Origin: Candidatus Dormiibacterota bacterium
GTDB taxonomy: Bacteria; Acidobacteriota; Terriglobia; Terriglobales; Acidobacteriaceae
Reading direction: 5' to 3'
DNA length: 64,000 nucleotides
Assembly: GCA_035566655.1 (NCBI GenBank)
Contig: DATMQT010000102.1
Location: 4,188 to 68,187, forward strand
Shown: piece by piece, positions 1 to 64,000 of the stretch
Position numbering within the stretch: position 1 is the stretch's first letter
Layout: every line of letters starts with the position of its first letter
Position numbers and translations under genes: made by a program
Notes under the pieces: generated by a model
What the model was told of the DNA's origin: nothing
What the model saw: only the letters and a program-made list of their open reading frames with translations
The model's database searches: none

Positions 1-7
1 CTGATTT

Positions 8-1681
8 ATGCACTCGTTTGCCAATTCATACTCACGCGTCGCGGCAGCAGTTCTGCTGCCGGCGACGCTGCTGCTCGCCGCCGATGTAGACACGAAGTTT
101 CACAACGCACCGGACTCGGCGCAGAAGATGAAAAATCCCTATGAAGGCGACGATGCGGCGGCACAGGCCGGCAAACCGCTGTATGCGAAGAACTGTTCGT
201 CCTGCCACGGCAAGCTGGGCAGAGGCACAGGCGAAATCCCGTCACTGGTGGATGGCAGACTCGATTCGGTTGCGCCGGGCGAAGTGTTCTGGTTCATCAC
301 CCGGGGCAGCAAGGCGAACGGGATGCCCTCGTGGGCGATCTTGCCGGGGAAGCAACGGTGGCAGATCGTCACCTATGTGACTTCAATCCTGCCTGCGCTG
401 AAAAAGGCGCCGGAAACCGCAACTCCGCCAGCTCCGCCCGACCTGAGCACGTTCAAGTTGAAGGCGGCACCGCCGACGCCGCCCTTCATCGACTTCCGTT
501 ACGAGAAGCCGGGGACCGCGCACAAGATTACGGTAAACGATCTTCCGCAGCCGTATGCGACCAAATCGTCGTTCAACGGCCCGAGCATGGTGGCGCGGCC
601 GTCCAGCGCGTGGCCGGCGGCGCCCGCCGGATTCAAGGTGCAGTTGTATGCCACGGAGCTCGACAATCCGAGAACGTTGCGCACGGCTCCGAATGGCGAT
701 ATTTTTCTTGCGGAAACCGACCCCGGACGCATCCATGTTTTTCGAGGAATGACTCGCGATGGCAAGGCTGAACAGACCGCCATCTTTACCAAGGGCTTCA
801 AGAATCCTTATGGCTTGGCTTTTTATCCGCCGGGGCCCGATCCCCAGTGGTTGTACGTGGGCAGCGAGGGCGAAGTGGTTCGCATCCCGTATCACAACGG
901 CGACCTGAAGGCGAGCGGCGCGCCGCAACATGTTGCCGATCTGTCATGGAGCTGGTTCGGGCACGGGACGCGGGCGCTGGCATTCTCCCCCGATGGCAAG
1001 AAGATGTTTGTCGCCGTGGGTTCGGGATCGAACGTGGATGATCCCGACACGCATCCCGGCGAGAAGAACCGTGCGGACATCCTGTCGTGCGATCCCTCTA
1101 ATTGTGTGCTAAGCGTATACGCCTACGGCATTCGCAACCCTGGGGGCGGAATTGCAGTGAGTCCGCAGACGGGCGAGCTGTGGTGTTCAGTGAATGAACG
1201 CGACGGGCTCGGGGACAACCTCGTCCCCGACTACATCACCCATGTGCAGGAAGGCGGTTTCTACGGCTGGCCTTGGTGGTACATGGGCGGGCGTCAGGAT
1301 CCGCGGCATAAAGGCAAGCATCCGGAATTGAAAGATAAAGTGATCGTGCCGGATGTGCTGCTCCAGGCGCACAACGCGTCCTTGGAATTTGCGTTTTATG
1401 AAGGCCAGCAATTCCCTGCCGAGTACAAGGGAGACATTTTCGCGTCCGAGCACGGCTCGTGGAACAAAGCGGTACGCGTGGGCTACGAAGTGATCCGCGT
1501 GCCTCTGCACCAGACCGGCCATGCCAGCGGCGAGTATGAAGACTTCCTCACAGGCTTCGTGCTGCCCGACGGCAACGTCTGGGGACGTCCGGTGGGCGTA
1601 ACGGTCGCCGGGGATGGTTCGCTGTTGGTGAGCGACGACGGATCGGACTCGATCTGGAGAGTCAGCTACACGGGAAAGTAG
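8..1681 (+). CDS. cytochrome c-fused PQQ-dependent sugar (glucose/sorbosone-type) dehydrogenase, secreted
   Basis: 557-aa ORF with a hydrophobic N-terminus and a CSSCH haem-c motif (nt 194-208). It continues with propeller-type motifs NGDIFLAE, GIRNPGG and GFYGWPWWY, typical of soluble aldose/sorbosone dehydrogenases. Confidence 0.8.
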   Translation: MHSFANSYSRVAAAVLLPATLLLAADVDTKFHNAPDSAQKMKNPYEGDDAAAQAGKPLYAKNCSSCHGKLGRGTGEIPSLVDGRLDSVAPGEVFWFITRGSKANGMPSWAILPGKQRWQIVTYVTSILPALKKAPETATPPAPPDLSTFKLKAAPPTPPFIDFRYEKPGTAHKITVNDLPQPYATKSSFNGPSMVARPSSAWPAAPAGFKVQLYATELDNPRTLRTAPNGDIFLAETDPGRIHVFRGMTRDGKAEQTAIFTKGFKNPYGLAFYPPGPDPQWLYVGSEGEVVRIPYHNGDLKASGAPQHVADLSWSWFGHGTRALAFSPDGKKMFVAVGSGSNVDDPDTHPGEKNRADILSCDPSNCVLSVYAYGIRNPGGGIAVSPQTGELWCSVNERDGLGDNLVPDYITHVQEGGFYGWPWWYMGGRQDPRHKGKHPELKDKVIVPDVLLQAHNASLEFAFYEGQQFPAEYKGDIFASEHGSWNKAVRVGYEVIRVPLHQTGHASGEYEDFLTGFVLPDGNVWGRPVGVTVAGDGSLLVSDDGSDSIWRVSYTGK

Positions 1682-1705
1682 CGAGAGAAGCTAACAAAAC
1701 AAGCA

Positions 1706-1738
1706 GCCCGGCCTTCGCGGCAAAGCGAGAGGCCGGGC
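1706..1738. terminator. GC-rich hairpin between convergent genes (possible bidirectional terminator)
   Basis: gcccggcc (1706-1713) pairs with ggccgggc (1731-1738). It lies in the 67-nt gap between two convergent stop codons. No strong T-run. Confidence 0.45.
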
Positions 1739-1748
1739 CACTATCCGG

Positions 1749-2588
1749 TTAGGCTGCCGCTTGTTTGCGTTGCTGGATGAATCCGAGCAGATCGGCATTG
1801 ATCTGGTCCGCGTTGGTTGTAGGCATTCCGTGCGGAAACCCCGGATACACCTTGAGCGTCGCACCCTTCACCAGCTTCGAGGATTGCAACGCCGCCGCAC
1901 CGATGGGCACGATCTGATCATCGTCGCCGTGAAGGATAAGAGTGGGCACGTCGAACTTCTTGAGATCCTCAGTGAAGTCCGTCTCGGAGAAAGCCTTAAT
2001 GCAGTCGTAACCCGCCTTCACTCCGCCCATCATCCCCTGGAGCCACCACTTGTCCCGGATGCCTTCCGATATCTTGGCGCCCGGCCGGTTATAGCCGTAG
2101 AACGGAAGAGTGATGTCCCGGTAAAACTGTGGCCGATTTTTCGTATATTGGGCTCGCAGGTCGTCGAACACCTCGATCGGCGCGCCCGCAGGATTCTTGT
2201 CGGTCTTTACCATCAGCGGCGGAACCGCGCTGATGAGAACGGCCATGGCGACCCGCTTTGAGCCGTGCCGTCCGATGTATCTCGCGACTTCTCCGCCGCC
2301 GGTGGAGTGGCCCACGTGGATCGCGTCCTTCAGATCAAGCTTTTCCGTGAGGGCGGCGAGATCGTCTGCGTACGTGTCCATGTCATTCCCATCCCAGGTC
2401 TGGGTGGAACGGCCATGACCTCGCCGGTCAGCCGCTATGACTCGATAGCCGCGCTGGCCGAAGAACATCATCTGTCCGTCCCAGTCGTCCGCGGTGAGCG
2501 GCCAGCCGTGACTGAACACTATGGGCTGTCCCTTGCCCCAGTCTTTGTAGTAAATCTGCGTGCCGTCTTTGGTGGTAAACGTGTTCAT
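1749..2588 (-). CDS. alpha/beta hydrolase (non-haem haloperoxidase / arylesterase-like)
   Basis: Start taken at ATG 2588 ([18 protein letters not shown]), preceded by GGAGGA. Motifs HGWP and GHSTGGGE (nucleophile elbow), plus C-terminal HG. The longer track ORF (to 2810) runs through a tRNA gene and is rejected. Confidence 0.88.
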
Positions 2589-2704
2589 AGGTGTTCCTCC
2601 TTCAGGTTGGCGTTCGGTGGATGTTGAGGCTGCGGCCTTAGAAGCGCCGAGCGCGCCGCTGAGGGGCAGCACGGAAACTGGTTCACACAGCTCAAGGAGA
2701 TCGA

Positions 2705-2779
2705 TGGTGGGCGCTATAGGATTCGAACCTATGACTTCCACCGTGTGAAGATGGCACTCTACCGCTGAGTTAAGCGCCC
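2705..2779 (-). tRNA. tRNA-Val (anticodon CAC)
   Basis: 75-nt cloverleaf folded by hand: GGGCGCT acceptor, anticodon stem CCATC/GGTGG, loop TTCACAC, T-arm ATAGG-TTCGAAT-CCTAT, encoded CCA. Confidence 0.9.
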
Positions 2780-2962
2780 ACTTTGATGCGGTAAGTTGAT
2801 CATTATACACAAGTTCCGGACTAGGATTCTTGCTCGTCGCCGCCCTCCATCGTGCAGGACAGGCTATGGGAATTTGGGGAAACGAAAGATTTGGTTTGCC
2901 GGCTCGGCCGCTAACGGGTAGGCAGAACCTGACCGATGGCTCCGTTAAGGAGCGATGGGCAG

Positions 2963-3424
2963 ATGGGCAGCCGGGTCTTAGTCATGCTACTGCTGGGCGG
3001 CGCGAGGGTCGCGGGCGCTCAGGGATTGCCGGATGCGCGGATATCGAAGGCGACGTGGACGACGTTTGCCGGCATCGGGGCCGAAATGGTCGCGGACAGC
3101 GTCACCACGAGAGTTCTTTACCAGAGGCGCTATGACGAACTCAATCCGCTGGTTAAGCCGTTTGTTCATGCGGGAGTACCGGGGCAGGCCGGCGGTACCC
3201 TGCTGGGTGCAGCAGCGACCGGCGGCATGTGGTTCATACTTCGACGGACGCGTCATCATCGTGCGGCAGAGTGGTTCCTGCACTTCGTCGCCGCAGGCGA
3301 AGGGGGCAACGTCGCCCGACAGTTCATGATTCTGCGGACGAGCCTGAACGATAGTCACAGGGATGGGTCAGGCCCGCCTGTTCAGGGACTAATAAGGCCA
3401 CACAGAGGACGGGGCGGGCGGTAA
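2963..3424 (+). CDS. hypothetical secreted/membrane protein
   Basis: ORF with a signal-like N-terminus [21 protein letters not shown]. No recognisable domain, and the start and C-terminal extent are uncertain. Confidence 0.35.
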
Positions 3425-3694
3425 GCTTGACCCGTCGCCGCACATGGAGTTGGTCCCGAGGGCCCGGCATTTGGCCGCCGCAACCCGCCGTGGTAGCCTA
3501 TGCTCGGCAGGGGAGAGGTAGCTTGGTCCGCCCATCACCCCTGGCCAGAGCATCCCTTCATGCCCGACCCCGCCCGGCCACTTCGACCCGCCGCATCCCC
3601 TTCATCTGGGGGAACTTCTAAGGATCCGGCAGAACCGGAAGAAGGGCAACTTTCCGCTCAACCTCGGGTTCAATCAAGTGTGAGCACTGCCGCC

Positions 3695-4342
3695 ATGAAC
3701 CGGAGCGTTCTGACGGCCTCGCTGGGGGCGCGCCCGGCAGGCGCCTTGCAACCAGTGATGGCCGGCGCCGAAAGCTATACCGACGCTGAAGTCATGCTGC
3801 GGGTGAAGGCGGGGGACCAATCCGCTTTCGACTTTCTGGTGCAGAAGTATCGCCGGCCGCTGGTGAGCTTCATGTACCGGATGGCGCGCAACACGGCCGC
3901 GGCGGAGGATCTGGCGCAGGAAGTTTTTCTGCGCGTGTACCGCTCGCGCCAGAGCTACGAAGCCAGCGCCAAGTTCACCACCTGGCTGTATCGCATTGCG
4001 ACCAACCTGGCGGTCAATCACGCGCGCGACACCCGCAAGGAGCGGCCGGAAGTGACGGTCAGCCTGGACGAGCCGGATGAGGAAACGGGCACGACCATGG
4101 ACGTGGCCGATGGCACGATCACGGTCGAAGAAGCCCTGGTGCGGCGGGAACGGATGGCGGCGATCCGGAGCAGAGTAGAGGGATTGCCGGAACGCCAGCG
4201 GCTGGCAGTGATCATGCACAAGTACCAGCAGATGGATTACAAGCAGATTTCCGAGGTATTGAAGTTGAGTGAGTCGGCGACGAAATCGTTGTTGTTCCGG
4301 GCCTACGAAACTTTGCGGGACCAGTTAAAAGAATTTGTGTGA
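3695..4342 (+). CDS. RNA polymerase sigma factor, ECF (sigma-70 group 4) family
   Basis: Region 2 (FDFLVQKYRRPLVSFMYRM...AEDLAQEVFLRVY) and region 4 (LPERQRLAVIMHKYQQMDYKQISEVL). Start chosen at ATG 3695; the upstream part of the track ORF is Pro/Arg-rich and unlikely to be coding. Confidence 0.85.
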   Translation: MNRSVLTASLGARPAGALQPVMAGAESYTDAEVMLRVKAGDQSAFDFLVQKYRRPLVSFMYRMARNTAAAEDLAQEVFLRVYRSRQSYEASAKFTTWLYRIATNLAVNHARDTRKERPEVTVSLDEPDEETGTTMDVADGTITVEEALVRRERMAAIRSRVEGLPERQRLAVIMHKYQQMDYKQISEVLKLSESATKSLLFRAYETLRDQLKEFV

Positions 4343-4380
4343 GATCCTTCGCGAGCAAAGAGCGCTCGCTCAGGATGACA
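4343..4380 (-). repeat. dispersed TGTCATYC...GGAYC hairpin element, inverted copy
   Basis: The reverse complement reads tgtcatcctgagcgagcgctctttgctcgcgaaggatc, with an internal stem gcgagc/gctcgc plus atcct/aggat. Related copies lie at 7139, 46560, 48048 and 49838. Confidence 0.65.
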
Positions 4381-4432
4381 ATTGGAATTTGGCGAAGTGA
4401 CAGGCGAAGAGAGAATTGAGGGGAGCACGGTT

Positions 4433-4921
4433 ATGAAGTGCGGAGAGATTCACGATAGGATGCCGGACCTGGCGTCCGGGTTGATGGGAATGACGCCGGA
4501 GATCGGCGGACATCTGGCTGGGTGCGGCGCGTGCGCGGGAAAGCTGGAAGAATTCCGGCAGACGATGGCCTTGCTGGACGAATGGAAGGCTCCGGAGCCG
4601 TCACCGTATTTCGACGTGCGTCTACAAGCACGTCTGCGGGAAGAGATGGCCAAGCCGCAGGCGGGCTGGTTGGCCTGGTTCCGGCGTCCGGTGCTGGCAG
4701 CGGCGCTCACGGTGCTGATGGCGATTGGCTTGGGCTTGTTCCTCAGCAAGAACGGCGGTATCTACAACTCGGGCGACGACACGCTAGCGGTAGTTGAACC
4801 TCAGGGGCCGGGTACGGCGGTCAGCGATCTGCAGGCTTTGGAAAAGAATCATGATCTGTATTCCGATTTCGATTTGCTGGATGACCTGGAAGTGCAGCAC
4901 GATGTGCAGGCGAATCCATAA
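4433..4921 (+). CDS. anti-sigma factor (zf-HC2 type), single-pass membrane protein
   Basis: HLAGCGACAGK (HxxxCxxC) near the N-terminus and one TM segment (VLAAALTVLMAIGLGLFL). It lies directly downstream of the ECF sigma gene. ATG 4433 is preceded by gaggggag. Confidence 0.75.
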   Translation: MKCGEIHDRMPDLASGLMGMTPEIGGHLAGCGACAGKLEEFRQTMALLDEWKAPEPSPYFDVRLQARLREEMAKPQAGWLAWFRRPVLAAALTVLMAIGLGLFLSKNGGIYNSGDDTLAVVEPQGPGTAVSDLQALEKNHDLYSDFDLLDDLEVQHDVQANP

Positions 4922-4974
4922 GAGCCGGGCTGAAGTGGCTGCATGAGAAGTGCGGCGAACCTAAGGCGGGGAGA

Positions 4975-5682
4975 ATGCGGCGGGCAAATTTCATGACGGG
5001 ATGGGTGGCCACGGCTGTGCTGTGGGCAGCGACCGTTGTGGTGTCTCTGTCTACCTGCCTGGCGCAGCCCGGCACATACCCCTCCGTGCAGGCACGGCAG
5101 TCATCGCCGAGTCAAAATCACCCGAATCAAAGTCATCCGAATCAGAGTCATCCGAATCAGAGTCCTCCGAATCAGAGTCGTCCAAATCAGAATCATCAGC
5201 AGCCGCCGAACCCTGGACCAGGACATGCCGGCGACTGGCTGCGCCGCTACAAGAATCTGCCGCCGGGCGAGCAGGAACGCGCGCTCCAGAGGGATCCCGC
5301 ATTCCGCCACTTGTCTCCGGCGCAGCAGCAACAGTTGCGGCAACGGCTGCAGCATTTCTCAGGGCTGCCACCGCAGCAGCAGCAGCGCGTGCTGAATCGC
5401 ATGGAAACCTGGGAACATCTGACGCCGGGGCAGAAGGAGCAGGCCCGTCAGGTTCACGGCCAGTTACAGCAACTTCCTCCCGAGAGGCAGGCCATGGTGA
5501 AAACCGCGGTGCACCATCTGAGCGCGATGCCTCCCGAACAACGGGAACAGATTATCAATTCTGAGCGGTTTAAGGGCATGTTCTCGCCGCAGGAGCGTGA
5601 AATCATGCGTGGAGCTTCGAGGTTGCCGCTCGCGCCACCGGAGAATGGCAAGCCCGGAGAAACGCCGGCGCCCGAACAGTAG
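4975..5682 (+). CDS. DUF3106-like Gln/Pro-rich secreted protein (third gene of the ECF sigma/anti-sigma operon)
   Basis: Signal-like N-terminus and repeated helical motifs (LSPAQQQQLRQRL, LPPQQQQRVLNRM, LTPGQKEQARQV, MPPEQREQIINSERFK), as in DUF3106 proteins. Confidence 0.7.
   Translation: MRRANFMTGWVATAVLWAATVVVSLSTCLAQPGTYPSVQARQSSPSQNHPNQSHPNQSHPNQSPPNQSRPNQNHQQPPNPGPGHAGDWLRRYKNLPPGEQERALQRDPAFRHLSPAQQQQLRQRLQHFSGLPPQQQQRVLNRMETWEHLTPGQKEQARQVHGQLQQLPPERQAMVKTAVHHLSAMPPEQREQIINSERFKGMFSPQEREIMRGASRLPLAPPENGKPGETPAPEQ
5110..5199 (+). repeat. 6 x 15-nt in-frame tandem repeat (pentapeptide SQNHP/NQSHP/NQSHP/NQSPP/NQSRP/NQNHQ)
   Basis: Units aatcaRagtcatccg read directly from the sequence, inside the DUF3106-like CDS. 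Confidence 0.9.
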
Positions 5683-5686
5683 GGTA

Positions 5687-5715
5687 GTTCTCGGTTTCCT
5701 GTTTTCGGTTCTCAG
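5687..5715. repeat. tandem heptamer array (gttctcg gtttcct gttttcg gttctca)
   Basis: Read directly. Lies in the convergent gap between stop 5682 and stop 5738. Confidence 0.6.
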
Positions 5716-5737
5716 AGGCTCATCCAGCTGGCCGCGC

Positions 5738-6529
5738 TTAGCGGTACTTCTCATCAAAAAAAGGAGGGAAGTCGCCGCGACGACCGGTGACTATGAGTTC
5801 AGAGCCAAAATGGCCGCCAACGTTCACTCCGAACAAGCGATGCCGAATTCGGCTTTCTTGAATAAATGGCCACCGGAGTAAAGCGCCAAATTGCTGGCGC
5901 AAGCGCTTGGGCGAGGAAGGGGCGTGAGGGCGGATGTCGTCAAACCCACAATTGAACAGAAGCGATCTCAAGTTCGAGCCGCTGAAGCCGTACTCGTGGG
6001 CGAGCGTGACATAATAACAAGAATTGGCGCAGGGTCCTTCCATATTCGGCGTTCGAAGAAAAAGCGTGCCGTCTTTCTTCAATGCCTGGTACAGTGCATC
6101 GACTATCCAGAGAAGAGAATACTTGGGGATGTGCTCAATTACGTGGGACAGATGAATGAAATCGTATTCATCGGGATGCTTCGCCAGGAACTCTCCGATC
6201 TCGCTTTCGATTCTATGTAAAGTGACATTCCACTCCCTTAAGTACGGTTTGTTCTCCGGCGCGAAATCGGCTCCGGAAATAGTTGTGTAGCCCAGTTGCA
6301 AGCAGGCAGCCATAAAGCAGCCGTCACCGAAGCCGATGTCCAGGATCGCCGCGTCTTTATTTCCAGGCAAGAAATGGCGGTATTCTTCCGCGACCTGGTC
6401 AATTCTCTGACGAGCAGGTGGCGGGTATTTCGTGTTGACATTGCGCAAGGACATGCGGCGGTAGACTTCGGCAACAAACATGTGCGGGTCCATGCCGAAG
6501 AGCATGGAGGAAGGTCGACAATCCGTCAA
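5738..6529 (-). CDS. class I SAM-dependent methyltransferase
   Basis: Motif I ILDIGFGDGCF, and later DFIHLSHVIEH. The track start is a TTG; in-frame ATGs follow 8 and 12 codons downstream. Visibly lower GC than its neighbours. Lies 43 nt downstream of dnaE2 on the same strand. Confidence 0.75.
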   Translation of the reverse strand: MTDCRPSSMLFGMDPHMFVAEVYRRMSLRNVNTKYPPPARQRIDQVAEEYRHFLPGNKDAAILDIGFGDGCFMAACLQLGYTTISGADFAPENKPYLREWNVTLHRIESEIGEFLAKHPDEYDFIHLSHVIEHIPKYSLLWIVDALYQALKKDGTLFLRTPNMEGPCANSCYYVTLAHEYGFSGSNLRSLLFNCGFDDIRPHAPSSPKRLRQQFGALLRWPFIQESRIRHRLFGVNVGGHFGSELIVTGRRGDFPPFFDEKYR

Positions 6530-6572
6530 GAGTGCAGTTCTCGTTTCTCGGCTTCTCGTTTCCAGGATTCAT

Positions 6573-9500
6573 TCAGTGAAAATCGTGCGAAACCGTCTCA
6601 GCTTTAGTGACGAACAGTGGCTGCACGCGTTCCGCTTTGACCGAGATCACGTTGTCCTGATTTTGCAGAATTCCTTCGATGGCCAGAAACCGCTCTGAGG
6701 CCAGCAGCAGGCGGTGGCGGTGAAAAAGATCAGGCGTGATGATCGCGTTAGCCACTCCGGTTTCATCTTCCAGACTGACAAACACGAAACCTTTCGCGGT
6801 CCCGGGACGCTGGCGGGTAATGACGCAACCTCCGATGCGAAGACGCTTGCCATTGGGCAAGTCGCGGAGTTCGCTGGCGCGGCGAATGCCCATGGCCTTG
6901 AGCCATTCGCGACGGTAGGCCATGGGATGCGGGCCGACGGTGAGGCCAGTGCCGTGGAAGTCGGCAACCAGCCGCTCTTCGTGGTTCATGGGTTGAAGCG
7001 GCGAAGGCGAATCGGGCTCCGGCAACTGTTCCAGCAGCGGCCCGGAACCGCGGACGGCACGTTCCACTTGCCAGAGCGCGTCGCGGCGGTGGAACTTCGA
7101 GTCCCGAGTCTCGAGTCCCAAGTCCCGAGTAAAACTTTTGTCATTCCAACCCCCGAGCGAATGCGAGGGGCTGAGGAATCTCGGGACTCGGGACTCGGGA
7201 CTCGCCACTGCATTCAGCGCTCCGATCTCCGCCAGTGTAGTGAGTTCGTCCTTGCGCAGTTCAGAAACGCGGCGGGTGAGATCGTGAATAGAACTGAACG
7301 GAGCAAGCATGCGCTCACGTACCAGAGCCTGAGCAGCTTCCTCGCGCAGCCCACGAACGTAACGCAACCCCACACGCAGCGCTGTCCCGCCGGCAGTACT
7401 GGTTTTACTGGCCACTGGCCACTGACCACTGACCACTGCTTCTAAACTGCAATTCCACTCCGACCGCATCACGTCCACGGGCAGCATTTTCAATCCATGA
7501 CGCTGCGCATCCTTGGTGATGGTCGCCGGAGAATAAAATCCCATGGGCTGGTTGTTGAGCAGGGCGGCGGTAAACGCGGCCAGGTAATGGCATTTCAAAA
7601 ACGCGCTGGCATAAGCGATGAGAGCGAAGCTGGCGGCGTGCGATTCAGGAAATCCATAGAGAGCAAACGAAGTAATCGAGAGAATAATTTTCTCCTGCGC
7701 CTCCTGGGGAATTCCATTCTGCGTCATGCCGGCGCGCAACTTGGCTTCGATTTCCTTCATGCGTGCCTGCGAGCGCTTGAGGCCCATGGCGCGGCGCAGG
7801 TCTTCCGCTTCGCCGCCGGTGAAGTTGGCAGCGATCATGGCCAGACGAAGCAGTTGTTCCTGAAAAAGCGGCACGCCGAGCGTGCGTTTAAGCACCGGTT
7901 CTAGCGAAGGATGCGGATACGTTACCTCTTCTCTTCCCTGGCGGCGTTGCAAAAAAGGGTTGACCATCTGGCCGACGATCGGCCCCGGCCGGATAATCGC
8001 GACCTGCACCACGATGTCATAAAAATGTTTCGGACGCAGGCGCGGCAGGCACGACATCTGCGCGCGGCTTTCCACCTGGAACAAACCCACGGTGTCGGCC
8101 TGCTGCAGCGCGGAATAGACCGCGGGATCATCCTGCGGAAGATGCGCCAGATCAACCTCTTCGTGATAATGCTCGCGAATGAGTTCGATGGAATCCTTGA
8201 GCACGGCCATCATTCCCAGGCCGAGCAGGTCGACTTTGATGATGCCCATGTCGGCGCAATCTTCTTTGTCCCACTGCACCACGACGCGGCCGGGCATGGA
8301 AGCGGGTTCGAGCGGAACGACCGAATCGAGTTGTCCCTGGCAGATGACCATGCCCCCGGAGTGCTGGCCGAGATGGCGCGGCATGTCCTGCACGGCGAGG
8401 CACAGCTCGTAATACTTGCGCAGGCGCGGATGTTTGAGGTCGAGCCCGGCATCGCGGAAGCGGCGGTCGAGCGCGTCGTTCTCGTCGCGGAATTCCCAGG
8501 TAGCGACTGCGGCGGAAATTTTGCCGAGCGTTTCCGGATCGAGGCCTAGAGCCTTGCCCATTTCGCGCGCCGCCATGCGGTTGCGATAAGTAATGACGTT
8601 CGCCGTCATGGCCGCGCCGCGCTCGCCATAGCGCCGGTAAACATATTGAATAACTTTTTCGCGTTCGTCGCCGCTGGGCAGGTCGAGATCGATGTCGGGC
8701 CATTCACTGCGCTCCTCAGAAAGAAAACGCTCAAAGAGAAGCTCCATGCTGACGGGATCGACGGCCGTGATGCCGAGCGAATAACAGACGGCACTGTTGG
8801 CGGCCGAGCCGCGTCCCTGCAGCAGAATGTTTTGCTCGCGGCAGAAGCGGACCAGGTCCCACACGATGAGAAAATATCCCTCAAGTTTTAGTTTTCCGAT
8901 GAGTGCGAGTTCACGCTCAATCTGGCGCCGGGCGCGGGTTTGCATGTCAGACGCAGCGCGCCCATAACGCTGCCGAAAACCTTCCCATGCACGCTCGCGC
9001 AGGAAACAGTTCATGGTTTCGCCTTCGGGAACAGGATAACGGGGAAACTCGTAGCCGAGGTCGTTAAGCGTAAATTCCAGGCGCGAAGAAAGTTCCGAGG
9101 TATTGCTGATGGCCTCAGGAAGGTCGGCGAAGAGCTGCTGCATTTCTTTTGATGATTTCAGGTGGCGCTCGGAGTTGCGCGTTAATAAACGTCCGGCTGT
9201 TGACAAGGTACGGTGATGACGGATGGCAGTAAATGCGTCGCAGAGTTCGCGATCTTTCGCGGCGGCGTAGCATGCGCCGTTGGTTGCAAGCAGAGGGAGA
9301 TTAAGTGAGCCAGCGATTGCGATGGCGGCGCGATTGCGAGTTTCTTCTTCGCGATGAAAATGCCGCTGCAATTCGATGTACACATTGCCACGGCCAAAGA
9401 TTCCAACTAATCGCTCGACTTGCTGGCGAGCTTCTTCGATGCCGCTATGTTGCAAAGCAGCGGCCAGCGGCCCATCCGCGCCGCCGGTTAGACAGATTAG

Positions 9501-9860
9501 GCCGTCCGCATGTTCTTCCAATTGTTCTTGGCAAATTGCACCTTCGCCTTTTTCCGCGCGCAACTTCATTTTGGTGATCAGGCGGCAGAGATTTTGATAG
9601 CCGGCGCGGGAGGAAACGAGGAGAGGAAGACGATATTTTTGTGACGAAGAAAGATTAGCTCTGACTTCCGCGCCGATGTGCGCCTTGATCCCAAGTTTCT
9701 TTGCTGCCAGGTGAAAGCGCGGCGCACCGTAGACCCCGTCGGTATCGAGCAATGCCATGGCGGGCATATTGAGCCGGGCGCAGGCTGTCATCAGATCCTC
9801 AGGCAGGGAAGAACCTTCGAGGAAGCTGAAAGCGGAACGGGTGTGAAGCTCGGTGTACAT
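6573..9860 (-). CDS. dnaE2: error-prone DNA polymerase III alpha-like subunit DnaE2 (ImuC)
   Basis: 1095 aa with N-terminal PHP motif MYTELHTRSAFSFLEGSS. Length and synteny with imuA-imuB fit. Carries two in-frame repeat insertions (see findings). Confidence 0.95.
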   Translation of the reverse strand: MYTELHTRSAFSFLEGSSLPEDLMTACARLNMPAMALLDTDGVYGAPRFHLAAKKLGIKAHIGAEVRANLSSSQKYRLPLLVSSRAGYQNLCRLITKMKLRAEKGEGAICQEQLEEHADGLICLTGGADGPLAAALQHSGIEEARQQVERLVGIFGRGNVYIELQRHFHREEETRNRAAIAIAGSLNLPLLATNGACYAAAKDRELCDAFTAIRHHRTLSTAGRLLTRNSERHLKSSKEMQQLFADLPEAISNTSELSSRLEFTLNDLGYEFPRYPVPEGETMNCFLRERAWEGFRQRYGRAASDMQTRARRQIERELALIGKLKLEGYFLIVWDLVRFCREQNILLQGRGSAANSAVCYSLGITAVDPVSMELLFERFLSEERSEWPDIDLDLPSGDEREKVIQYVYRRYGERGAAMTANVITYRNRMAAREMGKALGLDPETLGKISAAVATWEFRDENDALDRRFRDAGLDLKHPRLRKYYELCLAVQDMPRHLGQHSGGMVICQGQLDSVVPLEPASMPGRVVVQWDKEDCADMGIIKVDLLGLGMMAVLKDSIELIREHYHEEVDLAHLPQDDPAVYSALQQADTVGLFQVESRAQMSCLPRLRPKHFYDIVVQVAIIRPGPIVGQMVNPFLQRRQGREEVTYPHPSLEPVLKRTLGVPLFQEQLLRLAMIAANFTGGEAEDLRRAMGLKRSQARMKEIEAKLRAGMTQNGIPQEAQEKIILSITSFALYGFPESHAASFALIAYASAFLKCHYLAAFTAALLNNQPMGFYSPATITKDAQRHGLKMLPVDVMRSEWNCSLEAVVSGQWPVASKTSTAGGTALRVGLRYVRGLREEAAQALVRERMLAPFSSIHDLTRRVSELRKDELTTLAEIGALNAVASPESRVPRFLSPSHSLGGWNDKSFTRDLGLETRDSKFHRRDALWQVERAVRGSGPLLEQLPEPDSPSPLQPMNHEERLVADFHGTGLTVGPHPMAYRREWLKAMGIRRASELRDLPNGKRLRIGGCVITRQRPGTAKGFVFVSLEDETGVANAIITPDLFHRHRLLLASERFLAIEGILQNQDNVISVKAERVQPLFVTKAETVSHDFH
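7098..7204. repeat. composite insertion inside dnaE2: heptamer arms (cgagtcc x4 / ctcggga x3) around a TGTCATTCC...GGAATC element
   Basis: Left arm 7098-7130, right arm 7180-7204 (its reverse complement), nested dispersed element 7139-7180. Translated in-frame as ...SPESRVPRFLSPSHSLGGWNDKSFTRDLGLETRDSKF... Confidence 0.85.
7408..7439. repeat. tandem heptamer array (ctggcca ctggcca ctgacca ctgacca) inside dnaE2
   Basis: Same CAGTGRY word as the intergenic hairpins at 9861 and 18848. Translated as VSGQWPVAS. Confidence 0.8.
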
Positions 9861-9934
9861 CAGTGATCAGTGGTCAGTGGCCAGGAAAAGCGGAAGATTT
9901 TAACTAGCCACTGATCACTGGCCACTGGCCACTG
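9861..9934. repeat. heptamer-word hairpin (CAGTGRY) filling the imuB-dnaE2 intercistronic gap
   Basis: Left arm 9861-9884 cagtgatcagtggtcagtggccag, loop of 22 nt, right arm 9907-9934. About 19/24 complementary by hand alignment. TTTT follows on the plus strand. Confidence 0.85.
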
Positions 9935-9937
9935 TTT

Positions 9938-11515
9938 TCAGTCATAACTTCCTTCCACATACCAGCCTCCGCCGAGCAGATTGTGCACAAGGCGGTAGAG
10001 CGCGACACTGTCTGCATTTTGCAAAGCGATGTCCCACTCATCGCGCGCCCAGGCCTCCCGTTCCCACCAATCGCCGGAACTGCGCCAGGGGCCTGCCTTC
10101 CAGAGCACACTGCCCTGTACTTCTTTTTTCTTCGTACAGACCACGCGCGCCAGTTCCCCATTTTCCAGAGTCACGGTGACCCGCAGCGGCGGACGGAACA
10201 TGCGCAGGGCTGTGACTGATTGTTCTTCGCCGGAACTTTTTTGCCGATTTACTTTTGAATCTGCCTCAGGCATGAAGCGCCGCATGCGGAAGGCTTCAAC
10301 CCGATGCGTGTCCAGCAACTCCAGCGAGCCCACGCGGGCTTCGCCGACCAGTCCGGCAATGCGCGCCAGCGTGAGTTCCAGTTTTTCAGGTTCCGGCGAC
10401 GGAGGCTGAAACAGCCCGCCCTGAGCCGATCGCGGCCGCGCCGGTTCCGCCGCGAGATGAATTTTCAGGATGGGCGCGCCCGGCGGATGCGCGTTCAAAT
10501 CCAATTGCAACAGCTTAAGAAAAAGTTTGGCATCAAGCATGGGAATAGGCAGACGAAGCGTTCGATGAAACCGCTTTGGCCGGGATTGCTGATCGTTGAT
10601 TGCTGATTGTTGATTGAACGACGAGAAGCTTTCGAGTTCCAGCGTGAGCCGCAACTCCTGCGTGTTCAGAGCACGCGAAGCCAATCGTGCACAAATCTGC
10701 TCGAGCAAACGATTCAGCAGAAAGGCCAACGGCTCCAGCAACACAATGGGATATTCCAACTCGACGGCTTCTTCAAATACCGCCGGCGCTTCCACAGGAA
10801 CCAGCGTGCGGGAAGCCGCGCCCCGCGCCAGTTGCTGCAAGCGCAAGCCTTCCTGTCCCAGACGCTCGCTCAGCGCAACTTCCGGCAGCGCAGCCAGAGC
10901 GCGCAGATTGCGAATGCCCCAGCGCTCGAGAGTTGCCAGCAGGCGCGCTGATTCTTTCTGCTCATCATTGTCCTCACTTGTCCCGGTAAACAAAACTTCT
11001 ACCGGCAACGATCCCAGAGACTCGCCTTCTTCCCCCGGCGGAATCACGGTCACACCTGAAATGCCGTGGGCGGCGAGCGCGGCGGCATCGGGATACGAAG
11101 CAACGGCAACGTTCACATCAAGTCCAAGGTCTGCGGCACGGCGGAAAATGTCACAAGCAATTTCCGGCAGCGCACCAAAAAGAGATTCCATACCGGTCAG
11201 GTCAAGAATTGCCGTGTCGGCTGCGGCATCTTCCACGCACGGCGAGAAGGACTGCGCACAATCCAGAAGGGCGGCGTGTGCCGCGGATTCCTGTAGCAAA
11301 GAACGCGGACGCAGCGTCAATTCCGAACACAGTTCCGCCTGGGCTTTCGTCATACCGGGTGCGATGCCCACGCGGCCTGCGCTCTCATTCACGGCAAAAA
11401 CTTTTTCCAGCGGAGGCTTGCCTTCGAAAATGGCCACGGCCCGCGCGCGCAACTCCGGCTCGACGCGAAAAACCGCGGCCACGGGAAAATTCGGCACGAA
11501 GATGCAGGCAAACAT
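9938..11515 (-). CDS. imuB: ImuB, Y-family polymerase-like protein of the imuA-imuB-dnaE2 cassette
   Basis: N-terminus MFACIFVPNFPVAAVFRVEPELR... is typical of ImuB. Position between imuA and dnaE2. Start taken at ATG 11515. Confidence 0.9.
   Translation of the reverse strand: MFACIFVPNFPVAAVFRVEPELRARAVAIFEGKPPLEKVFAVNESAGRVGIAPGMTKAQAELCSELTLRPRSLLQESAAHAALLDCAQSFSPCVEDAAADTAILDLTGMESLFGALPEIACDIFRRAADLGLDVNVAVASYPDAAALAAHGISGVTVIPPGEEGESLGSLPVEVLFTGTSEDNDEQKESARLLATLERWGIRNLRALAALPEVALSERLGQEGLRLQQLARGAASRTLVPVEAPAVFEEAVELEYPIVLLEPLAFLLNRLLEQICARLASRALNTQELRLTLELESFSSFNQQSAINDQQSRPKRFHRTLRLPIPMLDAKLFLKLLQLDLNAHPPGAPILKIHLAAEPARPRSAQGGLFQPPSPEPEKLELTLARIAGLVGEARVGSLELLDTHRVEAFRMRRFMPEADSKVNRQKSSGEEQSVTALRMFRPPLRVTVTLENGELARVVCTKKKEVQGSVLWKAGPWRSSGDWWEREAWARDEWDIALQNADSVALYRLVHNLLGGGWYVEGSYD
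10584..10618. repeat. tandem heptamer array (gattgct gatcgtt gattgct gattgtt gattgaa) inside imuB
   Basis: Read directly. Translated as NQQSAINDQQS. Confidence 0.75.
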
Positions 11516-11537
11516 GAAGCAGTACCCAATAGAGCCG

Positions 11538-11622
11538 GGTTTCAAAGTTTCAAGGTTTCAAGGTTTCAAAAAATAATTTGCTCAACTTTGAAACCTTGAG
11601 ACATTGAAACTTTGAAACCTTG
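11538..11622. repeat. octamer-word hairpin (GTTTCAAR) at the imuA-imuB junction
   Basis: Left arm 11538-11570, right arm 11586-11622 (its reverse complement). The right arm forms the last codons of imuA (KTRFQSFNVSRFQS). TTTTTT follows on the plus strand. Confidence 0.85.
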
Positions 11623-12448
11623 TTTTTTCAGCGGAGCGAACCGGCTTGCGCTCCAGCCGGGAGCGCACCAACTCCGCCGTGATTTCCATTTCGGTTAGCA
11701 ATTGCGCGTGTGTGGGCGGCGCCGGGAATTGAGAGTTCGTGGATTCTTTTATCCACTTTCCTTGCGGCCCCAGCTTGATTAATAAGGAAGAGCAACTCCC
11801 CGCGATGGACTGCCGCTCAATCGCGAGCAGCACGGTGGGCGTATGCTCCACCGCGCGGCGGAAACGAAACCACATAGTCAACGGGATATGGCGCGCCGTC
11901 TGCGGCGGCAGATCGCCGAGATCGAGGGCGATCAATCCAAAGCCTCCGCTTTCGAGCAGCAGGTCCGCCGCGCGCAGTAGTTGTTCCAAGCACTTCTGCG
12001 GAGAACTTTCTCCGCAGCGCACCCACAGCAACCGCTCCAACTCGACCCCTGCGGCTGTGGCGGACTGCGGATCGAGAGTATCGCTGGCGTCCACCACCAC
12101 GCAGCATTCTCCGCGTCGTGTGGCCGCGGCCAGCGCGGCCAGCAGCAACGTGGTGCGCCCGGAAGAGGCCGGACCGCAAATTTCTGTCAGGCAGCCGCGC
12201 GGCAGGCCTCCAGTAAGCGCATCCATCTCGGCAATGCCGCTGGAGACCATTTCTGGCGCAGGCCGAACCGCCAACCGCGAAGCTGGGGTAACGCCTGCCA
12301 GTCTCGCATCTTTGAATGTCCCAGGAATGAACACCCCTGTAGAAATGGCAGGGACAACTCGTTGCGGCGGCCGCCCCTCGGCCACATCTTCATCAAAAGC
12401 AAAAGGGCGGCCCTGGGCCGCCGAAGTGGAAACCACTGCGGAAGACAT
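11582..12448 (-). CDS. imuA: ImuA, RecA/SulA-like protein of the mutagenesis cassette
   Basis: Start at ATG 12448 (MSSAVVS...). Degenerate P-loop region GGLPRGCLTEICGPASSGRTTLLLAALA. The upstream 153 codons of the track ORF are Arg/Trp-rich, overlap the end of the peptidase gene, and are rejected. Confidence 0.85.
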   Translation of the reverse strand: MSSAVVSTSAAQGRPFAFDEDVAEGRPPQRVVPAISTGVFIPGTFKDARLAGVTPASRLAVRPAPEMVSSGIAEMDALTGGLPRGCLTEICGPASSGRTTLLLAALAAATRRGECCVVVDASDTLDPQSATAAGVELERLLWVRCGESSPQKCLEQLLRAADLLLESGGFGLIALDLGDLPPQTARHIPLTMWFRFRRAVEHTPTVLLAIERQSIAGSCSSLLIKLGPQGKWIKESTNSQFPAPPTHAQLLTEMEITAELVRSRLERKPVRSAEKTRFQSFNVSRFQS

Positions 12449-12527
12449 AGATTCCTCGGAAAATTTCAGGGAACACCGGCGGTTGGAAGCCACCGGAGGC
12501 AATTTCGCTTTTTCTTCGCCTTTTAGA

Positions 12528-12556
12528 ATTGTGCGCCCGGCGGCTGAGATTGTCAA
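12528..12556 (-). promoter_or_regulatory. candidate sigma-70 promoter for imuA (TTGACA-17 nt-CACAAT)
   Basis: On the minus strand, TTGACA (12556-12551) and CACAAT (12533-12528), about 80 nt upstream of the imuA ATG. Pattern match only. Confidence 0.3.
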
Positions 12557-12568
12557 GCCAAGAAGGGA

Positions 12569-12592
12569 GGGCCAGCCCAAAAAGGCTGGCCC
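12569..12592 (-). terminator. hairpin downstream of the M13 peptidase gene
   Basis: gggccagcc / ggctggccc stem with a 6-nt loop, 38 nt after the stop codon. The minus-strand sense is followed by a pyrimidine-rich tract, not a clean U-run. Confidence 0.45.
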
Positions 12593-12629
12593 ATTAAGCG
12601 AGATCCTTGGTAAGCACGATCGTCTTCGC

Positions 12630-14759
12630 TCACCACACTCTGCAAGCGTTCGCCCGGACCATCTTCTGACCAGCCTTGCAGCCAAAAGCCTGGGCAAACT
12701 CCGGCATGTTTGAAACCACGTTGTCGATGCGGAAGATGGGCAGCGAGTGCGGGTTGGTAGTGACCACCATGCGCGCCACCTCCGGACGCACGGCCGAGCA
12801 CCACGAGTAAGCATAAGAAAGGAAAAAGCGCTGGCGATAAGTCCAGCCGTCCGGACCTTTGTCCTCGAGCGATTTCCCCTGCTTCTTAAGATCGGCCTCC
12901 AACGCATTCAGCGCGAGATGGAGACCGCCGTTGTCGGCCGTATCCTCACCCTGAGTGAGCAATCCATTCTGTTTGACCCCGGGCCCGGCGTCGGGAACGT
13001 CCTGCGTGTACTCGTCAGAGATGCACTTGCCGCGTTCGTCGTATTGCTTCGCGTCGTCGGCCGTCCACCAGTCGCGCAGGTTGCCGTGAGCATCGAACTT
13101 GCGCCCCTGATCGTCGAAGCCGTGCGTGAGTTCGTGACCAATGACCATGCCGATGGCGCCGTAATTCACAGAGTCATCCATGCCCTTCTCGAAGAACGGC
13201 GGCTGCAGAATGCCAGCAGGAAAATTGATGGTGTTCAGTTGCGGATCGTAGTAAGCATTGATGGTCGGCGGCGTCATGGTCCACTCGCCGCGATCCACCG
13301 GCTTGCCAATCTTGGCAATCCAGCGTTCGAACTCGAACGACGAGGCCTGCCCCTCATTGGCGAGATAACTTTCGCGTGTGATGTTTACGGTGGAATAATC
13401 GCGCCAATGCGCAGGATAGCCGATCTTGTCTTCGATTCCCTTCAGCTTGACGATGGCTTGTGCCTTGGTGGCAGGCGTCATCCAACTGACGCTGTTAATG
13501 TCATTCTGCATCGCCTGCTCGATGGCATGCACCATTTCGATGGTGCGCGCGCGGCTCTCCGGTGGAAAAGCGCGGTCCACGTAAGCCTGGCCGAGCGCCT
13601 CGCCCAGGTCGCGGTCGGCCGCCCGAGTGCAGCGCCGCCAGCGCGGAAGCTGCTCCTCCTGCCCGGCCAGCGTGTGCGCGAAGAAATCGAAATTCTCGTC
13701 GACCATCGCTTTCGTCAAGAAGGGCGCGGCCCGGTGAATCGCCTGCCAGCGCATGTAAGTCTTCCAATGCTCCAGCGGATGTTCCACCAGCAATTTATCT
13801 TCGGCGCGGAAGAACTCCGGCGCACTGACGATGTAATGTTCGCTGGCCGGGGCCTTCACCGCCTTCAGATAAACGTCCCAGTCGATGGAGGGCGTAAGCG
13901 CGCGAATCTGCGCCAGGCTCATCTTGTTGTTGATGTTCTTTGGATCGCGGCGCTTGACGTTATCCATCTGTGGTTTGGCCAGCGCAGTTTCCAGTTCAAT
14001 TACGATGCCCGCGTCGGCAGCCGCTTGCGCATCCGTCTCCCCGGCCAGCACAAACATCTTCTGCACGTGCGCGCGAAATTTCTTGAGAGTCTCCACGGAC
14101 TTTTCATCAGTTTTGATGTAGTAGTCGCGATTGGGCAGGCTCAGTCCGCCCTGATCGATCTGTGCCACCACTTTGGAAGCGTCGTCATAATCTTGCCCGC
14201 CAGCAAAACCGAAAAACGGGGCGTTCGTCTGATTGTCGTTCCCCTCCCATGCGCCGGGAAACATGTGATGGAGATGGGCGATCTCGAGCGTGATCTCTTT
14301 CTTGGATTTGAGCGCGGCGATGCGGTCTAGTTCCGGCTGTAGAGGCTTCAGTCCGGCGGCTTCGATGCCGCCTTCGTCCATGCAGGCCGCCCAGTAGTCG
14401 CCGATCTTCTGCTGCACCGCGCTGCGTTTCGGGTCGTTCTTGCTGCTCGCTTCCAGAGTCTCCCGCAGCGCGTTTTCGTTCCACAGTTCGAGGCCACTTC
14501 CCGTGCTCCAGAAGACCTGGTCGGCTGGAATCGGATTCGCCTTGAGCCACTTGTTGCAGGAGTATTTGTAGAAGTCATCGCAAGGGCTCAGCGCCGGGTC
14601 GACAAGGTTGGGATCAAAATGTTCGAGCTGGGGAGCTTTGGTTTCCCCGGCGGCTCCGGCAGTTGCAGCTGAAGAGGAATTGAAGTTTGCATTTTGCCCG
14701 AACACCGCCACGGGCAAAGTCAGAAACAGAAAACACAGGATGACTCTGGAATTAAACAT
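12630..14759 (-). CDS. M13 family metallopeptidase (PepO / endothelin-converting-enzyme-like), secreted
   Basis: HELTHGFD zinc motif, GEDTADNGG (ExxxD) motif, C-terminal CRVW. Start taken at ATG 14759 (MFNSRVILCFLFLTLPVAVFG signal). Confidence 0.9.
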   Translation of the reverse strand: MFNSRVILCFLFLTLPVAVFGQNANFNSSSAATAGAAGETKAPQLEHFDPNLVDPALSPCDDFYKYSCNKWLKANPIPADQVFWSTGSGLELWNENALRETLEASSKNDPKRSAVQQKIGDYWAACMDEGGIEAAGLKPLQPELDRIAALKSKKEITLEIAHLHHMFPGAWEGNDNQTNAPFFGFAGGQDYDDASKVVAQIDQGGLSLPNRDYYIKTDEKSVETLKKFRAHVQKMFVLAGETDAQAAADAGIVIELETALAKPQMDNVKRRDPKNINNKMSLAQIRALTPSIDWDVYLKAVKAPASEHYIVSAPEFFRAEDKLLVEHPLEHWKTYMRWQAIHRAAPFLTKAMVDENFDFFAHTLAGQEEQLPRWRRCTRAADRDLGEALGQAYVDRAFPPESRARTIEMVHAIEQAMQNDINSVSWMTPATKAQAIVKLKGIEDKIGYPAHWRDYSTVNITRESYLANEGQASSFEFERWIAKIGKPVDRGEWTMTPPTINAYYDPQLNTINFPAGILQPPFFEKGMDDSVNYGAIGMVIGHELTHGFDDQGRKFDAHGNLRDWWTADDAKQYDERGKCISDEYTQDVPDAGPGVKQNGLLTQGEDTADNGGLHLALNALEADLKKQGKSLEDKGPDGWTYRQRFFLSYAYSWCSAVRPEVARMVVTTNPHSLPIFRIDNVVSNMPEFAQAFGCKAGQKMVRANACRVW

Positions 14760-14953
14760 TTGGCCTCGTTTCCCGGAAGTAGATAAAGTTAGAGCAATGG
14801 CTTTTTGCAGGTACGCCACAAGCTAAAGGTACGCACATAAGAAGACGCAGGTTCCGCATAGCGCAGGGACGAAACGGCACACTCCAGCCTTTTCCGTAGA
14901 ACAACATACTATAGACGACCCGCAGCCCGCACGGTTAGCGGAGCGACTCACGC

Positions 14954-17845
14954 CTAGCCCGTGTTATGCAATCCTGCCGCAATACCGTTGATGGTCGCGC
15001 CCAGCGGATACTCGAGTTTCGCCAAGTCCTCCCCGCGCTGTTTGCGCCGCAAAAGCTCGACCTGGATCAAGCTCATCGGATCCACATAGGGATTGCGGAG
15101 GTGAATGGAGCGCGCCAGCACCCGGTTGCGGGCCAGCAGCTCGCGTTGACCAGAGATGCGCAAAATCATTTGCCGCGACCGCAGAAACTCCTCTTCAAGC
15201 ATAGTGAAGACGCGCGTGCGCAACCCCGCATTCTTTACCAGCCCCGAATAAACCCGAGCAATGTGAAAGTCAGCCTTGGCCATGCCGAGCTCGACGTTGC
15301 GCACCAGGTCTGAGAAGAGGGCGAATTGTTTTAACATCTGGCGCAACAACTGCTCGTGCGCCCTTCCCTTCCCTGCAAAACTATGTAGACCCTGGCCCAC
15401 TCCGTACCAGGCAGGCACGGCATGGCGGCTCTGCATCCACCCGAACACCCACGGGATGGCGCGCAGATCCTCCAGACGGCGGCCTTTGGTCCGGCGCGAT
15501 GGCCGCGAGCCGATGCGCGCGGCATCCAATTCAAGAATCGGCGTAGCCTGCTCAAAGTATTCCAGCACTTCGGCATTCTCGGCGATGTCGCGGCGGTACA
15601 CGCGGTAAGCCTCCGCCGACATTTCCTCCATGGCCTCTTCCCATCGTGCCTGATCCTTTACCTTTGCCTGCCGAATGGTCGATCGAGTAAGCGCTTCCAA
15701 ACTGGCGGCAATCATCAGTTCCAGGTTCCACTCCGCCAGCACGGCATCCGCATATTTCCAGTTGAGGACTTCCCCTTGTTCAGTGATGCGGATTCGTCCA
15801 GAAAAGCATCCCTCAGGCTGTGCGAGGATTGCCGCATGCGTAGGCCCGCCGCCGCGCCCCACGGTCCCGCCGCGCCCATGAAACAGTCGCAGCCTCACTC
15901 CACATTCTTGCGCTGCTCCATTCAGTTCCCGGTGCGCCTTGTACAGCTCCCAAGTGCTGGTCAGCATTCCTCCATCCTTATTGGAGTCGGAGTAGCCCAG
16001 CATCACCTCTTGCCAGCGTCCCCAGGAATCGAGCAGCGGCTGGTACTCCGGATGCCGCCACAGACGCCGCATCGCGCCGCCCGCCGCGCGCAAAGAATCG
16101 ATGGACTCAAACAGCGGCACCGGCATCAGGCCCGGGTCTACTAATGATGCGCTATCGCCAGCGCCATCCAGACCGACTCCACACGACTTCGCCAGCCGGA
16201 CCACGTTCAGCACATCTTCCTCAGACTCCGCACCACTGATGATGTACTGACGGATCGACTGCGCCGGATAAGTGCGCTTGAGTTCCTGGACCGTGCGGAA
16301 TGTCTCGACTAACTCCTGCGTCTGAGCAGAAACAGTTTCGCTAGTGTGAGGCAAAGCAGCCCCTACAGCCAGCTCCGGGCCGGTTTTTCTTAATTCGTCC
16401 TTTCTCAGCTTGGTCTTTCTTAGGTCCGCGTCTCTTAGTCCGATCTTGTTCAGGTCGATCTTCTTTGTACCGATTTCTTGCAGAACTGCCGCATGCACGC
16501 GGGCATGCTGGCGGACATCAAGAACCTGGAGGTGGAAACCAAAAGTTCGGAGTTGCAACAACAAGGGATCGACAAAAGCCTCCGCCAGCCGTTGCCCGCG
16601 ATTCGCCATCAGGCTTGACCGCAGCAGAACCAGATCGGATTCAAATTCCGCCGCGTCCACATACGAATCCTGGACCTTCACGCCCTCCCGGCTGCGCTGC
16701 AAGCGGTGAAGCACATAAGAAAGCAGGCGCCGGTAAGGCTCCACTGTGTTGTCCGGCCCCCAGAGCATGGCGGCTTCGGGCATCGAGCCCCTGTATTGCG
16801 CCAGGCGTGAAACAATTTCCGCCGAAGCGTTTACCTGAAGCAAGGACGAACTCAGGCAATCGCTCAGGTACTCGACTCCGCGAACGTATTCGCGAAGAAT
16901 CACCGTCCGCGCCAGTTCCAGCGCATCCTTCACACACTCCGGCTTGACCAGCGGGTTGCCATCGCGATCGCCACCAATCCAGGACCCGAAGCTCAGCAGG
17001 TTCGGCAAATCGACCACGTTGAGAACGGTGCCGTAAACTGCCTCCACCACTTCCGCCACTTCGTCGTAAATACGCGGCAGCGTTTCAAACAGCGAAAGAC
17101 GAAAGTAGCGCAGTCCCATGCGGATCTCGTCGTTCACCGTGGGCTTGGTCTGCCGCACTTCGTCGGTCTGCCAGAGCGACGCAATCTCAGCATGGATGAC
17201 TTGTTCGCATCGCAGGGCCTCACCCACGGGAAGAGGAAGCCGATCCAGCCGCGCCAATTGCTCAGCGATGCGGCGGCGTTTCAGCAAAACCGTCTGCCGT
17301 GCCACTTCCGTGGGATGGGCGGTGAACACTGGGGTCACCGCGATCTGGCGAAGGGCCGCCAGAGCCCCGTCGGCGGAGATCCCCGCTTCCTTCATGCGCA
17401 GCAGCGTCCCGTGAAAAGATCCGGGTAGGGGCGCGCGTTGCCGGTTCAACTCTCCGGCACGGCGTCGGCGCTTGCGATGGTTGGTCTCCGCCAGATTCGT
17501 CAGTTCGAAATAGATGGCAAACGCTTTCGTGACCTGGTAAGCGCGTGCCAGATCCATTTTCGAAATCATCGCCTGAGCCTTGGCCATGAGTTCCCCGCGA
17601 GCGCCGGCCGCAGGACTATACCAGACCCGCTCGCGATGCCGGATCATCAGTCGCCGCAACTCTTCGACGGTATCGAATAACTCCTGGCCCACTTGCTCCA
17701 CCAGCACCCGCCCCAGCAGGGCGCCCAGCGAGCGCACGTCCCGCCGCAGGGGTTGATCCTTGGCGGAGTCGTCCGATTGCGCCGTAAGCTCGGACAAACG
17801 GGCCTTTTGATCGTCCGCTTTCCACAATGGTTTGGATCGAGTCAT
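14954..17845 (-). CDS. ppc: phosphoenolpyruvate carboxylase
   Basis: 963 aa. Motifs VFTAHPTE, GYSDSNKDGG, FHGRGGTVGRGGGP, and C-terminal INGIAAGLHNTG. Confidence 0.95.
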   Translation of the reverse strand: MTRSKPLWKADDQKARLSELTAQSDDSAKDQPLRRDVRSLGALLGRVLVEQVGQELFDTVEELRRLMIRHRERVWYSPAAGARGELMAKAQAMISKMDLARAYQVTKAFAIYFELTNLAETNHRKRRRRAGELNRQRAPLPGSFHGTLLRMKEAGISADGALAALRQIAVTPVFTAHPTEVARQTVLLKRRRIAEQLARLDRLPLPVGEALRCEQVIHAEIASLWQTDEVRQTKPTVNDEIRMGLRYFRLSLFETLPRIYDEVAEVVEAVYGTVLNVVDLPNLLSFGSWIGGDRDGNPLVKPECVKDALELARTVILREYVRGVEYLSDCLSSSLLQVNASAEIVSRLAQYRGSMPEAAMLWGPDNTVEPYRRLLSYVLHRLQRSREGVKVQDSYVDAAEFESDLVLLRSSLMANRGQRLAEAFVDPLLLQLRTFGFHLQVLDVRQHARVHAAVLQEIGTKKIDLNKIGLRDADLRKTKLRKDELRKTGPELAVGAALPHTSETVSAQTQELVETFRTVQELKRTYPAQSIRQYIISGAESEEDVLNVVRLAKSCGVGLDGAGDSASLVDPGLMPVPLFESIDSLRAAGGAMRRLWRHPEYQPLLDSWGRWQEVMLGYSDSNKDGGMLTSTWELYKAHRELNGAAQECGVRLRLFHGRGGTVGRGGGPTHAAILAQPEGCFSGRIRITEQGEVLNWKYADAVLAEWNLELMIAASLEALTRSTIRQAKVKDQARWEEAMEEMSAEAYRVYRRDIAENAEVLEYFEQATPILELDAARIGSRPSRRTKGRRLEDLRAIPWVFGWMQSRHAVPAWYGVGQGLHSFAGKGRAHEQLLRQMLKQFALFSDLVRNVELGMAKADFHIARVYSGLVKNAGLRTRVFTMLEEEFLRSRQMILRISGQRELLARNRVLARSIHLRNPYVDPMSLIQVELLRRKQRGEDLAKLEYPLGATINGIAAGLHNTG
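16386..16475. repeat. 6 x 15-nt in-frame tandem repeat inside ppc
   Basis: Units tttcttaattcgtcc / tttctcagcttggtc / tttcttaggtccgcg / tctcttagtccgatc / ttgttcaggtcgatc / ttctttgtaccgatt. Encoded peptide KKIDLNKIGLRDADLRKTKLRKDELRKTG. Confidence 0.85.
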
Positions 17846-17889
17846 GAGGATTGACGCTTAGGACGCGATTAGACAGGATAAATCAAGGG

Positions 17890-17970
17890 GCAGTTGCCGG
17901 TTGCCAGCAAAACCAAACGTATGTGAGGGAGACTAGAACTGGCAACTGCCAACTGGCGGCTGGCGACTGC
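17890..17970. repeat. heptamer-word hairpin (CAGTTGC/CGGTTGC) between the regulator gene and ppc
   Basis: Left arm 17890-17908, 30-nt loop, right arm 17939-17970, which abuts the regulator stop codon. Confidence 0.75.
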
Positions 17971-18728
17971 TATTTAGGCGATTCGAAGCGATAGCCAATG
18001 CCGCGCAGCGTCTTCAGATACTTCGGGTGACGCGGATCGGCTTCTATCTTCTCCCGCAATCGCCGCACGTAAACGTCAATAGATCGCGGCGTTACAAAAG
18101 GAGTCTCTTTCCACACTGCATCCAGCAACTGGTCGCGCGTGAGCACGCGTCCGCAGTGCGTTGCCAGATATTCCAGCAGGCGGAATTCGCGCACGGTGGT
18201 AAGAACCGCCCTGCCCTGCACCTGCACGGTCATCGACGAAGCGTCGATTTCAAGATCGCCGATCCGCAGAACTTCCGGCGTCACCGGCGCCTGGCGCAAG
18301 CCCCGCAGGACGCTGCGCACCCGCGCCACTAGCTCCCGCGGACTGAAGGGCTTGGTAATGTAATCGTCTCCCCCCAGTTCGAGACCCTTGACGCGGTCGG
18401 CCTCGGCCGTCTTGGCGGTCAAAAAAATGATGGGTGTCGAAGAAAGAGCCGGGGTCTGCCGGATCTGGCGGCACAAATCAAAACCGTCGGCGCCGGGAAG
18501 CATCACGTCCAACAGAAAAAGCGACGGCATCTCCCGCAGGGCTTCCGACACCAGAGACGCGCCGCTGACAAAGCTCTGCACATCAAAGCCGGCGGCCTGC
18601 AAGTTGTGAGAGATCAGACGTGCAATGTCTTCCTCGTCTTCCACTACAAAGACCAGGCAGCGGGACACACCAGCCATGCCCGCATCACCGAGCGGTTCGT
18701 ACGATCCCGTGGGAGAGTGCATAGTCAC
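17970..18728 (-). CDS. OmpR/PhoB-family response regulator
   Basis: Receiver domain (VFVVEDEEDIARL...LLDVMLPGADGFDL) and winged-helix domain (REFRLLEYLATH...LRGIGYRF). The start may instead be ATG 18677. Confidence 0.9.
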   Translation of the reverse strand: MTMHSPTGSYEPLGDAGMAGVSRCLVFVVEDEEDIARLISHNLQAAGFDVQSFVSGASLVSEALREMPSLFLLDVMLPGADGFDLCRQIRQTPALSSTPIIFLTAKTAEADRVKGLELGGDDYITKPFSPRELVARVRSVLRGLRQAPVTPEVLRIGDLEIDASSMTVQVQGRAVLTTVREFRLLEYLATHCGRVLTRDQLLDAVWKETPFVTPRSIDVYVRRLREKIEADPRHPKYLKTLRGIGYRFESPK

Positions 18729-18847
18729 TTATGGTGGCGTGGTCGCGGATCCAGAGCCCTACGTCGGAGCCGGGTTCTGCATAGAATGTATGTTGGAAAT
18801 GTTGCGAGAATGTTTCCCGCGTGTTAACGAATGATGAATTTCGGAAG

Positions 18848-18945
18848 GCAGTGGCCAGTGGTCAGTGATCAGTGGCCAGAGAAAACCGTACCTATGGTCG
18901 CAGGTGGGACTGACTGACCACTGACCACTAACCACTGACCACTGC
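18848..18945. repeat. heptamer-word hairpin (CAGTGRY) between phoU and the response-regulator gene
   Basis: Left arm 18848-18879, 30-nt loop, right arm 18910-18945. About 27/32 complementary by hand alignment. TTTT follows on the plus strand. Confidence 0.9.
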
Positions 18946-18947
18946 TT

Positions 18948-19709
18948 TTAGGTCGCTGCCCGCTTCTTCGGCGCATGCCGCAGGCTGCGGCCTTCGATCA
19001 GGCTGTAAAGGTCTTCGGCGAGATTGGTGGTGTGGTCCCCGGCGCGCTCCAAAGCTTGCGCCATCAGCAGCACATCGAAGCTCGAAGGATTGTTGTCCGT
19101 GGCGTGCTCGGTGAGATGTTTCTGGAATAGCCCATGACAGACGCGATCAATGTCTTTGTCCATTTGCAGGACTTTGCGGGCGCATTCCAGATCGAGGTCA
19201 ACGAATCCCCGGTAAACCAGATCGAGCATCTCGCGCAGCGTTGCCGACATTTCCACCAGTTGGCGCACATCGGAGGCCGCCATCTTTTCCGTCCGCGACT
19301 GCACGCGCATGGCTACGCTCATCATCAGATCGCCAATCCGTTCCAGGTCCGTGGTGCACTTCAGGCTGGTCAGCAACTGCCGGGCCCGCGCCTCATTCAC
19401 GCGCGTGATGGCCGCCGGCAAGCGCTCATCAATATAGCGCTCGATGATGTCGAGTTCCTTCTCGCAGTCCTTGATGGCCAGAAACGCCATGCGCGAAGAA
19501 TGGGTAAGCAGGTCGCGCATGTTGAAGGCGGCGTCGCGGGCGATGAGGAAAGCCTTGAGCGCCGTGCGCGCCAGATCGTCGAGCGATCCGCCTCCTTTCT
19601 TGACGGATCTCCTGCCGCCCTCCTGCGTCGGAGCAGGCACCGCATCGGCGATATCAACTACGCCAGAGTTTTCAAGCGCGGCTCGCGATGGGGCAGCTTT
19701 GCGGGGCAT
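18948..19709 (-). CDS. phoU: PhoU-family phosphate signalling protein with an N-terminal extension
   Basis: Two PhoU-type helical repeats with the conserved DLERIGD and ALERAGDH motifs. An extra ~45 N-terminal residues precede them. Confidence 0.8.
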   Translation of the reverse strand: MPRKAAPSRAALENSGVVDIADAVPAPTQEGGRRSVKKGGGSLDDLARTALKAFLIARDAAFNMRDLLTHSSRMAFLAIKDCEKELDIIERYIDERLPAAITRVNEARARQLLTSLKCTTDLERIGDLMMSVAMRVQSRTEKMAASDVRQLVEMSATLREMLDLVYRGFVDLDLECARKVLQMDKDIDRVCHGLFQKHLTEHATDNNPSSFDVLLMAQALERAGDHTTNLAEDLYSLIEGRSLRHAPKKRAAT

Positions 19710-19740
19710 GTTACGCTAGTCTACCTCCCGATTGTGAACG

Positions 19741-19756
19741 GACTGTTAACACAGTC
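19741..19756. promoter_or_regulatory. inverted repeat GACTGT-N4-ACAGTC in the divergent phoU / dinB-family promoter region
   Basis: Perfect 6+6 dyad read from the sequence. The cognate factor is unknown. Confidence 0.25.
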
Positions 19757-19810
19757 TTCAATGCTTTTCCGATGATAAACTCCACGGGGACTTAAGGTTG
19801 ACTAAGAATC

Positions 19811-20281
19811 GTGACACTACTCGAACATCTGCGCCGCCAGTTCGCCTATGATGCCTGGGCGAATCGCGAAGTGCTCGCCGGGTTAAAGGCGAGCCCGCAT
19901 CCGGCTGTGCGCCAGCTGCAACTTCTGGCGCACATTCTTTCTGCCGAGCGGCTCTGGCTGGAGCGCATCCGCAAGCAACCGCAAAGCCTGCCCGTGTGGC
20001 CAGACTTCACCACCGAGCAATGCGATGAGCGAATCACCGAACTCGCACAGCTATGGCACGAATGCCTCGGCCTGCTTTCTCCCGCCGGACTCTCGAACAA
20101 GGTCGCCTACAAGAACAGCAAGGGCGAGCCCTGGATCAGCACCGTGGAAGACGTCTTGACCCATGTGCTGCTGCACTCGGCGTATCATCGGGGACAGATC
20201 GCCAGCCAGGTGCGCGACGCCGGTGTGCAGCCCGCCTATACGGACTACATCCACGCTGTGCGCCAGGGCTTGATCGAATAG
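19811..20281 (+). CDS. DinB-family (DinB/YfiT-like four-helix) protein
   Basis: FAYDAWANREVL near the N-terminus and HVLLHSAYHRGQI near the C-terminus. GTG start. Confidence 0.8.
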   Translation: MTLLEHLRRQFAYDAWANREVLAGLKASPHPAVRQLQLLAHILSAERLWLERIRKQPQSLPVWPDFTTEQCDERITELAQLWHECLGLLSPAGLSNKVAYKNSKGEPWISTVEDVLTHVLLHSAYHRGQIASQVRDAGVQPAYTDYIHAVRQGLIE

Positions 20282-20308
20282 GCCTGATTACATGAGGAGG
20301 GAAAATCC

Positions 20309-20734
20309 ATGGAAGGCCGCCCACTCTTTGCCTTTACTGTCGCGCAAATCGTGGCGGCTGCCGTAGTTCTATGGCTGATATTTTCCCAGCGCATCCCCTG
20401 GAATTTGCAGCGCTGCGTGGGCGCTGCCCTGGTGGCCGTGGGCTATGGTGGAATTGCGGCCGCACGCTACCAACTCGGCAAGTCTTTCTCCCTAACACCC
20501 CAAGCCCGCCAGCTAGTCACACGCGGGGTTTATTCCAAGATACGCAATCCGATCTATGTTTTCGGCACGGTCGCGATTGCCGGACTTATCCTGCTTTTGC
20601 GCCAGCCGTCGCTCTGGCTGCTTCTTGTGCTCATCGTAATCATCCAGACGCTGCGCGCCCGCCGCGAAGCTCAGGTTCTGGAAGCCGCATTCGGCGATGC
20701 CTACCGCGAGTATCGCCGCAAAACCTGGTTCTGA
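20309..20734 (+). CDS. isoprenylcysteine carboxyl methyltransferase (ICMT/PEMT) family membrane protein
   Basis: LVTRGVYSKIRNPIYVF motif, EEAxLxxxFGxxYxxY-like C-terminus, 3-4 TM segments. A GAGGAGGG Shine-Dalgarno sequence precedes the ATG. Confidence 0.8.
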   Translation: MEGRPLFAFTVAQIVAAAVVLWLIFSQRIPWNLQRCVGAALVAVGYGGIAAARYQLGKSFSLTPQARQLVTRGVYSKIRNPIYVFGTVAIAGLILLLRQPSLWLLLVLIVIIQTLRARREAQVLEAAFGDAYREYRRKTWF

Positions 20735-20775
20735 AGAGCTGGTTCTGAAGACCTGGTTCTGAAGACCCGGTTCGG
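20725..20775. repeat. 14-nt (2 x 7) tandem repeat ctggttc-tgaagaS, about 3.5 copies, spanning the ICMT stop codon
   Basis: ctggttctgaagag / ctggttctgaagac / ctggttctgaagac / ccggttcggaggct read directly. The TGA stop at 20732-20734 lies in the first unit. Confidence 0.85.
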
Positions 20776-20820
20776 AGGCTGGCACCTTAAATCGCGCAAT
20801 GTGGGGTAATATCTCTTGCG

Positions 20821-21864
20821 ATGAAGAAACTGCCGGTTCTTGTTGCCCTGACGCTCTGCGCCTTAATCGTGCTCGGCGCGGACGATCAAAAGAAGATCCC
20901 TTCGATGCCAGCCGCGGTCTCCGGCAACGCCGTTGCCAGTCTCAAAGACGGCCTCCAAATCTTCTCCATGATGGGTGTCGGTCCCCGCAAAACCTGGGAC
21001 GACGTTACTAATCAGGTCTACATCATGGACCTGGTGCATGCGAAGTGGACTGAAGGCCGCACCGTCCCCGGAGTCGGGGGCCGTCTAAATTCTTCCGCCG
21101 CCGGGGCCAAGGGGCTGGTCATCTTAATGGGCGGCTATGTGGTTGATAGTCAAGGAGGCGAACTCACCGTTTCCGACGTCAACGTCTATGAGCCGAACTC
21201 TCGCCGCTGGTCTCGCGGTAAGGACATACCGACGCCCGTCGATAGCGCGGTGGCTGGTGTAAGCCATGACCGCTTCATCTACTTGATTGGCGGCCGATCG
21301 CCGACTGGCCCGGTCAATTCAGTTCAGGTGTATGACGTCGAGAAGGACACTTGGAGTCAGGCGACTCCGTTCCCGGGCACTCCGGTCTTCGGCTTAGCTG
21401 GCGGGGTGGCTGACGAGAGCATCGTGATTGTAGATGGCGCAAAGCCTGGCCCCGCGGGCGGTCCGCGCTACGTGGCATCTGAGGAGTGCTGGCTGGGCAA
21501 GATCGACAAGAAAGATCACGACAAGATTGAATGGAGCAAGCTGCCCGCGCATCCCGGTGCGGCGCGCTTCGGAATCGGTGGCGGTGGCTCCAGCCACGAT
21601 CACCGGGTCTTCTTCTCCGGCGGCACCGTCGCGCCTCACGACTACAAGGGCGTTGCCTACGACGGCAAGCCTCAAGAGGGGTCCGAAGTGAGCTTCGCCT
21701 ACGACCTGCATCGCCACCAGTGGGAGACCACCAGTGATAACACCTACGACCCCCGCGCCGACAGCCGCGGCATCGTGATGACGCCCATCGGCCCCGTGGT
21801 CATGGGAGGGATGGTGAGGAATCTGGCCGTGACCGCGCGCGTGACCCAGGTACCGAGGAAGTGA
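20821..21864 (+). CDS. secreted Kelch-repeat beta-propeller protein
   Basis: Signal peptide MKKLPVLVALTLCALIVLGA. Recurrent blades with GG doublets and W/Y (IYLIGGRS, VYDVEKDTWS). Confidence 0.7.
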   Translation: MKKLPVLVALTLCALIVLGADDQKKIPSMPAAVSGNAVASLKDGLQIFSMMGVGPRKTWDDVTNQVYIMDLVHAKWTEGRTVPGVGGRLNSSAAGAKGLVILMGGYVVDSQGGELTVSDVNVYEPNSRRWSRGKDIPTPVDSAVAGVSHDRFIYLIGGRSPTGPVNSVQVYDVEKDTWSQATPFPGTPVFGLAGGVADESIVIVDGAKPGPAGGPRYVASEECWLGKIDKKDHDKIEWSKLPAHPGAARFGIGGGGSSHDHRVFFSGGTVAPHDYKGVAYDGKPQEGSEVSFAYDLHRHQWETTSDNTYDPRADSRGIVMTPIGPVVMGGMVRNLAVTARVTQVPRK

Positions 21865-22109
21865 GCGGTCACTGGGGTGGAACGAATTTGTCGAATGCCG
21901 TCGCTTCGCGATACAATCCTTGAGATTTGTTTGTAGACCCCTGCACTTCCACCTAAAGGTTCGCGCCATGGAAACGACAACGTTGTACCCGCGGTAGTTC
22001 GCCATCCTTCTGAGTCCGCTTGCTCGGACCTCTCGTTTGTCTCTGGGATTTTCATCGACGCATTCTCCCGGTTCGTCCGGAGATTAGCGTGGAAAGCTCG
22101 CAGGCATCT

Positions 22110-23525
22110 ATGGAAGTCACTACCTCTATTGCGGAGAAGCCGCACACACTCTGGGCCTCGCTGGTGGAAGCCGTTCGCGGCTCGCACCAGGACTACACGG
22201 CCGGCAGCCTGAACCGCGCCATCTTACTTTTAGCCGTCCCCATGGTGCTGGAGATGGTGCTGGAATCGCTGTTCGGGGTGGTCGACATTTTCTGGGTGGG
22301 ACGGCTGGGCGCGAACGCCGTAGCCACGATCGGCCTCACGGAGTCGATGTTGAGCCTGATCTTCGCCGTGGCCATGGGCCTGAGCTTGTCGACCACTGCC
22401 ATGGTGGCGCGCCGCATCGGAGAAAAAGATCCGGAAGGCGCGGCGGTCGCGGGAGTGCAGGCAATCGCTCTCGGGTTCATTGTTTCCCTGGCAATCGGAA
22501 TCCCTTGCGGAATCTGGGCGCCAGACCTTTTGCGGTTGATGGGCGCGTCGCCGGAGATCGTTGCGACCGGCAGCGGCTACACCAGAATTTGCCTGGGCGG
22601 AAGTTTTGCTGTGCTTCTGCTGTTTCTGAACAACGCGATCTTCCGCGGCGCCGGCGATGCCGCGATCGCCATGCGCCTGCTGTGGGTATCGAACATCATC
22701 AACCTGGTGCTCGATCCCTGCCTGATCTTTGGTTGGGGACCGTTCCCGCGCCTGGGCGTAACCGGAGCGGCTTTGGCGACGCTTACTGGCCGCAGCATCG
22801 GCGTGCTGTATCAGTTCTATCGGCTGATGAAAGGGACAGAGCGTCTCCGCATCCTGAAGAGCCAGGTTCGCATAAAGTGGAACGTGCTGTGGCGGCTGGT
22901 GCGCGTTTCGCTGACCGGGATTTTGCAGTTCGCAATCGCGCACACCAGCTGGATCGGCCTGGTCCGCATCGTCAGCATCTTTGGTGCGGCGGCGCTCGCG
23001 GGATACACCATCGCAATCCGCATCGTCATCTTCATCATTTTGCCCTCGTGGGGCTTGAGCAATGCGGCGGCCACGTTAGTGGGGCAGAACCTGGGCGCGG
23101 GGCATCCCGAGCGCGCCGAGAAAGCCGTCTGGCGCACCGGACTTTACAACGTAATTTTCCTGGGCATCGTGGGAGTGATCTTCATAACATTTCCCGAGCC
23201 CATCGTGCGGTTGTTCACGCATGATCCGGACGTGGTGCCGCTGGGAGCGGCCTGCCTGCGCATCATCAGCTACGGCAACCTGGGATACGCCTACTTCATG
23301 GTGATGATGCAGGCCTTCAACGGCGCGGGCGACACCATCACTCCCACGATCGTGAATTTCTTTGGCTTCTGGCTGCTCGAGATTCCGCTGGCTTATTCGC
23401 TAGCGATCCCTCTGCACATGAAATCGAATGGAGTTTTCGCTTCAATTGCCATTGCGGAGAGCGCCATGGCGGTGGCCAGCGCGATTTTGTTCAAGCAAGG
23501 AAAGTGGAAGAAACAGAAGATATAA
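22110..23525 (+). CDS. MATE family efflux transporter
   Basis: About 470 aa with 12 predicted TM segments and an N-terminal region typical of MATE (LLAVPMVLEMVLESLFGVVDIFWVGRLG). Start at ATG 22110. Confidence 0.9.
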   Translation: MEVTTSIAEKPHTLWASLVEAVRGSHQDYTAGSLNRAILLLAVPMVLEMVLESLFGVVDIFWVGRLGANAVATIGLTESMLSLIFAVAMGLSLSTTAMVARRIGEKDPEGAAVAGVQAIALGFIVSLAIGIPCGIWAPDLLRLMGASPEIVATGSGYTRICLGGSFAVLLLFLNNAIFRGAGDAAIAMRLLWVSNIINLVLDPCLIFGWGPFPRLGVTGAALATLTGRSIGVLYQFYRLMKGTERLRILKSQVRIKWNVLWRLVRVSLTGILQFAIAHTSWIGLVRIVSIFGAAALAGYTIAIRIVIFIILPSWGLSNAAATLVGQNLGAGHPERAEKAVWRTGLYNVIFLGIVGVIFITFPEPIVRLFTHDPDVVPLGAACLRIISYGNLGYAYFMVMMQAFNGAGDTITPTIVNFFGFWLLEIPLAYSLAIPLHMKSNGVFASIAIAESAMAVASAILFKQGKWKKQKI

Positions 23526-23531
23526 GGAGAG

Positions 23532-23566
23532 CCTAAGACCTACAACCTAAGACCTGAGACCCGAAT
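23532..23566. repeat. tandem heptamer array (cctaaga cctacaa cctaaga cctgaga cccgaat)
   Basis: Fills the 41-nt gap between the convergent MATE and phosphatase stop codons. Confidence 0.8.
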
Positions 23567-25735
23567 CTACCTTGCCCGCGCCAGCACCAACGTGATGTCA
23601 TCCGGCTGCTCGTTGTCGCCGATCCAGTCATCAACCGCCGAAGTCACGGTCTGGCTGATCTGGAGGAGGGGCAGAGTCCGGTTCGCACTCACCAGATCAA
23701 TCAATCGTTCCTCGCCAAATTCACCGAAGTCGTTCTCGGGCTCGGTGACGCCGTCGCTGTAGGCCAGGAAAAGTTCGCCGGGATGCATCTCGACCGCGCC
23801 TTCGTCGTAGGTCACGTGCTCGAATAGCCCCACGACGGTCCCGCCCGCTTCCAGCCGTCGTACCGCACCGTCTCTCCCGATCAGAATCGGCGGCAAGTGT
23901 CCTCCATTGCTGTAAGTCAGCTTGTGCGATCGCCCGTCGTAGATTCCCAGAAACAGCGTGGCGTACTTTTCCGGCGGAGTGCTCTCATAGAGCTGGTGGT
24001 TGAGCAGGCTCAGCAAAGCCCCGGGAGAAATCTCGATTCCTTCGGGCCACGCCGCCATGATTCTGCCCGCGCCCGCCACCGCGCCCACCGCCACGGGTTC
24101 GCGCATCTGCGGCAGGCTCTCTACGCTATAGGCGCGGACGGCGGAGTGGATGGTCGCCATCAGCAGTGCCGCCGAAATTCCCTTCCCGCTAATGTCGCCG
24201 ACAGCCAAAATCAGCTTGTGGGAACTGGCCGTGAGAAAGTCGTAGTAATCGCCGCTGACGGTGCGAGCAGGACGGCAGAAGCCGTGCACTTCAAGCGATT
24301 CCAGGTCCGTAACCTGCCGCGGAAACAGTTGCGCCTGCACTTCCTGTGCGATGGCGAGTTCGCCTTCCAGCCGCTGCTTTTCCTTCTGCTCGAGAATCAG
24401 CTTCTCGATGGACTCGGTCATCGAGTTGAACGACAGCGAGAGTTGCGCCAACTGGTCTTTAGATTTAACTGGAATGCGGTGGCTGAAGTCGCCGTGGTCA
24501 ACGTGCTTGGTCGCGTCATAGAGCTGCGCCACGGCCCCGGTCACTGTGCGCGTCATGCGCATGCCGATAATCAGCGCGATCAGTTCGATCAGCGCGAAGA
24601 AGATGCCAACCGCCAGCAGGATGTACTCCACACCCTGTGCGAAGTCCCCCAGCGTTGCCAACACGTGGGCGTAGAGCACCGAGGGCCGAGTCCACACCCG
24701 GATCACCGCACCGTCTCGCGCACGCTTGCCTGTTTTCCAGTCCAGCACGGGCAGCGCACCGAAGAAAGTAACTTCGCGGTCCAAACTGTTGACGGCGGGC
24801 GGCACCGTGCCCACGGTAAAGGCGGGATCCATAGGCCGTCCGCTGTCGCCGCGAATATCAAGGCCGCCTCTGTAGGCTTCCGGGTTGACTGTGGCGCTGG
24901 CTTGTACCCCTGAATTCTGCGGCGTGGACTTATTCTCTGGAACGGCGCCTCCGGAGTCGTCCGACAGGCTGATCTCGCCCATGTCCGCTGCGAGCTTCCC
25001 CACCAACTCGCGGTCGAGCGGCTCGCTGGTAACGACGACAAGTCTCTTCGATCCGACGGTAAGCAGCGTCGCTACGCGAAGGTGCAGTCCATCCTGATCG
25101 CGCGTGATTTCGCGCATGTTCTCTTTTATGAAGGTGGGAAGCACAAGCGGCGAGCGCTTGGATTCGTCGCCCAGGAGCAGAAGCTTATCGCCATGCCAGG
25201 CGCACATGCGGCGGCGTGCCCAGGCCGCATCGCGTTTCCGCAGTCCCGTCAGTGATTCGGCTGTAGGATTGTCCCCGCGCTCCAGCCGTGCCGCCAATTC
25301 GTTCCCCACGGCGGCATTCACCGCTTCCATATTGCGTAGTTGCGCGTTGATTTCCGAAGTCACGACGAAGATGGCGAACTGTCCAGCAAACCCGTAGAGC
25401 GTGATGAATGCCATCGCAATCAGCAACGCGGCTGGGATCACGCCGATGAAGACGTAGGTCACGATCAGCCGGTTGCGCAGCCGCCACAGAAGTTTTCGCT
25501 TCAGCCAGCGGAAGGCAACAACGGAAAACAGCAAAGCTGCGTCGATGACAAGAAATTTGACCCAACCTCCAAGACTATCGCTCAATTTCGGGGCAAGCAG
25601 TTTCAGTAGCATTTCCAGGGCAAAGAGAACCACCGCCAGGCCCAGGGAATAGCAGGCTCCGCGCGCGACCCAGCCTTGCGGCCACAAACCGGCCGCCAGC
25701 ATTCGTCCGCGCAACTCCAGGAAGGACTTCCTCAT
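23567..25735 (-). CDS. membrane sensor with HAMP domain and PP2C/SpoIIE-type Ser/Thr phosphatase domain
   Basis: N-terminal TM segments and a periplasmic-type region, then a second TM followed by a HAMP-like helix. Phosphatase motifs SGDYYDF, GDISGKGISAALLMA and YSDGVTE. Confidence 0.85.
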   Translation of the reverse strand: MRKSFLELRGRMLAAGLWPQGWVARGACYSLGLAVVLFALEMLLKLLAPKLSDSLGGWVKFLVIDAALLFSVVAFRWLKRKLLWRLRNRLIVTYVFIGVIPAALLIAMAFITLYGFAGQFAIFVVTSEINAQLRNMEAVNAAVGNELAARLERGDNPTAESLTGLRKRDAAWARRRMCAWHGDKLLLLGDESKRSPLVLPTFIKENMREITRDQDGLHLRVATLLTVGSKRLVVVTSEPLDRELVGKLAADMGEISLSDDSGGAVPENKSTPQNSGVQASATVNPEAYRGGLDIRGDSGRPMDPAFTVGTVPPAVNSLDREVTFFGALPVLDWKTGKRARDGAVIRVWTRPSVLYAHVLATLGDFAQGVEYILLAVGIFFALIELIALIIGMRMTRTVTGAVAQLYDATKHVDHGDFSHRIPVKSKDQLAQLSLSFNSMTESIEKLILEQKEKQRLEGELAIAQEVQAQLFPRQVTDLESLEVHGFCRPARTVSGDYYDFLTASSHKLILAVGDISGKGISAALLMATIHSAVRAYSVESLPQMREPVAVGAVAGAGRIMAAWPEGIEISPGALLSLLNHQLYESTPPEKYATLFLGIYDGRSHKLTYSNGGHLPPILIGRDGAVRRLEAGGTVVGLFEHVTYDEGAVEMHPGELFLAYSDGVTEPENDFGEFGEERLIDLVSANRTLPLLQISQTVTSAVDDWIGDNEQPDDITLVLARAR

Positions 25736-25756
25736 GATTTCGTTACGCTGGATCTA

Positions 25757-25957
25757 CTAGATCTCCGGATACAGATCGAAGAACGCTTCCAGGCTGGTGC
25801 GCAACTGCTTCTCAATCTCTTCCTTGCTGCCTTCGAGCACGTGCATGGTAACGTGCGCCTCGCGTCCGTTAGCAAGCTTTACTGGAGCCTGCCCGACTTC
25901 GGCCACATCTTCGGAAGGCAACAGGCGCATGCCGTAAACCAGTGTGAGATTCGCCAT
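25757..25957 (-). CDS. small acidic hypothetical protein (66 aa)
   Basis: ORF ends 21 nt before the phosphatase start on the same strand. Third-position GC is high by hand count (about 70%). No recognisable motif. Confidence 0.35.
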   Translation of the reverse strand: MANLTLVYGMRLLPSEDVAEVGQAPVKLANGREAHVTMHVLEGSKEEIEKQLRTSLEAFFDLYPEI

Positions 25958-25977
25958 GCCCTGAATTCTAATCGAAA

Positions 25978-26056
25978 CCAGTTCTTAGTTCTCAGTTCCC
26001 AGTTCGAAGCCACCCAAGGTTTGACCGAGAACTGAGAACTGGGAACTGAGAACTGG
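25978..26056. repeat. heptamer-word hairpin (AGTTCYY) in a divergent 5' region
   Basis: Left arm 25978-26005, 21-nt loop, right arm 26027-26056. The right arm ends 6 nt before ATG 26063. Confidence 0.85.
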
Positions 26057-26062
26057 GTCATC

Positions 26063-26845
26063 ATGGGTTATCATTCTGCCGTGACCTCAAAACTCATTCT
26101 GATCCTGGCAGTCTCTCTGCTAACGATTCCGGCGTCCGCCCAGCAGACTCCCGAGGCCCCGGCGGCCCAGCCGCAGGTGAAAGTCAATGTTTTGAATGTT
26201 TGCACGCCCTCCGCCGAGGAAGAAAAAGAAATAGCCGCGGCCCTGGCGCGCGTTCCTAAGCAGCCGCTGTTCGCCGCAGATTTTGAAATTTCCCACGGCC
26301 GCTCGACTCTGAGCGAGCCACCGAACTTCCTTCAACCCGGAAGCGCGCAAAAGTCGGACGAGACCTCGGTCGCCAACTACGTCCGCATTCGCCGCGAATT
26401 CTCAGTGCAGGCCCTGTTTTCCCGCGTTCAGTATTCTTTCAGCAACGATGGCCAGAACATGGTCGAGACTCTCGTGCTGCACGTGCGCGATCCCAAGGAT
26501 TTGATCCAGGTCTCGATGGAAGACAGCGCGTCGGCGATCAGCAGCCCTGAAACCATGGTCGCGGCGAACACTCCCGCCAGCCGCGTCCGGCTCGAACGTT
26601 TCGGAAAGTCGTCGATCGCGCTGGCCCGCTGCGCCGCCACAGAGAACGGGCCCGCACCCGACCAGAGCGCCTACGAACCACTATTCCGCAGCGCCTCCGA
26701 AGTACTTGCAAACTATCGCAGCCTGCTGGGCGTGCGGCACACCGTGCCCGCGGAACTGGCACAGATCCCGGGGGCGGGTGCGCCGGAAGCGGTGAAACCA
26801 AAATCCTCGAAACCGGCAGCCAAGCAGACACAACCAAGAAAGTGA
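26063..26845 (+). CDS. hypothetical secreted protein
   Basis: 260 aa with a signal peptide (LILILAVSLLTIPASAQQ). No motif recognised. Confidence 0.55.
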   Translation: MGYHSAVTSKLILILAVSLLTIPASAQQTPEAPAAQPQVKVNVLNVCTPSAEEEKEIAAALARVPKQPLFAADFEISHGRSTLSEPPNFLQPGSAQKSDETSVANYVRIRREFSVQALFSRVQYSFSNDGQNMVETLVLHVRDPKDLIQVSMEDSASAISSPETMVAANTPASRVRLERFGKSSIALARCAATENGPAPDQSAYEPLFRSASEVLANYRSLLGVRHTVPAELAQIPGAGAPEAVKPKSSKPAAKQTQPRK

Positions 26846-26937
26846 CAAGAATTCCTCCGCGTACTCTGCGGTTAAGATTTGCTGTTGGCTCTCGACGAAT
26901 CGAAATCTGAACTCAGCAATCTAACTTCTAGCCCATC

Positions 26938-27870
26938 ATGAGCGAAACCCGCAACGTTGTCATCATCGGTTCCGGCTGCGCCGGACACACGGCCGCACTG
27001 TACGCCGCCCGCGCCAATCTAAAACCTCTGGTAGTCGAAGGCCACGAGCCTGGCGGCCAACTCTCCCTGACCACGCTGGTAGAGAATTTTCCCGGCTTCC
27101 CCGAAGGGATCATGGGACCGCAACTGGTCGAGAACATGCGCAAGCAGGCGGAACGTTTCGGCGCCGAATACCGCATGGCACATCTCACCAGCGCCGACCT
27201 CAGCCGGCGTCCTTTTCTGCTCCATCTCGGCAAGCATCAGGTTCACACCCAAGCGCTCATCATCGCCAGCGGAGCTTCAGCCCGCTGGCTGGGCCTGCCC
27301 AACGAGCAGAAGCTGATCGGCCACGGCGTATCTTCCTGCGCGACCTGCGACGGCTTTTTCTTTTCCGGAAAAGAAATTGTAGTGGTCGGCGGCGGCGATT
27401 CTGCCATGGAGGAAGCTACGTTCCTCACGCGCTTTGCCACCAAGGTTACACTCATTCACCGCCGCGGCAGTTTTCGCGCTTCCAAGATCATGCTGGAACG
27501 TGCCCAGAAAAACCCGAAGATCGCGTTTCTCACCGACACGGTCGTCGAAGATGTCTACGATCACGACAAGGGAGAAGTCACCGGACTCAAGCTGCACAAT
27601 CTGAAGACCGGCAAAGTTTGGGACTTTCCCACGAGCGCCCTGTTTCTGGGCATCGGTCACGAACCCAACGCCAAGATATTCGCCGGCCAGCTCGACGCCG
27701 ACGCCGAGGGCTATCTCAAGACGCATAACTATGTGCACACCCGAGTGCAGGGCGTTTATGCCTGCGGCGATGTGCAGGACCGGCGCTACCGCCAGGCCAT
27801 CACCGCTGCCGGAACCGGCTGCATGGCGGCCATTGAGGTCGAGAAATTCCTGGAAGAGCACGGCGCCTGA
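26938..27870 (+). CDS. trxB: thioredoxin-disulfide reductase
   Basis: GSGCAGHTAALYAAR FAD site, CATCDG redox centre, GGGDSAMEEA NADPH site. Confidence 0.95.
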   Translation: MSETRNVVIIGSGCAGHTAALYAARANLKPLVVEGHEPGGQLSLTTLVENFPGFPEGIMGPQLVENMRKQAERFGAEYRMAHLTSADLSRRPFLLHLGKHQVHTQALIIASGASARWLGLPNEQKLIGHGVSSCATCDGFFFSGKEIVVVGGGDSAMEEATFLTRFATKVTLIHRRGSFRASKIMLERAQKNPKIAFLTDTVVEDVYDHDKGEVTGLKLHNLKTGKVWDFPTSALFLGIGHEPNAKIFAGQLDADAEGYLKTHNYVHTRVQGVYACGDVQDRRYRQAITAAGTGCMAAIEVEKFLEEHGA

Positions 27871-28012
27871 ACTTCGATAAGTTTCGCGTCCATACGATGG
27901 GAGAAATTGCCAGATGCTCTCTCCTGAAAAAATACTCGGCGCGCGTTACCGAAGTAATTTTCGTCCTGGATTAGATTTCCTTTATTCTGACTTCGCAATA
28001 ATTCATCCCCCT

Positions 28013-28345
28013 ATGAAGAATTGGATCGCGGTTGCTTTATTTGGTCTTCTGCCAATCCTGATGTTCGCCCCCAACCCGGCTGCTGCCCAGCAGTCGTCTG
28101 AAGGCGCGCGCAAAGTTGCGACGAAGGTGACTCCGCAGTACCCCACTGTCGCCCGCCGGATGAACCTGCAAGGCAGCGTAAAAGTGGAAGTGCTGGTCGC
28201 GCCGAATGGCAGCGTAAAGTCCATCGAACTCAGGGGTGGCCATCCTATCCTTGCGGAAGCTGCGCAGAGCGCCGTGCGCCAGTGGAAGTGGGAGCCCGCA
28301 CCTCGCGAGACCCAGGAATCTGTCGAAATAAAATTCGCGCCCTAG
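28013..28345 (+). CDS. TonB C-terminal domain protein (small, secreted)
   Basis: Signal peptide, then PQYPTVARRMNLQGSVKVEVLVAPNGSV...AVRQWKWEP, typical of the TonB_C fold. Start at ATG 28013. Confidence 0.75.
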   Translation: MKNWIAVALFGLLPILMFAPNPAAAQQSSEGARKVATKVTPQYPTVARRMNLQGSVKVEVLVAPNGSVKSIELRGGHPILAEAAQSAVRQWKWEPAPRETQESVEIKFAP

Positions 28346-28450
28346 CTTTTCCGTCTCTGTCTCTGCGTTGACTGGCGCTTGTGATACAACGTTCTGTGCT
28401 TGTCATCTTCATCATCGGCCGGTAGCGGCCCTTGGTTGTACAGGTGCGGA

Positions 28451-29377
28451 ATGTTAAGAACGTTTTTCGTCCGTCTTTCTGAGAACCCATCTTTACGCAG
28501 CTTTGCAGAGCGTTCCTCGCTCGGGCGCCGCGTTTCCGGACGCTTCGTTGCTGGCACGGAGATCGCCGACGCCGTCCGTGCCACTCAGGCCGTCAACCGC
28601 GCCGGCATGAGCGTGAGCATCGACAACCTCGGTGAAAACGTGACTAATCCCGACGAGGCCCGCCACAGCGCCCAACTCTATCGACAGATTCTCGACGCCA
28701 TTGCCGCCAACCAGCTCAACGCCAACATCAGCCTGAAGCTCACTCACATGGGCTTGGACGTGGACGAGCAACTGGCCCGCGACATCGTCAGCGGACTGGT
28801 CGCCAAGGCCGCATCCATGAATCCGCCCGGCTTTGTGCGCGTCGACATGGAGGGCTCGCCCTACACCCAGCGCACGCTCGATTTCGTCCACGAACTGCAC
28901 CGTATGCCTGGAAACGCCAAATCGGTGGGCACGGTGATTCAGTCCTACCTGAGGCGATCGGAAAGCGACGTCGAAAAACTTCTTTCCGGGGGGATTCGCA
29001 TCCGCCTGTGCAAAGGCGCTTACAAAGAACCCGCGGAGATCGCCTTCCCAGCAAAATCTGACGTCGACGCCAACTACGTCAAGCTGATGAAGATCATGAT
29101 GAAAAGCAGCATCTATCACGGGCTGGCTACGCACGACGAGAAAATCATTCAACAAGCTAAGGCATTTGCGACCAGTGAAAAGATTTCCCGCGACTCGTTT
29201 GAGTTTCAGATGCTTTACGGCATTCGCCGCGACCTGCAGCGAAAGCTGGCGCGCGACGGCTGGCGAGTGCGCATCTATATTCCGTTTGGCAGCGAATGGT
29301 ATCCCTACTTCATGCGGCGGCTGGGTGAGCGCCCGGCCAACGTATTGTTCATCGCGAGGAATCTGTTGCGCTCGTAA
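28451..29377 (+). CDS. proline dehydrogenase (monofunctional PutA-like)
   Basis: About 308 aa. FVAG...A and SIDNLGE motifs, RLCKGAY, and C-terminal YIPFG..WYPYFMRRLGERPANV. Confidence 0.85.
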   Translation: MLRTFFVRLSENPSLRSFAERSSLGRRVSGRFVAGTEIADAVRATQAVNRAGMSVSIDNLGENVTNPDEARHSAQLYRQILDAIAANQLNANISLKLTHMGLDVDEQLARDIVSGLVAKAASMNPPGFVRVDMEGSPYTQRTLDFVHELHRMPGNAKSVGTVIQSYLRRSESDVEKLLSGGIRIRLCKGAYKEPAEIAFPAKSDVDANYVKLMKIMMKSSIYHGLATHDEKIIQQAKAFATSEKISRDSFEFQMLYGIRRDLQRKLARDGWRVRIYIPFGSEWYPYFMRRLGERPANVLFIARNLLRS

Positions 29378-29378
29378 G

Positions 29379-29452
29379 GCAGTGGTCAATGGCCAGTGGC
29401 CGGTAAAAACGCGTTCGAACCTTTAGGACTGGTCACCGATCACCGGCCACGG
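29379..29452. repeat. degenerate heptamer-word hairpin (CAGTGGY / CGGTGAY)
   Basis: Left arm 29379-29403, right arm 29429-29452, only about 15/24 complementary. Fills the gap between the proline dehydrogenase stop and the next ATG. Confidence 0.6.
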
Positions 29453-29460
29453 ATTACTAC

Positions 29461-30642
29461 ATGCTCATCAAACTGACTCTTTCCATATATCTGACCTTCG
29501 GCGTTGCGCTGTGGGCGCAGAACCCGCCGCAACCGCAGGCCCAGTCCCAAGAGCCGATCGGCTACAAGTCTGCCGCGGATGCGGAGCAGAAAAAAACTCT
29601 GCTGCTGAAAGATTTTCAGCCTAAGTCCATGCTGCACGCGCCGGAGCACAACATCGACCGCGCCAAGTTTTACGTGATCGACGTCCATAATCACACGAAC
29701 GACGCTCAGGGGATCGACGACCACATGCCGCCGGCACGCGTCGTCGAGATCATGGATAAAACTAACGTCAAGACCGTCGTGATCCTGACTGGAATGTGGG
29801 GCGACAAGCTGCAAAAAGTGATCGACGAGATGGTCAAGCCCTATCCCCGGCGCTTCATCGTCTTCGAGCAGATTGACTGGAGCAAGATCGACGACCCGAA
29901 CTTCAGCCAGGAGATGGTGGCACAGCTCGATGACTCGGTCGCCCGCGGCGCACGCGGCTTGAAGCAGCTGAAAGATCTCGGGCTAAGCATTCGCGACAAG
30001 TCGGGAAAGCTAGTCGCAGTTGATGATCCGCGCCTTGATCCCATCTGGGAGGAGTGCGGGCGGCTCGGCATTCCAGTTTCCATTCATGTCACCGATCCCG
30101 AAGCGTTCTTTCATCCCATCGACAATACTAACGAGCGTTATGAGGAACTGACCGAGCATCCGGACTGGAGTTTCTACGGCCCGCAGTTTCCTACGAAAGA
30201 ATCGATCCTGGCGGCGCGCGACAGAATGTTCGCCAAACATCCTCACACAACGTTCGTAGCGCTGCACATGGCGAACTGGCCTGAGAATCTCGACTACGTT
30301 TCGCACCTGCTGGATACTCTGCCGAACGTGATGGTCGAATTCGGAGCGCGCCAGGCCGAACTCGGACGCCAGCCCCGCCGCGCCCGCGAGTTCTTTGTCA
30401 AGTATCAGGACCGCATCATGTTCGGCACCGACAACGGCATGGACGAAGCCATGTACCGCAACCACTTCCGCTGGCTCGAAACCGCCGACGAATATTTTGA
30501 TTACTGGGGATATCCCGGGCAGGGGCGGTGGAAAATCTATGGGTTGGAGCTTCCTGACGCAGTTCTCGAGAAGATTTATCACAAGAATGCGGAGCGGATT
30601 TTCGGGCAGTTCCGGAGCGGGAAAACCGTCCGCGCAAAATAA
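29461..30642 (+). CDS. amidohydrolase-family (TIM-barrel metal-dependent hydrolase) protein, secreted
   Basis: Signal peptide, VIDVHNH metal-binding motif near the N-terminus, and later MFGTDNG. Confidence 0.8.
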   Translation: MLIKLTLSIYLTFGVALWAQNPPQPQAQSQEPIGYKSAADAEQKKTLLLKDFQPKSMLHAPEHNIDRAKFYVIDVHNHTNDAQGIDDHMPPARVVEIMDKTNVKTVVILTGMWGDKLQKVIDEMVKPYPRRFIVFEQIDWSKIDDPNFSQEMVAQLDDSVARGARGLKQLKDLGLSIRDKSGKLVAVDDPRLDPIWEECGRLGIPVSIHVTDPEAFFHPIDNTNERYEELTEHPDWSFYGPQFPTKESILAARDRMFAKHPHTTFVALHMANWPENLDYVSHLLDTLPNVMVEFGARQAELGRQPRRAREFFVKYQDRIMFGTDNGMDEAMYRNHFRWLETADEYFDYWGYPGQGRWKIYGLELPDAVLEKIYHKNAERIFGQFRSGKTVRAK

Positions 30643-30651
30643 TTTACCTGT

Positions 30652-30693
30652 CTACGAAGATTTTCGTTGACACTACGAACACCTTCGTAGTAT
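30652..30693 (+). promoter_or_regulatory. two tandem dyads CTACGAA-N4-TTCGTWG overlapping a TTGACA / TAGTAT promoter (candidate BlaI operators)
   Basis: Dyad 1 at 30652-30669 (ctacgaagattttcgttg), TTGACA at 30667-30672, dyad 2 at 30673-30690 (ctacgaacaccttcgtag), TAGTAT at 30688-30693. The ATG is at 30705. Confidence 0.55.
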
Positions 30694-30704
30694 GGTCTCT
30701 TTCC

Positions 30705-31121
30705 ATGAAGCAAGCCCCGCAGAAACCTACCGCGTCGGAGCTGGAAATCCTTCGCGTTCTCTGGACCCGCGGCCCGTCCACGGTGCGCGAAGTACACGAC
30801 TCGCTGAACGAAAAACGGGCCATGGGCTACACCAGCGTGCTGAAGTTCCTGCAAATAATGACGGCAAAAGGCACGGTGCGGCGAAACGAAACCCAGAGGG
30901 CGCACGTCTATGAAGCATGCCTGCCGGCCGAGCAAACCAAGCGTCAGCTTGCCGGGGACATGCTGCAGCGCGTCTTCGAAGGCTCCGCCAGCCAGCTCAT
31001 GATGCATGCCCTGGCCGGCCGCAAAGCTTCGCGCGAAGAGATTGAAGAACTACGCCGCTTGCTGAATGAGCAAGAAAAGGAAGAACAAGAAATGGACGAA
31101 CACAAAAGGAGCCGGCGATGA
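30705..31121 (+). CDS. BlaI/MecI/CopY-family transcriptional repressor
   Basis: N-terminal winged helix, SELEILRVLWTRGPSTVREVHDSL...GYTSVLKFLQIMTAKG. Overlaps the next gene by 4 nt (ATGA). Confidence 0.9.
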   Translation: MKQAPQKPTASELEILRVLWTRGPSTVREVHDSLNEKRAMGYTSVLKFLQIMTAKGTVRRNETQRAHVYEACLPAEQTKRQLAGDMLQRVFEGSASQLMMHALAGRKASREEIEELRRLLNEQEKEEQEMDEHKRSRR

Positions 31122-32977
31122 CCACACTGACGAATTGGCTTTCCCCGAGCGCAATGCATTCCCTGGGCTGGACCCTGCTGCATTTTCTGTGGCAAGGAAC
31201 GGCCGTAGCGGCGCTGGCCGCGGTGCTGATGACGCTTTGCCGCCGCGCGTCTGCGCGCTACGCGCTGGCGGTGGGCGCACTCGTGCTGATGCTGGCTGCT
31301 CCGCTTGCCACATTCTTCGTTCTCACGTCGTCCGGCACAGCGGCTCCAGCGAATTCTCCCGCCGTGAAATCGGAGACGCCGATGAGCAATGTCGCAGCCA
31401 GAGCTTCGTCCGGATTCTCCCGCCTCTCACCCTCGCTCGACACTCTGCCCTGGCTGGTGGAAGCCTGGCTGCTCGGCGTCGCTTTCTTCAGCCTTCGTTC
31501 CGCCGGAGGATTCCTGCTGCTGGAACGCGAGCGCCGCAAACAGTCCGCAAGCGTGAACGATCGAGTGCTCGCGATTTGCCAGACGCTGCAACGCCAGCTT
31601 GGATTGACCCGGGCCGTCCGTTATTGCGAGTGCGCATGGCTGCAGGCGCCGGCGGTGATTGGCTGGCTCCGTCCCATCGTCCTGCTGCCCGTGACCGCCC
31701 TGACCGGACTTTCCGAGGAACAACTGCAGTTGGTGATCGTGCACGAACTGGCGCACATCCAGCGGCTCGATCCCTTTGTGAATGTTTTCCAGATTTCTGT
31801 GGAGACACTGCTCTTCTATCACCCGGCTGTGTGGTGGCTGAACAAGCGCATCCGTGCCGAACGCGAGCACTGCTGTGACGATATCGCCGTCTCTCTCTGT
31901 GGCAATCCGGTTGAATACGCCCGCGCACTCACTCTGATGGAAGAATGGCGCACCGCGCCGGCTCTGGCGATGGCGGTAAATCGTGGGCCGCTCTCCGAGC
32001 GCATCTTCCGCGTGCTCGGCCTGAAGTCGATCGGCGCCGGCACTCGCGGGATGGGGCTCACCGGTGGTCTGCTGTGCCTTACCGCTGCGCTGGTCGCAGG
32101 CAATGCCCTGCTCGGCGTCGCTTATCCAAAACCCATTGTGCACGCTGGCCAAATCGCGCTGGCACATTTTGGTTGGACCGCGCCTGCGTCACCGCAGTCA
32201 GCCCCTGCGCCCGCAGCCGCACCCACTCCGAAACCATCCCCCGCACGTCCCCAAGCCGCGCCGCTGCCAGCCGCTTCCGGCTCCTACATTGACGGCATGA
32301 AGGCCGCCGGCATTGGCGAGCTCACCGTCGACCAACTCATCGCCATGAAGATTCATAACGTCACGCCGGAATATGTCCGCGGATTCCACGAGCTGGGGCT
32401 GCATCCTGATGCTGACGAACTCGTGGCCATGCGCATCCACGGCGTGTCTCCTGAGTACGTGCACGACGTGCGCGGACTGGGCCTCAACCCTGATCAGGAT
32501 CAACTCGTCGCCATGAAGATTCATGGCATCGACGCAGAATACGTACGGGGCATGAAAGAAGCCGGGATTCACGCCGATGTCGACGAACTGGTCGCCTTGA
32601 GGATTCACGGAGCAACGCCTGGCGAAGTCCGGGGCCTTCACGAGCAGGGCTTGCAGCCCGACGCCGACAATCTGGTCGCCATGCGCATTCACAATGTAAC
32701 TCCCGAATATGTTCGGGACATCCGCGCTCTCGGGCTTAAGCCCACGGTCGACGATTTGGTCTCCATGCGCATTCACGGCGTGACGCCGGAGTACATCAAG
32801 GCTCTCCAAGCCGCGGGATTCAAGGTGGGGGTCGACGACATTGTTAGCGCCAGGATTCACGGAGTGACAGAAGATGTTATTAAAGACGCGCGCAAACATG
32901 GATTCAAGGATCTTGATCTCGACAAGCTGATCCGCCTCAAACAACTGGGAATCCTGGAATCGCCCGCTGACATTTAG
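31118..32977 (+). CDS. BlaR1-like M56 peptidase / signal transducer with a C-terminal 8 x 28-aa repeat array
   Basis: N-terminal TM segments and HELAHIQRLD (HExxH at nt 31742-31756). A further TM segment and a Pro/Ala-rich linker precede the repeats at aa 389-612. Confidence 0.85.
   Translation: MTTLTNWLSPSAMHSLGWTLLHFLWQGTAVAALAAVLMTLCRRASARYALAVGALVLMLAAPLATFFVLTSSGTAAPANSPAVKSETPMSNVAARASSGFSRLSPSLDTLPWLVEAWLLGVAFFSLRSAGGFLLLERERRKQSASVNDRVLAICQTLQRQLGLTRAVRYCECAWLQAPAVIGWLRPIVLLPVTALTGLSEEQLQLVIVHELAHIQRLDPFVNVFQISVETLLFYHPAVWWLNKRIRAEREHCCDDIAVSLCGNPVEYARALTLMEEWRTAPALAMAVNRGPLSERIFRVLGLKSIGAGTRGMGLTGGLLCLTAALVAGNALLGVAYPKPIVHAGQIALAHFGWTAPASPQSAPAPAAAPTPKPSPARPQAAPLPAASGSYIDGMKAAGIGELTVDQLIAMKIHNVTPEYVRGFHELGLHPDADELVAMRIHGVSPEYVHDVRGLGLNPDQDQLVAMKIHGIDAEYVRGMKEAGIHADVDELVALRIHGATPGEVRGLHEQGLQPDADNLVAMRIHNVTPEYVRDIRALGLKPTVDDLVSMRIHGVTPEYIKALQAAGFKVGVDDIVSARIHGVTEDVIKDARKHGFKDLDLDKLIRLKQLGILESPADI
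32282..32953 (+). repeat. coding tandem repeat, 8 units of 84 nt (28 aa, approx. YVRxhxxLGLxPDxDxLVAMRIHGVTPE)
   Basis: Units counted by hand in the translated sequence. The same unit recurs 7 times in the next gene (33345-33941). Confidence 0.85.
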
Positions 32978-32987
32978 GAAGACATTC

Positions 32988-33944
32988 ATGAGGAGAAGTT
33001 CTATGAGACTGACTCGAACCTGTGCTTTTATCGTATTCGCCTTCTGCCTGCTCTTCGCCGTGGTCAAGAACCACGCGGCAGACGTTCGCAGCGGAGACTG
33101 GACGATCCGCCACTCCGACGAAGCGGGCAAGGTTGAGTTCTCGCTGATCGAGCACCACCACGGCGGAAACTCAAACCACGAATCCGATTGGTCCATGAGT
33201 TCTTTTGCGGGCGTCGATTTCGCCAAGGCCGGCCGCCAGGATGTGCACTTCACCATTGCGCGCGACGCTGGCAAGATCGAGTGCGAGGGCTTCCTTAACA
33301 ACGGCGAAGGCGCAGGCATTTTTCACTTCCAGCCCGACCCCAACTACGCCGGCGAAATGCGCAAGATTGGATTCGACGTTGACGACGAGAAGCAGTACAG
33401 CATGGCGGTGCAGGATGTCAGCCTGGAATTTGCGCGTCAGATGAAGAACGAGCATCTCACCGATCTGGACACCGACACGCTGATCGCCTTCCGCATCTTC
33501 CGCGTGGACTCAGCCTTCATCGCAGACCTGCGCGCGGCCGGTCTCAAGATTTCGGACAGCGACAAGCTTGTCGCCTTCCGCATTCACGGCGTCACGCCGC
33601 AAATGATCCGCACTCTGCATCAAGCCGGCTACTCACCCGATGAAGACACGCTGATTGCCATGAGAATTCATGGTGCCACGCCGGAATTTGTGGAGGAACT
33701 CAAGAAACGCGGCTACGAGCACATCGACCTCGAACAGCTGATCGCCTTCAGAATCCACGGCGTTTCGCCGGACTTCATCGAAAAGCTGCAAAGTCTGGGC
33801 TACAAGCATCCGGATCCGGATGATCTGGTAGCGATGCGGATCCACAACGTCACTCCCGAATACATCAGCAACCTCCGCTCGCGCGGAATGCGCGATCTGA
33901 GCATCGACCAGCTGGTCAACATGCGGATTCACGGCATCGACTGA
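32988..33944 (+). CDS. secreted protein: His-rich N-domain plus 7 copies of the BlaR1-type 28-aa repeat
   Basis: Signal/TM segment (TCAFIVFAFCLLFAVV), an N-domain of about 90 aa (EHHHGGNSNHESDW), then LIAFRIHGV[TS]P..[IV]..L...G repeats to the C-terminus. Confidence 0.7.
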   Translation: MRRSSMRLTRTCAFIVFAFCLLFAVVKNHAADVRSGDWTIRHSDEAGKVEFSLIEHHHGGNSNHESDWSMSSFAGVDFAKAGRQDVHFTIARDAGKIECEGFLNNGEGAGIFHFQPDPNYAGEMRKIGFDVDDEKQYSMAVQDVSLEFARQMKNEHLTDLDTDTLIAFRIFRVDSAFIADLRAAGLKISDSDKLVAFRIHGVTPQMIRTLHQAGYSPDEDTLIAMRIHGATPEFVEELKKRGYEHIDLEQLIAFRIHGVSPDFIEKLQSLGYKHPDPDDLVAMRIHNVTPEYISNLRSRGMRDLSIDQLVNMRIHGID

Positions 33945-33948
33945 AGAA

Positions 33949-33968
33949 CAGTGGTCAGTGATCAGTGC
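33949..33968. repeat. short heptamer array (cagtggt cagtgat cagtgc)
   Basis: Lies in the convergent junction and overlaps the ggt stop codon. Confidence 0.6.
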
Positions 33969-35620
33969 TCCGGCACGGCGGCCCCATCGGCGCGCGCGTC
34001 TGACGCTCCGTAATTCACTTTGGCCTTCGAGTCGTGCAGAACCGCCTGGCCACGGCCCATCGCCGTCGAGTACGCATTTCGCACGTCGAGTTGATGGCCC
34101 ATCGCGGAAAGTTTCTGGCGCACTTCCGGCGGCACTCGCGACTCGATCACAATATTGCATCCGCGCTGCGGACTCACCGTGAAGCGGGCGTTCTCCATCG
34201 CCTCCTGAATGTTCATGCCGTAGTCCACAACGTTCGAAGCAAATTGCGCGTGGGCCAGCGGCTGGTTCGCTCCTCCCATGATTCCGAAGCCGATGTGCTG
34301 ATCTCCACGCTCCATGAACGCCGGGATGATGGTGTGAAACGGCCGCTTGCGCGGCGCGAGAGCATTGGGAGACGCGGGATCGAGCGAAAACAGTGCGCCA
34401 CGATCTTGCAGCGCAAATCCCATGCCGCGCACCACGATGCCCGCTCCGAACGCCTCGTAGTTGCTTTGAATCAGCGAGACAATGTTGCCCTCGCGATCGA
34501 CCACGGAAAGATAAGTCGTATCGCTAAACGGCGGCGCGCCGGCCGCAACCTCGCAGTTCGCTTTCGCAGGATCGATCAACTTTGCGCGCTGGCGGGCATA
34601 TTCCTTCGACAGCATCCCATTCACTGGAATCTTCGCAAAGCGCGGGTCAGCGTTATAGCGCCCCAAATCAGCGTAAGCCAGCTTCATGGCTTCGATCCTT
34701 TTGTGCAACTCCGCCACGCCGAGCGGGCCGTCGGGCGATGCCGAAGAAGTTTCCATAATGTTCAGCATCTCCAGAGCCGCCATGCCTTGGCCGTTGGGAG
34801 GAAGTTCGTAAACGGTCCAGTCGCGATAAATGGTGGAAATCGGCTCGACCCACTCCGGCGCAAAGTCAGCCAGATCATCCCCCGCCATTGTTCCGCCCAG
34901 ACTCTGCGATGTGCTCAGGATCGCGCGCGCGATGTCACCTTTATAAAACGCCTCGGCGCCATTCTCAGCAACCAGGCGCAAAGCCTTTGCCAGATCGTGA
35001 TTCTGGAACACTTGTCCAACCGCGGGAGGCTTGCCCCCTGGCAGATAAACCCGCCGAGCTTCCGCGTCCTGCGAAACCGTTTCGGCCGCATCCTTCCAAT
35101 ACGACGCGACAACCTCGGGAACCGGATAGCCTTCGTCCGCATAGGAAACCGCAGACGAAAACAGATCTTTCCACGCCATCTTCCCAAAGCGTTGATGCAG
35201 CGCCTGCCAGCCCGCGACCGCGCCTGGCACAGTCACGGAGTCGATACCCTCCAAGGGCATCGCGGTCGCGTCCTGGGCTTTTATGTGCGCGATGGTCAAC
35301 CCGCGCGGCGCCCATCCGCTGGCGTTCAGTCCATACAGCTTTCCTGTCTTCGCTTCCCAGTAAATCGCAAACAGGTCGCCGCCCATGCCGTTCATCATCG
35401 GTTCAGTCACGCCGAGGACGGCATTGGCGGCAATCGCCGCATCCACCGCAGAGCCTCCGCGCTCAAGAATCTTTGCGCCCGCCACAGAGGCCTGCACATG
35501 GCTGGTAGCCACAATCCCGTAGCGTGTGATCACCATCGAGCGCGCGTTGGACCGGTCTCGTGCCGACATGGAGGCTGTGAGCAGCAGCGCGGCCGCTGCA
35601 ATCCGAAGTGAAACGTTCAT
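33962..35620 (-). CDS. ggt: gamma-glutamyltransferase
   Basis: 552 aa with a signal peptide, the autoprocessing region SDTTYLSVVDREGN, and MNGMGGD and GGANQP motifs. Confidence 0.93.
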   Translation of the reverse strand: MNVSLRIAAAALLLTASMSARDRSNARSMVITRYGIVATSHVQASVAGAKILERGGSAVDAAIAANAVLGVTEPMMNGMGGDLFAIYWEAKTGKLYGLNASGWAPRGLTIAHIKAQDATAMPLEGIDSVTVPGAVAGWQALHQRFGKMAWKDLFSSAVSYADEGYPVPEVVASYWKDAAETVSQDAEARRVYLPGGKPPAVGQVFQNHDLAKALRLVAENGAEAFYKGDIARAILSTSQSLGGTMAGDDLADFAPEWVEPISTIYRDWTVYELPPNGQGMAALEMLNIMETSSASPDGPLGVAELHKRIEAMKLAYADLGRYNADPRFAKIPVNGMLSKEYARQRAKLIDPAKANCEVAAGAPPFSDTTYLSVVDREGNIVSLIQSNYEAFGAGIVVRGMGFALQDRGALFSLDPASPNALAPRKRPFHTIIPAFMERGDQHIGFGIMGGANQPLAHAQFASNVVDYGMNIQEAMENARFTVSPQRGCNIVIESRVPPEVRQKLSAMGHQLDVRNAYSTAMGRGQAVLHDSKAKVNYGASDARADGAAVPEH

Positions 35621-35663
35621 GGTATACCTGTGCGGGTGGATTTTACGCTGCGAGCGGCCTCTG

Positions 35664-38348
35664 CTACTTCTTCAGCCCCGCCGTAAAATTCGTCACCACC
35701 GTCACCGATTGGCTCACCTGCTGCGAAACCCGGTCCAGCAGGATTTTCTTGCCGTCGGGGGAGACATCGTAGAAGACATTCGGCGCGGTCCAATTAGGGA
35801 CGAGGATTTGAGCGGCGCCGAATTGCAGGGCTCCGCCGGCATCCTTCACCGGAACCGCAGAAAGAGTGAACGTGGGGTCGAGGTAGTACAGCTCCTTGCC
35901 GTCCTTGCTCCACTGCGGAGCCGTTCCACCGTTGGCTGAGAGCTGCCACTTGCCCTGCCCGCCGCGGAAGGGCACCACATATACTTCGGGTCCACCGGAT
36001 TCATCCGACGTGTAGGCCAGCCAGCGGCCGTCCGGGGAAAGGTGGGCAAAGATGCCTCGCGGCAGGATTTGCCACGGTTTGCGCTCCCCTTCCAGGGGCA
36101 AAGCCCAGATCCCAGCCTCGCCAACCGCCATGCCCCGCGAATAAATCAGGTACTTGCCGTCCCGCGACCAATCGCTGGCCACGTCGATTTGGTCGTCCGT
36201 GAACAACAGTTCTTCCGCACCACTGCCATCGGAGGGTTTCCTCATGAGGTTCGAATGCCCGTTTCGATCGGAGGTATAGGCGATCCATTTGCCGTCCGGC
36301 GACCACACCGGGAATGTATTCGAAGCCGGACCGAAGGTTAATCGCGTTTTGATCCCGCGCGCCACCTCGAGCACCCACACGTCGTTCACACCGTTATCGA
36401 TTTGGAGAGCGATGCGGTCACCTTTCGGGGAGAGACGTGCGCTTAGCAGGTTGGTGAGCTTGTCGGCTACGGGGCTAAGCTGTTTTCCGGAGCGATCCAT
36501 CCACAGCAGCTGCCAATCGCCGGTACCCCCGCTGGCAAAAACCAGCAGGCCGTCACCGGAAGCCGAGGCGTCCATATGCCAGGTGCTGATGTCGTTGGCT
36601 ACGCCTTTGGCCACGCTCTGCGGCTCTTCGCTTAACCTTCCCGTGGCAGGGTCGAAGGGTTGTCCCATTAACTGGTCCCCGCGCGCGAACAGAAGATAAC
36701 CACTCCCATAAACGGGGTTGGATTGCGAGCGCAACAGTTCACGATTTTCCCGCCCATCCAGCGACCCGTAGAACACGGTATCGTTGGCTGCTTTGGAAGG
36801 GTCATGGTTGATGGCGAGATAGAGGAAATGCTTGCCATCGGGAAGGAAAAATGGCCAGCGGTGCGAGGTGTGCTGGGTGGTTTCGATCCTGGTCACAGGA
36901 ACCGGAGTTCCACCGCTTGCGCTCACTCGCATCAAAGCCGCTTGCGTGCCCGGAGAAAACAGGATCACTCCGCCCTGTCCCCAAGCGCCTCCGCGACCAA
37001 ATGGAGCGTCGGCCACCACCTGCGCCGAGCCGCCGTTGAGGTCGATCGTCTTCAGCTTGTTGTCGGCGAAGAATCCCAGCGAGCGGCTGTCGGGCGACCA
37101 GAAGGGAAAAATCGCATTCTCGGTGCCGGGCAGCATGTGTGCGTCCGGCAAGTTCATCGGGCGCACCCAGATTGCGTTCTTGCCGTCGGCGCCGGTCGCC
37201 GCGAACGCGATGGATGCACCGTCGGGCGACAGCACCGGCGGCCCCGCGGAATCTCCGATCAGATTGAGCGTGGTTTTTGCCGGAGGGTCAATGACCGTGC
37301 GGATGGCCTGCGCCGATTGTGCGGGGCGGTGGAGTAAGAAGCCAGTCGCCGCACCTAACGCAATCGCAACCAGCAAAGCCGCACCCCAACCAGCCTTTTC
37401 TCGCGGAGACGTTCCTCGCAACACCTCCGACGCCGGCACCGCGACCGCCGATCGATCCGACGCAATCCATTTCAGTTCCAGCTTGATATCGTGCGCCGCG
37501 AGATAACGATCCTCCGGATTCTTCTGCAAACACGTGGTCACCACGTGCTCAAATGCAGGCGGCGTTTGAGGCTTGAGGGCGCCGATCGATTCCGGGTCTG
37601 CTTCGAGAATGGACGATGCAAGCGAGATTTGACTCTTCCCCGAAAACGGCCGCTTCCCTGCCACCATCTCGTAAAGCACAGCACCGAAGGCGAAGATGTC
37701 TGAACGCGCGTCCGCTTCTTTTCCTTCGATCTGCTCCGGAGACATGTACTGAATCGTGCCAATGATGCTGCCTGCGGTGGTCAGCGGACTCAATGGGCTG
37801 GGCCCGCTCATCGTAGCCGCGGCAGTAAACGAAGGCGGCGCGGATCCCGATCCAGAAGCCGGAGCCGTAGTGCCCAGCGGCTTCGCCAGACCAAAGTCCA
37901 TCAGCTTCGCGCCGCCCGCCGTGAGCATGATGTTCCCCGGCTTCAAGTCACGATGCACAATGCCGTGACGATGCGCCACGGCCAGCGCCTCGGCCACAGC
38001 AATGCCAATCTTGAAGACTTCGGCCAACGGCACCGAGCCTTTTTTCAGACGTTCGGCCAGAGTTTCCCCCTCCAGAAACTCCATCACCAGATAATCGGCG
38101 CCATTCTGCGAGCCGATGTCATACAACTGGCAAATGTGGGGATGGTTCAGCGACGAGATCGCTCTCCCTTCGCGCTCCATGCGCTGCTTCAGTTCCGGAG
38201 AAGAAGAAAGATGCGAGGCGAGAACTTTGATCGCCACGGTGCGATCGAGGCGTGTGTCCAGAGCACGGTAAACTTCTCCCATGCCGCCTGCGCCCAGCGG
38301 AGACTGGATTTCGTAGGGACCTAATTTGGTGCCAGCGGTGAGGGGCAT
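35664..38348 (-). CDS. Ser/Thr protein kinase fused to a TolB-like (WD40-like) beta-propeller
   Basis: Kinase motifs GAGGMGEVY, HRDLKPGNIM, DFGLAK and YMSPEQ. One TM segment, then repeated FSPDG/WSPDG propeller blades. Confidence 0.9.
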   Translation of the reverse strand: MPLTAGTKLGPYEIQSPLGAGGMGEVYRALDTRLDRTVAIKVLASHLSSSPELKQRMEREGRAISSLNHPHICQLYDIGSQNGADYLVMEFLEGETLAERLKKGSVPLAEVFKIGIAVAEALAVAHRHGIVHRDLKPGNIMLTAGGAKLMDFGLAKPLGTTAPASGSGSAPPSFTAAATMSGPSPLSPLTTAGSIIGTIQYMSPEQIEGKEADARSDIFAFGAVLYEMVAGKRPFSGKSQISLASSILEADPESIGALKPQTPPAFEHVVTTCLQKNPEDRYLAAHDIKLELKWIASDRSAVAVPASEVLRGTSPREKAGWGAALLVAIALGAATGFLLHRPAQSAQAIRTVIDPPAKTTLNLIGDSAGPPVLSPDGASIAFAATGADGKNAIWVRPMNLPDAHMLPGTENAIFPFWSPDSRSLGFFADNKLKTIDLNGGSAQVVADAPFGRGGAWGQGGVILFSPGTQAALMRVSASGGTPVPVTRIETTQHTSHRWPFFLPDGKHFLYLAINHDPSKAANDTVFYGSLDGRENRELLRSQSNPVYGSGYLLFARGDQLMGQPFDPATGRLSEEPQSVAKGVANDISTWHMDASASGDGLLVFASGGTGDWQLLWMDRSGKQLSPVADKLTNLLSARLSPKGDRIALQIDNGVNDVWVLEVARGIKTRLTFGPASNTFPVWSPDGKWIAYTSDRNGHSNLMRKPSDGSGAEELLFTDDQIDVASDWSRDGKYLIYSRGMAVGEAGIWALPLEGERKPWQILPRGIFAHLSPDGRWLAYTSDESGGPEVYVVPFRGGQGKWQLSANGGTAPQWSKDGKELYYLDPTFTLSAVPVKDAGGALQFGAAQILVPNWTAPNVFYDVSPDGKKILLDRVSQQVSQSVTVVTNFTAGLKK

Positions 38349-38495
38349 TCAGTGTCGGGTCATTATAGCCCCTTGCCCGTTGCATCCGCCGAGTCCCGAA
38401 ACGGGAGCACCCGGATCGGGCCCGGCCCAATCGCGTGGGAAGGGTGGGCATTCCGGTTGCGTCCGCGACGCCACGCGGGAGACAATGCAACGAGT

Positions 38496-38984
38496 ATGAA
38501 AACAAGGACTCCCCTTCTTGTCCTCGCGATCCTTGTCCCCGCGATCTTTGTTCTGGCGATCTTTGTCCTGGCGAGTTGGCCACTCGATCTTGCCACTGCG
38601 CAAGACAAGCCCGACACGACCTCAGCGAAGATTCTGGCGTTGGAGGACAAATGGAACGCGGCTTACAAGCGCGGCGACATTGCCACCATGGAATCTTTGC
38701 TGGCCGATAATTTCATTATCACGCTGGAGGACGGCAGCACCTTCAGCAAGTCTGGCTACCTCGCACACAACGGCGACCCGACCGTCCACATTGAGACGAC
38801 GGAAGGGTCGGGTCTCAGCGTCCGCATGCACGGCAACACCGCCGTCGTGACCGGTGCCTATCACGAAAAAGGCACCTCCAAGGGAAAGCCTTACGAATAC
38901 CACGACCGTTTCACCGATGTCTGGATGAACCTGAACGGGAAGTGGCAGGTGATCGTTTCGCACTACAGCATTCCTTCCAATTGA
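38496..38984 (+). CDS. NTF2-like (DUF4440/SnoaL-like) secreted protein
   Basis: ILALEDKWNAAYKRGDIATMESLLADNF... and ...WQVIVSHYS are typical of DUF4440. Start at ATG 38496. The hydrophobic leader contains a 15-nt tandem repeat. Confidence 0.75.
   Translation: MKTRTPLLVLAILVPAIFVLAIFVLASWPLDLATAQDKPDTTSAKILALEDKWNAAYKRGDIATMESLLADNFIITLEDGSTFSKSGYLAHNGDPTVHIETTEGSGLSVRMHGNTAVVTGAYHEKGTSKGKPYEYHDRFTDVWMNLNGKWQVIVSHYSIPSN
38517..38576. repeat. 4 x 15-nt in-frame tandem repeat inside the signal/TM segment
   Basis: cttgtcctcgcgatc / cttgtccccgcgatc / tttgttctggcgatc / tttgtcctggcgagt, encoding LVLAI LVPAI FVLAI FVLAS. Confidence 0.85.
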
Positions 38985-39170
38985 GGACACCGGTGAGAAC
39001 AACTGCGTCCCGGCGCCGATGCTCCGCGATCTCTGGCATCACGATTATTTCGCCTTGGACAAAGACCAGCAAAGGTGGTATTCATAAATCAAAATTCGTC
39101 TGAACCAGCAAAAAAGCCCTCGGTGAGAGAGCGCGCCCTGTCGCGAGGCTGTCCTTGAGAAAGGAGAACC

Positions 39171-40472
39171 ATGCGACACTTGACCCTCCTGGTAATCGCG
39201 ATTCTTATCCTTGCTGCGGCCGCCTTGCAGCCAACCGAAGCACCTACCGGCTTTGACAACAAGAGCAACGGCGTCGCTGATGATGCCACTCATCTGGCCG
39301 ATCAAGCCAAGTTCGAAGAAGTTGAGCAGTTGAGCGATGGCCTTGGACCGCTCTATAACGCTCAGTCCTGCCGCGAGTGCCACCAGAGTCCCGTTTCGGG
39401 TGCCGCCTCTCAGGTCTCGGAATTGCGCGTTGGCCATCAAGGGCCAGACGGACACTTCCGCAATCCAGAAATCCCGATCGCTCACGGAGCAGAAGTGATC
39501 TCCGGACGCTCTCTGGTAAATGATCGCGCGATTTGTCCCAACGCCGCTTTTCCTAACACCGAGATTCAGGAGCGGGTTCCAGATACCGAGACCATCCGGA
39601 CGTTTCGCCTGTCGTTGAATCTCCTGGGCGATGGCTTCGTCGAAGCGGTGGCCGATAAAACGCTCATCAATCTGGCCGAGCAGCAATGCAAGGCTTCGCG
39701 CCGTAAAATCTGCGGACAGGTTCTCCAGGTACCCATCGTCGAGGCCCCCGGACAGATGAGCGTCGGCAGGTTCGGTTGGAAGGACCAGCACGCAAGCCTG
39801 CTGTCATTCTCCGGCGACGCGTATCTCAATGAGATGGGCATCACAAACCGCCTTCAACCGGATGAAGTTACAAAGCTTTGCAATACAGCTACAGAACCGA
39901 ATGACACGCCAGGGTCCGACGGCCTTTCTGACATTGATCACTTCGCCCGGTTTATTCGAGCCACGAAAGCCCCTGCGCGTGATGCCCAGCTCGCAAGCAG
40001 CGCGGTTGCCATCAAGGGCAATGGCTTGTTTGCCAAGATCGGCTGCGCGACTTGCCACGTCGAAACGTTAACCACTGCTCCGGCTGGAACCAAGATCAAC
40101 GGCGGAACGTTTACCATTCCACCCGCGCTCGGCTCGATCACATTTCATCCCTATGGGGATTTCCTGATGCATGATGTCGGCACCGGCGATGGAATTCTGC
40201 AAGCGACCAGGGAACACTACGGGACCAAAGTTTTCCAGATGATGGCGGACTATCTTTCCAAACAGGACTTCGAGAGCAGCCGAAACAAAATCCGCACCGC
40301 CCCTCTATGGGGAGTGCGCTTGCGTCCGCGCTTGATGCACGATGGCGCATCCCTCACGCTTCGCGATGCGATCCTGCGGCACCACGGCGAGGCGCGCCAG
40401 GCGAGTGAGCAGTTTGAAAAACTGAAGGCAGAGGACCAGAAAGCGATCATCGAGTTCTTGAAATCTCTGTAA
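39171..40472 (+). CDS. di-haem oxidoreductase, DUF1111 family (putative peroxidase / thiol oxidoreductase)
   Basis: Two CxxCH motifs (CRECH, CATCH), FGWKDQ and LWGVR motifs. AAGGAG Shine-Dalgarno sequence. Confidence 0.8.
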   Translation: MRHLTLLVIAILILAAAALQPTEAPTGFDNKSNGVADDATHLADQAKFEEVEQLSDGLGPLYNAQSCRECHQSPVSGAASQVSELRVGHQGPDGHFRNPEIPIAHGAEVISGRSLVNDRAICPNAAFPNTEIQERVPDTETIRTFRLSLNLLGDGFVEAVADKTLINLAEQQCKASRRKICGQVLQVPIVEAPGQMSVGRFGWKDQHASLLSFSGDAYLNEMGITNRLQPDEVTKLCNTATEPNDTPGSDGLSDIDHFARFIRATKAPARDAQLASSAVAIKGNGLFAKIGCATCHVETLTTAPAGTKINGGTFTIPPALGSITFHPYGDFLMHDVGTGDGILQATREHYGTKVFQMMADYLSKQDFESSRNKIRTAPLWGVRLRPRLMHDGASLTLRDAILRHHGEARQASEQFEKLKAEDQKAIIEFLKSL

Positions 40473-40514
40473 ACTCTACGAAGGGTCTGTGAACAGAACC
40501 TCGCGGAGTCATCG

Positions 40515-41849
40515 TTGAAAGCAAGAACATCCTGGCTGGTTCTCTGCGTCGTGATCGCCGCGGGCCTCGCCTGCGCCACGGCCCAACCCGCGCCCGCCGC
40601 GGAAAACTCAACTCCGGGGGACATGCAGGCGCATCAACCGCCGCAGCAAGTCTCCGTCACCGAATACAGCCTGCCTCCCGACAAGCTGGCCAAAGCTGAA
40701 GCCCTCTACAAGACGCGCACGGTTCTTTATCTCGCCGACATGGTTTTCGGAATTGCCGTGCTCTGGGTCCTGCTCAAGCTGCGCCTAGCGCCTGCGTTCC
40801 ATGATCTCGCTGAGCGCGCCAGCACGAACACTTTTATGCAAGCGGTAATCTTCGTCCCTTTACTGACTCTTCTGATCGCCGTAACCTCCCTGCCCATCGA
40901 GATTTACGGGCATCACATTTCTCTGGCCTACGGACTCTCCGTCCAAGGCTGGGCGTCATGGGCGGGAGACTGGTGCAAGGCCCAGGCAGTCTCGCTCGTC
41001 ATCCTCGTGCCCATGGTCTTCGCGTTGTTCTGGATCATCCGCAAGAGCCCGCAGCGCTGGTGGTTCTACTTCTGGCTCCTAACGCTGCCCTTCCTGGTCC
41101 TGCTGATCTTTGTCACGCCGGTCATCCTCGACCCCATGTTCAACACCTTCGAGCCGCTGGAGAAAAAGCAGCCGCTTCTCGTGAGCGAGATCGAGAAGGT
41201 CACCCAGCGCGGCGGACTCAGCATTCCCCGCGACCGCATGTTCGAGATGGAAGCCAGCGCAAAAGTCACCACCTACAACGCCTACGTCACCGGAATCGGC
41301 GCCACCAAGCGCGTCGTGGTATGGGACAACACCTCGCGCGACCTAACCATCCCCGAAACCTTATTCGTCTTCGGCCATGAGATGGGCCACTACGTCCTGA
41401 ATCACATTTACAAAGGACTCGCGTTCGCCGCGATCATGCTGCTGCCCGGCTTCTGGCTCGGAAGCCGCGTTGTGCTGGCAATGCTGGCGCGCTGGGGAGA
41501 GGCCTGGCACATCCGCGGCATCCACGACCTGGCCGCCCTGCCCGTGCTTATGCTGACGCTCTCGCTCCTCACCTTCGCCGGCGAACCGATTGGCAATGCT
41601 TTCAGCCGCCACATCGAACACCAGGCCGATATCTACGGACTCGAAGTCACCCACGGCCTGTTCCCCAACAACAACGAAGTCGCCGCCTCGTCCTTCCAAA
41701 AACTCGGCGAGAAGAGTTACGACTATCCGAATCCGAACCCGTTGCTTGTTTTTTGGTCTTACAGTCATCCGTCGATTGCACAACGAATCCGTTTCTGTCT
41801 CGCCTACGATCCGTGGCATACTCCCGCGGGGCCAAAGTATGTGAAGTAA
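40515..41849 (+). CDS. M48 family (Ste24/HtpX-like) membrane metallopeptidase
   Basis: FVFGHEMGHYVLNH zinc motif and multiple TM segments. TTG start in the track, so the start is uncertain. Confidence 0.85.
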   Translation: MKARTSWLVLCVVIAAGLACATAQPAPAAENSTPGDMQAHQPPQQVSVTEYSLPPDKLAKAEALYKTRTVLYLADMVFGIAVLWVLLKLRLAPAFHDLAERASTNTFMQAVIFVPLLTLLIAVTSLPIEIYGHHISLAYGLSVQGWASWAGDWCKAQAVSLVILVPMVFALFWIIRKSPQRWWFYFWLLTLPFLVLLIFVTPVILDPMFNTFEPLEKKQPLLVSEIEKVTQRGGLSIPRDRMFEMEASAKVTTYNAYVTGIGATKRVVVWDNTSRDLTIPETLFVFGHEMGHYVLNHIYKGLAFAAIMLLPGFWLGSRVVLAMLARWGEAWHIRGIHDLAALPVLMLTLSLLTFAGEPIGNAFSRHIEHQADIYGLEVTHGLFPNNNEVAASSFQKLGEKSYDYPNPNPLLVFWSYSHPSIAQRIRFCLAYDPWHTPAGPKYVK

Positions 41850-41882
41850 GAATTGCCGGGAAGGGCGCCAAATAGAGGAAGC

Positions 41883-42371
41883 ATGGTCATCTTGCTGATG
41901 GGAGTATCGGGCGCGGGAAAGACGACGGTAGGACAGTTGCTGGCGTCCGAACTCGGATGGGACTTCGTAGACGGGGACGACTACCACTCACCCGCGAACG
42001 TCGAAAAAATGCGCAACGGCATTCCCCTGACCGACGCCGACCGTGCCCCTTGGCTGGAGAAGCTGCGCGCACTGATCGCCGGCTGGATTGCGTCTGGAAA
42101 AAACGCAGTACTTGCCTGTTCAGCGCTGAAGCGCGCGTACCGGGAGACTTTGCAGGTAGCACCAGAAGTAAGAATCGTGTACCTGAAGGGCACGCCGCAG
42201 CTGTTGCAGCAGCGGCTGCGCACGCGCCAGGGACACTACATGACGGAGCGAATGCTCGTGAGTCAACTCGCGGCGCTGGAACCACCGGAGAACGCGGCAG
42301 CAGTCGATGTCGATTGTTCACCCGCAGAGGTCGTGGACGAAATTCGGGCAAGCCTGGCACTACGACCCTAG
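41883..42371 (+). CDS. gntK: gluconokinase (GntK/IdnK family)
   Basis: P-loop GVSGAGKTTVG, DGDDYHSPANVEKM, VLACSALKRAYR. Start at ATG 41883. Confidence 0.85.
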   Translation: MVILLMGVSGAGKTTVGQLLASELGWDFVDGDDYHSPANVEKMRNGIPLTDADRAPWLEKLRALIAGWIASGKNAVLACSALKRAYRETLQVAPEVRIVYLKGTPQLLQQRLRTRQGHYMTERMLVSQLAALEPPENAAAVDVDCSPAEVVDEIRASLALRP

Positions 42372-42422
42372 CGCAGCTTAACTGGCGAGATCGTGACGCG
42401 CAGGCGCAAGCGGCTAGTCAAT

Positions 42423-42767
42423 CTACCGGTCTTTCAGCGCTGGCTGTTCTTGAGGGACTTCTTCTGTTGTGACGGCGATCGGTTTCGTCTTCCGATAGAC
42501 ATTTGCCACTGCCATCGTCCAAAAAGGGACCAAATCAACTCCGGGCACCAGCTTGCCAAGAAACGATGGCAGAAACTCCCAGTGCCAGCCCAGCAGAGAA
42601 ATCATCATGGCCCCGATGCCGAAGTCGAGCACATCATCCGCAGGTGACAGCGCGCCTTCGACGAACACCGGGAAAACGATCAGTTGGAGTGCGTCCGCTA
42701 CAACAGCTAGCACTATGGCGGCGCGAAAGCGCGAACCCGGCAGGATTGTGATGGCATCGTCGGTCAC
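42423..42767 (-). CDS. hypothetical small membrane protein
   Basis: 114 aa with 3 hydrophobic segments and coding-like composition. No family recognised. Confidence 0.5.
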   Translation of the reverse strand: MTDDAITILPGSRFRAAIVLAVVADALQLIVFPVFVEGALSPADDVLDFGIGAMMISLLGWHWEFLPSFLGKLVPGVDLVPFWTMAVANVYRKTKPIAVTTEEVPQEQPALKDR

Positions 42768-42787
42768 GATACTTCGCCTTGAACACT

Positions 42788-42862
42788 TGGTAGCGCTAAC
42801 GGGAATCGAACCCGTGTTTGAAGATTGAGAATCTTCCGTCCTAACCCCTAGACGATAGCGCC
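42788..42862 (-). tRNA. tRNA-Glu (anticodon CUC)
   Basis: 75-nt cloverleaf folded by hand: GGCGCTA acceptor (G-U first pair), D-arm GTCT-AGGGGTTA-GGAC, anticodon loop TTCTCAA, T-arm ACGGG-TTCGATT-CCCGT, encoded CCA. Confidence 0.88.
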
Positions 42863-43080
42863 ATCCCCGGAGTCTCGAATAAGAGCTTCGATTATAACAA
42901 AGGACTCACTCCCAATTCTCTCTACAAAGCGGGTTTCCACAGGCGCCGAAGGTTTATACTAACGTTAACTCTGCTACCACAATTTCCAGTGTTCCCTCCA
43001 CGTTGCGGGACGGGTGTATGTGGTTCGTTCAACAATTCGATTCATTCCTAAATCTGGGCATATGCAAGGAGTATCCAAAG

Positions 43081-43443
43081 ATGGCAAGGCCAAAATCTAC
43101 TTCAGGCGGCAAGTCTAGTCGTTCAAATCCTAATAAAGAGCAACCCGGTATCAGCAGTCCAGCCAACATACCCGACATGAAAACTGCCGCGGCGGCAACC
43201 GCGCCCGAACCGAAGTCCGTCGAGCCGCGGAAGTTGGAAATGGTGAAGACCGAACCCCGGGAGAAAGTGGTTCCGATCAACCGCGCTCCCATCAATCTGC
43301 CCAGCAACCTGGAAGACGAGATCCGGCGCCGCGCCTATGAACTCTACCTTCAGCGCGGGACCGCGTCCGGCAGCGAAGCCGAGGACTGGCTCACCGCCGA
43401 GCGCGAAGTGCTGCAACGCTACCAGAAACAGCAGAGCGCTTAA
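43081..43443 (+). CDS. DUF2934-domain protein
   Basis: C-terminal EIRRRAYELYLQRGTASGSEAEDWLTAEREVL is the DUF2934 signature. ATG 43081 is preceded by AGGAG. Confidence 0.7.
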   Translation: MARPKSTSGGKSSRSNPNKEQPGISSPANIPDMKTAAAATAPEPKSVEPRKLEMVKTEPREKVVPINRAPINLPSNLEDEIRRRAYELYLQRGTASGSEAEDWLTAEREVLQRYQKQQSA

Positions 43444-43645
43444 GCAAGGCCAGACGTGATCCAGACAAGCGGCGGCCGAATTCCGGCTGCAGCGTTTGCT
43501 TGGTGTGCCTGGGCGCATTCTCTGGACTCCTCCCCGGAGTGTCCTGACGTCGCCGTGTTTGATGTACTATCGACATCTCCGTGGCAGGTCTTCGTGGTTG
43601 CCTCGCAGGGGCGTTTCTGAAAAAATAGGCTGGGGTTTTCCTCGC

Positions 43646-45691
43646 ATGGCGGTGCTCGGTAGTTTCGCGCTGTATCTCGCTTTAGCGCTGAGCGTCTACT
43701 GCTTCCTCGCCGGAATCCTCGCGCTCGTTGAGGGAGCGGGCTCCGAGCGCCTCGGTGAGACCGCCCGCCGCGCCGGCATCGCTACTTTCGCCGCCGTTTT
43801 TCTCGCTTCGCTGGTCCTTGTCATCTGCGCCTTCCGCGACGACTTCACCATCGCCTACATCTTCCACCACAGCAACCGCGATCTCCCCGGTCCTTATAAG
43901 TTTGCCGTGCTGTGGTCTGGCCAGGAAGGTTCGCTGCTGTTCTGGTCGTTGTTGCTCGGTGCCTATGGATTCGTGTTGCGGCTGCGCTACAAAACTGACC
44001 CGCGCCTCTTCGCTTACGCCTCTGTGGTTTTGGCCGGCGTGCAGATTTTCTTTCTGTCTCTGCTGAATTTCGCCGCCCGACCATTCGGCCTGCTCGAAGG
44101 CCCGCTCCGGCCCGATGGTAGTGGCTTGAATCCGCTCTTGCAGTATCCCGAGATGGTGATTCATCCGCCCATGCTCTATCTCGGCTACGTCGGTTTCACT
44201 GTGCCCTTCGCGTTCGCACTGGGCGCGCTGATCATGAAGTATCCCGGCGAGAAATGGATCCACATCACCCGCCGCTGGACCATGGTCACCTGGGCCTTCC
44301 TCACCTGCGGCGTCTTTCTCGGCGCTCACTGGGCCTACTCCGTGCTCGGCTGGGGAGGCTATTGGGGATGGGACCCCGTCGAGAACGCCTCACTCATGCC
44401 CTGGCTCACCGGCACCGCATTCCTGCATTCGGTAATGATGCAGGAAAAGCGCGGCATGTTGAAGATGTGGAACATGTGGCTGGTCTTCGCCACCTTCTGG
44501 CTGGCCATCCTAGGAACATTCCTCACCCGCAGCGGCATCATCAGCTCCGTTCACGCCTTCGCGCAGTCTTCCATCGGCGACTGGTTCGCGGTGTTCCTCA
44601 TCCTCACCCTGGCTGTATTTCTCTTTTTCTTCTTCAAGAACAAGTCGCATCTGCGCAGCGAGCACAAGCTCGAATCGATCGTGTCGCGCGAGTCCAGTTT
44701 CCTGTTCAACAACCTGTTGTTCGGGATCCTCTGCCTTACCGTGCTCCTCGGAACCTGGTTTCCGAAAATCACCGAACTGGTGGAAGAAAAGAAAGTCACC
44801 GTGTCAGGACCTTATTACAACAGCGTCGCCATTCCCGTGGCCCTGCTGCTCTTGATACTCACCGCCGTAGGCCCGCTTCTCGCCTGGCGCAAGACTTCCC
44901 TCGAAAGCTTGAAGCGCAACTTCCTCTGGCCCACCATCGGAGCCATCGTGGTCGCGGTCTTCCTGATGATCACCCCCAAAAGTTGGGGCTCAGCCTTCGG
45001 CCTCAAGCCCTGGCAGGACATCTCCTACTTCTATTCCCTGATGGCCATCGCGCTCTCGGTGCTCGTGACCCTCACTGTGGCCAGCGAGTTCTACCGCGGC
45101 GGTCGCGTCATCTCCAAACACACCGGCCAGGGAATGTTCGCCTCCATGGTGCAACTCACCCATCGCAACACTCGCCGTTACGGCGGCTACATCGTCCACT
45201 TCGGCGTGGCGGTAGTCATCATCGGCTTCGCCGGAGCCGCTTTCAATCTGGACAAAGAGGCGGCGATGGCCAACGGCGATCAGATGACCATCGGCCCCTA
45301 CACCCTCATTTGCCGTTCCTACACCGAAGACGACGCCCCCAACTACGCCAGCCAATGGGCCATGCTCGACGTTTACAAGAATGGTAAGTCGATGGGCACC
45401 ATGACTCCGGTCCGCCGTTTCTACCATGCCAGCCAGCAGACCTCGACCATGCCCGACATTCGGTCCAGCCTCAACGAGGACCTTTATCTTGTCTACGAGG
45501 GCCAGGACGACAAGAATCACCCCGTCATCAAGGCCCACCTGAACGCGCTGGTGATGTGTATCTGGCTGGGTGTCTGGATCATGCTGATTGGAACGGTTCT
45601 GGCTTTGGTTCCAAACGCCCCCGCGCCAGTCCGCGTTCCCTCCCCGGCGCGGCTGAAGCAGGCACAGGCCGAACCCGTGACAGGAGACTGA
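43646..45691 (+). CDS. ccmF: cytochrome c-type biogenesis haem lyase subunit CcmF
   Basis: WWD region WGGYWGWDPVENASLMPWL and about 15 TM segments. Start at ATG 43646. Confidence 0.9.
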   Translation: MAVLGSFALYLALALSVYCFLAGILALVEGAGSERLGETARRAGIATFAAVFLASLVLVICAFRDDFTIAYIFHHSNRDLPGPYKFAVLWSGQEGSLLFWSLLLGAYGFVLRLRYKTDPRLFAYASVVLAGVQIFFLSLLNFAARPFGLLEGPLRPDGSGLNPLLQYPEMVIHPPMLYLGYVGFTVPFAFALGALIMKYPGEKWIHITRRWTMVTWAFLTCGVFLGAHWAYSVLGWGGYWGWDPVENASLMPWLTGTAFLHSVMMQEKRGMLKMWNMWLVFATFWLAILGTFLTRSGIISSVHAFAQSSIGDWFAVFLILTLAVFLFFFFKNKSHLRSEHKLESIVSRESSFLFNNLLFGILCLTVLLGTWFPKITELVEEKKVTVSGPYYNSVAIPVALLLLILTAVGPLLAWRKTSLESLKRNFLWPTIGAIVVAVFLMITPKSWGSAFGLKPWQDISYFYSLMAIALSVLVTLTVASEFYRGGRVISKHTGQGMFASMVQLTHRNTRRYGGYIVHFGVAVVIIGFAGAAFNLDKEAAMANGDQMTIGPYTLICRSYTEDDAPNYASQWAMLDVYKNGKSMGTMTPVRRFYHASQQTSTMPDIRSSLNEDLYLVYEGQDDKNHPVIKAHLNALVMCIWLGVWIMLIGTVLALVPNAPAPVRVPSPARLKQAQAEPVTGD

Positions 45692-46233
45692 TGTCCCGTT
45701 CCTCAAATCCACTCTCGAGTCCGCGCACCCCGCTTCTCGCCGGTTTTGCGAGAAGGGGGAGATTGCGCCACAAAACCGCGGGGATTGTTCTTCTCTGCCT
45801 CAGCGTCTTCGCCCTCCTCGGTGCCGGAGATCCCGCCACCCGCTTCAACGAAATCGGCCACCAGATGATGTGCATCTGCGGCTGCAACCAGATTCTTTTG
45901 GAATGCAACCACGTCGGCTGCCCGGCCTCCGACGGCATGCGCAACGAACTCATGGCAGCGGTCTCCCGCGGAGACAGCGACAGCCTGGTCGAGCAAGCCT
46001 TCGTGCAGAAATACGGCCCCCCTGTGCTGGCCGCTCCCACCACGAAAGGCTTCGACCGCGCCGCCTATATCGTGCCCCCGGTCGCTCTGGTTCTCGGCTT
46101 CGGACTGATCTTATTCGTAATTCGCTCTTGGAAAAATCGCCCCGCGCCCGCCATCGCCGACGGCCTGAGACCCGTCCGCGGCGCTGAACTAGAACAATTC
46201 CGCGACCAGGCCGGCAAGGACACTGAACTATGA
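45691..46233 (+). CDS. ccmH: cytochrome c-type biogenesis protein CcmH
   Basis: Cys-rich redox motif MMCICGCNQ, GDSDSLVEQAFVQKYGPPVL, and a C-terminal TM segment. The start overlaps the ccmF stop (TGATG). Confidence 0.75.
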   Translation: MSRSSNPLSSPRTPLLAGFARRGRLRHKTAGIVLLCLSVFALLGAGDPATRFNEIGHQMMCICGCNQILLECNHVGCPASDGMRNELMAAVSRGDSDSLVEQAFVQKYGPPVLAAPTTKGFDRAAYIVPPVALVLGFGLILFVIRSWKNRPAPAIADGLRPVRGAELEQFRDQAGKDTEL

Positions 46234-46246
46234 CGGAGAACGCCCG

Positions 46247-46543
46247 ATGACCTGGCTCATGCTTTGCGGACTGCTCCTCGTCGCGTCTCTCGTCTACGTT
46301 TTCTACCTGCCGGGAAAACTCTTTCTCGGGCCGGAGAAGACCCGCGCCGGCTATCTGCGCGAACGCAAAGATGCCGTCTACGAAAACCTGCGCGATCTCA
46401 ACTTCGAGTACAAAGCCGGCAAAGTCCCCGACGCCGATTACACTTCGCTGAAATCTTCCTTGCAGGACGAAGCCGCCACCATCCTGGCCGAAATCACCCG
46501 CCTGGAAACGCATCCCCAGCCGCAAAAAGGAACCCGATCGTGA
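46247..46543 (+). CDS. small TM protein resembling the N-terminal module of CcmI
   Basis: N-terminal TM segment MTWLMLCGLLLVASLVYVFYLP, then a helical segment VYENLRDLNFEYKAGKVPDADY similar to the CcmI pattern. Position after ccmH. Confidence 0.5.
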   Translation: MTWLMLCGLLLVASLVYVFYLPGKLFLGPEKTRAGYLRERKDAVYENLRDLNFEYKAGKVPDADYTSLKSSLQDEAATILAEITRLETHPQPQKGTRS

Positions 46544-46559
46544 ACGATTTAAACGGCAC

Positions 46560-46620
46560 TGTCATCCTGAGCGAAGTGAGTGCTTCGCGAAGCGAAGCCG
46601 TCACGCAGACGAAGGACCCC
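46560..46620 (+). repeat. dispersed TGTCATYC element (long variant)
   Basis: tgtcatcctgagcgaagtgagtgcttcgcgaagcgaagccgtcacgcagacgaaggacccc, with internal stem gcgaag/cttcgc. Confidence 0.65.
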
Positions 46621-46671
46621 TCTCAATCCGGTGCCCACCTGCGCCCGCGCAGGGAGTTTTCACGGCACTCC

Positions 46672-47997
46672 GTGTTGGTGTTCGTTCGCGCACTGGCAAT
46701 CGTCCTCCTCCTAACCTCCCTAACCTCCGCGCAAACCCTAAACGGCACCGTAAAAAACGCCACAACCGGCAAGCCCTCTGCTGGAGACGACGTCGTCCTG
46801 CTCAAACTCGGCCAAGGCATGGAAGAATCCGGCCGCACCAAGACTGACGCCAAGGGCCAGTTCACCTTCAAGCTCGACGACGCCCAGTCCCCGCACCTGG
46901 TCCGCGCCATCCATCAGGACGTCACCTACCATCGCATGGCCCCTCCCGGAACCACGTCGGTCGAAGTCGAGGTCTACGACGTCGCCAAAAAGATCGACGG
47001 CCTCGAAGTCGTCGCCGACATCGTCCGCGTCCAGGCAGAGCAGGGACAACTCGAGATCCTCCGCGAGTTCGCCGTACAGAACACCTCCAAGCCCCCGCGC
47101 ACCCAGATGAATGAGCGCAACCTGGAGTTCTACATTCCCGACGGCGCTCAGATCATTCCAGATTCCGGCAGCGCCACCACCGAACATGGCAATCCCCTGA
47201 AGTCCGCTCCTGTGCCCGAAGGCGAGAAGAACCGCTACTCATTCATCTTCCCGCTGCGCCCGGGGCTGACTCGTTTCGAGGTGGCCTACCAGCTTCCCTA
47301 CACCGGCAGCGCCAATCTCGATCCCAAGTCGGTGTATCCCCTGGAGCACTTCGTCGTTTTTCTGCCCAAAACGATGCAGTTCACTGCCTCCGCCCCGTCC
47401 GGCTTCAAGCTAACCACCTTCCCGAGCGAGCCCGACGACCTCTTGCAGGTAGCTTCCAACACCACCGTCGGCCAGAATCTCGCCTTCAAGGTTTCCGGTG
47501 AAGGCAGGCTCCAGGTTCCCCAAGAGAGCGGCAGCGGCCAGGGCCAAGCTAGCGGCAGCGCCGATGCCAATAACCGCCCCGGCGGCGGACTCGGCCCGCC
47601 CATCGACGCCCCCGACCCTCTACAGAAATATCAGTGGCTGATTCTCGGATGCCTCGCCGCAGCTTTGATCATCGGCGGAGTCTTCGTGGCCATGCGGCAG
47701 CAGTCTGCGGCCCGTGCGTTACGCCGCAGAGGCGGCTCTTCCGCGCCCGCAGGCCGGCAACGACAGCAACAGGAAGAGGATGACTACGAGCCAGCTGAAC
47801 CTCTGGCGACGAACACCGCCCACCACGGGTCAGCCCGTCCCACCTCCGCTCTGCTCGACGCCCTCAAAGAAGAACTCTTCCAACTGGAAGTCGAACGCCG
47901 CCAGGGTCAAATCTCGCAAACCGAATACGAGAAAGCCAAGTCCGCCCTCGACCAAACCCTCGACCGCGCCCTCAAGCGCGAAGCCCAGAAGGCGTGA
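46672..47997 (+). CDS. carboxypeptidase-regulatory-like (Ig/transthyretin-like) domain protein with C-terminal TM segment and coiled coil
   Basis: Signal LVFVRALAIVLLLTSLTSAQT, then LNGTVKNATTGKPSAGDDVVLLK...DAKGQFTF. The start (GTG 46672) is a guess. The upstream part of the track ORF overlaps the previous gene and a repeat element. Confidence 0.6.
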   Translation: MLVFVRALAIVLLLTSLTSAQTLNGTVKNATTGKPSAGDDVVLLKLGQGMEESGRTKTDAKGQFTFKLDDAQSPHLVRAIHQDVTYHRMAPPGTTSVEVEVYDVAKKIDGLEVVADIVRVQAEQGQLEILREFAVQNTSKPPRTQMNERNLEFYIPDGAQIIPDSGSATTEHGNPLKSAPVPEGEKNRYSFIFPLRPGLTRFEVAYQLPYTGSANLDPKSVYPLEHFVVFLPKTMQFTASAPSGFKLTTFPSEPDDLLQVASNTTVGQNLAFKVSGEGRLQVPQESGSGQGQASGSADANNRPGGGLGPPIDAPDPLQKYQWLILGCLAAALIIGGVFVAMRQQSAARALRRRGGSSAPAGRQRQQQEEDDYEPAEPLATNTAHHGSARPTSALLDALKEELFQLEVERRQGQISQTEYEKAKSALDQTLDRALKREAQKA

Positions 47998-48047
47998 GCA
48001 CGAGCTTCACTTTCTGAGGCCGGCCTCTCTTGCGGACTCAAGAATCA

Positions 48048-48094
48048 TGTCATTCCGACGCGCGAACGAAGCGAGGCAGGGGGAATCTGCTTCC
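48048..48094 (+). repeat. dispersed TGTCATTCC...GGAATC element, upstream of the GH16 gene
   Basis: tgtcattccgacgcgcgaacgaagcgaggcagggggaatctgcttcc. It is 42/47 identical to the copy at 49866-49912. Confidence 0.8.
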
Positions 48095-48229
48095 CACCGT
48101 CAGCACAAACCGCCCGCGGAACCCTTGACTCCCGCCGCGAAGGTGTGCTACCCCTGTACAAAATCGGTTTTCTAGTAAGCGAAGACCGAAACAAACGCGC
48201 ACTTGCATTCCGCGAAAAGAGGGACCCCC

Positions 48230-49828
48230 ATGAACACCCGGATGGATTTCCGTTTCATCCACCGCTCAAGATTCTTCCTCGCAATCATGATGTTGTTCCT
48301 CGCCGGAGCAGTGCGAGCCAACGCACAAGCCAGCTGTACCGGCGTTTCCAACGACACGCAGGGCGCGATCACATGGAAGCCGGCGTGGTGCGAGGAATTT
48401 AACGCGACAACGGCAGGTCCGCCCGACACCACGGTGTGGAGCTTCGATCTCGGTAACAGCGGCTTCGGCAACAATGAATTGGAAACCTATTGCGGACCTC
48501 CCGGATATCCGCAAAACCCGAGTACCTGCCCCACCACTTTCTCGACGGCGACCTCAAACGCGTACCTTGACGGCGGTGGCTCTAATGGACACCTCGTCAT
48601 TCAGGCCATAAACAATGGTACAACTTGGTTTTCGGGTCGCATGAATACCTCGGGCTTGCCAGGTTTTCAGTACGGCCGCATCGAAGCCAGCATCCAGCTA
48701 CCCGACACCACCAACCAGGGTCTGTGGCCCGCGTTTTGGTCCCTCGGTAGCAACATCAGTACAGTTAATTGGCCAACCTGCGGCGAAGTCGATTTCATGG
48801 AGGTTTGGTCCCCTCAAGCTCCGATAGTAGGACCAGGTCCCGCAGGGAACAGGACAACACTCCACACGGCTGCAACTATGGGAAACGGTCTACAACCGAA
48901 TGGCTTTTTCCCGTTCCCCTCAGGCCAAGCCAACAACACGGCGTTCCATACCTATGGCACGATTTGGTCTGCCAACATGATGCAGTTCTACATCGACAAC
49001 CCGTTGCAGCCATACTACATCGCGACGACCAGCGACCTTCCCTCCGGAGATACGTGGGCTTTCAATGCGCCACTTTTCCTGCTCACAAATATAGCCGTCG
49101 GAGGCACCTTGGGCGGAACACCTAGCGGATCAACCCCCAATCCCGGAGTCATGATGCTGGACTACGTTCGGCAATATCAACCATCTACGACTATTACCGC
49201 CCCCACGCTGGGAACCTCTGCGATCACCGTGACAGCCGGAGCGACGTCTGGCAACAGCAGCACGCTTACTCCCGTCCTCGCCGCTAACACAGGGTATGTC
49301 TATTTCTCTTGCAGCACCAACGCACCGAAAGCGTCGTGCGCGATCAGTACGAATGACCCGCTGAACAAGTTTGTCGTCAGCTCTAGCGCCACTCCCGCGG
49401 AGACCGTCACCGTCACGGTCACCACCACGGTGAACACTTCTACGGCGGGCACGACGACGGCGCAGGCAATTCCGCCTGTCTTCTTCCATCTCCCGCTTTC
49501 CTTCTTCAATCCCCCGCTTGCCTTCGTCAGTTTGAAGACGCCCGTCTGGCTGCTCATAGCATTCGCAGCGTTTCTGCTGGCGATTGTGGCCGCTGCCGGA
49601 CGCATGCGAGTCCGCGCCTGCCTCTACGGCTGCATTCTGGCCATGGGATTGATTCTTACAGGCGCCGCAAGCTGCGGTGGCGGCAGCAGCAACACTCGGG
49701 CGCTCAGCGGTGGCACGCCTCCCGGCAGCTACACGGTGACGGTTTACGCCTTCACTGAAAGCAACGTCGGCACCGGTGCCAACAGCACCGCCGACGCCAA
49801 CGTAGCCATCCCACTGACGGTGAACTAA
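48230..49828 (+). CDS. glycoside hydrolase family 16 (laminarinase-like) with an Ig-like C-terminal region
   Basis: Catalytic EVDFME (ExDxxE) at nt 48785-48802, plus GLWPAFW and TYGTIWS motifs. Signal peptide. Unusual hydrophobic insert near the C-terminus. Confidence 0.85.
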   Translation: MNTRMDFRFIHRSRFFLAIMMLFLAGAVRANAQASCTGVSNDTQGAITWKPAWCEEFNATTAGPPDTTVWSFDLGNSGFGNNELETYCGPPGYPQNPSTCPTTFSTATSNAYLDGGGSNGHLVIQAINNGTTWFSGRMNTSGLPGFQYGRIEASIQLPDTTNQGLWPAFWSLGSNISTVNWPTCGEVDFMEVWSPQAPIVGPGPAGNRTTLHTAATMGNGLQPNGFFPFPSGQANNTAFHTYGTIWSANMMQFYIDNPLQPYYIATTSDLPSGDTWAFNAPLFLLTNIAVGGTLGGTPSGSTPNPGVMMLDYVRQYQPSTTITAPTLGTSAITVTAGATSGNSSTLTPVLAANTGYVYFSCSTNAPKASCAISTNDPLNKFVVSSSATPAETVTVTVTTTVNTSTAGTTTAQAIPPVFFHLPLSFFNPPLAFVSLKTPVWLLIAFAAFLLAIVAAAGRMRVRACLYGCILAMGLILTGAASCGGGSSNTRALSGGTPPGSYTVTVYAFTESNVGTGANSTADANVAIPLTVN

Positions 49829-49837
49829 CGATGTTGC

Positions 49838-49912
49838 GTCATTGAGCGAAGCGAGACAAAACCCCTGTCATTCCGATACGCGAGCGAAGCGAGGCAGGAG
49901 GAATCCGCTTCC
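49838..49912 (+). repeat. dispersed element: partial copy plus full TGTCATTCC...GGAATC copy, downstream of the GH16 gene
   Basis: gtcattgagcgaagcgagacaaaacccc, followed by tgtcattccgatacgcgagcgaagcgaggcaggaggaatccgcttcc. Confidence 0.8.
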
Positions 49913-50279
49913 TGCTCGGCGCTGTGAGGCCGGAGGTGGATTAAAGACCAGCCCCAAAGCGCGAAAGAATCGAGTTGGGAGAAATCCACAGCCAGTTGTG
50001 ACATCTGACCTTGCGCACCCTCAGCAATCAGTTCATCATCCCAAGGCGGAGGCGGATTGTTGGATTGGCGGAAATATCATGCTAAGTTCTTTACACACGA
50101 TTTTGCCCGCAAGTGATTGATCCCAAGAGATTATTTCGCATTTTCTCGCTAACCCACTGATTCCAATATACCGGGGGGGGAGGGGTATACCTTCGAAAGC
50201 AGCATTTTCCCGAAACGGACCGCCCTGCATCGCCCCGCAGCCCGTAACATCCAATAAGATAGTTCGATCCAAACCTATT

Positions 50280-51140
50280 ATGGGAAACACCTTCAAGACT
50301 GCGTTCCTGCTGAGCGCACTAACGCTGCTGCTGATGTTCTTCGGCCAATATTTTGGCGGCCAGAATGGGATGTTCCTCGCCCTGGCCTTCGCCGCCGTCA
50401 TGAACTTCACCGCCTACTTCTTCTCCGACAAGATCGCGCTATCGATGTACCGCGCCCAGCCGGTGACGCGCGAGCAATTGCCGCGCGCCTACCAGATCGT
50501 CGAGCGCCTCACCCAGAAGATCGGCATCCCTATGCCGAAGATTTATGTCATCCCAAACGAGTCCCCGAACGCCTTCGCCACGGGACGCAACCCCAGTCAC
50601 GCCTCAGTAGCCGTCACGCATGGGATTCTGGGTTTACTGAATGACGAAGAACTCGAAGGCGTGCTGGCCCACGAACTGGGCCACGTGAACAACCGCGACA
50701 TCCTGATCAGCTCTGTAGCGGCAACCATCGCGGGCGCGATCACTATGCTGGCCAGCATGGGACGCTTCGCCATGATCTTCGGCGGCTACGGCGGAGGAGG
50801 ACGCGACCGCCGTGGTGGAGGACTCACGGCACTGTTCATGCTGATCGTGGCACCCATCGCCGCCAGCCTGATTCAGCTTGCCGTCTCACGTTCGCGCGAG
50901 TATCAGGCCGACGCCACCGGAGCGCACTTCACCGGCAATCCCTACGCCCTGGCCAGCGCCTTGCAGAAGCTCGACGCCTACTCGCGCCGCGTGCCCATGC
51001 AAGCCACGCCGTCGACCGCGCACTTGTTCATCATCCAGCCGCTGCTGGGGATAAACTTCGGCGGCCTGTTTTCAACCCATCCCCCGATCGCCAAACGCAT
51101 CGAGCGGCTGACGGGGCGCCCCGCGGAGTTCATGCAGTAG
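50280..51140 (+). CDS. htpX: zinc metalloprotease HtpX (M48B)
   Basis: HELGHVNNRD, EYQADATGA, FSTHPPIAKRIERL, 4 TM segments. Confidence 0.92.
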   Translation: MGNTFKTAFLLSALTLLLMFFGQYFGGQNGMFLALAFAAVMNFTAYFFSDKIALSMYRAQPVTREQLPRAYQIVERLTQKIGIPMPKIYVIPNESPNAFATGRNPSHASVAVTHGILGLLNDEELEGVLAHELGHVNNRDILISSVAATIAGAITMLASMGRFAMIFGGYGGGGRDRRGGGLTALFMLIVAPIAASLIQLAVSRSREYQADATGAHFTGNPYALASALQKLDAYSRRVPMQATPSTAHLFIIQPLLGINFGGLFSTHPPIAKRIERLTGRPAEFMQ

Positions 51141-51144
51141 GAAA

Positions 51145-51300
51145 GAAGCTCTTAGCCATTAGCTCTTAGCTTCATGCCTCATTGCATCGAAGTTGTTTTT
51201 TCTTGCTTGTGCAAGTCTTGTGCTTGTTCGCGTTCCAACTTTGAGTCTGGCTGGCTGTAGTTCGGTTGGAGCTAAGAGCTAAAGGCTAAAAGCTACAAGC
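51145..51300. repeat. heptamer-word hairpin (AGCTCTT/AGCCATT) with a long (about 95-nt) interior
   Basis: cttagccattagctcttagc (51151-51170) against gctaagagctaaaggctaaa (51271-51290), 18/20 complementary. Confidence 0.8.
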
Positions 51301-51335
51301 TGAAGTCCAGTGACATCGGTAACTCCGCCGTCGCG

Positions 51336-52319
51336 ATGCCAGATAGTAAAATCCATTCAATGTCGCCCGAGACTGCCATCGCTGTATCCCACAAAGCCGC
51401 CGACCTGGAAAAAGCTCTGCGCCGCGTGATTCGCGGGAAGGATGATGTCGTCCGCCTCGCGCTGGTCAGCATTTTTGCCCGCGGACACCTTTTAATCGAA
51501 GGCGTGCCTGGAGTCGGCAAGACCACGCTGGGACAGGCCCTCGCCCGCGCCGTCGATTGCACCTTCCAGCGCGTCCAGTTCACCAGCGACATGCTGCCTT
51601 CCGATGTGGTTGGGATCTCGATTTACTCCGCGATGGCGCAGGAGTTTGAGTTCAAGCGCGGCCCCGTGTTCACCAACGTGCTGCTGGCCGACGAGATCAA
51701 CCGCACCACGCCGAAGACGCAATCAGCCCTGCTCGAAGCCATGAACGAAGGCCAGGTCACGGTGGACGCGCACTCATACGAACTGCCGCAGCCGTTTCTG
51801 GTAATTGCTACGCAGAATCCGGTGGAACATCACGGAACGTATCCTCTGCCGGAGTCGCAACTCGACCGCTTCTTGATGCGGGTGCGCATGGGCTATCCCG
51901 AAGCCGCGGCCGAGCGCGAGATTCTGCGCTCGGAAGCAGGCGCAGGAGTCTTGCAGGATCTGCGGCCGGTGCTGACTGGCGCTGACGTGCTCGAGATGCA
52001 GGAAGCCGTAAAACGTATTCGCGTGGATGAATCGCTGGTGACTTACGCTCTGGAAATTGTTCAGCGAACGCGCCAGTCAGAATTCTTGTCGCTGGGAGTC
52101 TCGCCGCGCGGAGCGCAGGCGCTTTATCGCGCAGCGCAAGCGATGGCTTTCCTCAATGGCCGCAGCTTCTGCACTCCGGAAGACTTCAAGCCGCTCGCCG
52201 TGCCCGTCTTCGCCCACCGCGTGGTGGTCAACGGAGGCTACGCTTCGACGCTGAAGAAATCCGAGCAGGCCGATCAGGTGCTGAAAGAGATTGTGGAGAA
52301 CGTCGCAGTGCCAGTCTAG
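51336..52319 (+). CDS. MoxR-family AAA+ ATPase
   Basis: Walker A GVPGVGKT, Walker B LLADEINR, ATQNP sensor motif, length of about 327 aa. Confidence 0.9.
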   Translation: MPDSKIHSMSPETAIAVSHKAADLEKALRRVIRGKDDVVRLALVSIFARGHLLIEGVPGVGKTTLGQALARAVDCTFQRVQFTSDMLPSDVVGISIYSAMAQEFEFKRGPVFTNVLLADEINRTTPKTQSALLEAMNEGQVTVDAHSYELPQPFLVIATQNPVEHHGTYPLPESQLDRFLMRVRMGYPEAAAEREILRSEAGAGVLQDLRPVLTGADVLEMQEAVKRIRVDESLVTYALEIVQRTRQSEFLSLGVSPRGAQALYRAAQAMAFLNGRSFCTPEDFKPLAVPVFAHRVVVNGGYASTLKKSEQADQVLKEIVENVAVPV

Positions 52320-52321
52320 AA

Positions 52322-52351
52322 GCAGTGGTCAGTGTCCAGTGATCAGTGGCC
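52322..52351. repeat. tandem heptamer array (cagtggt cagtgtc cagtgat cagtggc)
   Basis: Lies immediately after the MoxR stop codon. No inverted partner seen. Confidence 0.75.
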
Positions 52352-52393
52352 GTCTCAAACCCTCGAACCGGAGTGACGATATAATTCTCGCCG

Positions 52394-52876
52394 ATGCCCT
52401 TCCTCCGGTTTCTCATGCTGCTTTCGCTCGTGGTTTGGATCGGTGGTTTGATCTTCTTTGCATTCGTGCTTGCGCCGACGGCGTTCTCGATCCCCGCAGT
52501 GCTGCCTAACACTCATCTTGCCGGCAACGTTGTCGGACGCGCCCTGAGCAAGCTGCATTGGATCGCCATCTTCTCCGGAGTCGTCTACCTGATCAGTTCC
52601 CTGCTCTACAGTCGCTTCACCGACGGAACCGCGCATCTGTTTGCAGCGCGCCATATTCTTCTCTGCCTCATGTTGGCGCTCACGCTGGTCTCGCAGTTCG
52701 GAATCATGCCTCGCATGGATACTCTACGCGCATCGCTCGGCGAGGTCAGTGCCGTGCCCATCGACAATCCTGAGCGCATTCAGTTCGATGCTCTGCATGT
52801 TTGGTCGACGCGCGTGGAAGGCGCTGTGCTGGTGCTGGGACTGGTAGTGGTTTATTTGACCGCGCGTAGCTTCTAG
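52394..52876 (+). CDS. DUF4149-like (TMEM205-like) membrane protein
   Basis: 160 aa, 4 TM segments, N-terminus FLMLLSLVVWIGGLIFFAFVLAP typical of DUF4149. Confidence 0.6.
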   Translation: MPFLRFLMLLSLVVWIGGLIFFAFVLAPTAFSIPAVLPNTHLAGNVVGRALSKLHWIAIFSGVVYLISSLLYSRFTDGTAHLFAARHILLCLMLALTLVSQFGIMPRMDTLRASLGEVSAVPIDNPERIQFDALHVWSTRVEGAVLVLGLVVVYLTARSF

Positions 52877-52997
52877 CCAAAACGTCTCGGCGCGCCATTG
52901 GGCATTTGCTCTTTCGATCATTTATCCTGAAGGGTTGTTTGATCATCGCAGAGGCCGCAGTGTCGATCCACTCGGGTTTCACTTCGGTGTCACAGCG

Positions 52998-53020
52998 GCT
53001 AGAAGCTAGGAGCTAGAAGC
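52998..53020. repeat. tandem heptamer array (gctagaa gctagga gctagaa gc)
   Basis: Lies directly upstream of the ychF ATG. Its AGGAG could act as the Shine-Dalgarno sequence. Confidence 0.7.
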
Positions 53021-53026
53021 TTCCTT

Positions 53027-54112
53027 ATGAAGACTGGAATTATTGGCCTGCCTCAGGTGGGCAAGACATCGCTTTTTCGGATTTTGACCAAGGCCCATCT
53101 CTCGGATCAATCGCGCGCTAACCCGCGCGAGGCGCATATCGGCGTGGCTAAAGTTCCGGACGACCGGCTTGACCGGCTGGCTGCGCTCTACAACCCGAAG
53201 AAACTAACGCATACATCCGTCGAATACGTCGACGTCGGCGCCATTGGGCAGGAGGCGCTGAAGGACACGGCTTACACCGCACACTTGCGCAGCGTGGACG
53301 CGTTCGCTCACGTGGTGCGCGTGTTTGACGATCCTTCGGTGCCGCATACGGGCGAGATCGATCCGCTGCGCGACATTAAGAATGTGGAATTCGATCTGCT
53401 GGTCAGCGATCTGGGACAGATCGAAAAACGGCTGGAGCGGTTGGAAAAAGATCTCAAGAAGATGAAGACTCCGGAACTCGAGAAGGAATTTGAGTTGCTG
53501 AAGCGGGCCAAGGTGCAGGTGGAATCTGACAAGCCATTGCGCGAAATGGAAATGACTGCCGAGGACAAGAAGCGCATCAAGGGCTTCATGTTCCTGAGCG
53601 AGAAGCCGATTTTCTATGTTCTTAACATCGGCGAGTCGACCGAACTGGGCAAGGAATTGGAAGCAGCGGTGAGCAAGTACAAGCTGACGGAAATCGCGGC
53701 GCGGCCAAACGCCGCGGCCACCGCCATCTGCGGCAAGGTGGAAGCCGAACTTGCCGAAATGAGCGACGCAGACGCGGCAGAATTTCTCTCCAGTTACGGG
53801 CTCACAGAGAGCGGCCTGGTACGGTTGATTCGGACTACGTACAAACTGCTCGGCCTGATTTCATTCTTCACCGCCGGCGAAGACGAATGCCGCGCCTGGC
53901 AAGTCCCCGCGCATTCCCGTGCGCAGGAAGCGGCTGGTGCGATTCATTCCGACCTGGAAAAGCATTTCATCCGCGCTGAAACGATTCGATGGGACCAGTT
54001 GCTGGAAGCTGGATCAGAGGCGAATGCCAGAGCGAAAGGGACCCTCAGACTCGAAGGCAAAGATTACATCGTGCAGGATGGCGACGTAATGCATATACGG
54101 CATTCCGGGTGA
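53027..54112 (+). CDS. ychF: redox-regulated / ribosome-binding ATPase YchF
   Basis: G1 motif GLPQVGKTSLF, coiled-coil insert, C-terminal TGS-like RLEGKDYIVQDGDVMHIRH. Confidence 0.95.
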   Translation: MKTGIIGLPQVGKTSLFRILTKAHLSDQSRANPREAHIGVAKVPDDRLDRLAALYNPKKLTHTSVEYVDVGAIGQEALKDTAYTAHLRSVDAFAHVVRVFDDPSVPHTGEIDPLRDIKNVEFDLLVSDLGQIEKRLERLEKDLKKMKTPELEKEFELLKRAKVQVESDKPLREMEMTAEDKKRIKGFMFLSEKPIFYVLNIGESTELGKELEAAVSKYKLTEIAARPNAAATAICGKVEAELAEMSDADAAEFLSSYGLTESGLVRLIRTTYKLLGLISFFTAGEDECRAWQVPAHSRAQEAAGAIHSDLEKHFIRAETIRWDQLLEAGSEANARAKGTLRLEGKDYIVQDGDVMHIRHSG

Positions 54113-54584
54113 CAGTACCCAGTAGCTAGTACCCAGAAAACAGCGCCTTGGATAAACTGGAATCCCGACACGGAACCAAGAAGCTGAAATCAGGGATTGT
54201 GGTCAGGGCCGGGCAACGTTTGGTTGTAAGCTGGAGCGATGGCGCAGCACTACAAAGATTTAATTGCTTGGCAGAGAGCGATGGACCTAGTCAGCGTCCT
54301 CTACGATGCAACCGACGATTTTCCCAAGCGCGAGACTTACAGTCTGACCGATCGAATGCGTCGGGCGGCCGTCTCGATCCCGAGCAACATAGCTGAAGGG
54401 CAAGCACACTTCAGTCGTCGTGAGTTTCGTCACTTTCTTCGCCACTCCTGTGGATCGCTGGCCGAACTCGGAACTCAGATACGCATGAAGTGGGCCGAAT
54501 TCTGAGCGGCCTCCTCAATTCTCTTAAAGAACAAATCCCCGCGGCGTGAGAGATTTGACTGGGTACTGGGTACTCGGTACTGTC
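54111..54584. mobile_element. 474-nt insert bounded by 26-nt imperfect inverted repeats (AGTACCC words) carrying a decayed four-helix-bundle gene
   Basis: gacagtacccagtagctagtacccag (54111-54136) against ctgggtactgggtactcggtactgtc (54559-54584), about 22/26 complementary. Calling it mobile is an inference. Confidence 0.5.
54239..54549 (+). pseudogene. four-helix-bundle protein (23S rRNA intervening-sequence protein / Avd family), internally deleted and frameshifted
   Basis: The 88-aa ORF (54239-54505) has YKDLIAWQRAMDLV...RRAAVSIPSNIAEGQA...GSLAEL.TQ. The expected C-terminus (EVGRILSGLLNSLKEQ) is readable in another frame up to TGA 54547-54549. Confidence 0.7.
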
Positions 54585-54591
54585 ATACTTC

Positions 54592-55323
54592 ATGCACCCC
54601 ATCGCTACCAGCATATTGCTCGGCCTTACTGCCGCTGTCGCCAACGTCTTCGGCGGGGCGATTATTGTGCAGCGCAGTTGGGAGCGGCGCTATCTCCGGT
54701 ACTTTGTCGCCTTGGGCGCGGGATTCATGTTGGCCACCGCCTTGGTCGAGATGGTTCCGGAAAGTTTGGAGCTGCGCGGCCGCAGCGCTGCGTTTCTGAT
54801 CCTGCTGGGCTACCTCCTCATTCATTTTTTCGAGCATACGGTCACGCCGCACTTCCACTTCGGAGAGGAGACGCATAAAGACGAGTTCATGCACTCGCAC
54901 AAGGGATACTCGGTGCTTCTGGGGCTCATCATCCACACATTTTTTGACGGCATCGCCATCGCGTCTGGATTTCTAGTGTCGAACGCGCTCGGCTGGATCA
55001 TCTTTTTCGCCATCTTCCTGCATAAGATTCCCGAGGGCTTTACGGTAAGTTCGGTGATGCTGGCCAGCGGACGCAGCCGGGGCACGGCGTGGGGCGCGTC
55101 GGTGGTCCTGGGCGGGGCAACGCTGGCGGGGGTTCTGACCATGGCGTTGTTTCGCCAACATGTGGACTCCGGGTTGCCGCTGGCGGCGGGGGTCACGATC
55201 TACGTGGCGGCTTCGGATTTAATCCCTGAGGTTAACAAAGAACCGGGTGCCAAGATGGCTCTGCTGGTTTTCGTGGGAGCCGGGGTCGTGTTTCTGCTGG
55301 ACGCGTTGTTTCACGTGCACTGA
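54592..55323 (+). CDS. ZIP-family divalent metal transporter (ZupT-like)
   Basis: HTFFDGIAIA and HKIPEGF motifs, about 8 TM segments. Confidence 0.9.
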   Translation: MHPIATSILLGLTAAVANVFGGAIIVQRSWERRYLRYFVALGAGFMLATALVEMVPESLELRGRSAAFLILLGYLLIHFFEHTVTPHFHFGEETHKDEFMHSHKGYSVLLGLIIHTFFDGIAIASGFLVSNALGWIIFFAIFLHKIPEGFTVSSVMLASGRSRGTAWGASVVLGGATLAGVLTMALFRQHVDSGLPLAAGVTIYVAASDLIPEVNKEPGAKMALLVFVGAGVVFLLDALFHVH

Positions 55324-55499
55324 TGGCAGTGGTCAGTGGAGACTCGGTCGACCTGATCGTTTTGTCAATTCAATTCTTGGTTTTGTGTTCCGAAACCGGC
55401 AGGACGTGCGGCCCAGGGGCTCCTGTCGTTAACGATAGGAAATCCGGTGGGGGCACGGCCAAAGCCGTGCCCTTCCCGAACCATTTTGTGAAACCAGCT

Positions 55500-56921
55500 C
55501 TAGTTCACCGTGATGCTTACGGCTGGCGACGGGATTCCGTTGGCGACCACTACCAAGGAACTGGCCCCGGTTTCCATGCCCGCGGGCACATCAAAGCTGG
55601 TGGAAACGACGGTGGAGCCGGTGGCTACGCCCATTGTGCTGTGGCCGTGCGTCTTGGCGTAGAAAACGTGCCCGGTACTCTTGTTGGTGATGCGCACCAG
55701 GGGATAGTTGGTCGCGGTCTGGTACTCATCTCCGAACGCGGCAGCTTGTGACAAGCCATTGAACTGGGTGCCCGTGATTTTGTAAGTCGAGCCGCGCACT
55801 ACCGTGGAGGGAACAGCGTGGATGGCTGGCGCCCACGCGGGCGAATACGTGCCTGAAGAAGTGTAGACTTCGCTGCCGCCCACCAGTACTTGGCCGGTGG
55901 GTAGGAGCATCAAGCTGCCGGGCGTGGAGGGTACGGTGGTCAGGGTGGTGCCGTTGAACTCATAGGAGGCGAATGCGCCTTCCACAAGAACGTTGCCGCT
56001 GGGCAGCAACGCAGCGAAGGAATCGCCGGCATTGTCTCCGTTGGGGAAGTCGGGGCCAACGCTCCAACCTGTGGTGGGAGAATAGACGGCGGTGTGTCCC
56101 GCGCCGCTGCCGGTGCTGGTGTAAGAGCCAGTGACGAAAACTGTGCCATCGGGCCGGAGAATCGCGGGGCCGATTTCTCCAGGCGGGTAGTAACAGAGCT
56201 TGCCTCCGGGACCATAATGCAGGCAGCCGAAAGTCGAGGGCGAGTGCAAGTCAACGATCGTGCTGCCCGCCGAGGCCCACGCGCCGGCGGAGGAAGTGTA
56301 GATCTCAGAGTTGGGAGCGTCCTTCACGTCGGCGGTGAGGACGGTACCGTTGGGCAGGAGCGTCCAGCCCTCTTCGGCGTCGAAATCAGCCTTGCCGGCG
56401 GAGGGCACAATCTGCCAGGTAAGAGTCTTCGGATTCAGCACCGCTAACTGTTTGGTGAGTTTGTTTCCCACCAGAAACTTGCCGCTGGGGAGAACCACCG
56501 CAGGGGAGTCTCCAATGTAGGACCAGGTCTTGGGAGGGGCAAGCGAGGCCCAGGTGTTGGACCCGGGATTGTAGATTGCACCCAGGTTGGTGAGGGTGAA
56601 GGCGCCGTTGTTGTATTCGCCGCCGACGATTACGAGACGGCCGTCGGCCAGCACTGCCGAGGCGAAAGCATCGGGCACGTATCCGGCAGGCAAATTGGGC
56701 AGTTGAGTCCAGGTGCCGTTGACGTAGCTTCCAGTGTTGTCGGGAGTGAGCTTATACCAATCGGAATCGCGGAAGCCTTGCGCGACCACCGTGCCGTCCG
56801 TCATCTGAAAGGTTAAGATGGCGCCGTCGGGCGGCTGATGATTGATGCGGGTCAAAGTTTGTGCGACAGATACGCTGCAAACGGCGAGCAGCAGCATTCC
56901 TGTAAGAAATTTCCTTGCCAA
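55500..56921 (-). CDS. secreted Kelch/galactose-oxidase-like propeller protein with a C-terminal Ig-like (IPT/TIG-like) domain
   Basis: Signal peptide, repeated blades with GG and W/Y (LVIVGGEYNNG, IYNPGSNTW), C-terminal beta-rich domain. TTG at 56921 or ATG at 56897 as start. Confidence 0.6.
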   Translation of the reverse strand: MARKFLTGMLLLAVCSVSVAQTLTRINHQPPDGAILTFQMTDGTVVAQGFRDSDWYKLTPDNTGSYVNGTWTQLPNLPAGYVPDAFASAVLADGRLVIVGGEYNNGAFTLTNLGAIYNPGSNTWASLAPPKTWSYIGDSPAVVLPSGKFLVGNKLTKQLAVLNPKTLTWQIVPSAGKADFDAEEGWTLLPNGTVLTADVKDAPNSEIYTSSAGAWASAGSTIVDLHSPSTFGCLHYGPGGKLCYYPPGEIGPAILRPDGTVFVTGSYTSTGSGAGHTAVYSPTTGWSVGPDFPNGDNAGDSFAALLPSGNVLVEGAFASYEFNGTTLTTVPSTPGSLMLLPTGQVLVGGSEVYTSSGTYSPAWAPAIHAVPSTVVRGSTYKITGTQFNGLSQAAAFGDEYQTATNYPLVRITNKSTGHVFYAKTHGHSTMGVATGSTVVSTSFDVPAGMETGASSLVVVANGIPSPAVSITVN

Positions 56922-57133
56922 AATACACCCCCAATCTTGATTGATGGTGAACTATTGAAGAAATGCTTTACGATCGAAGTCAGCCGGAAAGGTTACTACA
57001 CTTCGAGCAGAGGAACCGCTATCTGCGCGCGATTTAATCAACTTTTTACAATGCAGTCGTTGGTCTTCTGCGCCGAGGAGACTTTGTTCTCTAGTGCAGG
57101 AGTTGCAATCTAGAGTTTCTTGAGCCCGCGCCT

Positions 57134-58372
57134 TCAGTCCACCGTATGCTTGGCGGTGTAGCCGTCGCGGGCGACGACTTCAATCTTCACGTCCTTGCCC
57201 CTCTGGTCCTTAAACTTCAGCGGGCCGCCATCGGCCGCGACCACCTGGACTTTCAGCTTGCGGTAGGTACCGTCGAGCTTGCTGTTGGTGGGATGGTAGG
57301 AGATCGAATACTGATTGCGGATGTCGGTGGAGATATCGGCGAACAACTCCGGCATCTCGGCCTCGAAACGCGGAAAGTAGGCGCGTCCACCAGTCATGGC
57401 GGCGAAGGTGCGCATTTGATTGTCGGCCTGCGCATAGTCAATTGGTCTCAGGGGAGCGCCAAAGGTGCCATGAGGAGCAGCGCGGTTGTGCGCATCAAAG
57501 TATTCCCGGATGGCGAATCCCACGCTGATCGGGAAGATGGTCACGTCCTTCGTGGCTTTGACCTTCTTCAGAATGGTGTCCAGTGTGATCTTGCTGAAGG
57601 TATCGAGCCCGGTGGCGATAAGAATGATGTATTTCTTACCCTCCACTCGATCGAGGCGGTCGAGCGTGTCATAGAGGGCGTCGAAAATATTACTTTCAGA
57701 GAAGCCCGGAATCCGCAATGAGTTCAGCGCACCATAGATGGCATGCTTGTCCTGGGTAAAATCCACCAGGATGTGTGGCTGCATGTCGAAATAGCTCACC
57801 GCGGCCCAGTCGTCTTTCGTAAGGCTGTTGGCAAAGGCGTAGGCGCCCTGTAGAGCCTGCACCAGGAAATAGTTCGAGTAATAGTTGTTGGCGAATTCCA
57901 CCATGACCACCGCCGTGATCGGCGCTTTGGTTACGTTGAAGTTGGTGATTTGCTGTTGCGATCCGTCTTCGAAGACCCGGAAATTCTCCTTCTTCAGGCC
58001 GGGAATAAACTGCCCGTTACTTTTCGCGTTGACCAGCACATCCACATTCACGAGGGGGACGTTCACCTTTATGGAATAGTCGGACAAACCCTCGACGGGA
58101 GGGGCCGCAGCGCGCGGTGGAGGCGGCGGGGGAGCCGCTTCAGGATTCTTCTTCGGGATGGCGTAGGGACCAACGTTGTCGGTGGGACCACCCGCCTCGG
58201 CTGGGACGTCCTGCTTGGGCTTGCCGGTGTCCTGAGTCTTGTCTTGAATCTTGTCTTGCGGCGCGGCCTGCGACTGGCTCTGGGCGCAGGCTGGCGGGAC
58301 GACGCACAGCAAGGGCAGCGAAACTGCCAGCATCAGCGCGGTGCGACTGTGGAAACGCGACCACCGGTTCAT
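57134..58372 (-). CDS. VWA-domain protein of the acidobacterial VWFA-related type
   Basis: Signal peptide, Pro-rich linker, VDVLVNAKSNGQFIPGLKKENFRVFEDGSQQQI pattern, then a VWA-like core. The start may be 58393. Confidence 0.75.
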   Translation of the reverse strand: MNRWSRFHSRTALMLAVSLPLLCVVPPACAQSQSQAAPQDKIQDKTQDTGKPKQDVPAEAGGPTDNVGPYAIPKKNPEAAPPPPPPRAAAPPVEGLSDYSIKVNVPLVNVDVLVNAKSNGQFIPGLKKENFRVFEDGSQQQITNFNVTKAPITAVVMVEFANNYYSNYFLVQALQGAYAFANSLTKDDWAAVSYFDMQPHILVDFTQDKHAIYGALNSLRIPGFSESNIFDALYDTLDRLDRVEGKKYIILIATGLDTFSKITLDTILKKVKATKDVTIFPISVGFAIREYFDAHNRAAPHGTFGAPLRPIDYAQADNQMRTFAAMTGGRAYFPRFEAEMPELFADISTDIRNQYSISYHPTNSKLDGTYRKLKVQVVAADGGPLKFKDQRGKDVKIEVVARDGYTAKHTVD

Positions 58373-58583
58373 GACCATCCATTCGGCAAGCATACCAACC
58401 TCGGAGGAAAAGGACTCTTGGGAGGGTAAATTCCCTATGCTAGTATAGACGCAGGAATTCGCGATTGGGATGTTTGTGCCCGGCCCCAGGTATTTCCCCT
58501 CCTGGCAACGACTTACAATCTGGCGGAGTCTAATCTAGTATCAGTAAAGGCGGGGCCATCTGGCCTGCCGGGCGTTGGGGTTC

Positions 58584-60407
58584 ATGAAGAAGCTTGCTTT
58601 CGCGCTGCTCGTCACCAGCCTATCCTTTCCCTCTTTTGTGTGTGCCCAAACCTCTTCTGCACCCACGGCGCAAAATCCTCAAATCATTACTGTTAGCCAG
58701 ATTCACGCGGGCATGCGCGGGGTCGCCTACACGGTGTTTGAAGGGGTGAAGCCGGAGTCGATGGACGTGGAAGTGCTGGGCGTGCTGCACAACGTGAACG
58801 GGCCGAAGGGCGACATTATTCTGGTGCGGCTGCACGGGACGAAGGTCGAGTACACGGGCGTGGTGGCCGGGATGAGCGGCAGTCCGGTTTACCTGGATGG
58901 CAAACTCGCCGGGGCGCTCGCGTTTCGCATCGGAGAATTTTCCAAAGAGCCGATCGCTGGAGTTACGCCGATTGCCGACATGCTGGAAATCAACGCGCTT
59001 GATCGCTCACCCTCGGAGGAGACTTCCGCGGTCAAGCCTTCGGTGAATTCAGTCGCCGGCAAGACTGCCGCTCCTGGGGAAGCGCTGGCGTTGGCGGGCT
59101 CGGGTCAGGATTCAGCCGGGAATTTTGCGAACTACTTGAAGCCCATCGAGACTCCTCTGGTCTTCAACGGATTCTCCGAACAGGCGATTCAGCTTTTCGC
59201 GCCGCAGTTTGCCTCAGCCGGAATCGTCCCGGTCATGGGCGCGGGATCGGTTAGTAATGACAAGCAGCCGGAGCCGCTCGAAGCCGGGTCTGCCATCAGC
59301 GCCATCCTGGTGCGCGGCGACATGGACATTGCGGCTACCTGCACGGTGACTTACGTGGATCCGCAGCGGCTGCTGGCCTGCGGACACCCCCTGCTGCAAT
59401 TCGGCTCTGTCGACTTGCCCATGAACAAAGCCGAGGTTCTGGCCACGCTGCCCTCGCCACTCAACGCGTTCAAAATCGTGAACACCACTGAGGCCGTGGG
59501 GACGTTTGTCCAGGACCGCCACACCGGCATCATGGGCGTCTTCGACCGTCAGCCGCAGATGATTCCGGTTACGTTGACCATCCACAGCGGCACGGGTTCG
59601 AAAGAATTTCACTACGAAGTGTTGAACAATCCCCGGCTGACTCCGGTGGCCCTGATGGTGACGGTGTTCAACGCGCTGCACGGCGTGAACGAGTTCGGAG
59701 AAGAGATCACTTACCGGCTCGCGGGCAGCATCGGCGTAAAGGGATTCCCTGACGTGACCATGCGCAATATGTTCGCACCGGTCGAGAACGGGCAGCCGGC
59801 GGCGATGCAGGCCGCGCTCTCGCTGGGCGAGCGCTTCGGACGCATCTATGACAATCCTTATAACGCTCCCGCGATCGCGGGCGTGAAACTGGAATTCGAT
59901 CTGGTCCGCGAACGGCGCTGGGCGCGCCTGGAGAGCGCCCGCACTGATGTAACGGAAGCCCGTCCCGGCCAGGAGATTACGCTTGAGACGGTGCTCGCTC
60001 CTTACCGCGGCGAGCGCACGGTGCGGCAGATTCGCGTGAAGATTCCCACCTCGGCGAGCAAAGGCACGCTACGCATCCTGGTGAGCGACGGGGAGACCTT
60101 GGACCGCATCGGCCGCGGCAATCCGGCGTTCGGCCGCAAGCTCGATCTGGCCTCGACTATCGCGGTGCTCAACAAAGAGCACTCCAACAACCGCGTTTAT
60201 GTTTCGCTGCTCGAGGGAAATCCTGAAGCCCGCGTCGCCGACAAAGTGATGCCGACGCTTCCCATCTCGATCATGAACGTGATGGATGGCATGCGTGGCA
60301 ATCAGGAAATGGTGGTTTCGGGCGAATCGAATGTGGATGAGACGGCAACCGCTCCGCTGGATTATGTGGTGTCAGGAGCTCAGTTGCTGACGGTGACTAT
60401 CAAGTAA
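58584..60407 (+). CDS. secreted peptidase S55 (SpoIVB-like) domain protein
   Basis: Signal peptide. AGMSGSPVY serine-protease motif in an N-terminal domain resembling SpoIVB. Large C-terminal region of unknown function. Confidence 0.65.
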   Translation: MKKLAFALLVTSLSFPSFVCAQTSSAPTAQNPQIITVSQIHAGMRGVAYTVFEGVKPESMDVEVLGVLHNVNGPKGDIILVRLHGTKVEYTGVVAGMSGSPVYLDGKLAGALAFRIGEFSKEPIAGVTPIADMLEINALDRSPSEETSAVKPSVNSVAGKTAAPGEALALAGSGQDSAGNFANYLKPIETPLVFNGFSEQAIQLFAPQFASAGIVPVMGAGSVSNDKQPEPLEAGSAISAILVRGDMDIAATCTVTYVDPQRLLACGHPLLQFGSVDLPMNKAEVLATLPSPLNAFKIVNTTEAVGTFVQDRHTGIMGVFDRQPQMIPVTLTIHSGTGSKEFHYEVLNNPRLTPVALMVTVFNALHGVNEFGEEITYRLAGSIGVKGFPDVTMRNMFAPVENGQPAAMQAALSLGERFGRIYDNPYNAPAIAGVKLEFDLVRERRWARLESARTDVTEARPGQEITLETVLAPYRGERTVRQIRVKIPTSASKGTLRILVSDGETLDRIGRGNPAFGRKLDLASTIAVLNKEHSNNRVYVSLLEGNPEARVADKVMPTLPISIMNVMDGMRGNQEMVVSGESNVDETATAPLDYVVSGAQLLTVTIK

Positions 60408-60437
60408 GTACCTAGTACCCACTACCCAGTACCCAGC
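60408..60437. repeat. tandem heptamer array (gtaccta gtaccca ctaccca gtaccca)
   Basis: Lies in a convergent junction and overlaps the last codons of the CPBP gene (LKLGTG). Same AGTACCC word as the arms at 54111/54559. Confidence 0.75.
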
Positions 60438-61333
60438 TTCAGGTAGGCCAGCAGCACTGCCGCTTTCTCCATGTGCCTAAACCCATCCGTCTGCAAAGCT
60501 GCCAGTACCATCAATGTTCCGTTGTAGCCCACGTGCGCCAGAAAGCTTGAGGCCACCGACTTCGTCGCCGCCCGGACGGTCGTGAGTACGACGCCGACGA
60601 GAGAGACTATCAGCACCGCCCCCCAGGAACGATACTGCAGGTAGTGCATCAGGCCGAAGGGCATGGCGGTGAGAAGGATTCCCCAGACTACTCCCATCCG
60701 CCGGGCAATCACCGGATAGAGGAATCCGCGAAAGAAAAGTTCTTCCATCAAGGGGCCGAGAGTTACAGCGAAGGCGACGGTGAGATAAGCATCGGAAGGC
60801 TTGTCAAAGAATTGATCGAAGGGCGTGGTCTTGGGCATGGGCAGGTATCGGCCAAGAATGTCGAAGGCGAGCATGAGCACTCCTACGCCGAACATGCTCA
60901 GTCCGACGAAACCCGGCCAACTCCAGCGAATTGCCTGCCAGAAGCGCGTGTGATATTTGACTTGGACCAGCACCATCATGTACAGCGCTACGACAACATA
61001 AGAGAGTAATTGGGCCAGCAAGACAGATATGGGCTTCTGTGCAAGGTCCAGCCAAGGCACACGGGGATAGACGAAGCGGAGCACGCCCGGCGCGATGACA
61101 AGTTGCGTGACGAAAAGCATGAGCAGCGTGAGTCCGGCGATCAGCAGCACGTCCCAGCCGCTCCACACTGGGTTCTCGCCGGCTTTCGGCGCGGGCGTTT
61201 CTGGCAGGAACGCAGGCGGCGGAAAAGGGTCGGCCACCACCTGGACGGGAGCCTGCGGCTCGGCGTTCAGCGGCGTCGGGTCAAGGTGCGGATCTTCGGG
61301 TGAGGCCAAGACTTTCCCTTCGCTTAATGGCAA
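60422..61333 (-). CDS. CPBP-family intramembrane glutamic endopeptidase (CAAX protease / Abi-like)
   Basis: EELFFRGFLYP and FGLMH motifs, 6-7 TM segments. TTG start in the track, so the start is uncertain. Confidence 0.85.
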   Translation of the reverse strand: MPLSEGKVLASPEDPHLDPTPLNAEPQAPVQVVADPFPPPAFLPETPAPKAGENPVWSGWDVLLIAGLTLLMLFVTQLVIAPGVLRFVYPRVPWLDLAQKPISVLLAQLLSYVVVALYMMVLVQVKYHTRFWQAIRWSWPGFVGLSMFGVGVLMLAFDILGRYLPMPKTTPFDQFFDKPSDAYLTVAFAVTLGPLMEELFFRGFLYPVIARRMGVVWGILLTAMPFGLMHYLQYRSWGAVLIVSLVGVVLTTVRAATKSVASSFLAHVGYNGTLMVLAALQTDGFRHMEKAAVLLAYLKLGTG

Positions 61334-61428
61334 GACACAAGATTAGCATTGTTACTGCAGGATTGGTCGCGATGGATTAGCTGCGATTTTCCAGCTCGCG
61401 CATATGGCCGCAGAGTTTGCATTCTCCC

Positions 61429-64000
<2,572 letters not shown>

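Follow-up and report, generated by a model that had tools for sequence, protein, structure and literature searches.

A composite palindromic repeat in frame within dnaE2 of an acidobacterial imuA-imuB-dnaE2 cassette, probably translated as a tolerated passenger

How a gene for an error-prone DNA polymerase can carry a nested palindromic repeat within its reading frame, and whether this repeat is a lesion, a functional part or a passenger, is the question raised by the locus analyzed here, which lies in a 64,000-nt stretch of DNA (the window). The host gene was identified as dnaE2/imuC of an imuA-imuB-dnaE2 cassette based on the C-family domain order of its product (Pfam: PHP, DNA_pol3_alpha, finger, HHH_6, and OB), the unbroken PDIDLD catalytic motif and the location of imuB and imuA directly upstream; moreover, relatives of this DnaE2 are annotated as "error-prone DNA polymerase". 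The features of the insertion and of its surroundings are listed in Table 1.

Table 1. Location of the dnaE2 insertion, its components, the cassette genes and related repeats in the window.
Feature	Position	Strand	Description
dnaE2 (imuC), host gene	6573-9860	minus	ORF of 1095 aa, from translation
In-frame insertion, composite palindromic repeat	7095-7202	minus	codons S887-K922, 36 aa, 108 nt, stop-free
Gene-distal (3') arm	7098-7130	minus	CGAGTCC x4.7 on + strand; encodes TRDLGLETRDS
A-rich spacer TAAAACTTTT	7130-7139	+	always on the GTCAT side of the core
REP-like core GTCATTCCAACCCCCGAGCGAATGCGAGGGGCTGAGGAATC	7140-7180	+	41 nt, antisense to dnaE2; encodes RFLSPSHSLGGWND
Gene-proximal (5') arm	7180-7204	minus	CTCGGGA x3.6 on + strand; encodes (A)SPESRVP
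dnaE2 site 2, second in-frame repeat remnant	7407-7438	minus	ACTGNCC x4.6 plus CAGTAAAACC spacer; encodes VVSGQWPVASKTS
Heptamer hairpin, CAGTGGC type	9859-9934		spans the entire 77-nt spacer between imuB and dnaE2, directly adjoins the start codon of dnaE2
imuB, Y-family-like, IMS domain	9938-11545	minus	Pfam
imuB in-frame heptamer tract	10584-10616	minus	encodes NQQSAINDQQS
Octamer-array hairpin, imuA/imuB junction	11538-11622		GGTTTCAA x4 ... TTGAAACC x4
imuA, RecA/SulA-like, first cassette gene	11582-12448	minus	Pfam RecA match; start MSSAVV
Intergenic core copy	48049-48087	+	lacks heptamer arms; about 50 nt past a stop codon
Intergenic core copy	49867-49905	+	lacks heptamer arms; about 40 nt past a stop codon

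The preliminary description of this DNA had reported a hairpin of heptamer words, with a dispersed element in its loop, that adds roughly 36 residues to DnaE2 without breaking the frame, and these observations were borne out: repeat finding recovered both arms, the element GTCATTCC...GGAATC was located between them, with three copies of its pattern in the window vs. 0.11 expected, and the ORF reads through the insert without a stop (...IGALNAVA-SPESRVPRFLSPSHSLGGWNDKSFTRDLGLETRDSK-FHRRDALWQVE). In the insert, a 41-nt REP-like stem-loop with a TGTC tag and an A-rich spacer lie between two heptamer arrays that are inverted relative to each other. Tandem Repeats Finder called period-7 arrays at both arms, which according to the repeat search pair as inverted repeats over 25-30 nt with 87-92% complementarity. 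The A-rich spacer keeps to the GTCAT side of the core whichever way the core faces, and flank profiles revealed its conservation on the 5' side of the core, as caAAa.CcTT at 58 unrelated sites and as AAAACCTTT in the dnaE2 copies. The 123-nt stretch was predicted to fold with -68.4 kcal/mol as RNA (z = -6.4; 0 of 200 shuffles folded equally well) and with -32.7 kcal/mol as DNA (z = -5.1), and z = -9 was obtained for the window hairpin in a 30-shuffle comparison; for the core, a two-tier hairpin with a 5-bp outer stem, a 6-7 bp inner stem and an apical part was predicted. Rfam searches recognized only two tRNAs in the full window at gathering scores and only generic microRNA-hairpin matches, far under threshold, between 7040 and 7260 at permissive E-values, so no known RNA family fits. 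Since the insert is open in four of the six frames, its survival in frame would be easy. In a relative with 98% identity, the same insert is present and differs by two amino acids.

Comparison of orthologues showed that the segment is lineage-specific. Across 118 cluster representatives, the junction comprises four residues in 59 and at most six in 77, which is in line with the statement in the preliminary description that the flanking sequences are contiguous in other DnaE2 proteins. The distant junctions were taken from the representative search, in which most sequences were fragments but a sufficient number extended across the junction, and a profile search for distant DnaE2 recovered the same clade again with little added diversity. 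The finding that repeat-free orthologues have a junction of 4-6 residues, and not a homologous segment of similar length, means that the refutation proposed in that description did not come about. In 29 of 80 species-level Acidobacteriota genomes, at most 27 nt are present at the junction, and all of the 120 closest relatives (Terriglobales, "Ca. Sulfotelmatobacter"-like) possess some insert, of at least four unrelated kinds. The variation concerns other heptamer words, a core that is flipped or read in another frame, unrelated repeat families and steps of 21 nt, with insert lengths including 99, 120, and 141 nt. Arm-only, core-only and combined forms are all present at this site, and as both repeat kinds also occur separately in the window, the insert indeed combines two families. 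Both arms change their word in concert (GAGTCCC/GGGACTC in the window vs. GAGTACC/GGTACTC in relative L001). The core is translated in three ways among relatives (RFLRPSHSLGGRNDK, n = 81; VIPTPERKRGAEES, n = 16; DSSAPRVRSGVGMTK, n = 1) and has switched orientation at least 11 times on the tree; therefore, the peptide is not conserved as a peptide. Furthermore, substitutions in the core are mostly non-synonymous (S/R/C, W/R, G/V). Well over 100 independent assemblies, originating from several projects, show the same architecture.

The host gene, in turn, is under strong purifying selection: dN/dS was 0.06-0.09 in insert-bearing lineages at dS of 0.6-1.0, and the frame is kept without a stop in 117 of 118 distinct junctions, whereas at most one in three would be expected without selection. 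As in protein-coding palindromes, a known protein thus has a palindrome in its ORF, and the frame and the downstream sequence are kept. The combination of purifying selection and frame retention argues, in line with the main reading of the preliminary description, for a tolerated passenger and not for a lesion; its alternative of a polymorphic or inactivating lesion stood only insofar as the site is hypervariable, and this only between lineages, while dN/dS, the frame and the intact motif speak against inactivation. Removal of the insert in an intron- or intein-like manner, at the RNA or protein level, was rejected on account of the in-frame and stop-free state of the junctions. In the AlphaFold model of DnaE2 (pTM 0.76), matched by Foldseek to Pol III alpha/DnaE1 with TM of 0.70-0.71, pLDDT falls below 50 exactly over the insert residues 888-921, for which no secondary structure is predicted, between the confident helices 870-878 and 925-936. 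The structure prediction that had been suggested for the segment hence favors a disordered loop between two helices, i.e., a fold-compatible loop of the kind predicted for Rickettsia palindromic elements.

The core belongs to a dispersed family. A related copy is located at 4343-4379 in the window, and the exact 41-mer pattern was detected in at least 120 metagenome stretches, with at least 58 distinct non-dnaE2 contexts that are mostly intergenic. Copies are often found about 5-120 nt past stop codons, 30 of 52 after-stop distances being at most 123 nt. Long ORFs contain 10 of 63 non-dnaE2 copies and most of these ORFs look spurious; one copy (L095) lies in frame within the N-terminal region of imuA. 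In one metagenome stretch (L124), the probable start of a sugar transporter lies downstream of a core copy. Among 125 exact core matches, 50 fall in dnaE2 and one in imuA, and heptamer tracts flank the core on both sides in 25 of 49 dnaE2 copies vs. 4 of 71 copies elsewhere. The core is about five-fold more conserved than four-fold degenerate sites of dnaE2 (p-distance of 0.08 vs. 0.38).

Heptamer tracts, too, are over-represented in the window (19 vs. 1.15 expected from triplet shuffles), with words that vary by locus and lineage, CGAGTCC, CAGTGGC, CAGTTCT, AGCTCTT, and AGTACCC among them, and heptamer hairpins without a core occur at 9859-9934, 18847-18944, and 25980-26055. All three coding tracts of the window fall in the cassette. 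Site 2 of dnaE2 adds about 13 residues at the tip of a beta-hairpin of the HHH_6 domain (35 residues in the window vs. a baseline of 22), corresponds to a gap against Taq Pol III alpha, has pLDDT below 50 over residues 811-824 in the AlphaFold model and is occupied in relatives by a full arm-core-arm unit. Overall, DnaE2 has three insertion hot spots, as two loops besides the junction collect repeats. The imuB stop and dnaE2 start codons abut in distant relatives, and a heptamer tract was present in the imuB-dnaE2 spacer in 21 of 78 relatives, with differing words. At the imuA/imuB junction, the left arm of the octamer hairpin codes for the C-terminus of imuA. Repeats occur throughout the imuA-imuB-dnaE2 cassette, namely in the DnaE2 loops, imuB, imuA and both spacers; by comparison, such repeats were present in 0 of 120 cases for the PEP carboxylase gene from the same window that served as control.

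As regards the fate of the protein, an inactivating lesion, a pseudogene or an assembly artefact is scarcely credible. Palindromic repeats are prone to misassembly and the sole out-of-frame junction (L024) has its frameshift inside the left arm, but lesion and pseudogene are contradicted by the low dN/dS, the frame-keeping junctions and the intact ORF and PDIDLD motif, and the recurrence of the architecture in independent assemblies and in the 98% identical relative argues against an artefact. L024 belongs to a series of long-read MAGs, where misassembly by a single base within a repeat is plausible. Co-option of the residues as a functional loop, e.g., a flexible tether or a site of interaction within the complex of ImuA, ImuB and DnaE2, appears very improbable: the insert is kept in all 120 closest relatives and is positioned in the clamp/DNA-binding HhH region, but relatives translate the same DNA in three frames or orientations, unrelated repeats substitute for it, the core substitutions are mostly non-synonymous, the region is predicted to be disordered and many orthologues have no insert at all.

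At the level of nucleic acids, selection for cis-regulatory hairpins on mRNA or single-stranded DNA that limit how much of the error-prone polymerase is expressed, or when, was judged unlikely; such hairpins might, e.g., slow down ribosomes, prevent coupling at the start of dnaE2, or stabilize or terminate the transcript. Such selection would be in accordance with the stability of the insert fold, the hairpin that fills the imuB-dnaE2 spacer up to the ATG where distant relatives have abutting codons, the second hairpin at the imuA/imuB junction, the covariation of the arm words and the enrichment of repeats in the cassette. However, only about half of the related inserts clearly beat their shuffles (22 of 41 with z <= -3) and many have non-complementary arms, the same loops hold inserts unrelated in sequence and structure, and about a third of the Acidobacteriota species do without. 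A contingency or isoform switch is improbable; in such a switch, 7-nt slippage would turn dnaE2 on and off, inversion between the arms would alternate two isoforms of the loop, or both would take place. The unit of 7 nt is not a multiple of three, and the frame is lost unless units change in threes; insert lengths differ in steps of 21 nt, L024 is frameshifted within its left arm, and at least 11 orientation switches were counted, both orientations being open. Yet the arrays consist of 3-5 imperfect units, which is under the usual range for high-frequency slippage, and a single junction in 118 is broken, possibly by assembly error, unlike in phase-variable contingency loci, for which long, near-perfect tracts and frequent frameshifted alleles in close relatives are typical. 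Moreover, even the two nearest relatives of opposite orientation are 3.8% apart across the remaining protein and hence give no sign of within-population switching, both orientations being known between relatives, and no recombinase was found among the neighboring ORFs scanned (imuB, imuA, and a methyltransferase). Rather doubtful, finally, is the proposal that the clustering in the cassette is more than a by-product of permissive loops, in that the cassette either is a preferred target of a repeat-spreading process (e.g., at stalled forks or single-stranded DNA where mutasome proteins act) or bears hairpins selected as brakes or switches on the error-prone polymerase, including an invertible in-frame segment.

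Taken together, the sequence-based evidence suggests that a composite palindromic repeat is lodged in a permissive loop of DnaE2 and is probably translated as a tolerated passenger, forming a disordered loop of 36 residues. The insertion point would be the loop leading from the last helix of the helix-hairpin-helix domain to the next helix, and the insert would be transcribed and translated along with dnaE2, with selection on the polymerase purging only variants that break the frame or bear stops. We infer that the peptide as such has no function and that four processes may act at the DNA level: slippage of 7-nt units, of which only frame-restoring changes, typically of 21 nt, would survive; arm-to-arm copying, by quasipalindrome template switching or gene conversion, which would keep the arms complementary and spread a new word; inversion between the arms, or re-insertion, which would flip the core; and homogenization of, or constraint on, the 41-nt core, which belongs to a dispersed family of REP-like elements. 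Three observations count against this reading. Pure neutrality would not predict the strong concentration of repeats in the mutasome genes and spacers, the conservation of the core beyond neutral sites could reflect a function, and the hairpin in the window is unusually perfect.

Protein-coding palindromes were once described as specific to Rickettsia; here, they flourish in free-living soil and peat Acidobacteriota. The hundreds of orthologous junctions, be they empty, arm-only, core-only, combined, flipped or filled with other repeats, constitute a comparative series in which it becomes testable how short palindromic repeats such as REP-like elements and heptamer arrays are generated, homogenized and moved with no transposase evident, and why repeats recur in replication and repair genes, DnaE2 especially, as was noted in 2013. 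In addition, the inserts inflate length variation and yield recurring "hypothetical" motifs (VIPTPERKRGAEES, RFLRPSHSLGGRNDK, PRRHGDTEK...CLRGE), which annotation pipelines and structure predictors should flag as repeat-derived.

With respect to known systems, the heptamer arms may be compared to the TAACTGA repeats of Beggiatoaceae and the cyanobacterial STRR, abundant and mostly intergenic tandem 7-nt units in 2-6 copies, whose words contain CAGT/ACTG and are translatable in one orientation while the other gives stops, and of which one fixed word dominates a genome in mostly direct repeats (MacGregor, 2015; PMC4679880). The arrays found here likewise consist of about 2-6 tandem 7-nt units; however, their word is particular to each locus instead of being fixed for a family, and they form inverted pairs that make up hairpins, several of them in frame in genes. 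STRR words include CCCCAGT, TTGGTCA, and CAACAGT. Literature searches on heptanucleotide repeats in Acidobacteria and on STRR heptamers yielded nothing. MITEs for which in-frame fusions are known, i.e., ERIC, BOX, Correia and cyanobacterial MITEs (reviewed in PMC10969869), are similar as small non-autonomous palindromic repeats able to occupy ORFs. By contrast, no target-site duplication was detected in filled vs. empty junctions or in flank profiles and no longer terminal repeats were detected around the core, arm-core-arm does not recur as one whole unit at unrelated loci, and in place of fixed terminal inverted repeats, the arms consist of tandem arrays whose words are specific to the lineage.

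Rickettsia palindromic elements (RPE), as outlined in the same review, form defined families of about 100-150 bp in a reduced obligate intracellular genome and are translated in frame within genes of known proteins, with predicted compatibility with fold and function (Ogata et al., 2000, Science 290:347; Ogata et al., 2002, Genome Res 12:808; PMC10969869). The insert resembles them as an in-frame palindrome in the ORF of a known protein, with some resemblance of the encoded peptides, but its host is a free-living soil or peat acidobacterium, it is a composite of two repeat kinds, and such inserts are concentrated in one operon. Closer in design are the GTAG/CGTC-tagged REP superfamilies (Di Nocera, De Gregorio and Rocco, 2013, BMC Genomics 14:522; PMC3733652), in which an unpaired terminal tag, CGTC or often TGTC (CCTC is also accepted), precedes a stem of 8-9 bp opening with A-T pairs, a loop of 4-5 nt and an unpaired 3-nt tail with the consensus CCA. 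In the core, T before GTC reaches 2.0 bits over 58 distinct non-dnaE2 sites, the outer stem ATTCC...GGAAT is present in all collected copies with A-T pairs at positions 1 and 2, and many dispersed copies lie chiefly downstream of ORFs. On the other hand, its stem is two-tier with a 13-nt apical part and its 3' flank consensus is C|Tc..Tt instead of CCA; since the stem and loop differ from those of the superfamily, the core is regarded as related in design and was not assigned to CGTC-1 to CGTC-4. A 25-nt sibling class, GTCATTCCGAGCGGAGCGAGGAATC, comes nearer, with a 9-bp stem and two mismatches. Acidobacteria are absent from the phyla listed for CGTC repeats (PMC3733652), and the flanking inverted heptamer arrays, the repeated flips in orientation and the re-invasion or remodelling of the same three loops across a whole order distinguish the REP-like core described here. 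Nevertheless, REPs are mostly located just downstream of ORFs and some lie wholly within ORFs, in frame; they may be nested within other palindromes, and tag further repair genes (uvrA, uvrB, recBCD, and polA); in some species, genes of this kind, dnaE2 included, are the only ones that carry a REP (PMC3733652). The REP-derived peptides VIPAKAGI, SFPRKRES, and CHSRESGNP resemble VIPTPER, LSFRPPSE, and CHSDPRAN of the present insert. In-frame REPs inside DnaE2 itself have been published for Opitutus terrae (Oter_4053, residues 934-971) and Sphingomonas wittichii (Swit_1119, residues 166-246) (PMC3733652), and the insert, as a short tagged stem-loop in frame in DnaE2, belongs to this phenomenon described in other bacteria.

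Since imuB and imuA lie ahead of dnaE2, the locus is an imuA-imuB-dnaE2 'mutasome' cassette. The DnaE2 protein shows the Pfam domain order PHP, Pol III alpha, finger, HHH_6 and OB, and its nearest relatives (82–98% identity, annotated as error-prone DNA polymerase) derive from 'Candidatus Sulfotelmatobacter' and Acidobacteriaceae (Terriglobales) MAGs. The preliminary description had reported a heptamer hairpin with a dispersed element in its loop, lying in frame within this gene and adding about 36 residues, and both observations were borne out. Tandem Repeats Finder detected the two arrays (see table), which are inverted repeats of 25–30 nt with 87–92% complementarity, while the pattern GTCATTCC..GGAAT was found 3 times in the window as compared to 0.11 expected and heptamer tracts 19 times as compared to 1.15 expected. 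The RNA fold of the insert stretch reached -68.4 kcal/mol (z = -6.4), with 0 of 200 shuffles as good. Codons S887-K922 encode SPESRVPRFLSPSHSLGGWNDKSFTRDLGLETRDSK without a break in the frame, flanked by IGALNAVA and FHRRDALW.

Features of the imuA-imuB-dnaE2 cassette and related repeats, in window positions
Feature	Position	Strand	Description
dnaE2	6573-9860	minus	ORF, 1095 aa, C-family polymerase
Insert codons S887-K922	7095-7202		within dnaE2
Heptamer array	7098-7130		CGAGTCC x4.7, period 7
Spacer between dnaE2 arms	7130-7139		TAAAACTTTT
41-nt stem-loop (core) between dnaE2 arms	7140-7180		GTCATTCC...GGAATC
Heptamer array	7180-7204		CTCGGGA x3.6, period 7
Loop of residues 811-826	7407-7438		single array, CAGTAAAACC spacer left; +13 aa
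imuB-dnaE2 spacer	9859-9934		77 nt, heptamer hairpin throughout, ends at dnaE2 ATG
imuB	9938-11545		IMS domain; precedes dnaE2
In-frame heptamer tract of imuB	10584-10616		GATTGCT-type, translates NQQSAINDQQS
Octamer-array hairpin	11538-11622		GGTTTCAA x4 ... TTGAAACC x4, imuA/imuB junction
imuA	11582-12448		RecA-like; precedes dnaE2 together with imuB
37-nt member of GTCATCCT...AGGATC class	4343-4379	minus	40-nt gap between plus-strand ORFs 3500-4342 and 4382-4921
PEP carboxylase (control)	14954-17845		963 aa
Intergenic two-armed heptamer hairpins	18847-18944, 25980-26055, 51147-51301, 29378-29470		own words (CAGTGGC, AGTTCTC, AGCTCTT)
Single heptamer arrays	23532, 33946, 52323, 52994, 54558, 60407		right after stop codons
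Further cores	48049, 49867		shortly past stop codons
15-nt arrays	5107-5197, 31071-31110, 38517-38574

The junction holding the insert had been described as contiguous in other DnaE2 proteins, and the alignment of orthologues confirmed this: measured from GAL(N) to (H)RRxALW in 118 representatives of 50% identity clusters spanning the junction, the spacer comprises 4 residues in 59 and at most 6 in 77, the insert thus being absent from most. Across 80 species-level Acidobacteriota genomes, the junction is ≤27 nt long in 29 and ≥60 nt in 40. Moreover, the alignment to Thermus aquaticus Pol III alpha (2HPI) ends at GALDAFGD and restarts past the insert. The AlphaFold model (mean pLDDT 79.6, pTM 0.76; TM 0.70–0.71 to M. 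tuberculosis DnaE1 and Taq Pol III alpha) has its longest low-confidence segments at exactly 888-921 and 811-824, and the insert, between helix 870-878 and helix 925-936, is predicted to be without secondary structure. The alternative that the insertion marks an inactivating lesion was not borne out: dN/dS, computed outside the DnaE2 variable loops, is 0.06–0.09 (dS 0.6–1.0) for the window against ten insert-bearing relatives, the catalytic motif PDIDLD is complete and does not vary, and among 118 different junction sequences that include both flanks, 117 keep the frame and contain no stop. The sole exception, in the relative L024 (4650-4800), a Microflora Danica MAG from a long-read MAG series, is a one-base frameshift within the left heptamer arm, which reflects either a genuine off-state or misassembly of long reads in the repeat. 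Removal of the segment at the RNA or protein level was rejected as well, since frame and freedom from stops would not be kept like that if the segment were removed or the gene dead. Taken together, the sequence comparisons indicate that the feature is a genuine and old repeat insertion, apparently translated and tolerated by the error-prone polymerase as a protein segment, and not a lesion, so that the main reading of two repeat families in a tolerated in-frame insertion is supported overall.

None of the 120 closest relatives lacks an insert at the junction, and several forms occur: form A, that of the window (arm, RFLRPSHSLGGRNDK, arm), in 81; form B, with the form A core in opposite orientation (VIPTPERKRGAEES), in 16; form a, with an antisense core in another frame (DSSAPRVRSGVGMTK), in 1; form C, an unrelated hairpin family (PRRHGDTEK...SVSPCLRGE), in 11; and other, chiefly short arm-only forms in 12. 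A neighbour-joining tree of conserved DnaE2 columns requires at least 11 switches between A and B, with 3.8% difference over the remainder of the protein in the nearest A/B pair. Other Acidobacteriota possess hairpins with wholly different heptamer words (CCAGTTT, CCAATTG, AGATTGC and AAGTCCA) at the same junction, and a heptamer tract is present in 21 of the 41 long junctions of the genome set as compared to 0 of 820 shuffles. The junction is hypervariable and one of three hot spots in DnaE2; the loops behaving alike lie at residue ~70 (PHP domain) and residues 811-826 (tip of the HHH_6 beta-hairpin), the latter holding the full arm-core-arm unit in relatives. At residue ~70 (site 1), relatives possess a 55–58-nt GTCATCCT...AGGATC element followed ~30 nt on by the inverted 25-nt GTCATTCCGAGCGGAGCGAGGAATC (L002:2720-2833, L007:2747-2860, L010:2720-2830, L033:2720-2833), a REP heterodimer read in frame as PVILSGASASRSEA..SKDPY...IPRSARNDK. 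In some lineages a third repeat family, whose arms CCACGGAGACACGGAGA / TCTCCGTGTCTCCGTGG translate as the form C peptides, occupies all three loops; it stands at the junction of L012, L014, L015, L020, L030, L031 and L058 and is also seen in proteins P0005-P0008. Proteins of other lineages (P0133, P0140, P0142, P0161, P0173) carry unrelated, low-complexity insertions of 60–171 residues between GALN and RRxALW, and the loop is therefore a general DnaE2 insertion hot spot beyond the repeat family.

There are three frames or orientations in which the core is read, and its replacements are mostly non-synonymous; at the peptide level, the insert is therefore not conserved. The mean p-distance of the core is 0.08 as compared to 0.38 at four-fold degenerate sites in the same pairs of genes, i.e., the core is about five times more conserved, which points to DNA- or RNA-level constraint or to the core being steadily converted or re-inserted from the dispersed family. 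Both arms change their word together, namely GAGTCCC/GGGACTC in the window vs. GAGTACC/GGTACTC in the relative L001, with at least six parallel complementary changes. Insert lengths include 99, 120 and 141 nt, steps of three heptamers; the A-rich spacer flanks the core on its GTCAT side whichever way the core is oriented, and the element is open in four of six frames. Slippage of heptamer units filtered by reading frame, template switching or conversion from one arm to the other, and inversion between arms or re-insertion would fit as the processes behind the evolution of the insert, in part conjecturally. A fold clearly better than that of shuffles is seen in only 22 of 41 related inserts, many inserts having non-complementary arms, and this patchy hairpin quality argues against an indispensable structure.

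A metagenome contig scan with the core 41-mer pattern (four free positions) returned at least 120 stretches; among the matches listed, 125 cores were present, 50 in dnaE2 and 75 elsewhere, the latter with no fewer than 58 different flank contexts. Cores outside dnaE2 are chiefly intergenic (10 of 63 in long ORFs, the majority of these apparently spurious) and frequently lie 5–120 nt past a stop codon, as do the further window cores shortly past theirs. On its 5' side the dispersed unit reaches as far as caAAa.CcTT, on its 3' side as far as T, and no target-site duplication was found around it in the flank profile of core copies. Sibling classes have the frame GTCATYCY-GAGCG...CGA-RGRATC in common, which surrounds internal hairpins of differing sequence, and in the 58-nt class, also present at site 1, 11 of 20 predicted internal-hairpin pairs show compensatory changes. 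A heptamer tract lies within 60 nt of the core in 45 of 49 cases in dnaE2, 22 of 71 elsewhere and 0 of 245 shuffled flanks, and arrays on both sides in 25 of 49 vs. 4 of 71. Because core and tract tend to co-occur and two-sided arrays are essentially a dnaE2 feature, 'nested', as the two families had been called, is a fair term. Nearly all words of the intergenic hairpins and arrays of the window contain CAGT/GAGT or AGCT.

Furthermore, the imuA-imuB-dnaE2 cassette is strikingly rich in repeats, and the three heptamer tracts of the 64-kb window that lie in coding sequence all belong to it. Peptides akin to that of the imuB tract, INNQ(K/Q)STI, occur in DnaE2 inserts of relatives. The imuB-dnaE2 spacer carries a heptamer tract in 21 of 78 relatives, with differing words, and in distant relatives the imuB stop adjoins the dnaE2 start; the window's spacer hairpin leaves a usual ribosome-binding site no space. 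The left arm of the octamer hairpin encodes the final ImuA residues (..RFQSFNVSRFQS*). In the relative L095 (2856-2896), a core stands in frame in the ImuA N-terminal region (TLSFRPPSASEGRRNL) in place of QRVVPAISTGVFIPGTFKDARL of the window ImuA. As control, the 120 closest relatives of PEP carboxylase (P0313-P0432) displayed REP- or heptamer-type peptides in 0 of 120, vs. 105 of 120 for DnaE2, and an SD of internal length of 8.7 vs. 24.0; its loops contain 15-nt (5-aa) tandem repeats only, e.g., NDPSPNDPSPNDPSP and HLEDLHLEDRHSEDRHLED. At 100% identity, the PEP carboxylase of the window matches an NCBI 'Candidatus Dormibacteraeota bacterium' protein (TPA MAG, 106-kb contig), a label probably due to a mis-binned or mislabelled MAG, all other evidence pointing to Terriglobales (Acidobacteriota).

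In its design, the core is a REP; Rfam returned no match for it. CGTC-tagged REPs comprise a TGTC tag variant, an A-T stem start, an 8–9 bp stem with a 4–5 nt loop and a CCA tail (PMC3733652). The core shares the TGTC variant and the A-T stem start but lacks the stem with such a loop and the CCA tail, and therefore falls outside the four CGTC families. The heptamer arrays resemble cyanobacterial and Beggiatoaceae heptamer repeats (PMC4679880) in unit length and CAGT/GAGT content, whereas their locus-specific words and inverted pairs differ. REPs nested within other palindromes were also reported by Di Nocera et al. (PMC3733652), who noted, and left open, the preferential occurrence of REPs inside DnaE2, uvrA, uvrB, recBCD and polA, a puzzle that the repeat-rich cassette shares. 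In-frame REPs, some of them in DnaE2 (PMC3733652), and Rickettsia RPEs are known already; new are the phylum, the arms built of heptamer arrays, the recurrent flips and turnover in three fixed loops, and the spread of repeats over the entire mutasome cassette.

Follow-up and report, generated by a model that had tools for sequence, protein, structure and literature searches.

Hairpins with tandem heptamer arms in a Terriglobales chromosome and their apparent relation to S23p cassettes

Period-7 arrays and hairpins in the window

The spacer between the PhoU and response-regulator (RR) genes of an acidobacterial (Terriglobales) chromosome contains a hairpin whose two arms are tandem arrays of a 7-nt word and which carries no ORF. 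The 64-kb stretch of DNA that was analyzed, hereafter the window, includes many loci of the same architecture (Table 1). Most of the arrays lie in inverted pairs, flush with stop or start codons, and three of the loci lie in frame inside coding sequence, two in dnaE2 and one in imuB.

Tandem Repeats Finder confirmed the arrays that had been noticed in a sequence-only reading of the window, with the 3' array of the locus at 54111 reported as 54558-54584. The arrays at 5687 and 55326, which had also been listed, consist of only about 2 degenerate units. The window contains 19 period-7 arrays of at least 3 copies, against a mean of 0.19 per 64 kb in 100 dinucleotide-preserving shuffles, and no other period is enriched to that degree. 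Similarly, 1.76 Mb of the window plus relatives contains 373 period-7 arrays, against 78 of period 8 and at most 26 of any other period.

The PhoU-RR hairpin folds on the minus strand, which is the gene-sense strand, as an uninterrupted 32-bp helix (-69.8 kcal/mol, z = -9.2). On the plus strand it folds at -57.2 kcal/mol with one C.A mismatch per unit, which corresponds to the complementarity of about 27/32 estimated by hand in the sequence-only reading. The mean over 72 hairpins is -47 kcal/mol.

Table 1. Heptamer arrays, hairpins and the S23p cassette of the window (L numbers designate relatives)
Position	Strand	Feature	Remarks
6538-6562	.	Weak (TTCTCGT)3.4 array between the methyltransferase gene and the dnaE2 stop	Membership uncertain
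7098-7204	-	Hairpin inside the dnaE2 ORF, in frame; arms (GAGTCCC)n	Loop is a copy of a second dispersed palindrome (GTCATTCC...GAGGAAT); L020 and L033 keep the loop at this site, but every unit of both arms is SAGTACC instead
7407-7438	-	Single array in dnaE2, (CAGTGGY)4.6 in gene sense, in frame	Encodes VSGQWPVAS; in the first hypervariable insert region
9860-9934	-	Hairpin filling the whole imuB-dnaE2 spacer; word CAGTGRY	From 3 nt after the imuB stop to the dnaE2 ATG; -40.5 kcal/mol, z = -7.3
10584-10616	-	Single array (GATTGCT/GATCGTT)4.7 inside imuB, in frame	GATTG word family
11538-11622	-	Hairpin with 8-nt units (GTTTCAAR) at the imuA-imuB junction	Orthologues with the same word in L016, L017 and L020
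17890-17970	-	ORF-less hairpin in the RR-PEPcase spacer; word CAGTTGC	S23p gene between heptamer arrays in this spacer in relatives
18848-18945	-	ORF-less hairpin in the PhoU-RR spacer; plus-strand arms 18849-18879, (CAGTGRY)4.4, and 18913-18944, (ACTGACC)4.6; 33-nt loop	Starts 3 nt after the PhoU stop codon
20723-20773	+	Period-14 array (ACCTGGT TCTGAAG)3.6 at the 3' end of the PEMT gene	Possible relative made of two alternating heptamers; membership uncertain
23532-23561	.	Single (CCTAAGA)4.3 array between convergent genes
25979-26055	.	Hairpin (CAGTTCY)3.9 / (GAGAACT)4.1 between divergent genes
29379-29452	+	Degenerate CAGTGGY hairpin filling the proline-dehydrogenase-amidohydrolase spacer	-31.3 kcal/mol, z = -2.2; weak
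33949-33967	+	Single (CAGTGRT)2.7 array between convergent genes
51147-51301	+	Hairpin (AGCTCTT)3.6 / (AGCTAAA)4.6 with a 98-nt loop, between the M48 peptidase gene and MoxR	Orthologous arrays in L143 and L148
52323-52348	+	Single (CAGTGRY)3.7 array 3 nt after the MoxR stop	No partner arm present
52998-53021	+	Single (GCTAGAA)3.4 array just upstream of ychF	Pairs only with one CTTCTAGCC unit at the far end of the spacer
54111-54584	+	S23p cassette; 26-nt inverted heptamer arms GACAGTACCCAGTAGCTAGTACCCAG (54111-54136) and CTGGGTACTGGGTACTCGGTACTGTC (54559-54584)	Encloses a decayed gene; site orthologous to intact cassettes between YchF and Zip in many relatives
54239-54505	+	Truncated S23p / 23S_rRNA_IVP four-helix-bundle gene (88 aa), a pseudogene	PF05635, E = 5.8e-27, profile positions 1-78 of 106; 61-nt internal deletion relative to intact orthologues (L143, L139, L141 and L148)
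60407-60436	+	Single (AGTACCC)4.3 array at and overlapping the ends of two convergent genes

Words, polarity and variation of the arrays

The sequence-only reading held that only the period and the palindromic layout are shared among loci, and in part this is supported. The loci form a real family that is defined more by architecture than by a shared consensus, and words differ between loci as well as between species at the same site. The words, however, come from a limited, related vocabulary. In the window plus relatives CAGTTCT occurs 72 times, GATTGTT 33, CAGTGGC 26, CAGTGGT 22 and CAGTACC 17, and 55% of words contain CAGT, although GATTGTT, CCTAAGA and the 8-mers lack it. The 5' arm is of the CAGT type in 62 of 64 oriented pairs. 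Arm length has its mode at 31-33 nt (126 of 433 arrays) and drops sharply above 34 nt. The GAAAA string at loop starts, which had been taken to indicate a directional family, is one half of a dyad-symmetric feature, with AAAA after the 5' arm and TTTT before the 3' arm. Among 49 co-directional intergenic hairpins AAAA occurs in 13 and TTTT in 25, and the reversed arrangement in only 1-2; the feature is not fixed to one chromosome strand.

Slippage is directly visible. A relative with about 98% nucleotide identity and an identical PhoU differs by 11 nt (7 + 4) in one arm of the PhoU-RR hairpin, and one arm in L033 has been homogenized to a mutant unit, CAGCTCT, without any change in its partner. 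The two arms of a hairpin often differ greatly in copy number (8.9/7.4, 9.6/3.6, 11.4/4.7). By contrast, the very fast arm turnover proposed from the sequence alone is not supported, because at 98-99.5% identity the arrays carry no more substitutions than genes do (1.3% against 2.3%), and a single array indel was found in about 10 kb.

These observations bear on a purely mutational origin, in which arrays arise locally by polymerase slippage with 7 nt as a favored register, become palindromic and stay complementary through intrastrand template switching (quasi-palindrome correction), and are joined by S23p genes only as unrelated passengers that insert into, or are tolerated in, hairpin loops. 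The single-base unit change present in all units of both arms at the dnaE2 site, in the window against L020 and L033, fits templated correction; loops are site-specific, and heptanucleotide excess has been ascribed to slippage in the literature (PMC4679880; PMC4692102). Nevertheless, slippage alone predicts neither the polarity, nor the conserved 4-nt core with free spacers, nor the length mode, and it does not explain the association with S23p genes described below. We consider this alternative unlikely.

Mobilization in trans by a conventional transposase, for example a RAYT/Y1 or another DDE enzyme encoded elsewhere in the genome, appears still less likely. The hairpins are dispersed, intergenic and bounded by terminal inverted repeats, and their presence is polymorphic between species at orthologous spacers, with close species having no hairpin at all. 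Paralogous copies with the same arms and the same loop family flank the RR gene in L005, L007 and L016, and at the dnaE2 hotspot quite different elements occupy the same site in different species. However, copies share no consensus. Clustering of 66 loops linked almost only orthologous sites, the arms use more than 60 different words, and an nhmmer profile of one loop family found copies at just two neighboring spacers and none in the window. The arms begin with (G)CAGT or AGT, and there is no GTAG/CGTC tag. No target-site duplications were seen in flanks read by eye, without a formal search, and Pfam annotation of about 49 window genes revealed no transposase, RAYT or Y1 domain. The only gene found repeatedly inside the elements is S23p.

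Association with S23p genes

The locus at 54111-54584, described in the sequence-only reading as a hairpin, does not represent a hairpin with a long loop but a cassette that encloses a gene. Complete cassettes are found in relatives in the same spacers that hold ORF-less hairpins in the window. In L094, L096, L099 and L103 the PhoU-RR spacer carries an intact S23p gene between (CAGTTCT)n and (AGAACTG)n, in the arrangement PhoU-(CAGTTCT)n-S23p-(CTGAGAA)n-RR, and in L097 the cassette is inverted at that site. The RR-PEPcase spacer holds an intact gene in L017, L019, L023, L091 and L093 and a frameshifted copy in L034.

Of 71 metagenomic S23p loci with enough flank, 53 have a period-7 array on both sides, and in 46 of these the two arrays are complementary. 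A further 17 have an array on one side and 1 has none. The background of 0.39 arrays per kb predicts about 2% with both. The loci fall into at least 9 flank contexts, and because many of the 80 metagenomic loci are orthologous sites the counts are not independent. The word follows the protein clade: the MAQH[FY]KDL clade goes with AGTACCN and the MG[EQ]SY[KR]DL clade with AGTTCTC, and both clades occur in the same YchF-Zip site, each with its own word.

The layout recurs across at least six bacterial phyla or classes. All 8 further lineages that were looked up, chosen before their flanks had been seen, display it. In Xanthomonas campestris, X. citri and Dokdonella the gene lies between accB and accC and is flanked by (GGGAATC)n / (GATTCCC)n, whereas Methylomirabilis, a Chloroflexi MAG, a deltaproteobacterium (between rplJ and rplL), an Actinobacteria MAG and a Binatia MAG all have (TCAGCNN)n and its complement. 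One homologue search used a consensus-like probe, of which only the database proteins retrieved were considered.

A series of decay states is also observed. The ORF-less loop of L017 in the PhoU-RR spacer is 22/25 identical to the Shine-Dalgarno-proximal leader of the S23p gene in L094 (z = 11.8), and related loops reach z = 5.7 and 3.4. The window's own loops at 18848 (z = -0.2), 29379 and 25978 show no significant similarity to cassette interiors, and the loop at 17890 is marginal (p about 0.05). The word of the PhoU-RR hairpin, CAGTGGY, was not seen flanking any S23p gene in our sample, and its membership therefore rests on position, architecture and transitive family resemblance.

Based on these results, the hairpins are best read as ORF-less members of a family of palindromic cassettes that resemble rRNA intervening sequences (IVS), an interpretation to which we assign a probability of about 0.6. 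The complete form is about 0.45-0.7 kb and has a 5' array (CAGTNNN)n, a short leader, a gene of about 120 aa for an S23p / 23S_rRNA_IVP four-helix-bundle protein (PF05635, TIGR02436, Avd-like), and a 3' array (NNNACTG)n. Cassettes sit in intergenic spacers, flush with the neighboring stop and start codons and often inside operons. The gene decays through frameshifts and internal deletions, and what remains is a 70-110 nt hairpin whose arms are the two arrays, while unit slippage and homogenization of variant units make the word drift with the CAGT core kept. Causality could nevertheless run the other way, with S23p genes inserting into pre-existing hairpins, and no S23p-independent route is known for hairpins to enter dnaE2 in frame.

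When transcribed, the arms form a 25-35 bp RNA helix, the kind of helix that RNase III cuts in rRNA IVSs, and the hairpins therefore probably act as processing or stability sites in polycistronic mRNAs; RNase III cleavage is inferred only. In co-directional intergenic hairpins, G.U pairs number 172 in the sense fold against 105 in the antisense fold, with 36 hairpins having more in the sense fold and 9 fewer (p = 6.6e-5), and the direction is the same in all 5 site classes. This bias could come from transcription-associated C-to-T mutation rather than selection. Hairpins inside genes show the opposite bias (2 against 12), and a preceding comparison of sense and antisense minimum free energies was not significant (38 against 34).

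It is conceivable, though doubtful, that each hairpin is instead an individually selected element of its host operon, such as an intrinsic or bidirectional terminator, an mRNA 3'-end stabilizer or a translational-coupling hairpin, with an incidental heptamer make-up. The position of the hairpins immediately after stop codons and up to start codons, the sense-strand G.U excess, the A-rich 5' flank and CTTTTGA 3' flank common at two sites, and the occlusion of the dnaE2 start region by the imuB-dnaE2 hairpin are compatible with this view. By contrast, the same elements lie in frame inside dnaE2 and imuB, are absent from the same spacers in close species, and occur inside an operon that must be read through (imuA-imuB-dnaE2). 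U-tracts are inconsistent and often absent on the sense side, the PhoU-RR hairpin being followed by CCUUCCGAA in gene sense. A promoter/terminator pattern scan was not enriched (26 found against 21 expected), and Rfam at gathering thresholds matched only two tRNAs in the window and nothing at any hairpin.

We further propose that the pentameric S23p ring binds the array. An arm of modal length carries five CAGU cores at 7-nt spacing with free 3-nt spacers, an arrangement like that of TRAP binding its repeated triplets, and the closest solved structure, 2GSC (XCC0516; E = 1.2e-25), is described as a homopentamer (PMC4990558). On this view the protein and the repeats form a co-evolving pair, comparable to RAYT and REP. 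Binding, and any role of S23p in spreading or maintaining the arrays, are inferred only. S23p has no known enzymatic activity and no demonstrated nucleic-acid target, and in Coxiella it is probably not even translated (PMC4990558). Moreover, arrays that flank S23p genes range from 2.4 to 29 units, so the five-core length is a tendency and not a rule.

Relation to described repeats and intervening sequences

The sequence-only reading knew of no described element class with these properties, which is not supported, since heptanucleotide repeats are a known over-represented class (Mrazek 2007, as cited in PMC4679880 and PMC4692102) whose excess has been explained only by a conjecture about polymerase slippage. 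The 23S rRNA IVSs with an S23p ORF of Coxiella burnetii and Leptospira (PMC4990558) have terminal inverted repeats that form a long stem, 28 bp in Coxiella and 26-32 bp here, enclose an S23p / PF05635 gene that tends to decay, and have tandem heptamers in the terminal region. In Coxiella these are GACAGAT x3 at the 5' end with strain-variable copy number, and RNase III cleaves in the stem. The elements described here differ in that they lie between or inside protein genes rather than in helix 25 or 45 of 23S rRNA, are mostly ORF-less, and exist in dozens of copies with many different words. We therefore regard the PhoU-RR hairpin as a derivative of an IVS-like element and not as a full member.

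The GGGAATC arrays of Xanthomonas (Rehm et al. 2015, PMC4692102) are intergenic and mostly about 4 units long, vary in length and sequence between close species, and in 70-75 cases per genome form inverted convergent pairs closer to the end of the upstream ORF than to the downstream ORF. The S23p gene of Xanthomonas (the XCC0516 family) is flanked by exactly this repeat. Xanthomonas has a single G-rich word, which was interpreted as G-quadruplex-forming, and that study makes no link to S23p and reports no association with mobile elements.

The cyanobacterial STRR heptamers (probably CCCCAGT, CAACAGT, TTGGTCA) and the Beggiatoaceae TAACTGA repeats (PMC4679880) are mostly intergenic tandem arrays that abut start codons, with the ACTG-type orientation directly upstream of start codons as in the 3' arms here. 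They are described mainly as direct arrays of a single word or a few words, with one inverted case reported in BOGUAY. The commonest words of our data are not those of STRR1-3, although two of the three STRR words, and TAACTGA, appear to contain the same CAGT/ACTG core. Tentatively, S23p may be the cognate partner of heptanucleotide arrays, each ring reading about five cores spaced 7 nt apart on single-stranded RNA or DNA, and gene plus arrays may form a self-perpetuating cassette whose ORF-less offspring populate intergenic DNA. Such a mechanism could account for the excess of 7-nt repeats in many bacterial phyla, and would unite STRRs, the Xanthomonas and Beggiatoa repeats and rRNA intervening sequences.

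As in REP/REPIN-RAYT systems, short palindromes are dispersed in intergenic DNA, the associated gene is itself flanked by inverted copies of the repeat, and repeat type and gene lineage co-vary. Here, however, the protein is a small four-helix bundle and not an HUH nuclease, and the arms are tandem heptamers rather than a fixed 20-40 nt consensus. The hairpins sit inside operons such as accB-accC, rplJ-rplL and imuB-dnaE2, and inside genes, and therefore bear on gene calling, operon prediction and assembly of soil metagenomes.

Heptamer arrays in the window and its relatives

The window belongs to the chromosome of an acidobacterium of the order Terriglobales. Its PEP carboxylase is at most 84% identical to those of 'Candidatus Sulfotelmatobacter'/Acidobacteriaceae MAGs, and a contig identical over 20.8 kb comes from a metagenome assembly. 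The genes are ordinary housekeeping genes, including an imuA-imuB-dnaE2 cassette, PEP carboxylase, PhoU plus a response regulator (RR), MoxR, YchF and UvrA. No transposase was found among them, and the mobilization of the hairpins by a conventional transposase has no support in the window.

Tandem Repeats Finder recovers the hairpin loci with tandem 7-8 nt words that had been noted in a sequence-only reading. The window contains 19 period-7 arrays of at least 3 copies, against 0.19 expected from 100 dinucleotide shuffles, and no other period is enriched comparably. The hairpin of the PhoU-RR spacer, on which the analysis was focused, folds into an uninterrupted 32-bp helix on the gene-sense (minus) strand (-69.8 kcal/mol, z = -9.2), whereas on the plus strand each unit carries a C.A mismatch. 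The observation is confirmed.

For comparison, 80 orthologous loci from related species and 7 strain-level contigs were retrieved, amounting to 1.76 Mb including the window (these and further loci are designated L followed by a number). Period 7 dominates with 373 arrays, against 78 of period 8 and at most 26 of any other period, and the density varies from 0 to 4.8 per 10 kb between species. The vocabulary is limited and related: CAGTTCT occurs 72 times, GATTGTT 33, CAGTGGC 26, CAGTGGT 22 and CAGTACC 17, and 55% of the words contain CAGT. Adjacent arrays are inverted in 92 cases and direct in 9. In 62 oriented pairs against 2, the 5' arm is of the CAGT type and the 3' arm of the ACTG type, a property that reads the same on both strands and is, therefore, a real asymmetry. 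The arrays abut stop and start codons within a few bases. Loop edges tend to carry AAAA after the 5' arm and TTTT before the 3' arm, and the A-rich GAAAA string that the sequence-only reading had placed at the loop starts is one half of this dyad feature. Array length is not geometric, but displays a mode at 31-33 nt (126 of 433 arrays), which equals four units plus CAGT, or five cores. It drops sharply above 34 nt and has a second mode at 25-27 nt.

Features of the window and of related loci
Location	Coordinates	Feature
Window	2708-2779 and 42791-42862 (minus strand)	Two tRNA genes (Rfam RF00005, 67 and 65 bits)
Window	1749-2810	Long ORF of a hydrolase gene, overlapped by the first tRNA gene
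Window	5107-5197, 38517-38574, 49472-49529	Coding tandem repeats of period 15, 15 and 21
Window	6573-12907 (minus strand)	imuA-imuB-dnaE2 SOS-mutasome cassette
Window	7098-7204	Hairpin inside dnaE2, in frame
Window	7131-7179	Second palindromic element, loop of the dnaE2 hairpin
L017	22650-22697	Second palindromic element
L023	22544-22597	Second palindromic element
Window	7407-7438	Array inside dnaE2, in frame
Window	about 17860-17885 (minus strand)	Conserved motif upstream of the PEP carboxylase gene
Most of L001-L040	about 9960-9985	Conserved motif upstream of the PEP carboxylase gene
Window	54111-54136 and 54559-54584	Heptamer arms enclosing a PF05635 ORF
L005, L007, L016	about 8900-9000 and about 9880-9920	Two hairpins flanking the response-regulator gene
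L017	9480-9500	5' inner region of an S23p cassette
L180	1-62 and 16-52	Second S23p gene and its following array in the Methylomirabilis contig

Arrays inside genes and their tempo of change

One hairpin and one array lie in frame inside dnaE2, in two insert regions that are hypervariable between species. At the second region, different species carry quite different hairpin elements, all of which are stop-free and have lengths that are multiples of three. The window and L020/L033 share the loop at this site; however, every unit of both arms differs by one base, GAGTCCC against SAGTACC. The change is therefore concerted across units and across arms. The loop of the dnaE2 hairpin is itself formed by a second dispersed palindromic element (consensus roughly TTGTCATTCCGAxCCCCGAGCGxxxGCGAGGGGxxGAGGAATCT), which occurs in both orientations at the same site in different species. 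It is found as well in the dnaE2 inserts of L048, L072 and L073 and in intergenic spacers, namely the RR-PEPcase spacers of L018, L049 and L075. In the SOS-mutasome cassette, the two intergenic junctions are each filled completely by a heptamer or octamer hairpin that abuts the stop and start codons, leaving no obvious room for a free ribosome-binding site upstream of dnaE2. The in-frame copies, together with the species that lack the hairpins, are hard to reconcile with individually selected terminators.

Relatives at 98-99.5% identity show no excess of substitutions in the arrays, and a single array indel was found in about 10 kb, corresponding to 11 nt (7 + 4) in one arm of the PhoU-RR hairpin. 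Slippage is real, but the very fast arm turnover considered in the sequence-only reading is not supported. Between species, the arms expand independently, for example 9.6 against 3.6 units, and one arm can also be homogenized to a variant unit without its partner changing, as in L033. In L005, L007 and L016, the two hairpins that flank the response-regulator gene share both arm word and loop family within a genome, which indicates duplication or gene conversion between neighboring elements about 1 kb apart.

Association of the arrays with S23p genes

Gene calls obtained together with a neighboring protein revealed that the apparent long loop of one window hairpin holds a PF05635 (23S_rRNA_IVP) ORF, which has a 61-nt internal deletion compared with intact orthologues. 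A tblastn search of the related loci found the same gene family inside the heptamer hairpin of the RR-PEPcase spacer in L017, L019 and L023, where it is intact. One of these has a 29-unit 5' array. L034 has a frameshifted copy.

A metagenome scan with the L017 protein returned 80 loci. Of the 71 with enough flank, 53 have period-7 arrays on both sides of the gene (46 complementary), 17 on one side and 1 on neither, whereas the background of 0.39 arrays per kb predicts about 2% with both. The loci fall into at least 9 flank contexts, including PhoU-RR, RR-PEPcase and YchF-Zip. In L094, L096, L099 and L103 the full cassette lies in exactly the spacer that holds the PhoU-RR hairpin of the window, with a 5' array that starts 8 nt after the PhoU stop, against 3 nt in the window. 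In L097 the cassette is inverted at that site. The word follows the protein clade and not the site. Some ORF-less loops retain the Shine-Dalgarno-proximal leader of the S23p gene, with 22/25 identity and z = 11.8, although the window's own loops do not reach significance. The motifs GATGTTCAGATGTCACAG and GGATTCACA are conserved about 50-90 nt upstream of the S23p start in cassettes from different genomic contexts (L017, L023 and L091-L107), and GGTTGAC...GGTTTTGCC is found after the stop codon. These may be the cassette's own promoter or binding sites.

The closest solved structure is that of XCC0516 from Xanthomonas campestris (2GSC, E = 1.2e-25), which is described as a homopentameric ring (PMC4990558). 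S23p genes were looked up in eight further lineages, chosen before their flanks had been seen, and all eight are bracketed by inverted heptamer arrays. In X. campestris, X. citri and Dokdonella the gene lies between accB and accC and is flanked by (GGGAATC)n / (GATTCCC)n, the very repeat that Rehm et al. (PMC4692102) described as 186 arrays with 70 inverted pairs, without noting the gene. Methylomirabilis, a Chloroflexi MAG, a deltaproteobacterium, an Actinobacteria MAG and a Binatia MAG have (TCAGCNN)n and its complement. In this TCAGCNN subfamily, the 3' array encodes the C-terminus and stop codon of S23p. Several of the cassettes (L171-L179, L184, L185 and L186) sit between functionally coupled genes of conserved operons: accB|accC in Xanthomonadales, rplJ|rplL in the deltaproteobacterium, the methylmalonyl-CoA mutase subunits in an actinobacterium, and acyl-CoA dehydrogenase|enoyl-CoA hydratase in Binatia. 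In the Methylomirabilis contig (L180), a second S23p gene ends just upstream and is followed by an array with a different word, (CCCCCAA)5.6, so that two cassettes with different words lie about 1 kb apart. The Coxiella 23S rRNA IVS is a published ninth case (PMC4990558), a 428-nt element with terminal inverted repeats forming a 28-bp stem, an S23p ORF, and three GACAGAT repeats whose number varies between strains, which is cut by RNase III in the stem.

The best-supported reading is that the hairpins are ORF-less derivatives of IVS-like S23p cassettes, with arms that evolve by slippage and homogenization and are kept complementary. Pure slippage plus template switching, with S23p as a passenger, remains possible, but it leaves the polarity, the length mode and the covariation of word and clade unexplained. 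It is only inferred that the RNA helices are RNase III substrates, that the S23p pentamer binds five cores per arm, and that the protein helps to spread or maintain the arrays; if the binding hypothesis holds, the finding would have wide reach. IVS/S23p elements and heptanucleotide repeats are both known, whereas no paper connecting S23p with dispersed heptamer arrays was found in the literature library searched.

Strand bias and other sequence features

Folding energies alone show no sense bias. By contrast, a count of wobble pairs in co-directional intergenic hairpins reveals 172 G.U pairs in the sense fold against 105 in the antisense fold. A total of 36 hairpins have more in the sense fold and 9 have fewer (p = 6.6e-5), and the direction is the same in all five site classes. 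This fits a constraint on the transcript, although transcription-associated C-to-T bias would give the same pattern. Hairpins inside genes are reversed.

A strongly conserved motif, CTTTTGATTTATCCTGTC, lies 25-45 nt upstream of the PEP carboxylase start codon in most relatives, whether or not a hairpin precedes it, and could be a promoter, an operator or a leader element. In the RR-PEPcase spacers of L041, L042, L046, L053, L059 and L072, more distant relatives carry a different repeat family, GGCCACGGATTxACACxGATTCACACGGAT ... ATCCGTGAAxATCCGTGGAATCCGTGGC, which is a palindrome with internal 9-10 nt sub-repeats and is sometimes present in 2-3 tandem copies.

The coding tandem repeats of the window have periods that are multiples of three and are unrelated in period to the heptamer family. 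The first lies in the DUF3106 protein gene, and the third falls within the glycosyl hydrolase family 16 ORF. Because the first tRNA gene overlaps the long ORF, the true start of that hydrolase gene must lie downstream of the ORF's first start codon.

Follow-up and report, generated by a model that had tools for sequence, protein, structure and literature searches.

What does a BlaI/BlaR1-type switch monitor when its protease displays an array of 28-aa repeats in place of a penicillin-binding domain, and why should the same operon encode a secreted protein built from the same repeats? The first question extends well beyond this locus, as only ~6% of M56 "BlaR-like" proteins sense β-lactams according to a 2026 survey, and in the largest M56 class the C-terminal regions have no identifiable domain and the signals are not known (PMC13492132). 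The locus, which lies in a 64-kb stretch of DNA analyzed as a whole (hereafter the window), consists of three co-directional genes encoding a BlaI-family repressor, an M56 protease (R), and a predicted secreted protein (S) (Table 1). Its host, a soil bacterium, belongs to the Acidobacteriota, a Gram-negative phylum, whereas the classical BlaI/BlaR1 and MecI/MecR1 systems are those of S. aureus and B. licheniformis.

Table 1. Features of the blaI-R-S locus (positions counted from the first nucleotide of the window)
Feature	Position	Strand	Basis
Promoter with two BlaI-type operator dyads (putative)	30653-30696	+	Promoter scan and dyad search
Dyad 1, TACGAAGATTTTCGTT	30653-30668	+	TACGAA-N4-TTCGTA
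-35 box, TTGACA	30667-30672	+	Promoter scan
Dyad 2, TACGAACACCTTCGTA	30674-30689	+	TACGAA-N4-TTCGTA
-10 box, TATGGT	30691-30696	+	Promoter scan
blaI, BlaI/MecI/CopY-family winged-helix repressor, 138 aa	30705-31121	+	PF03965
R gene, M56 protease	31118-32977	+	PF05569
R, M56 membrane metalloprotease part, residues 1-335	31118-32122	+	PF05569
R, Pro/Ala-rich linker, residues ~336-388, predicted disordered	32123-32281	+	Sequence, AlphaFold
R, extracytoplasmic array (predicted), 8 x 28-aa two-helix units, residues 389-618	32282-32971	+	Unit table
S gene, secreted protein (predicted), 313 aa (ATG 33003, more likely) or 318 aa (ATG 32988)	33003-33944	+	ORF
S, N-terminal β domain (SN), residues 33-119, six strands	33084-33344	+	AlphaFold, family alignment
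S, seven two-helix repeat units, residues 120-318, period 29 aa	33345-33941	+	Unit table, AlphaFold

The layout and control of the locus are those expected of a self-regulating switch. The overlap between the repressor and protease genes, already pointed out in the preliminary description of this DNA, is one of 4 nt (ATGA), R and S are 10-25 nt apart depending on the S start that is chosen, and the order blaI-R-S is the same in 81/81 orthologous loci (~80 species-level genomes), with R/S start/stop overlaps in several loci. Upstream of blaI, a promoter scan found −35 and −10 boxes with 10/12 matches, which are overlapped by two TACGAA-N4-TTCGTA dyads, i.e., a putative palindromic operator over the gene's own promoter, as is characteristic of the PF03965 family. 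The dyad pair recurs in 74/79 orthologous loci, where the half-sites never change but the 4-nt spacer does. Orthologous-locus DNA (973 kb) contains 153 matches, every one of them at the blaI promoter position, and the window has no dyads besides these two. The same TACGAA motif recurs in most distant systems, regardless of the fused or split architecture of the sensor described below. That BlaI represses the three-gene operon via the two dyads is therefore strongly supported, as a prediction, by the genomic data. The half-site differs from the TACA/TGTA type, which is that of BlaI/BlaR1 and MecI/MecR1. Incidentally, the region singled out in the preliminary description starts at 30652, which coincides with dyad 1.

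The repressor itself aligns with the Penicillinase_R domain over profile positions 2-115 of 115 (PF03965, E=4e-28, 98.5 bits for a gathering cutoff of 22.6), which places it in the BlaI/MecI/CopY family, and it is the most conserved of the three gene products (86% mean identity across orthologues). It scores below the cutoffs of the NCBIfam models for named equivalogs: 57 versus 121.95 for CopY_TcrY, 55.9 versus 180 for BlaI_of_BCL, and 27-29 versus 250 for the MecI models. By these scores, it is a family member and not one of the named regulators BlaI, MecI, or CopY/TcrY. The window contains no further copies or regulon members of the switch; a weak M56-like match at 50280-51140 is an M48 peptidase, and the neighborhood of the locus gives no further hint at a physiological output.

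The second gene product, R, combines a familiar protease with an unfamiliar sensor. It matches PF05569 over residues 29-296 (E=4.6e-30, 105.3 bits, cutoff 31), and hydropathy together with the positive-inside rule predicts TM segments at ~20-41, 50-68, 117-135, and 314-335 with the C terminus outside, in agreement with the topology of BlaR1. The HELAH motif noticed at the outset corresponds to residues 209-213 (nt 31742-31756) and is followed by E250-x3-D254, so that, as in other M56 proteins, HExxH lies between TM3 and TM4 with ExxxD after it (motif definition from the PvmSR preprint, bioRxiv 10.64898/2026.08.03.742534). Since none of H209, E210, H213, E250, and D254 varies among 36 orthologues, the assignment of R as a four-TM M56 zinc protease is strongly supported at the level of sequence. 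An AlphaFold model is unreliable for residues 1-387 (pLDDT <50), and Foldseek was uninformative for that part. As stated in the preliminary description, R has no penicillin-binding sensor domain: there is no PF00905 match in Pfam, and the NCBIfam models blaR1_generic (79.9 bits versus a cutoff of 400, protease part only) and sensor_BlaR1 and sensor_MecR1 (16-24 versus 1200, residues 112-258 only) fall far short of what a β-lactam-sensing BlaR1/MecR1 would score. What follows TM4 instead is the Pro/Ala linker and the eight tandem 28-aa units first recognized by eye, to which we can add that the period is exactly 28 aa and that the last unit is degenerate. The linker has no secondary structure in the AlphaFold model (pLDDT <50) and is the fastest-evolving segment (45% mean identity among orthologues). 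The array is modeled with confidence (pLDDT 85-93) as units of two 9-residue helices. R orthologues have anywhere from 5 to 9 HMM-detected units, and the core positions of the repeat are maintained in them. The array is predicted to be outside the cytoplasmic membrane because of the topology of R and because the module is preceded by a signal peptide in its free-standing copy.

That free-standing copy is S. Its true start is more likely ATG 33003 than ATG 32988, because a Shine-Dalgarno sequence AGGAG is found at 32991-32995, M6 (in 318-aa numbering, which is used throughout) is the earliest residue that never varies among orthologues, and 313 aa is the length given in databases. The distance from R would then be 25 nt rather than the 10 nt first reported. 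The signal peptide and ~90-aa N-domain that had been described were recovered: the signal peptide extends to ~residue 30, with a likely cleavage site NHA/AD, and its hydrophobic segment is the only one in S and N-terminal. The N-domain, which contains EHHHGGNSNHESDW, is predicted by AlphaFold to consist of six β-strands (34-42, 48-57, 60-69, 83-91, 95-104, and 107-116; pLDDT 75-92), and it bears the motifs G-x-W, RDAG, EG, and G-x-G-x-F-x-F-x-P, which are kept throughout the family in our alignment. Its description as His-rich holds for a loop at residues 55-68, but this loop is conserved among close orthologues only and not family-wide. A Foldseek search of the PDB with SN gave no significant match, the best being weakly lipocalin-like (E ≥0.013, TM <0.2). 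Of the seven copies of a 28-aa unit that were originally counted in S, seven two-helix units are present in the AlphaFold model (pLDDT 90-96), of which six are clear by sequence and the first is degenerate, and their period is 29 rather than 28 aa. The unit count is fixed, with six HMM-detected units in 62/63 orthologues. With a mean identity among orthologues of 81% both for SN and for the repeats, S is more constrained than the R array (60%), and its identity is the higher of the two in 62/63 loci. S has ~2664 database relatives, the closest 120 of which are all >80% identical.

The relationship between the repeats of R and S is far beyond chance when judged by profile scores: a unit HMM (REP) built from unrelated database representatives only matches R with E=1.2e-89 and S with E=1.4e-76. 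No tandem repeat was found at the DNA level by TRF, hence the units are old and have been kept at the protein level. The impression that the repeat could not be assigned to a named family was correct, as the repeat matched no characterized domain. Pfam and NCBIfam give only subthreshold or spurious helical-hairpin matches, sequence and profile searches of the PDB no relative, and two Foldseek searches nothing significant for the repeat or the β domain. Nor do Pfam, NCBIfam, or the PDB sequences contain any model or relative of the β domain. For example, the helix-hairpin-helix family PF14520 (HHH_5) scores 18.3 bits versus 27 on R with no significant stretch; in a few orthologues it reaches 30-32 bits, but only as the sum over repeats and likewise without a significant stretch. 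A metal-binding histidine ladder formed by the RIHG motif was also considered and rejected, since R orthologues often have Gln in place of the His and the His loop of S is not family-wide. Structure prediction, which had been suggested for both arrays, gives a confident two-helix solenoid for each as a single chain. In this they resemble TAL-effector and PPR repeats, ~28-35-aa units of two short helices stacked in tandem, which are the best, nonsignificant Foldseek and PDB-profile matches (E 0.03-0.5, TM <0.2). There is no detectable homology, and TAL/PPR arrays bind nucleic acids inside cells, while the R and S arrays are predicted to be exported. We propose a family defined by the β-core motifs RDAG and G-x-G-x-F-x-F-x-P followed by at least three 28/29-aa units with the consensus LKAAGYDDLDADELVAFRIHGVTPEFIR. 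S belongs to it (E=1.4e-63 with an independent SN HMM, in addition to its REP match), and R lacks the β core yet carries the repeats. The family comprises 3858 clusters at 50% identity and is found in Acidobacteriota and at least some Bacteroidota. We found no description in the literature of the repeat, nor of an accessory protein for an M56 sensor.

The strongest clue to the role of S is the way in which the module is distributed between proteins. In a census of 150 family representatives (50% identity), to which R and S were added, we found 72 fused M56+SN+repeat proteins, 18 M56+repeat proteins, and 57 free SN+repeat proteins, i.e., the β domain is fused in 72/90 M56 members and missing, as in R, in 18/90. 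When M56 genes of the repeats-only type were examined in diverse loci, a free SN+repeat gene followed in 32/35 (29/32 in a motif-based metagenome sample and 3/3 distant representatives, L209, L213, and L214), while 3/35 have no adjoining S gene. By contrast, none of six fused M56 genes (L084, L206, L207, L208, L210, and L211) is followed by an S-like gene (Fisher p=1.9e-5 for 32/35 versus 0/6). In terms of predicted domains, S is the complete sensor module and R keeps only part of it. This supports the three-component arrangement put forward in the preliminary description, because most relatives have the β domain fused to M56 and an S gene adjoins only those M56 genes that lack it. How the split arose is less clear. 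Simple gene fission should have removed the repeats from R, which counts against it, and since free and fused β domains are mostly, although not always, nearest neighbors of their own kind, they could have diverged in function; a single fission event is neither clearly supported nor excluded.

These statistics bear on two other views of the operon. According to one, there is no signaling link: the R array would be a mere spacer or would tether R to the envelope, e.g., with the Pro/Ala linker carrying it as far as the cell wall or outer membrane in TonB fashion, and S would be a neighboring paralogue that shares the transcript. A fast-evolving array with 5 to 9 detected units is indeed spacer- or scaffold-like, and the fusion of M56 to TonB_C, the second most common M56 architecture (PMC13492132), indicates that envelope-spanning M56 proteins are common. 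However, the strict maintenance of gene order in ~80 species and in distant lineages, the R/S start/stop overlaps, the preserved repeat core in R, and the complementarity just described all argue against coincidence and make this view very improbable. According to the other, S is a regulated effector rather than a co-sensor, with the R array sensing alone and exported S binding, sequestering, or handling the same ligand in the periplasm. There is a parallel in BlaR1/MecR1, whose sensor domains share ancestry with the penicillin-binding enzymes that those systems induce. S is the only nonregulatory gene under the conserved operator, with no other operator in the window or the 973 kb of flanks, and it is more conserved than the R array, as one would expect if it has a function of its own. 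Moreover, the single M56 gene of L213 is followed by two S-like genes, and of 59 S-like genes whose upstream context could be used, ~15 stand without an M56 neighbor. The module can therefore presumably work alone, which fits an effector role as well; the neighbors of such orphans were only housekeeping genes or genes without Pfam matches. What an effector role leaves unexplained is why the M56 protein lacks the β domain exactly when S follows and has it when no S does (32/35 versus 0/6). Nor do fused systems possess any S-like output gene, so that S is not a general output of this sensor class. We consider it an unlikely but serious contender.

The model that we prefer, although as a whole we give it no better than an even chance, is a regulated-proteolysis switch of the BlaI/BlaR1 type that controls its own expression and has a split sensor. 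Repression of blaI-R-S by BlaI at the two promoter dyads is strongly supported as a prediction, and so is the display of the 28-aa-repeat solenoid by the C terminus of R, past its flexible linker, on the outer side of the cytoplasmic membrane. Most relatives have a one-piece sensor, a six-stranded β domain and then repeats, joined to M56. In the lineage studied, only the fast-evolving, length-variable repeat array is left on R, and the full, highly conserved module is encoded separately on the same transcript as S, with a predicted Sec signal for export. S would provide the β domain in trans, probably associate with the R array by repeat-repeat or β-domain-repeat contacts, and carry the ligand signal, which would activate the M56 protease, leading to BlaI cleavage and a joint increase in BlaI, R, and S expression. 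S would then be both a co-sensor and the only nonregulatory product of the operon. Somewhat more tentative is the broader proposal that the β-domain/repeat module represents a new and widespread kind of extracytoplasmic ligand-binding domain and the operon the first three-component BlaIR pathway, in which an M56 protease unable to sense alone needs a secreted, co-transcribed paralogue as its in-trans co-sensor.

S may dock on the R array or compete with it; electrostatic docking is not supported since both are acidic (pI ~5.2-5.6). The same lack of charge complementarity speaks against S being a feedback inhibitor or decoy, which would hold the R protease off via the array or titrate the ligand until the signal removes or saturates S, with induced S then resetting the system. 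Inhibition was among the two options initially proposed; CpxP-CpxA and the periplasmic repeat protein ExoR-ExoS offer analogies, co-induction of S with the sensor from one autoregulated promoter is negative-feedback wiring, and matching repeats are a plausible homotypic docking surface. That the module is covalently part of the sensor in fused relatives fits positive sensing better, and we regard inhibition as rather improbable.

Under the split-sensor model, comparison with known systems highlights important similarities and differences. As in BlaI/BlaR1 and MecI/MecR1, a PF03965 repressor is translationally coupled to a four-TM PF05569 protease that has its HExxH between TM3 and TM4 and its sensor outside the membrane after TM4, and palindromic operators, putative here, lie over the promoter of a system that is predicted to regulate itself. 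The main differences are that R lacks the penicillin-binding transpeptidase domain of BlaR1/MecR1, its sensor being a helical-repeat array on a disordered ~50-aa linker, and that the operon encodes a third, secreted component. The fused proteins, such as P0255, P0290, and P0253 from Saprospiraceae/Lewinellaceae, are true homologues with a BlaI gene upstream, the same M56, β domain, and 28-aa repeat, and in most cases the TACGAA operator, but they have the whole sensor in one polypeptide and no S gene after it. In ExoR-ExoS/ChvI—ExoR being a secreted helical-repeat protein—CpxP-CpxA, and BceAB-BceS, the sensor depends on a second protein located outside the cytoplasm or in the membrane. These work alike only in that a reduced sensor is controlled by a partner in its own regulated gene set; there is no homology, the sensors are histidine kinases and not proteases, and the partners share no repeat with them. 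Atypical BlaIR systems without a β-lactam sensor include CenIR of C. difficile (PMC13492132), PvmSR of P. aeruginosa (bioRxiv 10.64898/2026.08.03.742534), and mycobacterial BlaIR (cited in both), which likewise pair BlaI with an M56 protease responding to a signal other than β-lactams. Together with R, they fall in the largest InterPro class, M56 plus a C-terminal region without identifiable domain, but their C termini are short and largely unstructured or absent, whereas R has a large, confidently folded array that belongs to a family numbering thousands of clusters and comes with a secreted partner.

The kind of switch is thus known, and what is new is the repeat module as its sensor and its splitting with secreted S, a design that, if real, has not been described for BlaIR-class regulated-proteolysis switches. 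A large part of the domain-less M56 class gains a defined, foldable sensor module, and the fused and split forms amount to a natural experiment that predicts a protein-protein interaction. If confirmed, this would add an accessory-protein-dependent mode to BlaIR signaling and offer a handle on what abundant peat/soil Acidobacteriota monitor in their envelope or surroundings. Both points on which the preliminary description had rested its case, a repeat outside known domains and synteny of S with M56-repeat genes, turned out in its favor.

A practical point concerns public databases, in which some records mislabel S orthologues as IspH/LytB. S does score 27.8 bits versus 24.5 with PF02401, but only over profile positions 40-80 of ~267; the match recurs on successive repeats, and with the NCBIfam models for IspH, S stays well under the cutoffs. 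By these profile comparisons, the IspH label in public records (e.g., P0027) is an artefact. The fused proteins P0255, P0290, and P0253 are known there only as "M56 family metallopeptidase."

The locus is a BlaI/M56 system in which a beta-lactam sensor is absent and a new module, composed of a two-helix repeat and a beta domain, takes its place. Comparison with CenIR, PvmSR and mycobacterial systems, together with the literature, places it in the BlaIR class; its sensor module is undescribed, and it probably has a third component. Among the ~15,000 M56 proteins in InterPro, the commonest architecture shows no C-terminal domain that can be identified, TonB_C comes second and true beta-lactam sensors amount to ~6%; for ~96% of M56 proteins a BlaI-like gene is found no more than five genes away (CenIR paper, PMC13492132). 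PvmSR has no sensor domain at all (bioRxiv 10.64898/2026.08.03.742534), and the same is stated of mycobacterial BlaIR systems as cited in that preprint, whereas R, the M56 membrane protease of our locus, bears a repeat array as its sensor part. Our literature search found no description of the 28-aa repeat, or of any accessory protein that works with an M56 sensor. The finding leads to a concrete, testable prediction on BlaR-like sensors, in the largest of their classes that still lack an explanation.

The gene content given in the preliminary description, a BlaI/M56 module with a repeat array followed by a secreted repeat protein (S), holds with minor corrections; the table lists the features.

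Features of the operon and nearby genes in the window
Feature	Position (nt)	Orientation	Assignment
BlaI repressor ORF	30705-31121	co-directional	PF03965, E=4e-28
15-nt tandem repeat, 2.7 copies	31071-31110		encodes BlaI tail beyond the Pfam domain, acidic and Lys-rich (EQEKEEQEMDEHK)
R (M56 protease) ORF	31118-32977	co-directional	Peptidase_M56 PF05569, E=4.6e-30
S ORF	32988-33944	co-directional	signal peptide, ~90-aa N-domain, 29-aa-period repeat
Nearby small protein	27914-28345		TonB_C domain only; appears unrelated
Nearby Ser/Thr kinase	35664-38348		fused to PD40 beta-propeller repeats; appears unrelated
M48 (HtpX-like) peptidase	50280-51140		source of a weak false M56 match; appears unrelated

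The repressor belongs to the BlaI/MecI/CopY family, with NCBIfam scores below the cutoffs of the named BlaI, MecI and CopY regulators. No penicillin-binding domain was found in R with Pfam or NCBIfam. Hydropathy places its transmembrane segments at ~20-41, 50-68, 117-135 and 314-335, with the HELAH motif (209-213) inside the large, positively charged TM3-TM4 loop; an alignment of 36 orthologues shows no variation at H209, E210, H213, E250 or D254. TM4 is followed by a Pro/Ala-rich stretch of ~50 aa and then, over residues 389-618, by eight units that recur every 28 aa exactly. That S carries the repeat of R is correct, except that the period is 29 aa in S versus 28 in R. Similarly, the end of its gene stands at 33944, but ATG 33003 is most likely the start codon rather than 32988, because a Shine-Dalgarno AGGAG lies 7 nt upstream, invariant residues begin with M6 and the protein is annotated in databases with a length of 313 aa.

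The repeat is not a known domain, in line with the earlier failure to assign it to a named family. Pfam and NCBIfam returned only sub-threshold matches to small helical-hairpin families (HHH_5, Glycos_trans_3N, Skp1, UBA-like), and PDB sequence and profile searches gave no significant match. Foldseek against the PDB produced best E-values of 0.013 for S and 0.24 for R; the nearest shapes stay below TM 0.2 and are lipocalin-like beta domains, together with solenoids of the TAL-effector or PPR type. AlphaFold models the arrays of both proteins with confidence (pLDDT 90-96 for S, 85-93 for R), each unit consisting of two 9-residue helices, and the N-domain of S is modelled with six beta strands; pLDDT is <50 across the M56 half of R, and the model of that half is unreliable. 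TRF found no DNA-level tandem repeat in the units, which are therefore old. The histidine of the repeat motif RIHG, kept in S orthologues, is commonly glutamine (KIQG) in the alignment of R orthologues (A4), which is a consistent difference between the two arrays. An IspH/LytB identity for S was rejected as an annotation artefact: what lifts S over the threshold of LYTB (PF02401) is only a 40-position stretch of the profile (positions 40-80) that matches several repeats in short segments. Many S orthologues cross it in the same way, and as a result some public records (at least one, e.g., P0027) name them IspH.

The module belongs to a large family in which it is usually fused to the protease. 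An exhaustive search with S retrieved relatives in 3858 clusters at 50% identity (E <=1e-3), 871 of them at <=1e-30. With separate HMMs for M56 part, beta domain and repeat unit, we scored the best 150 of the 3858 representatives. Together with R and S, these comprise 72 proteins with all three parts in one polypeptide, 18 R-like proteins with M56 and repeats only, 57 free S-like proteins with beta domain and repeats, and 5 fragments; all long family proteins checked with Pfam are M56 peptidases. On this tally, the usual sensor is the whole module fused to M56; R belongs to a minority without the beta domain, and S is the complete module in free form. Terriglobia MAGs that bear the labels Ca. 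Sulfotelmatobacter, Ca. Acidoferrum or Acidobacteriaceae are the source of the nearest relatives, and one fused representative from Saprospiraceae/Lewinellaceae places the module in Bacteroidota too. It seems doubtful that the source bin carries the right phylum label: the NCBI record with identical proteins (P0001, P0121) is labelled "Candidatus Dormibacteraeota bacterium", yet 79 of the 80 nearest genomes are assigned to Acidobacteriota (Terriglobia) and one, L013, to Eremiobacteraeota. A distinct secreted subfamily with beta domain and repeats (L099, L121, L124, L126, L132, L178, L190; 345-415 aa) is marked near the N-terminus by GTW...ERW-x-S-[LI]-[QE]-L; its genes stand apart from M56 and BlaI genes, in housekeeping or unannotated surroundings.

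The operon is conserved, and fused and split systems are complementary. This complementarity is the main argument that S and R work together, by the reasoning applied to proteins that are separate in one genome and fused in another. An S orthologue is present in 80 species-level genomes, and in all of them, as in locus L001, the order is BlaI, repeats-only M56 gene, S; 68 of these loci are clean and the remainder are frameshift-split or truncated, yet consistent. In ~10 MAGs (L011, L018, L024, L028, L039, L041, L057, L062, L070, L075) R is split into 2-4 overlapping ORFs, and in L075 S is split too, which probably reflects assembly frameshift errors and not real pseudogenes. On metagenome contigs found by a degenerate MRIHGVTPEF motif, an S-like gene comes next in 29/32 loci, counting repeats-only M56 genes with room downstream, and it is present in 3/3 distant repeats-only representatives (L209, L213, L214). 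In L213 one M56 gene is followed by a pair of S-like genes that differ from each other (276 aa and 438 aa; 5404-7638 of that locus). Where the sequence of a fused representative extends downstream (L084, L206, L207, L208, L210, L211), BlaI lies upstream in 6/6 and an S-like gene downstream in 0/6, versus 32/35 for repeats-only systems (Fisher p=1.9e-5, diverse loci only, n=41). The co-occurrence that the preliminary description named as a check is borne out, and comparative genomics supports its three-component reading as a putative mechanism.

We infer from these sequence comparisons that S may supply the beta domain in trans to R, which lacks it, and that S would control the protease by associating with the R array. 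The chief alternatives cast S as a regulated effector or as a feedback inhibitor, but either alone leaves the complementarity unexplained. Several points run counter to a split sensor. Both partners, S and the R array, are acidic; the repeats persist in R, so no simple fission took place; and free and fused beta domains are mostly nearest to their own kind. Moreover, of the 59 S-like genes whose upstream context is usable, 15 are preceded by no member of the family, so not all are operonic, and such orphans show that the module can act alone; their neighbours are uninformative.

By evolutionary rate, S is the more tightly constrained of the two partners and the R array is plastic. Mean identity to the window proteins over 63 complete loci is 86% for BlaI, 81% for both the beta domain and the repeats of S, and 73%, 60% and 45% for the M56 part, repeats and linker of R, respectively. 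Repeat conservation is higher in S than in R in 62/63 loci, and HMMs detect 6 units in S (62/63 loci) and 5 to 9 in R.

The operon also has a conserved candidate operator, and there is strong comparative evidence that BlaI autoregulates the operon through it. Upstream of blaI, a sigma-70-like promoter (TTGACA, 18 nt, TATGGT) holds a perfect dyad, TACGAA-CACC-TTCGTA, between its hexamers, and a second dyad with one mismatch, 21 nt upstream of the first, overlaps the -35 box; the window contains no further match. The pair occurs in 74/79 orthologous loci and a single dyad in the other 5, with invariant half-sites and a freely variable 4-nt spacer. All 153 dyad matches in 973 kb of these loci fall at the blaI-promoter position. 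The motif recurs in most distant systems, fused and split, and the Bacteroidota locus has a different palindrome. By this motif, S is the only non-regulatory gene known under the TACGAA operator. In the fused system of P0255, a second TACGAA-N4-TTCGTA-like dyad pair (L084:1878-1914), with the same 21-nt spacing, precedes a MacB_PCD/FtsX permease gene and adjoins a divergent PadR gene; it may mark an additional regulated gene. Finally, a 564-aa protein of beta-lactamase fold (PF00144; L207:3738-5432), encoded 270 nt downstream of another fused system on the same strand, could be an output of that system.
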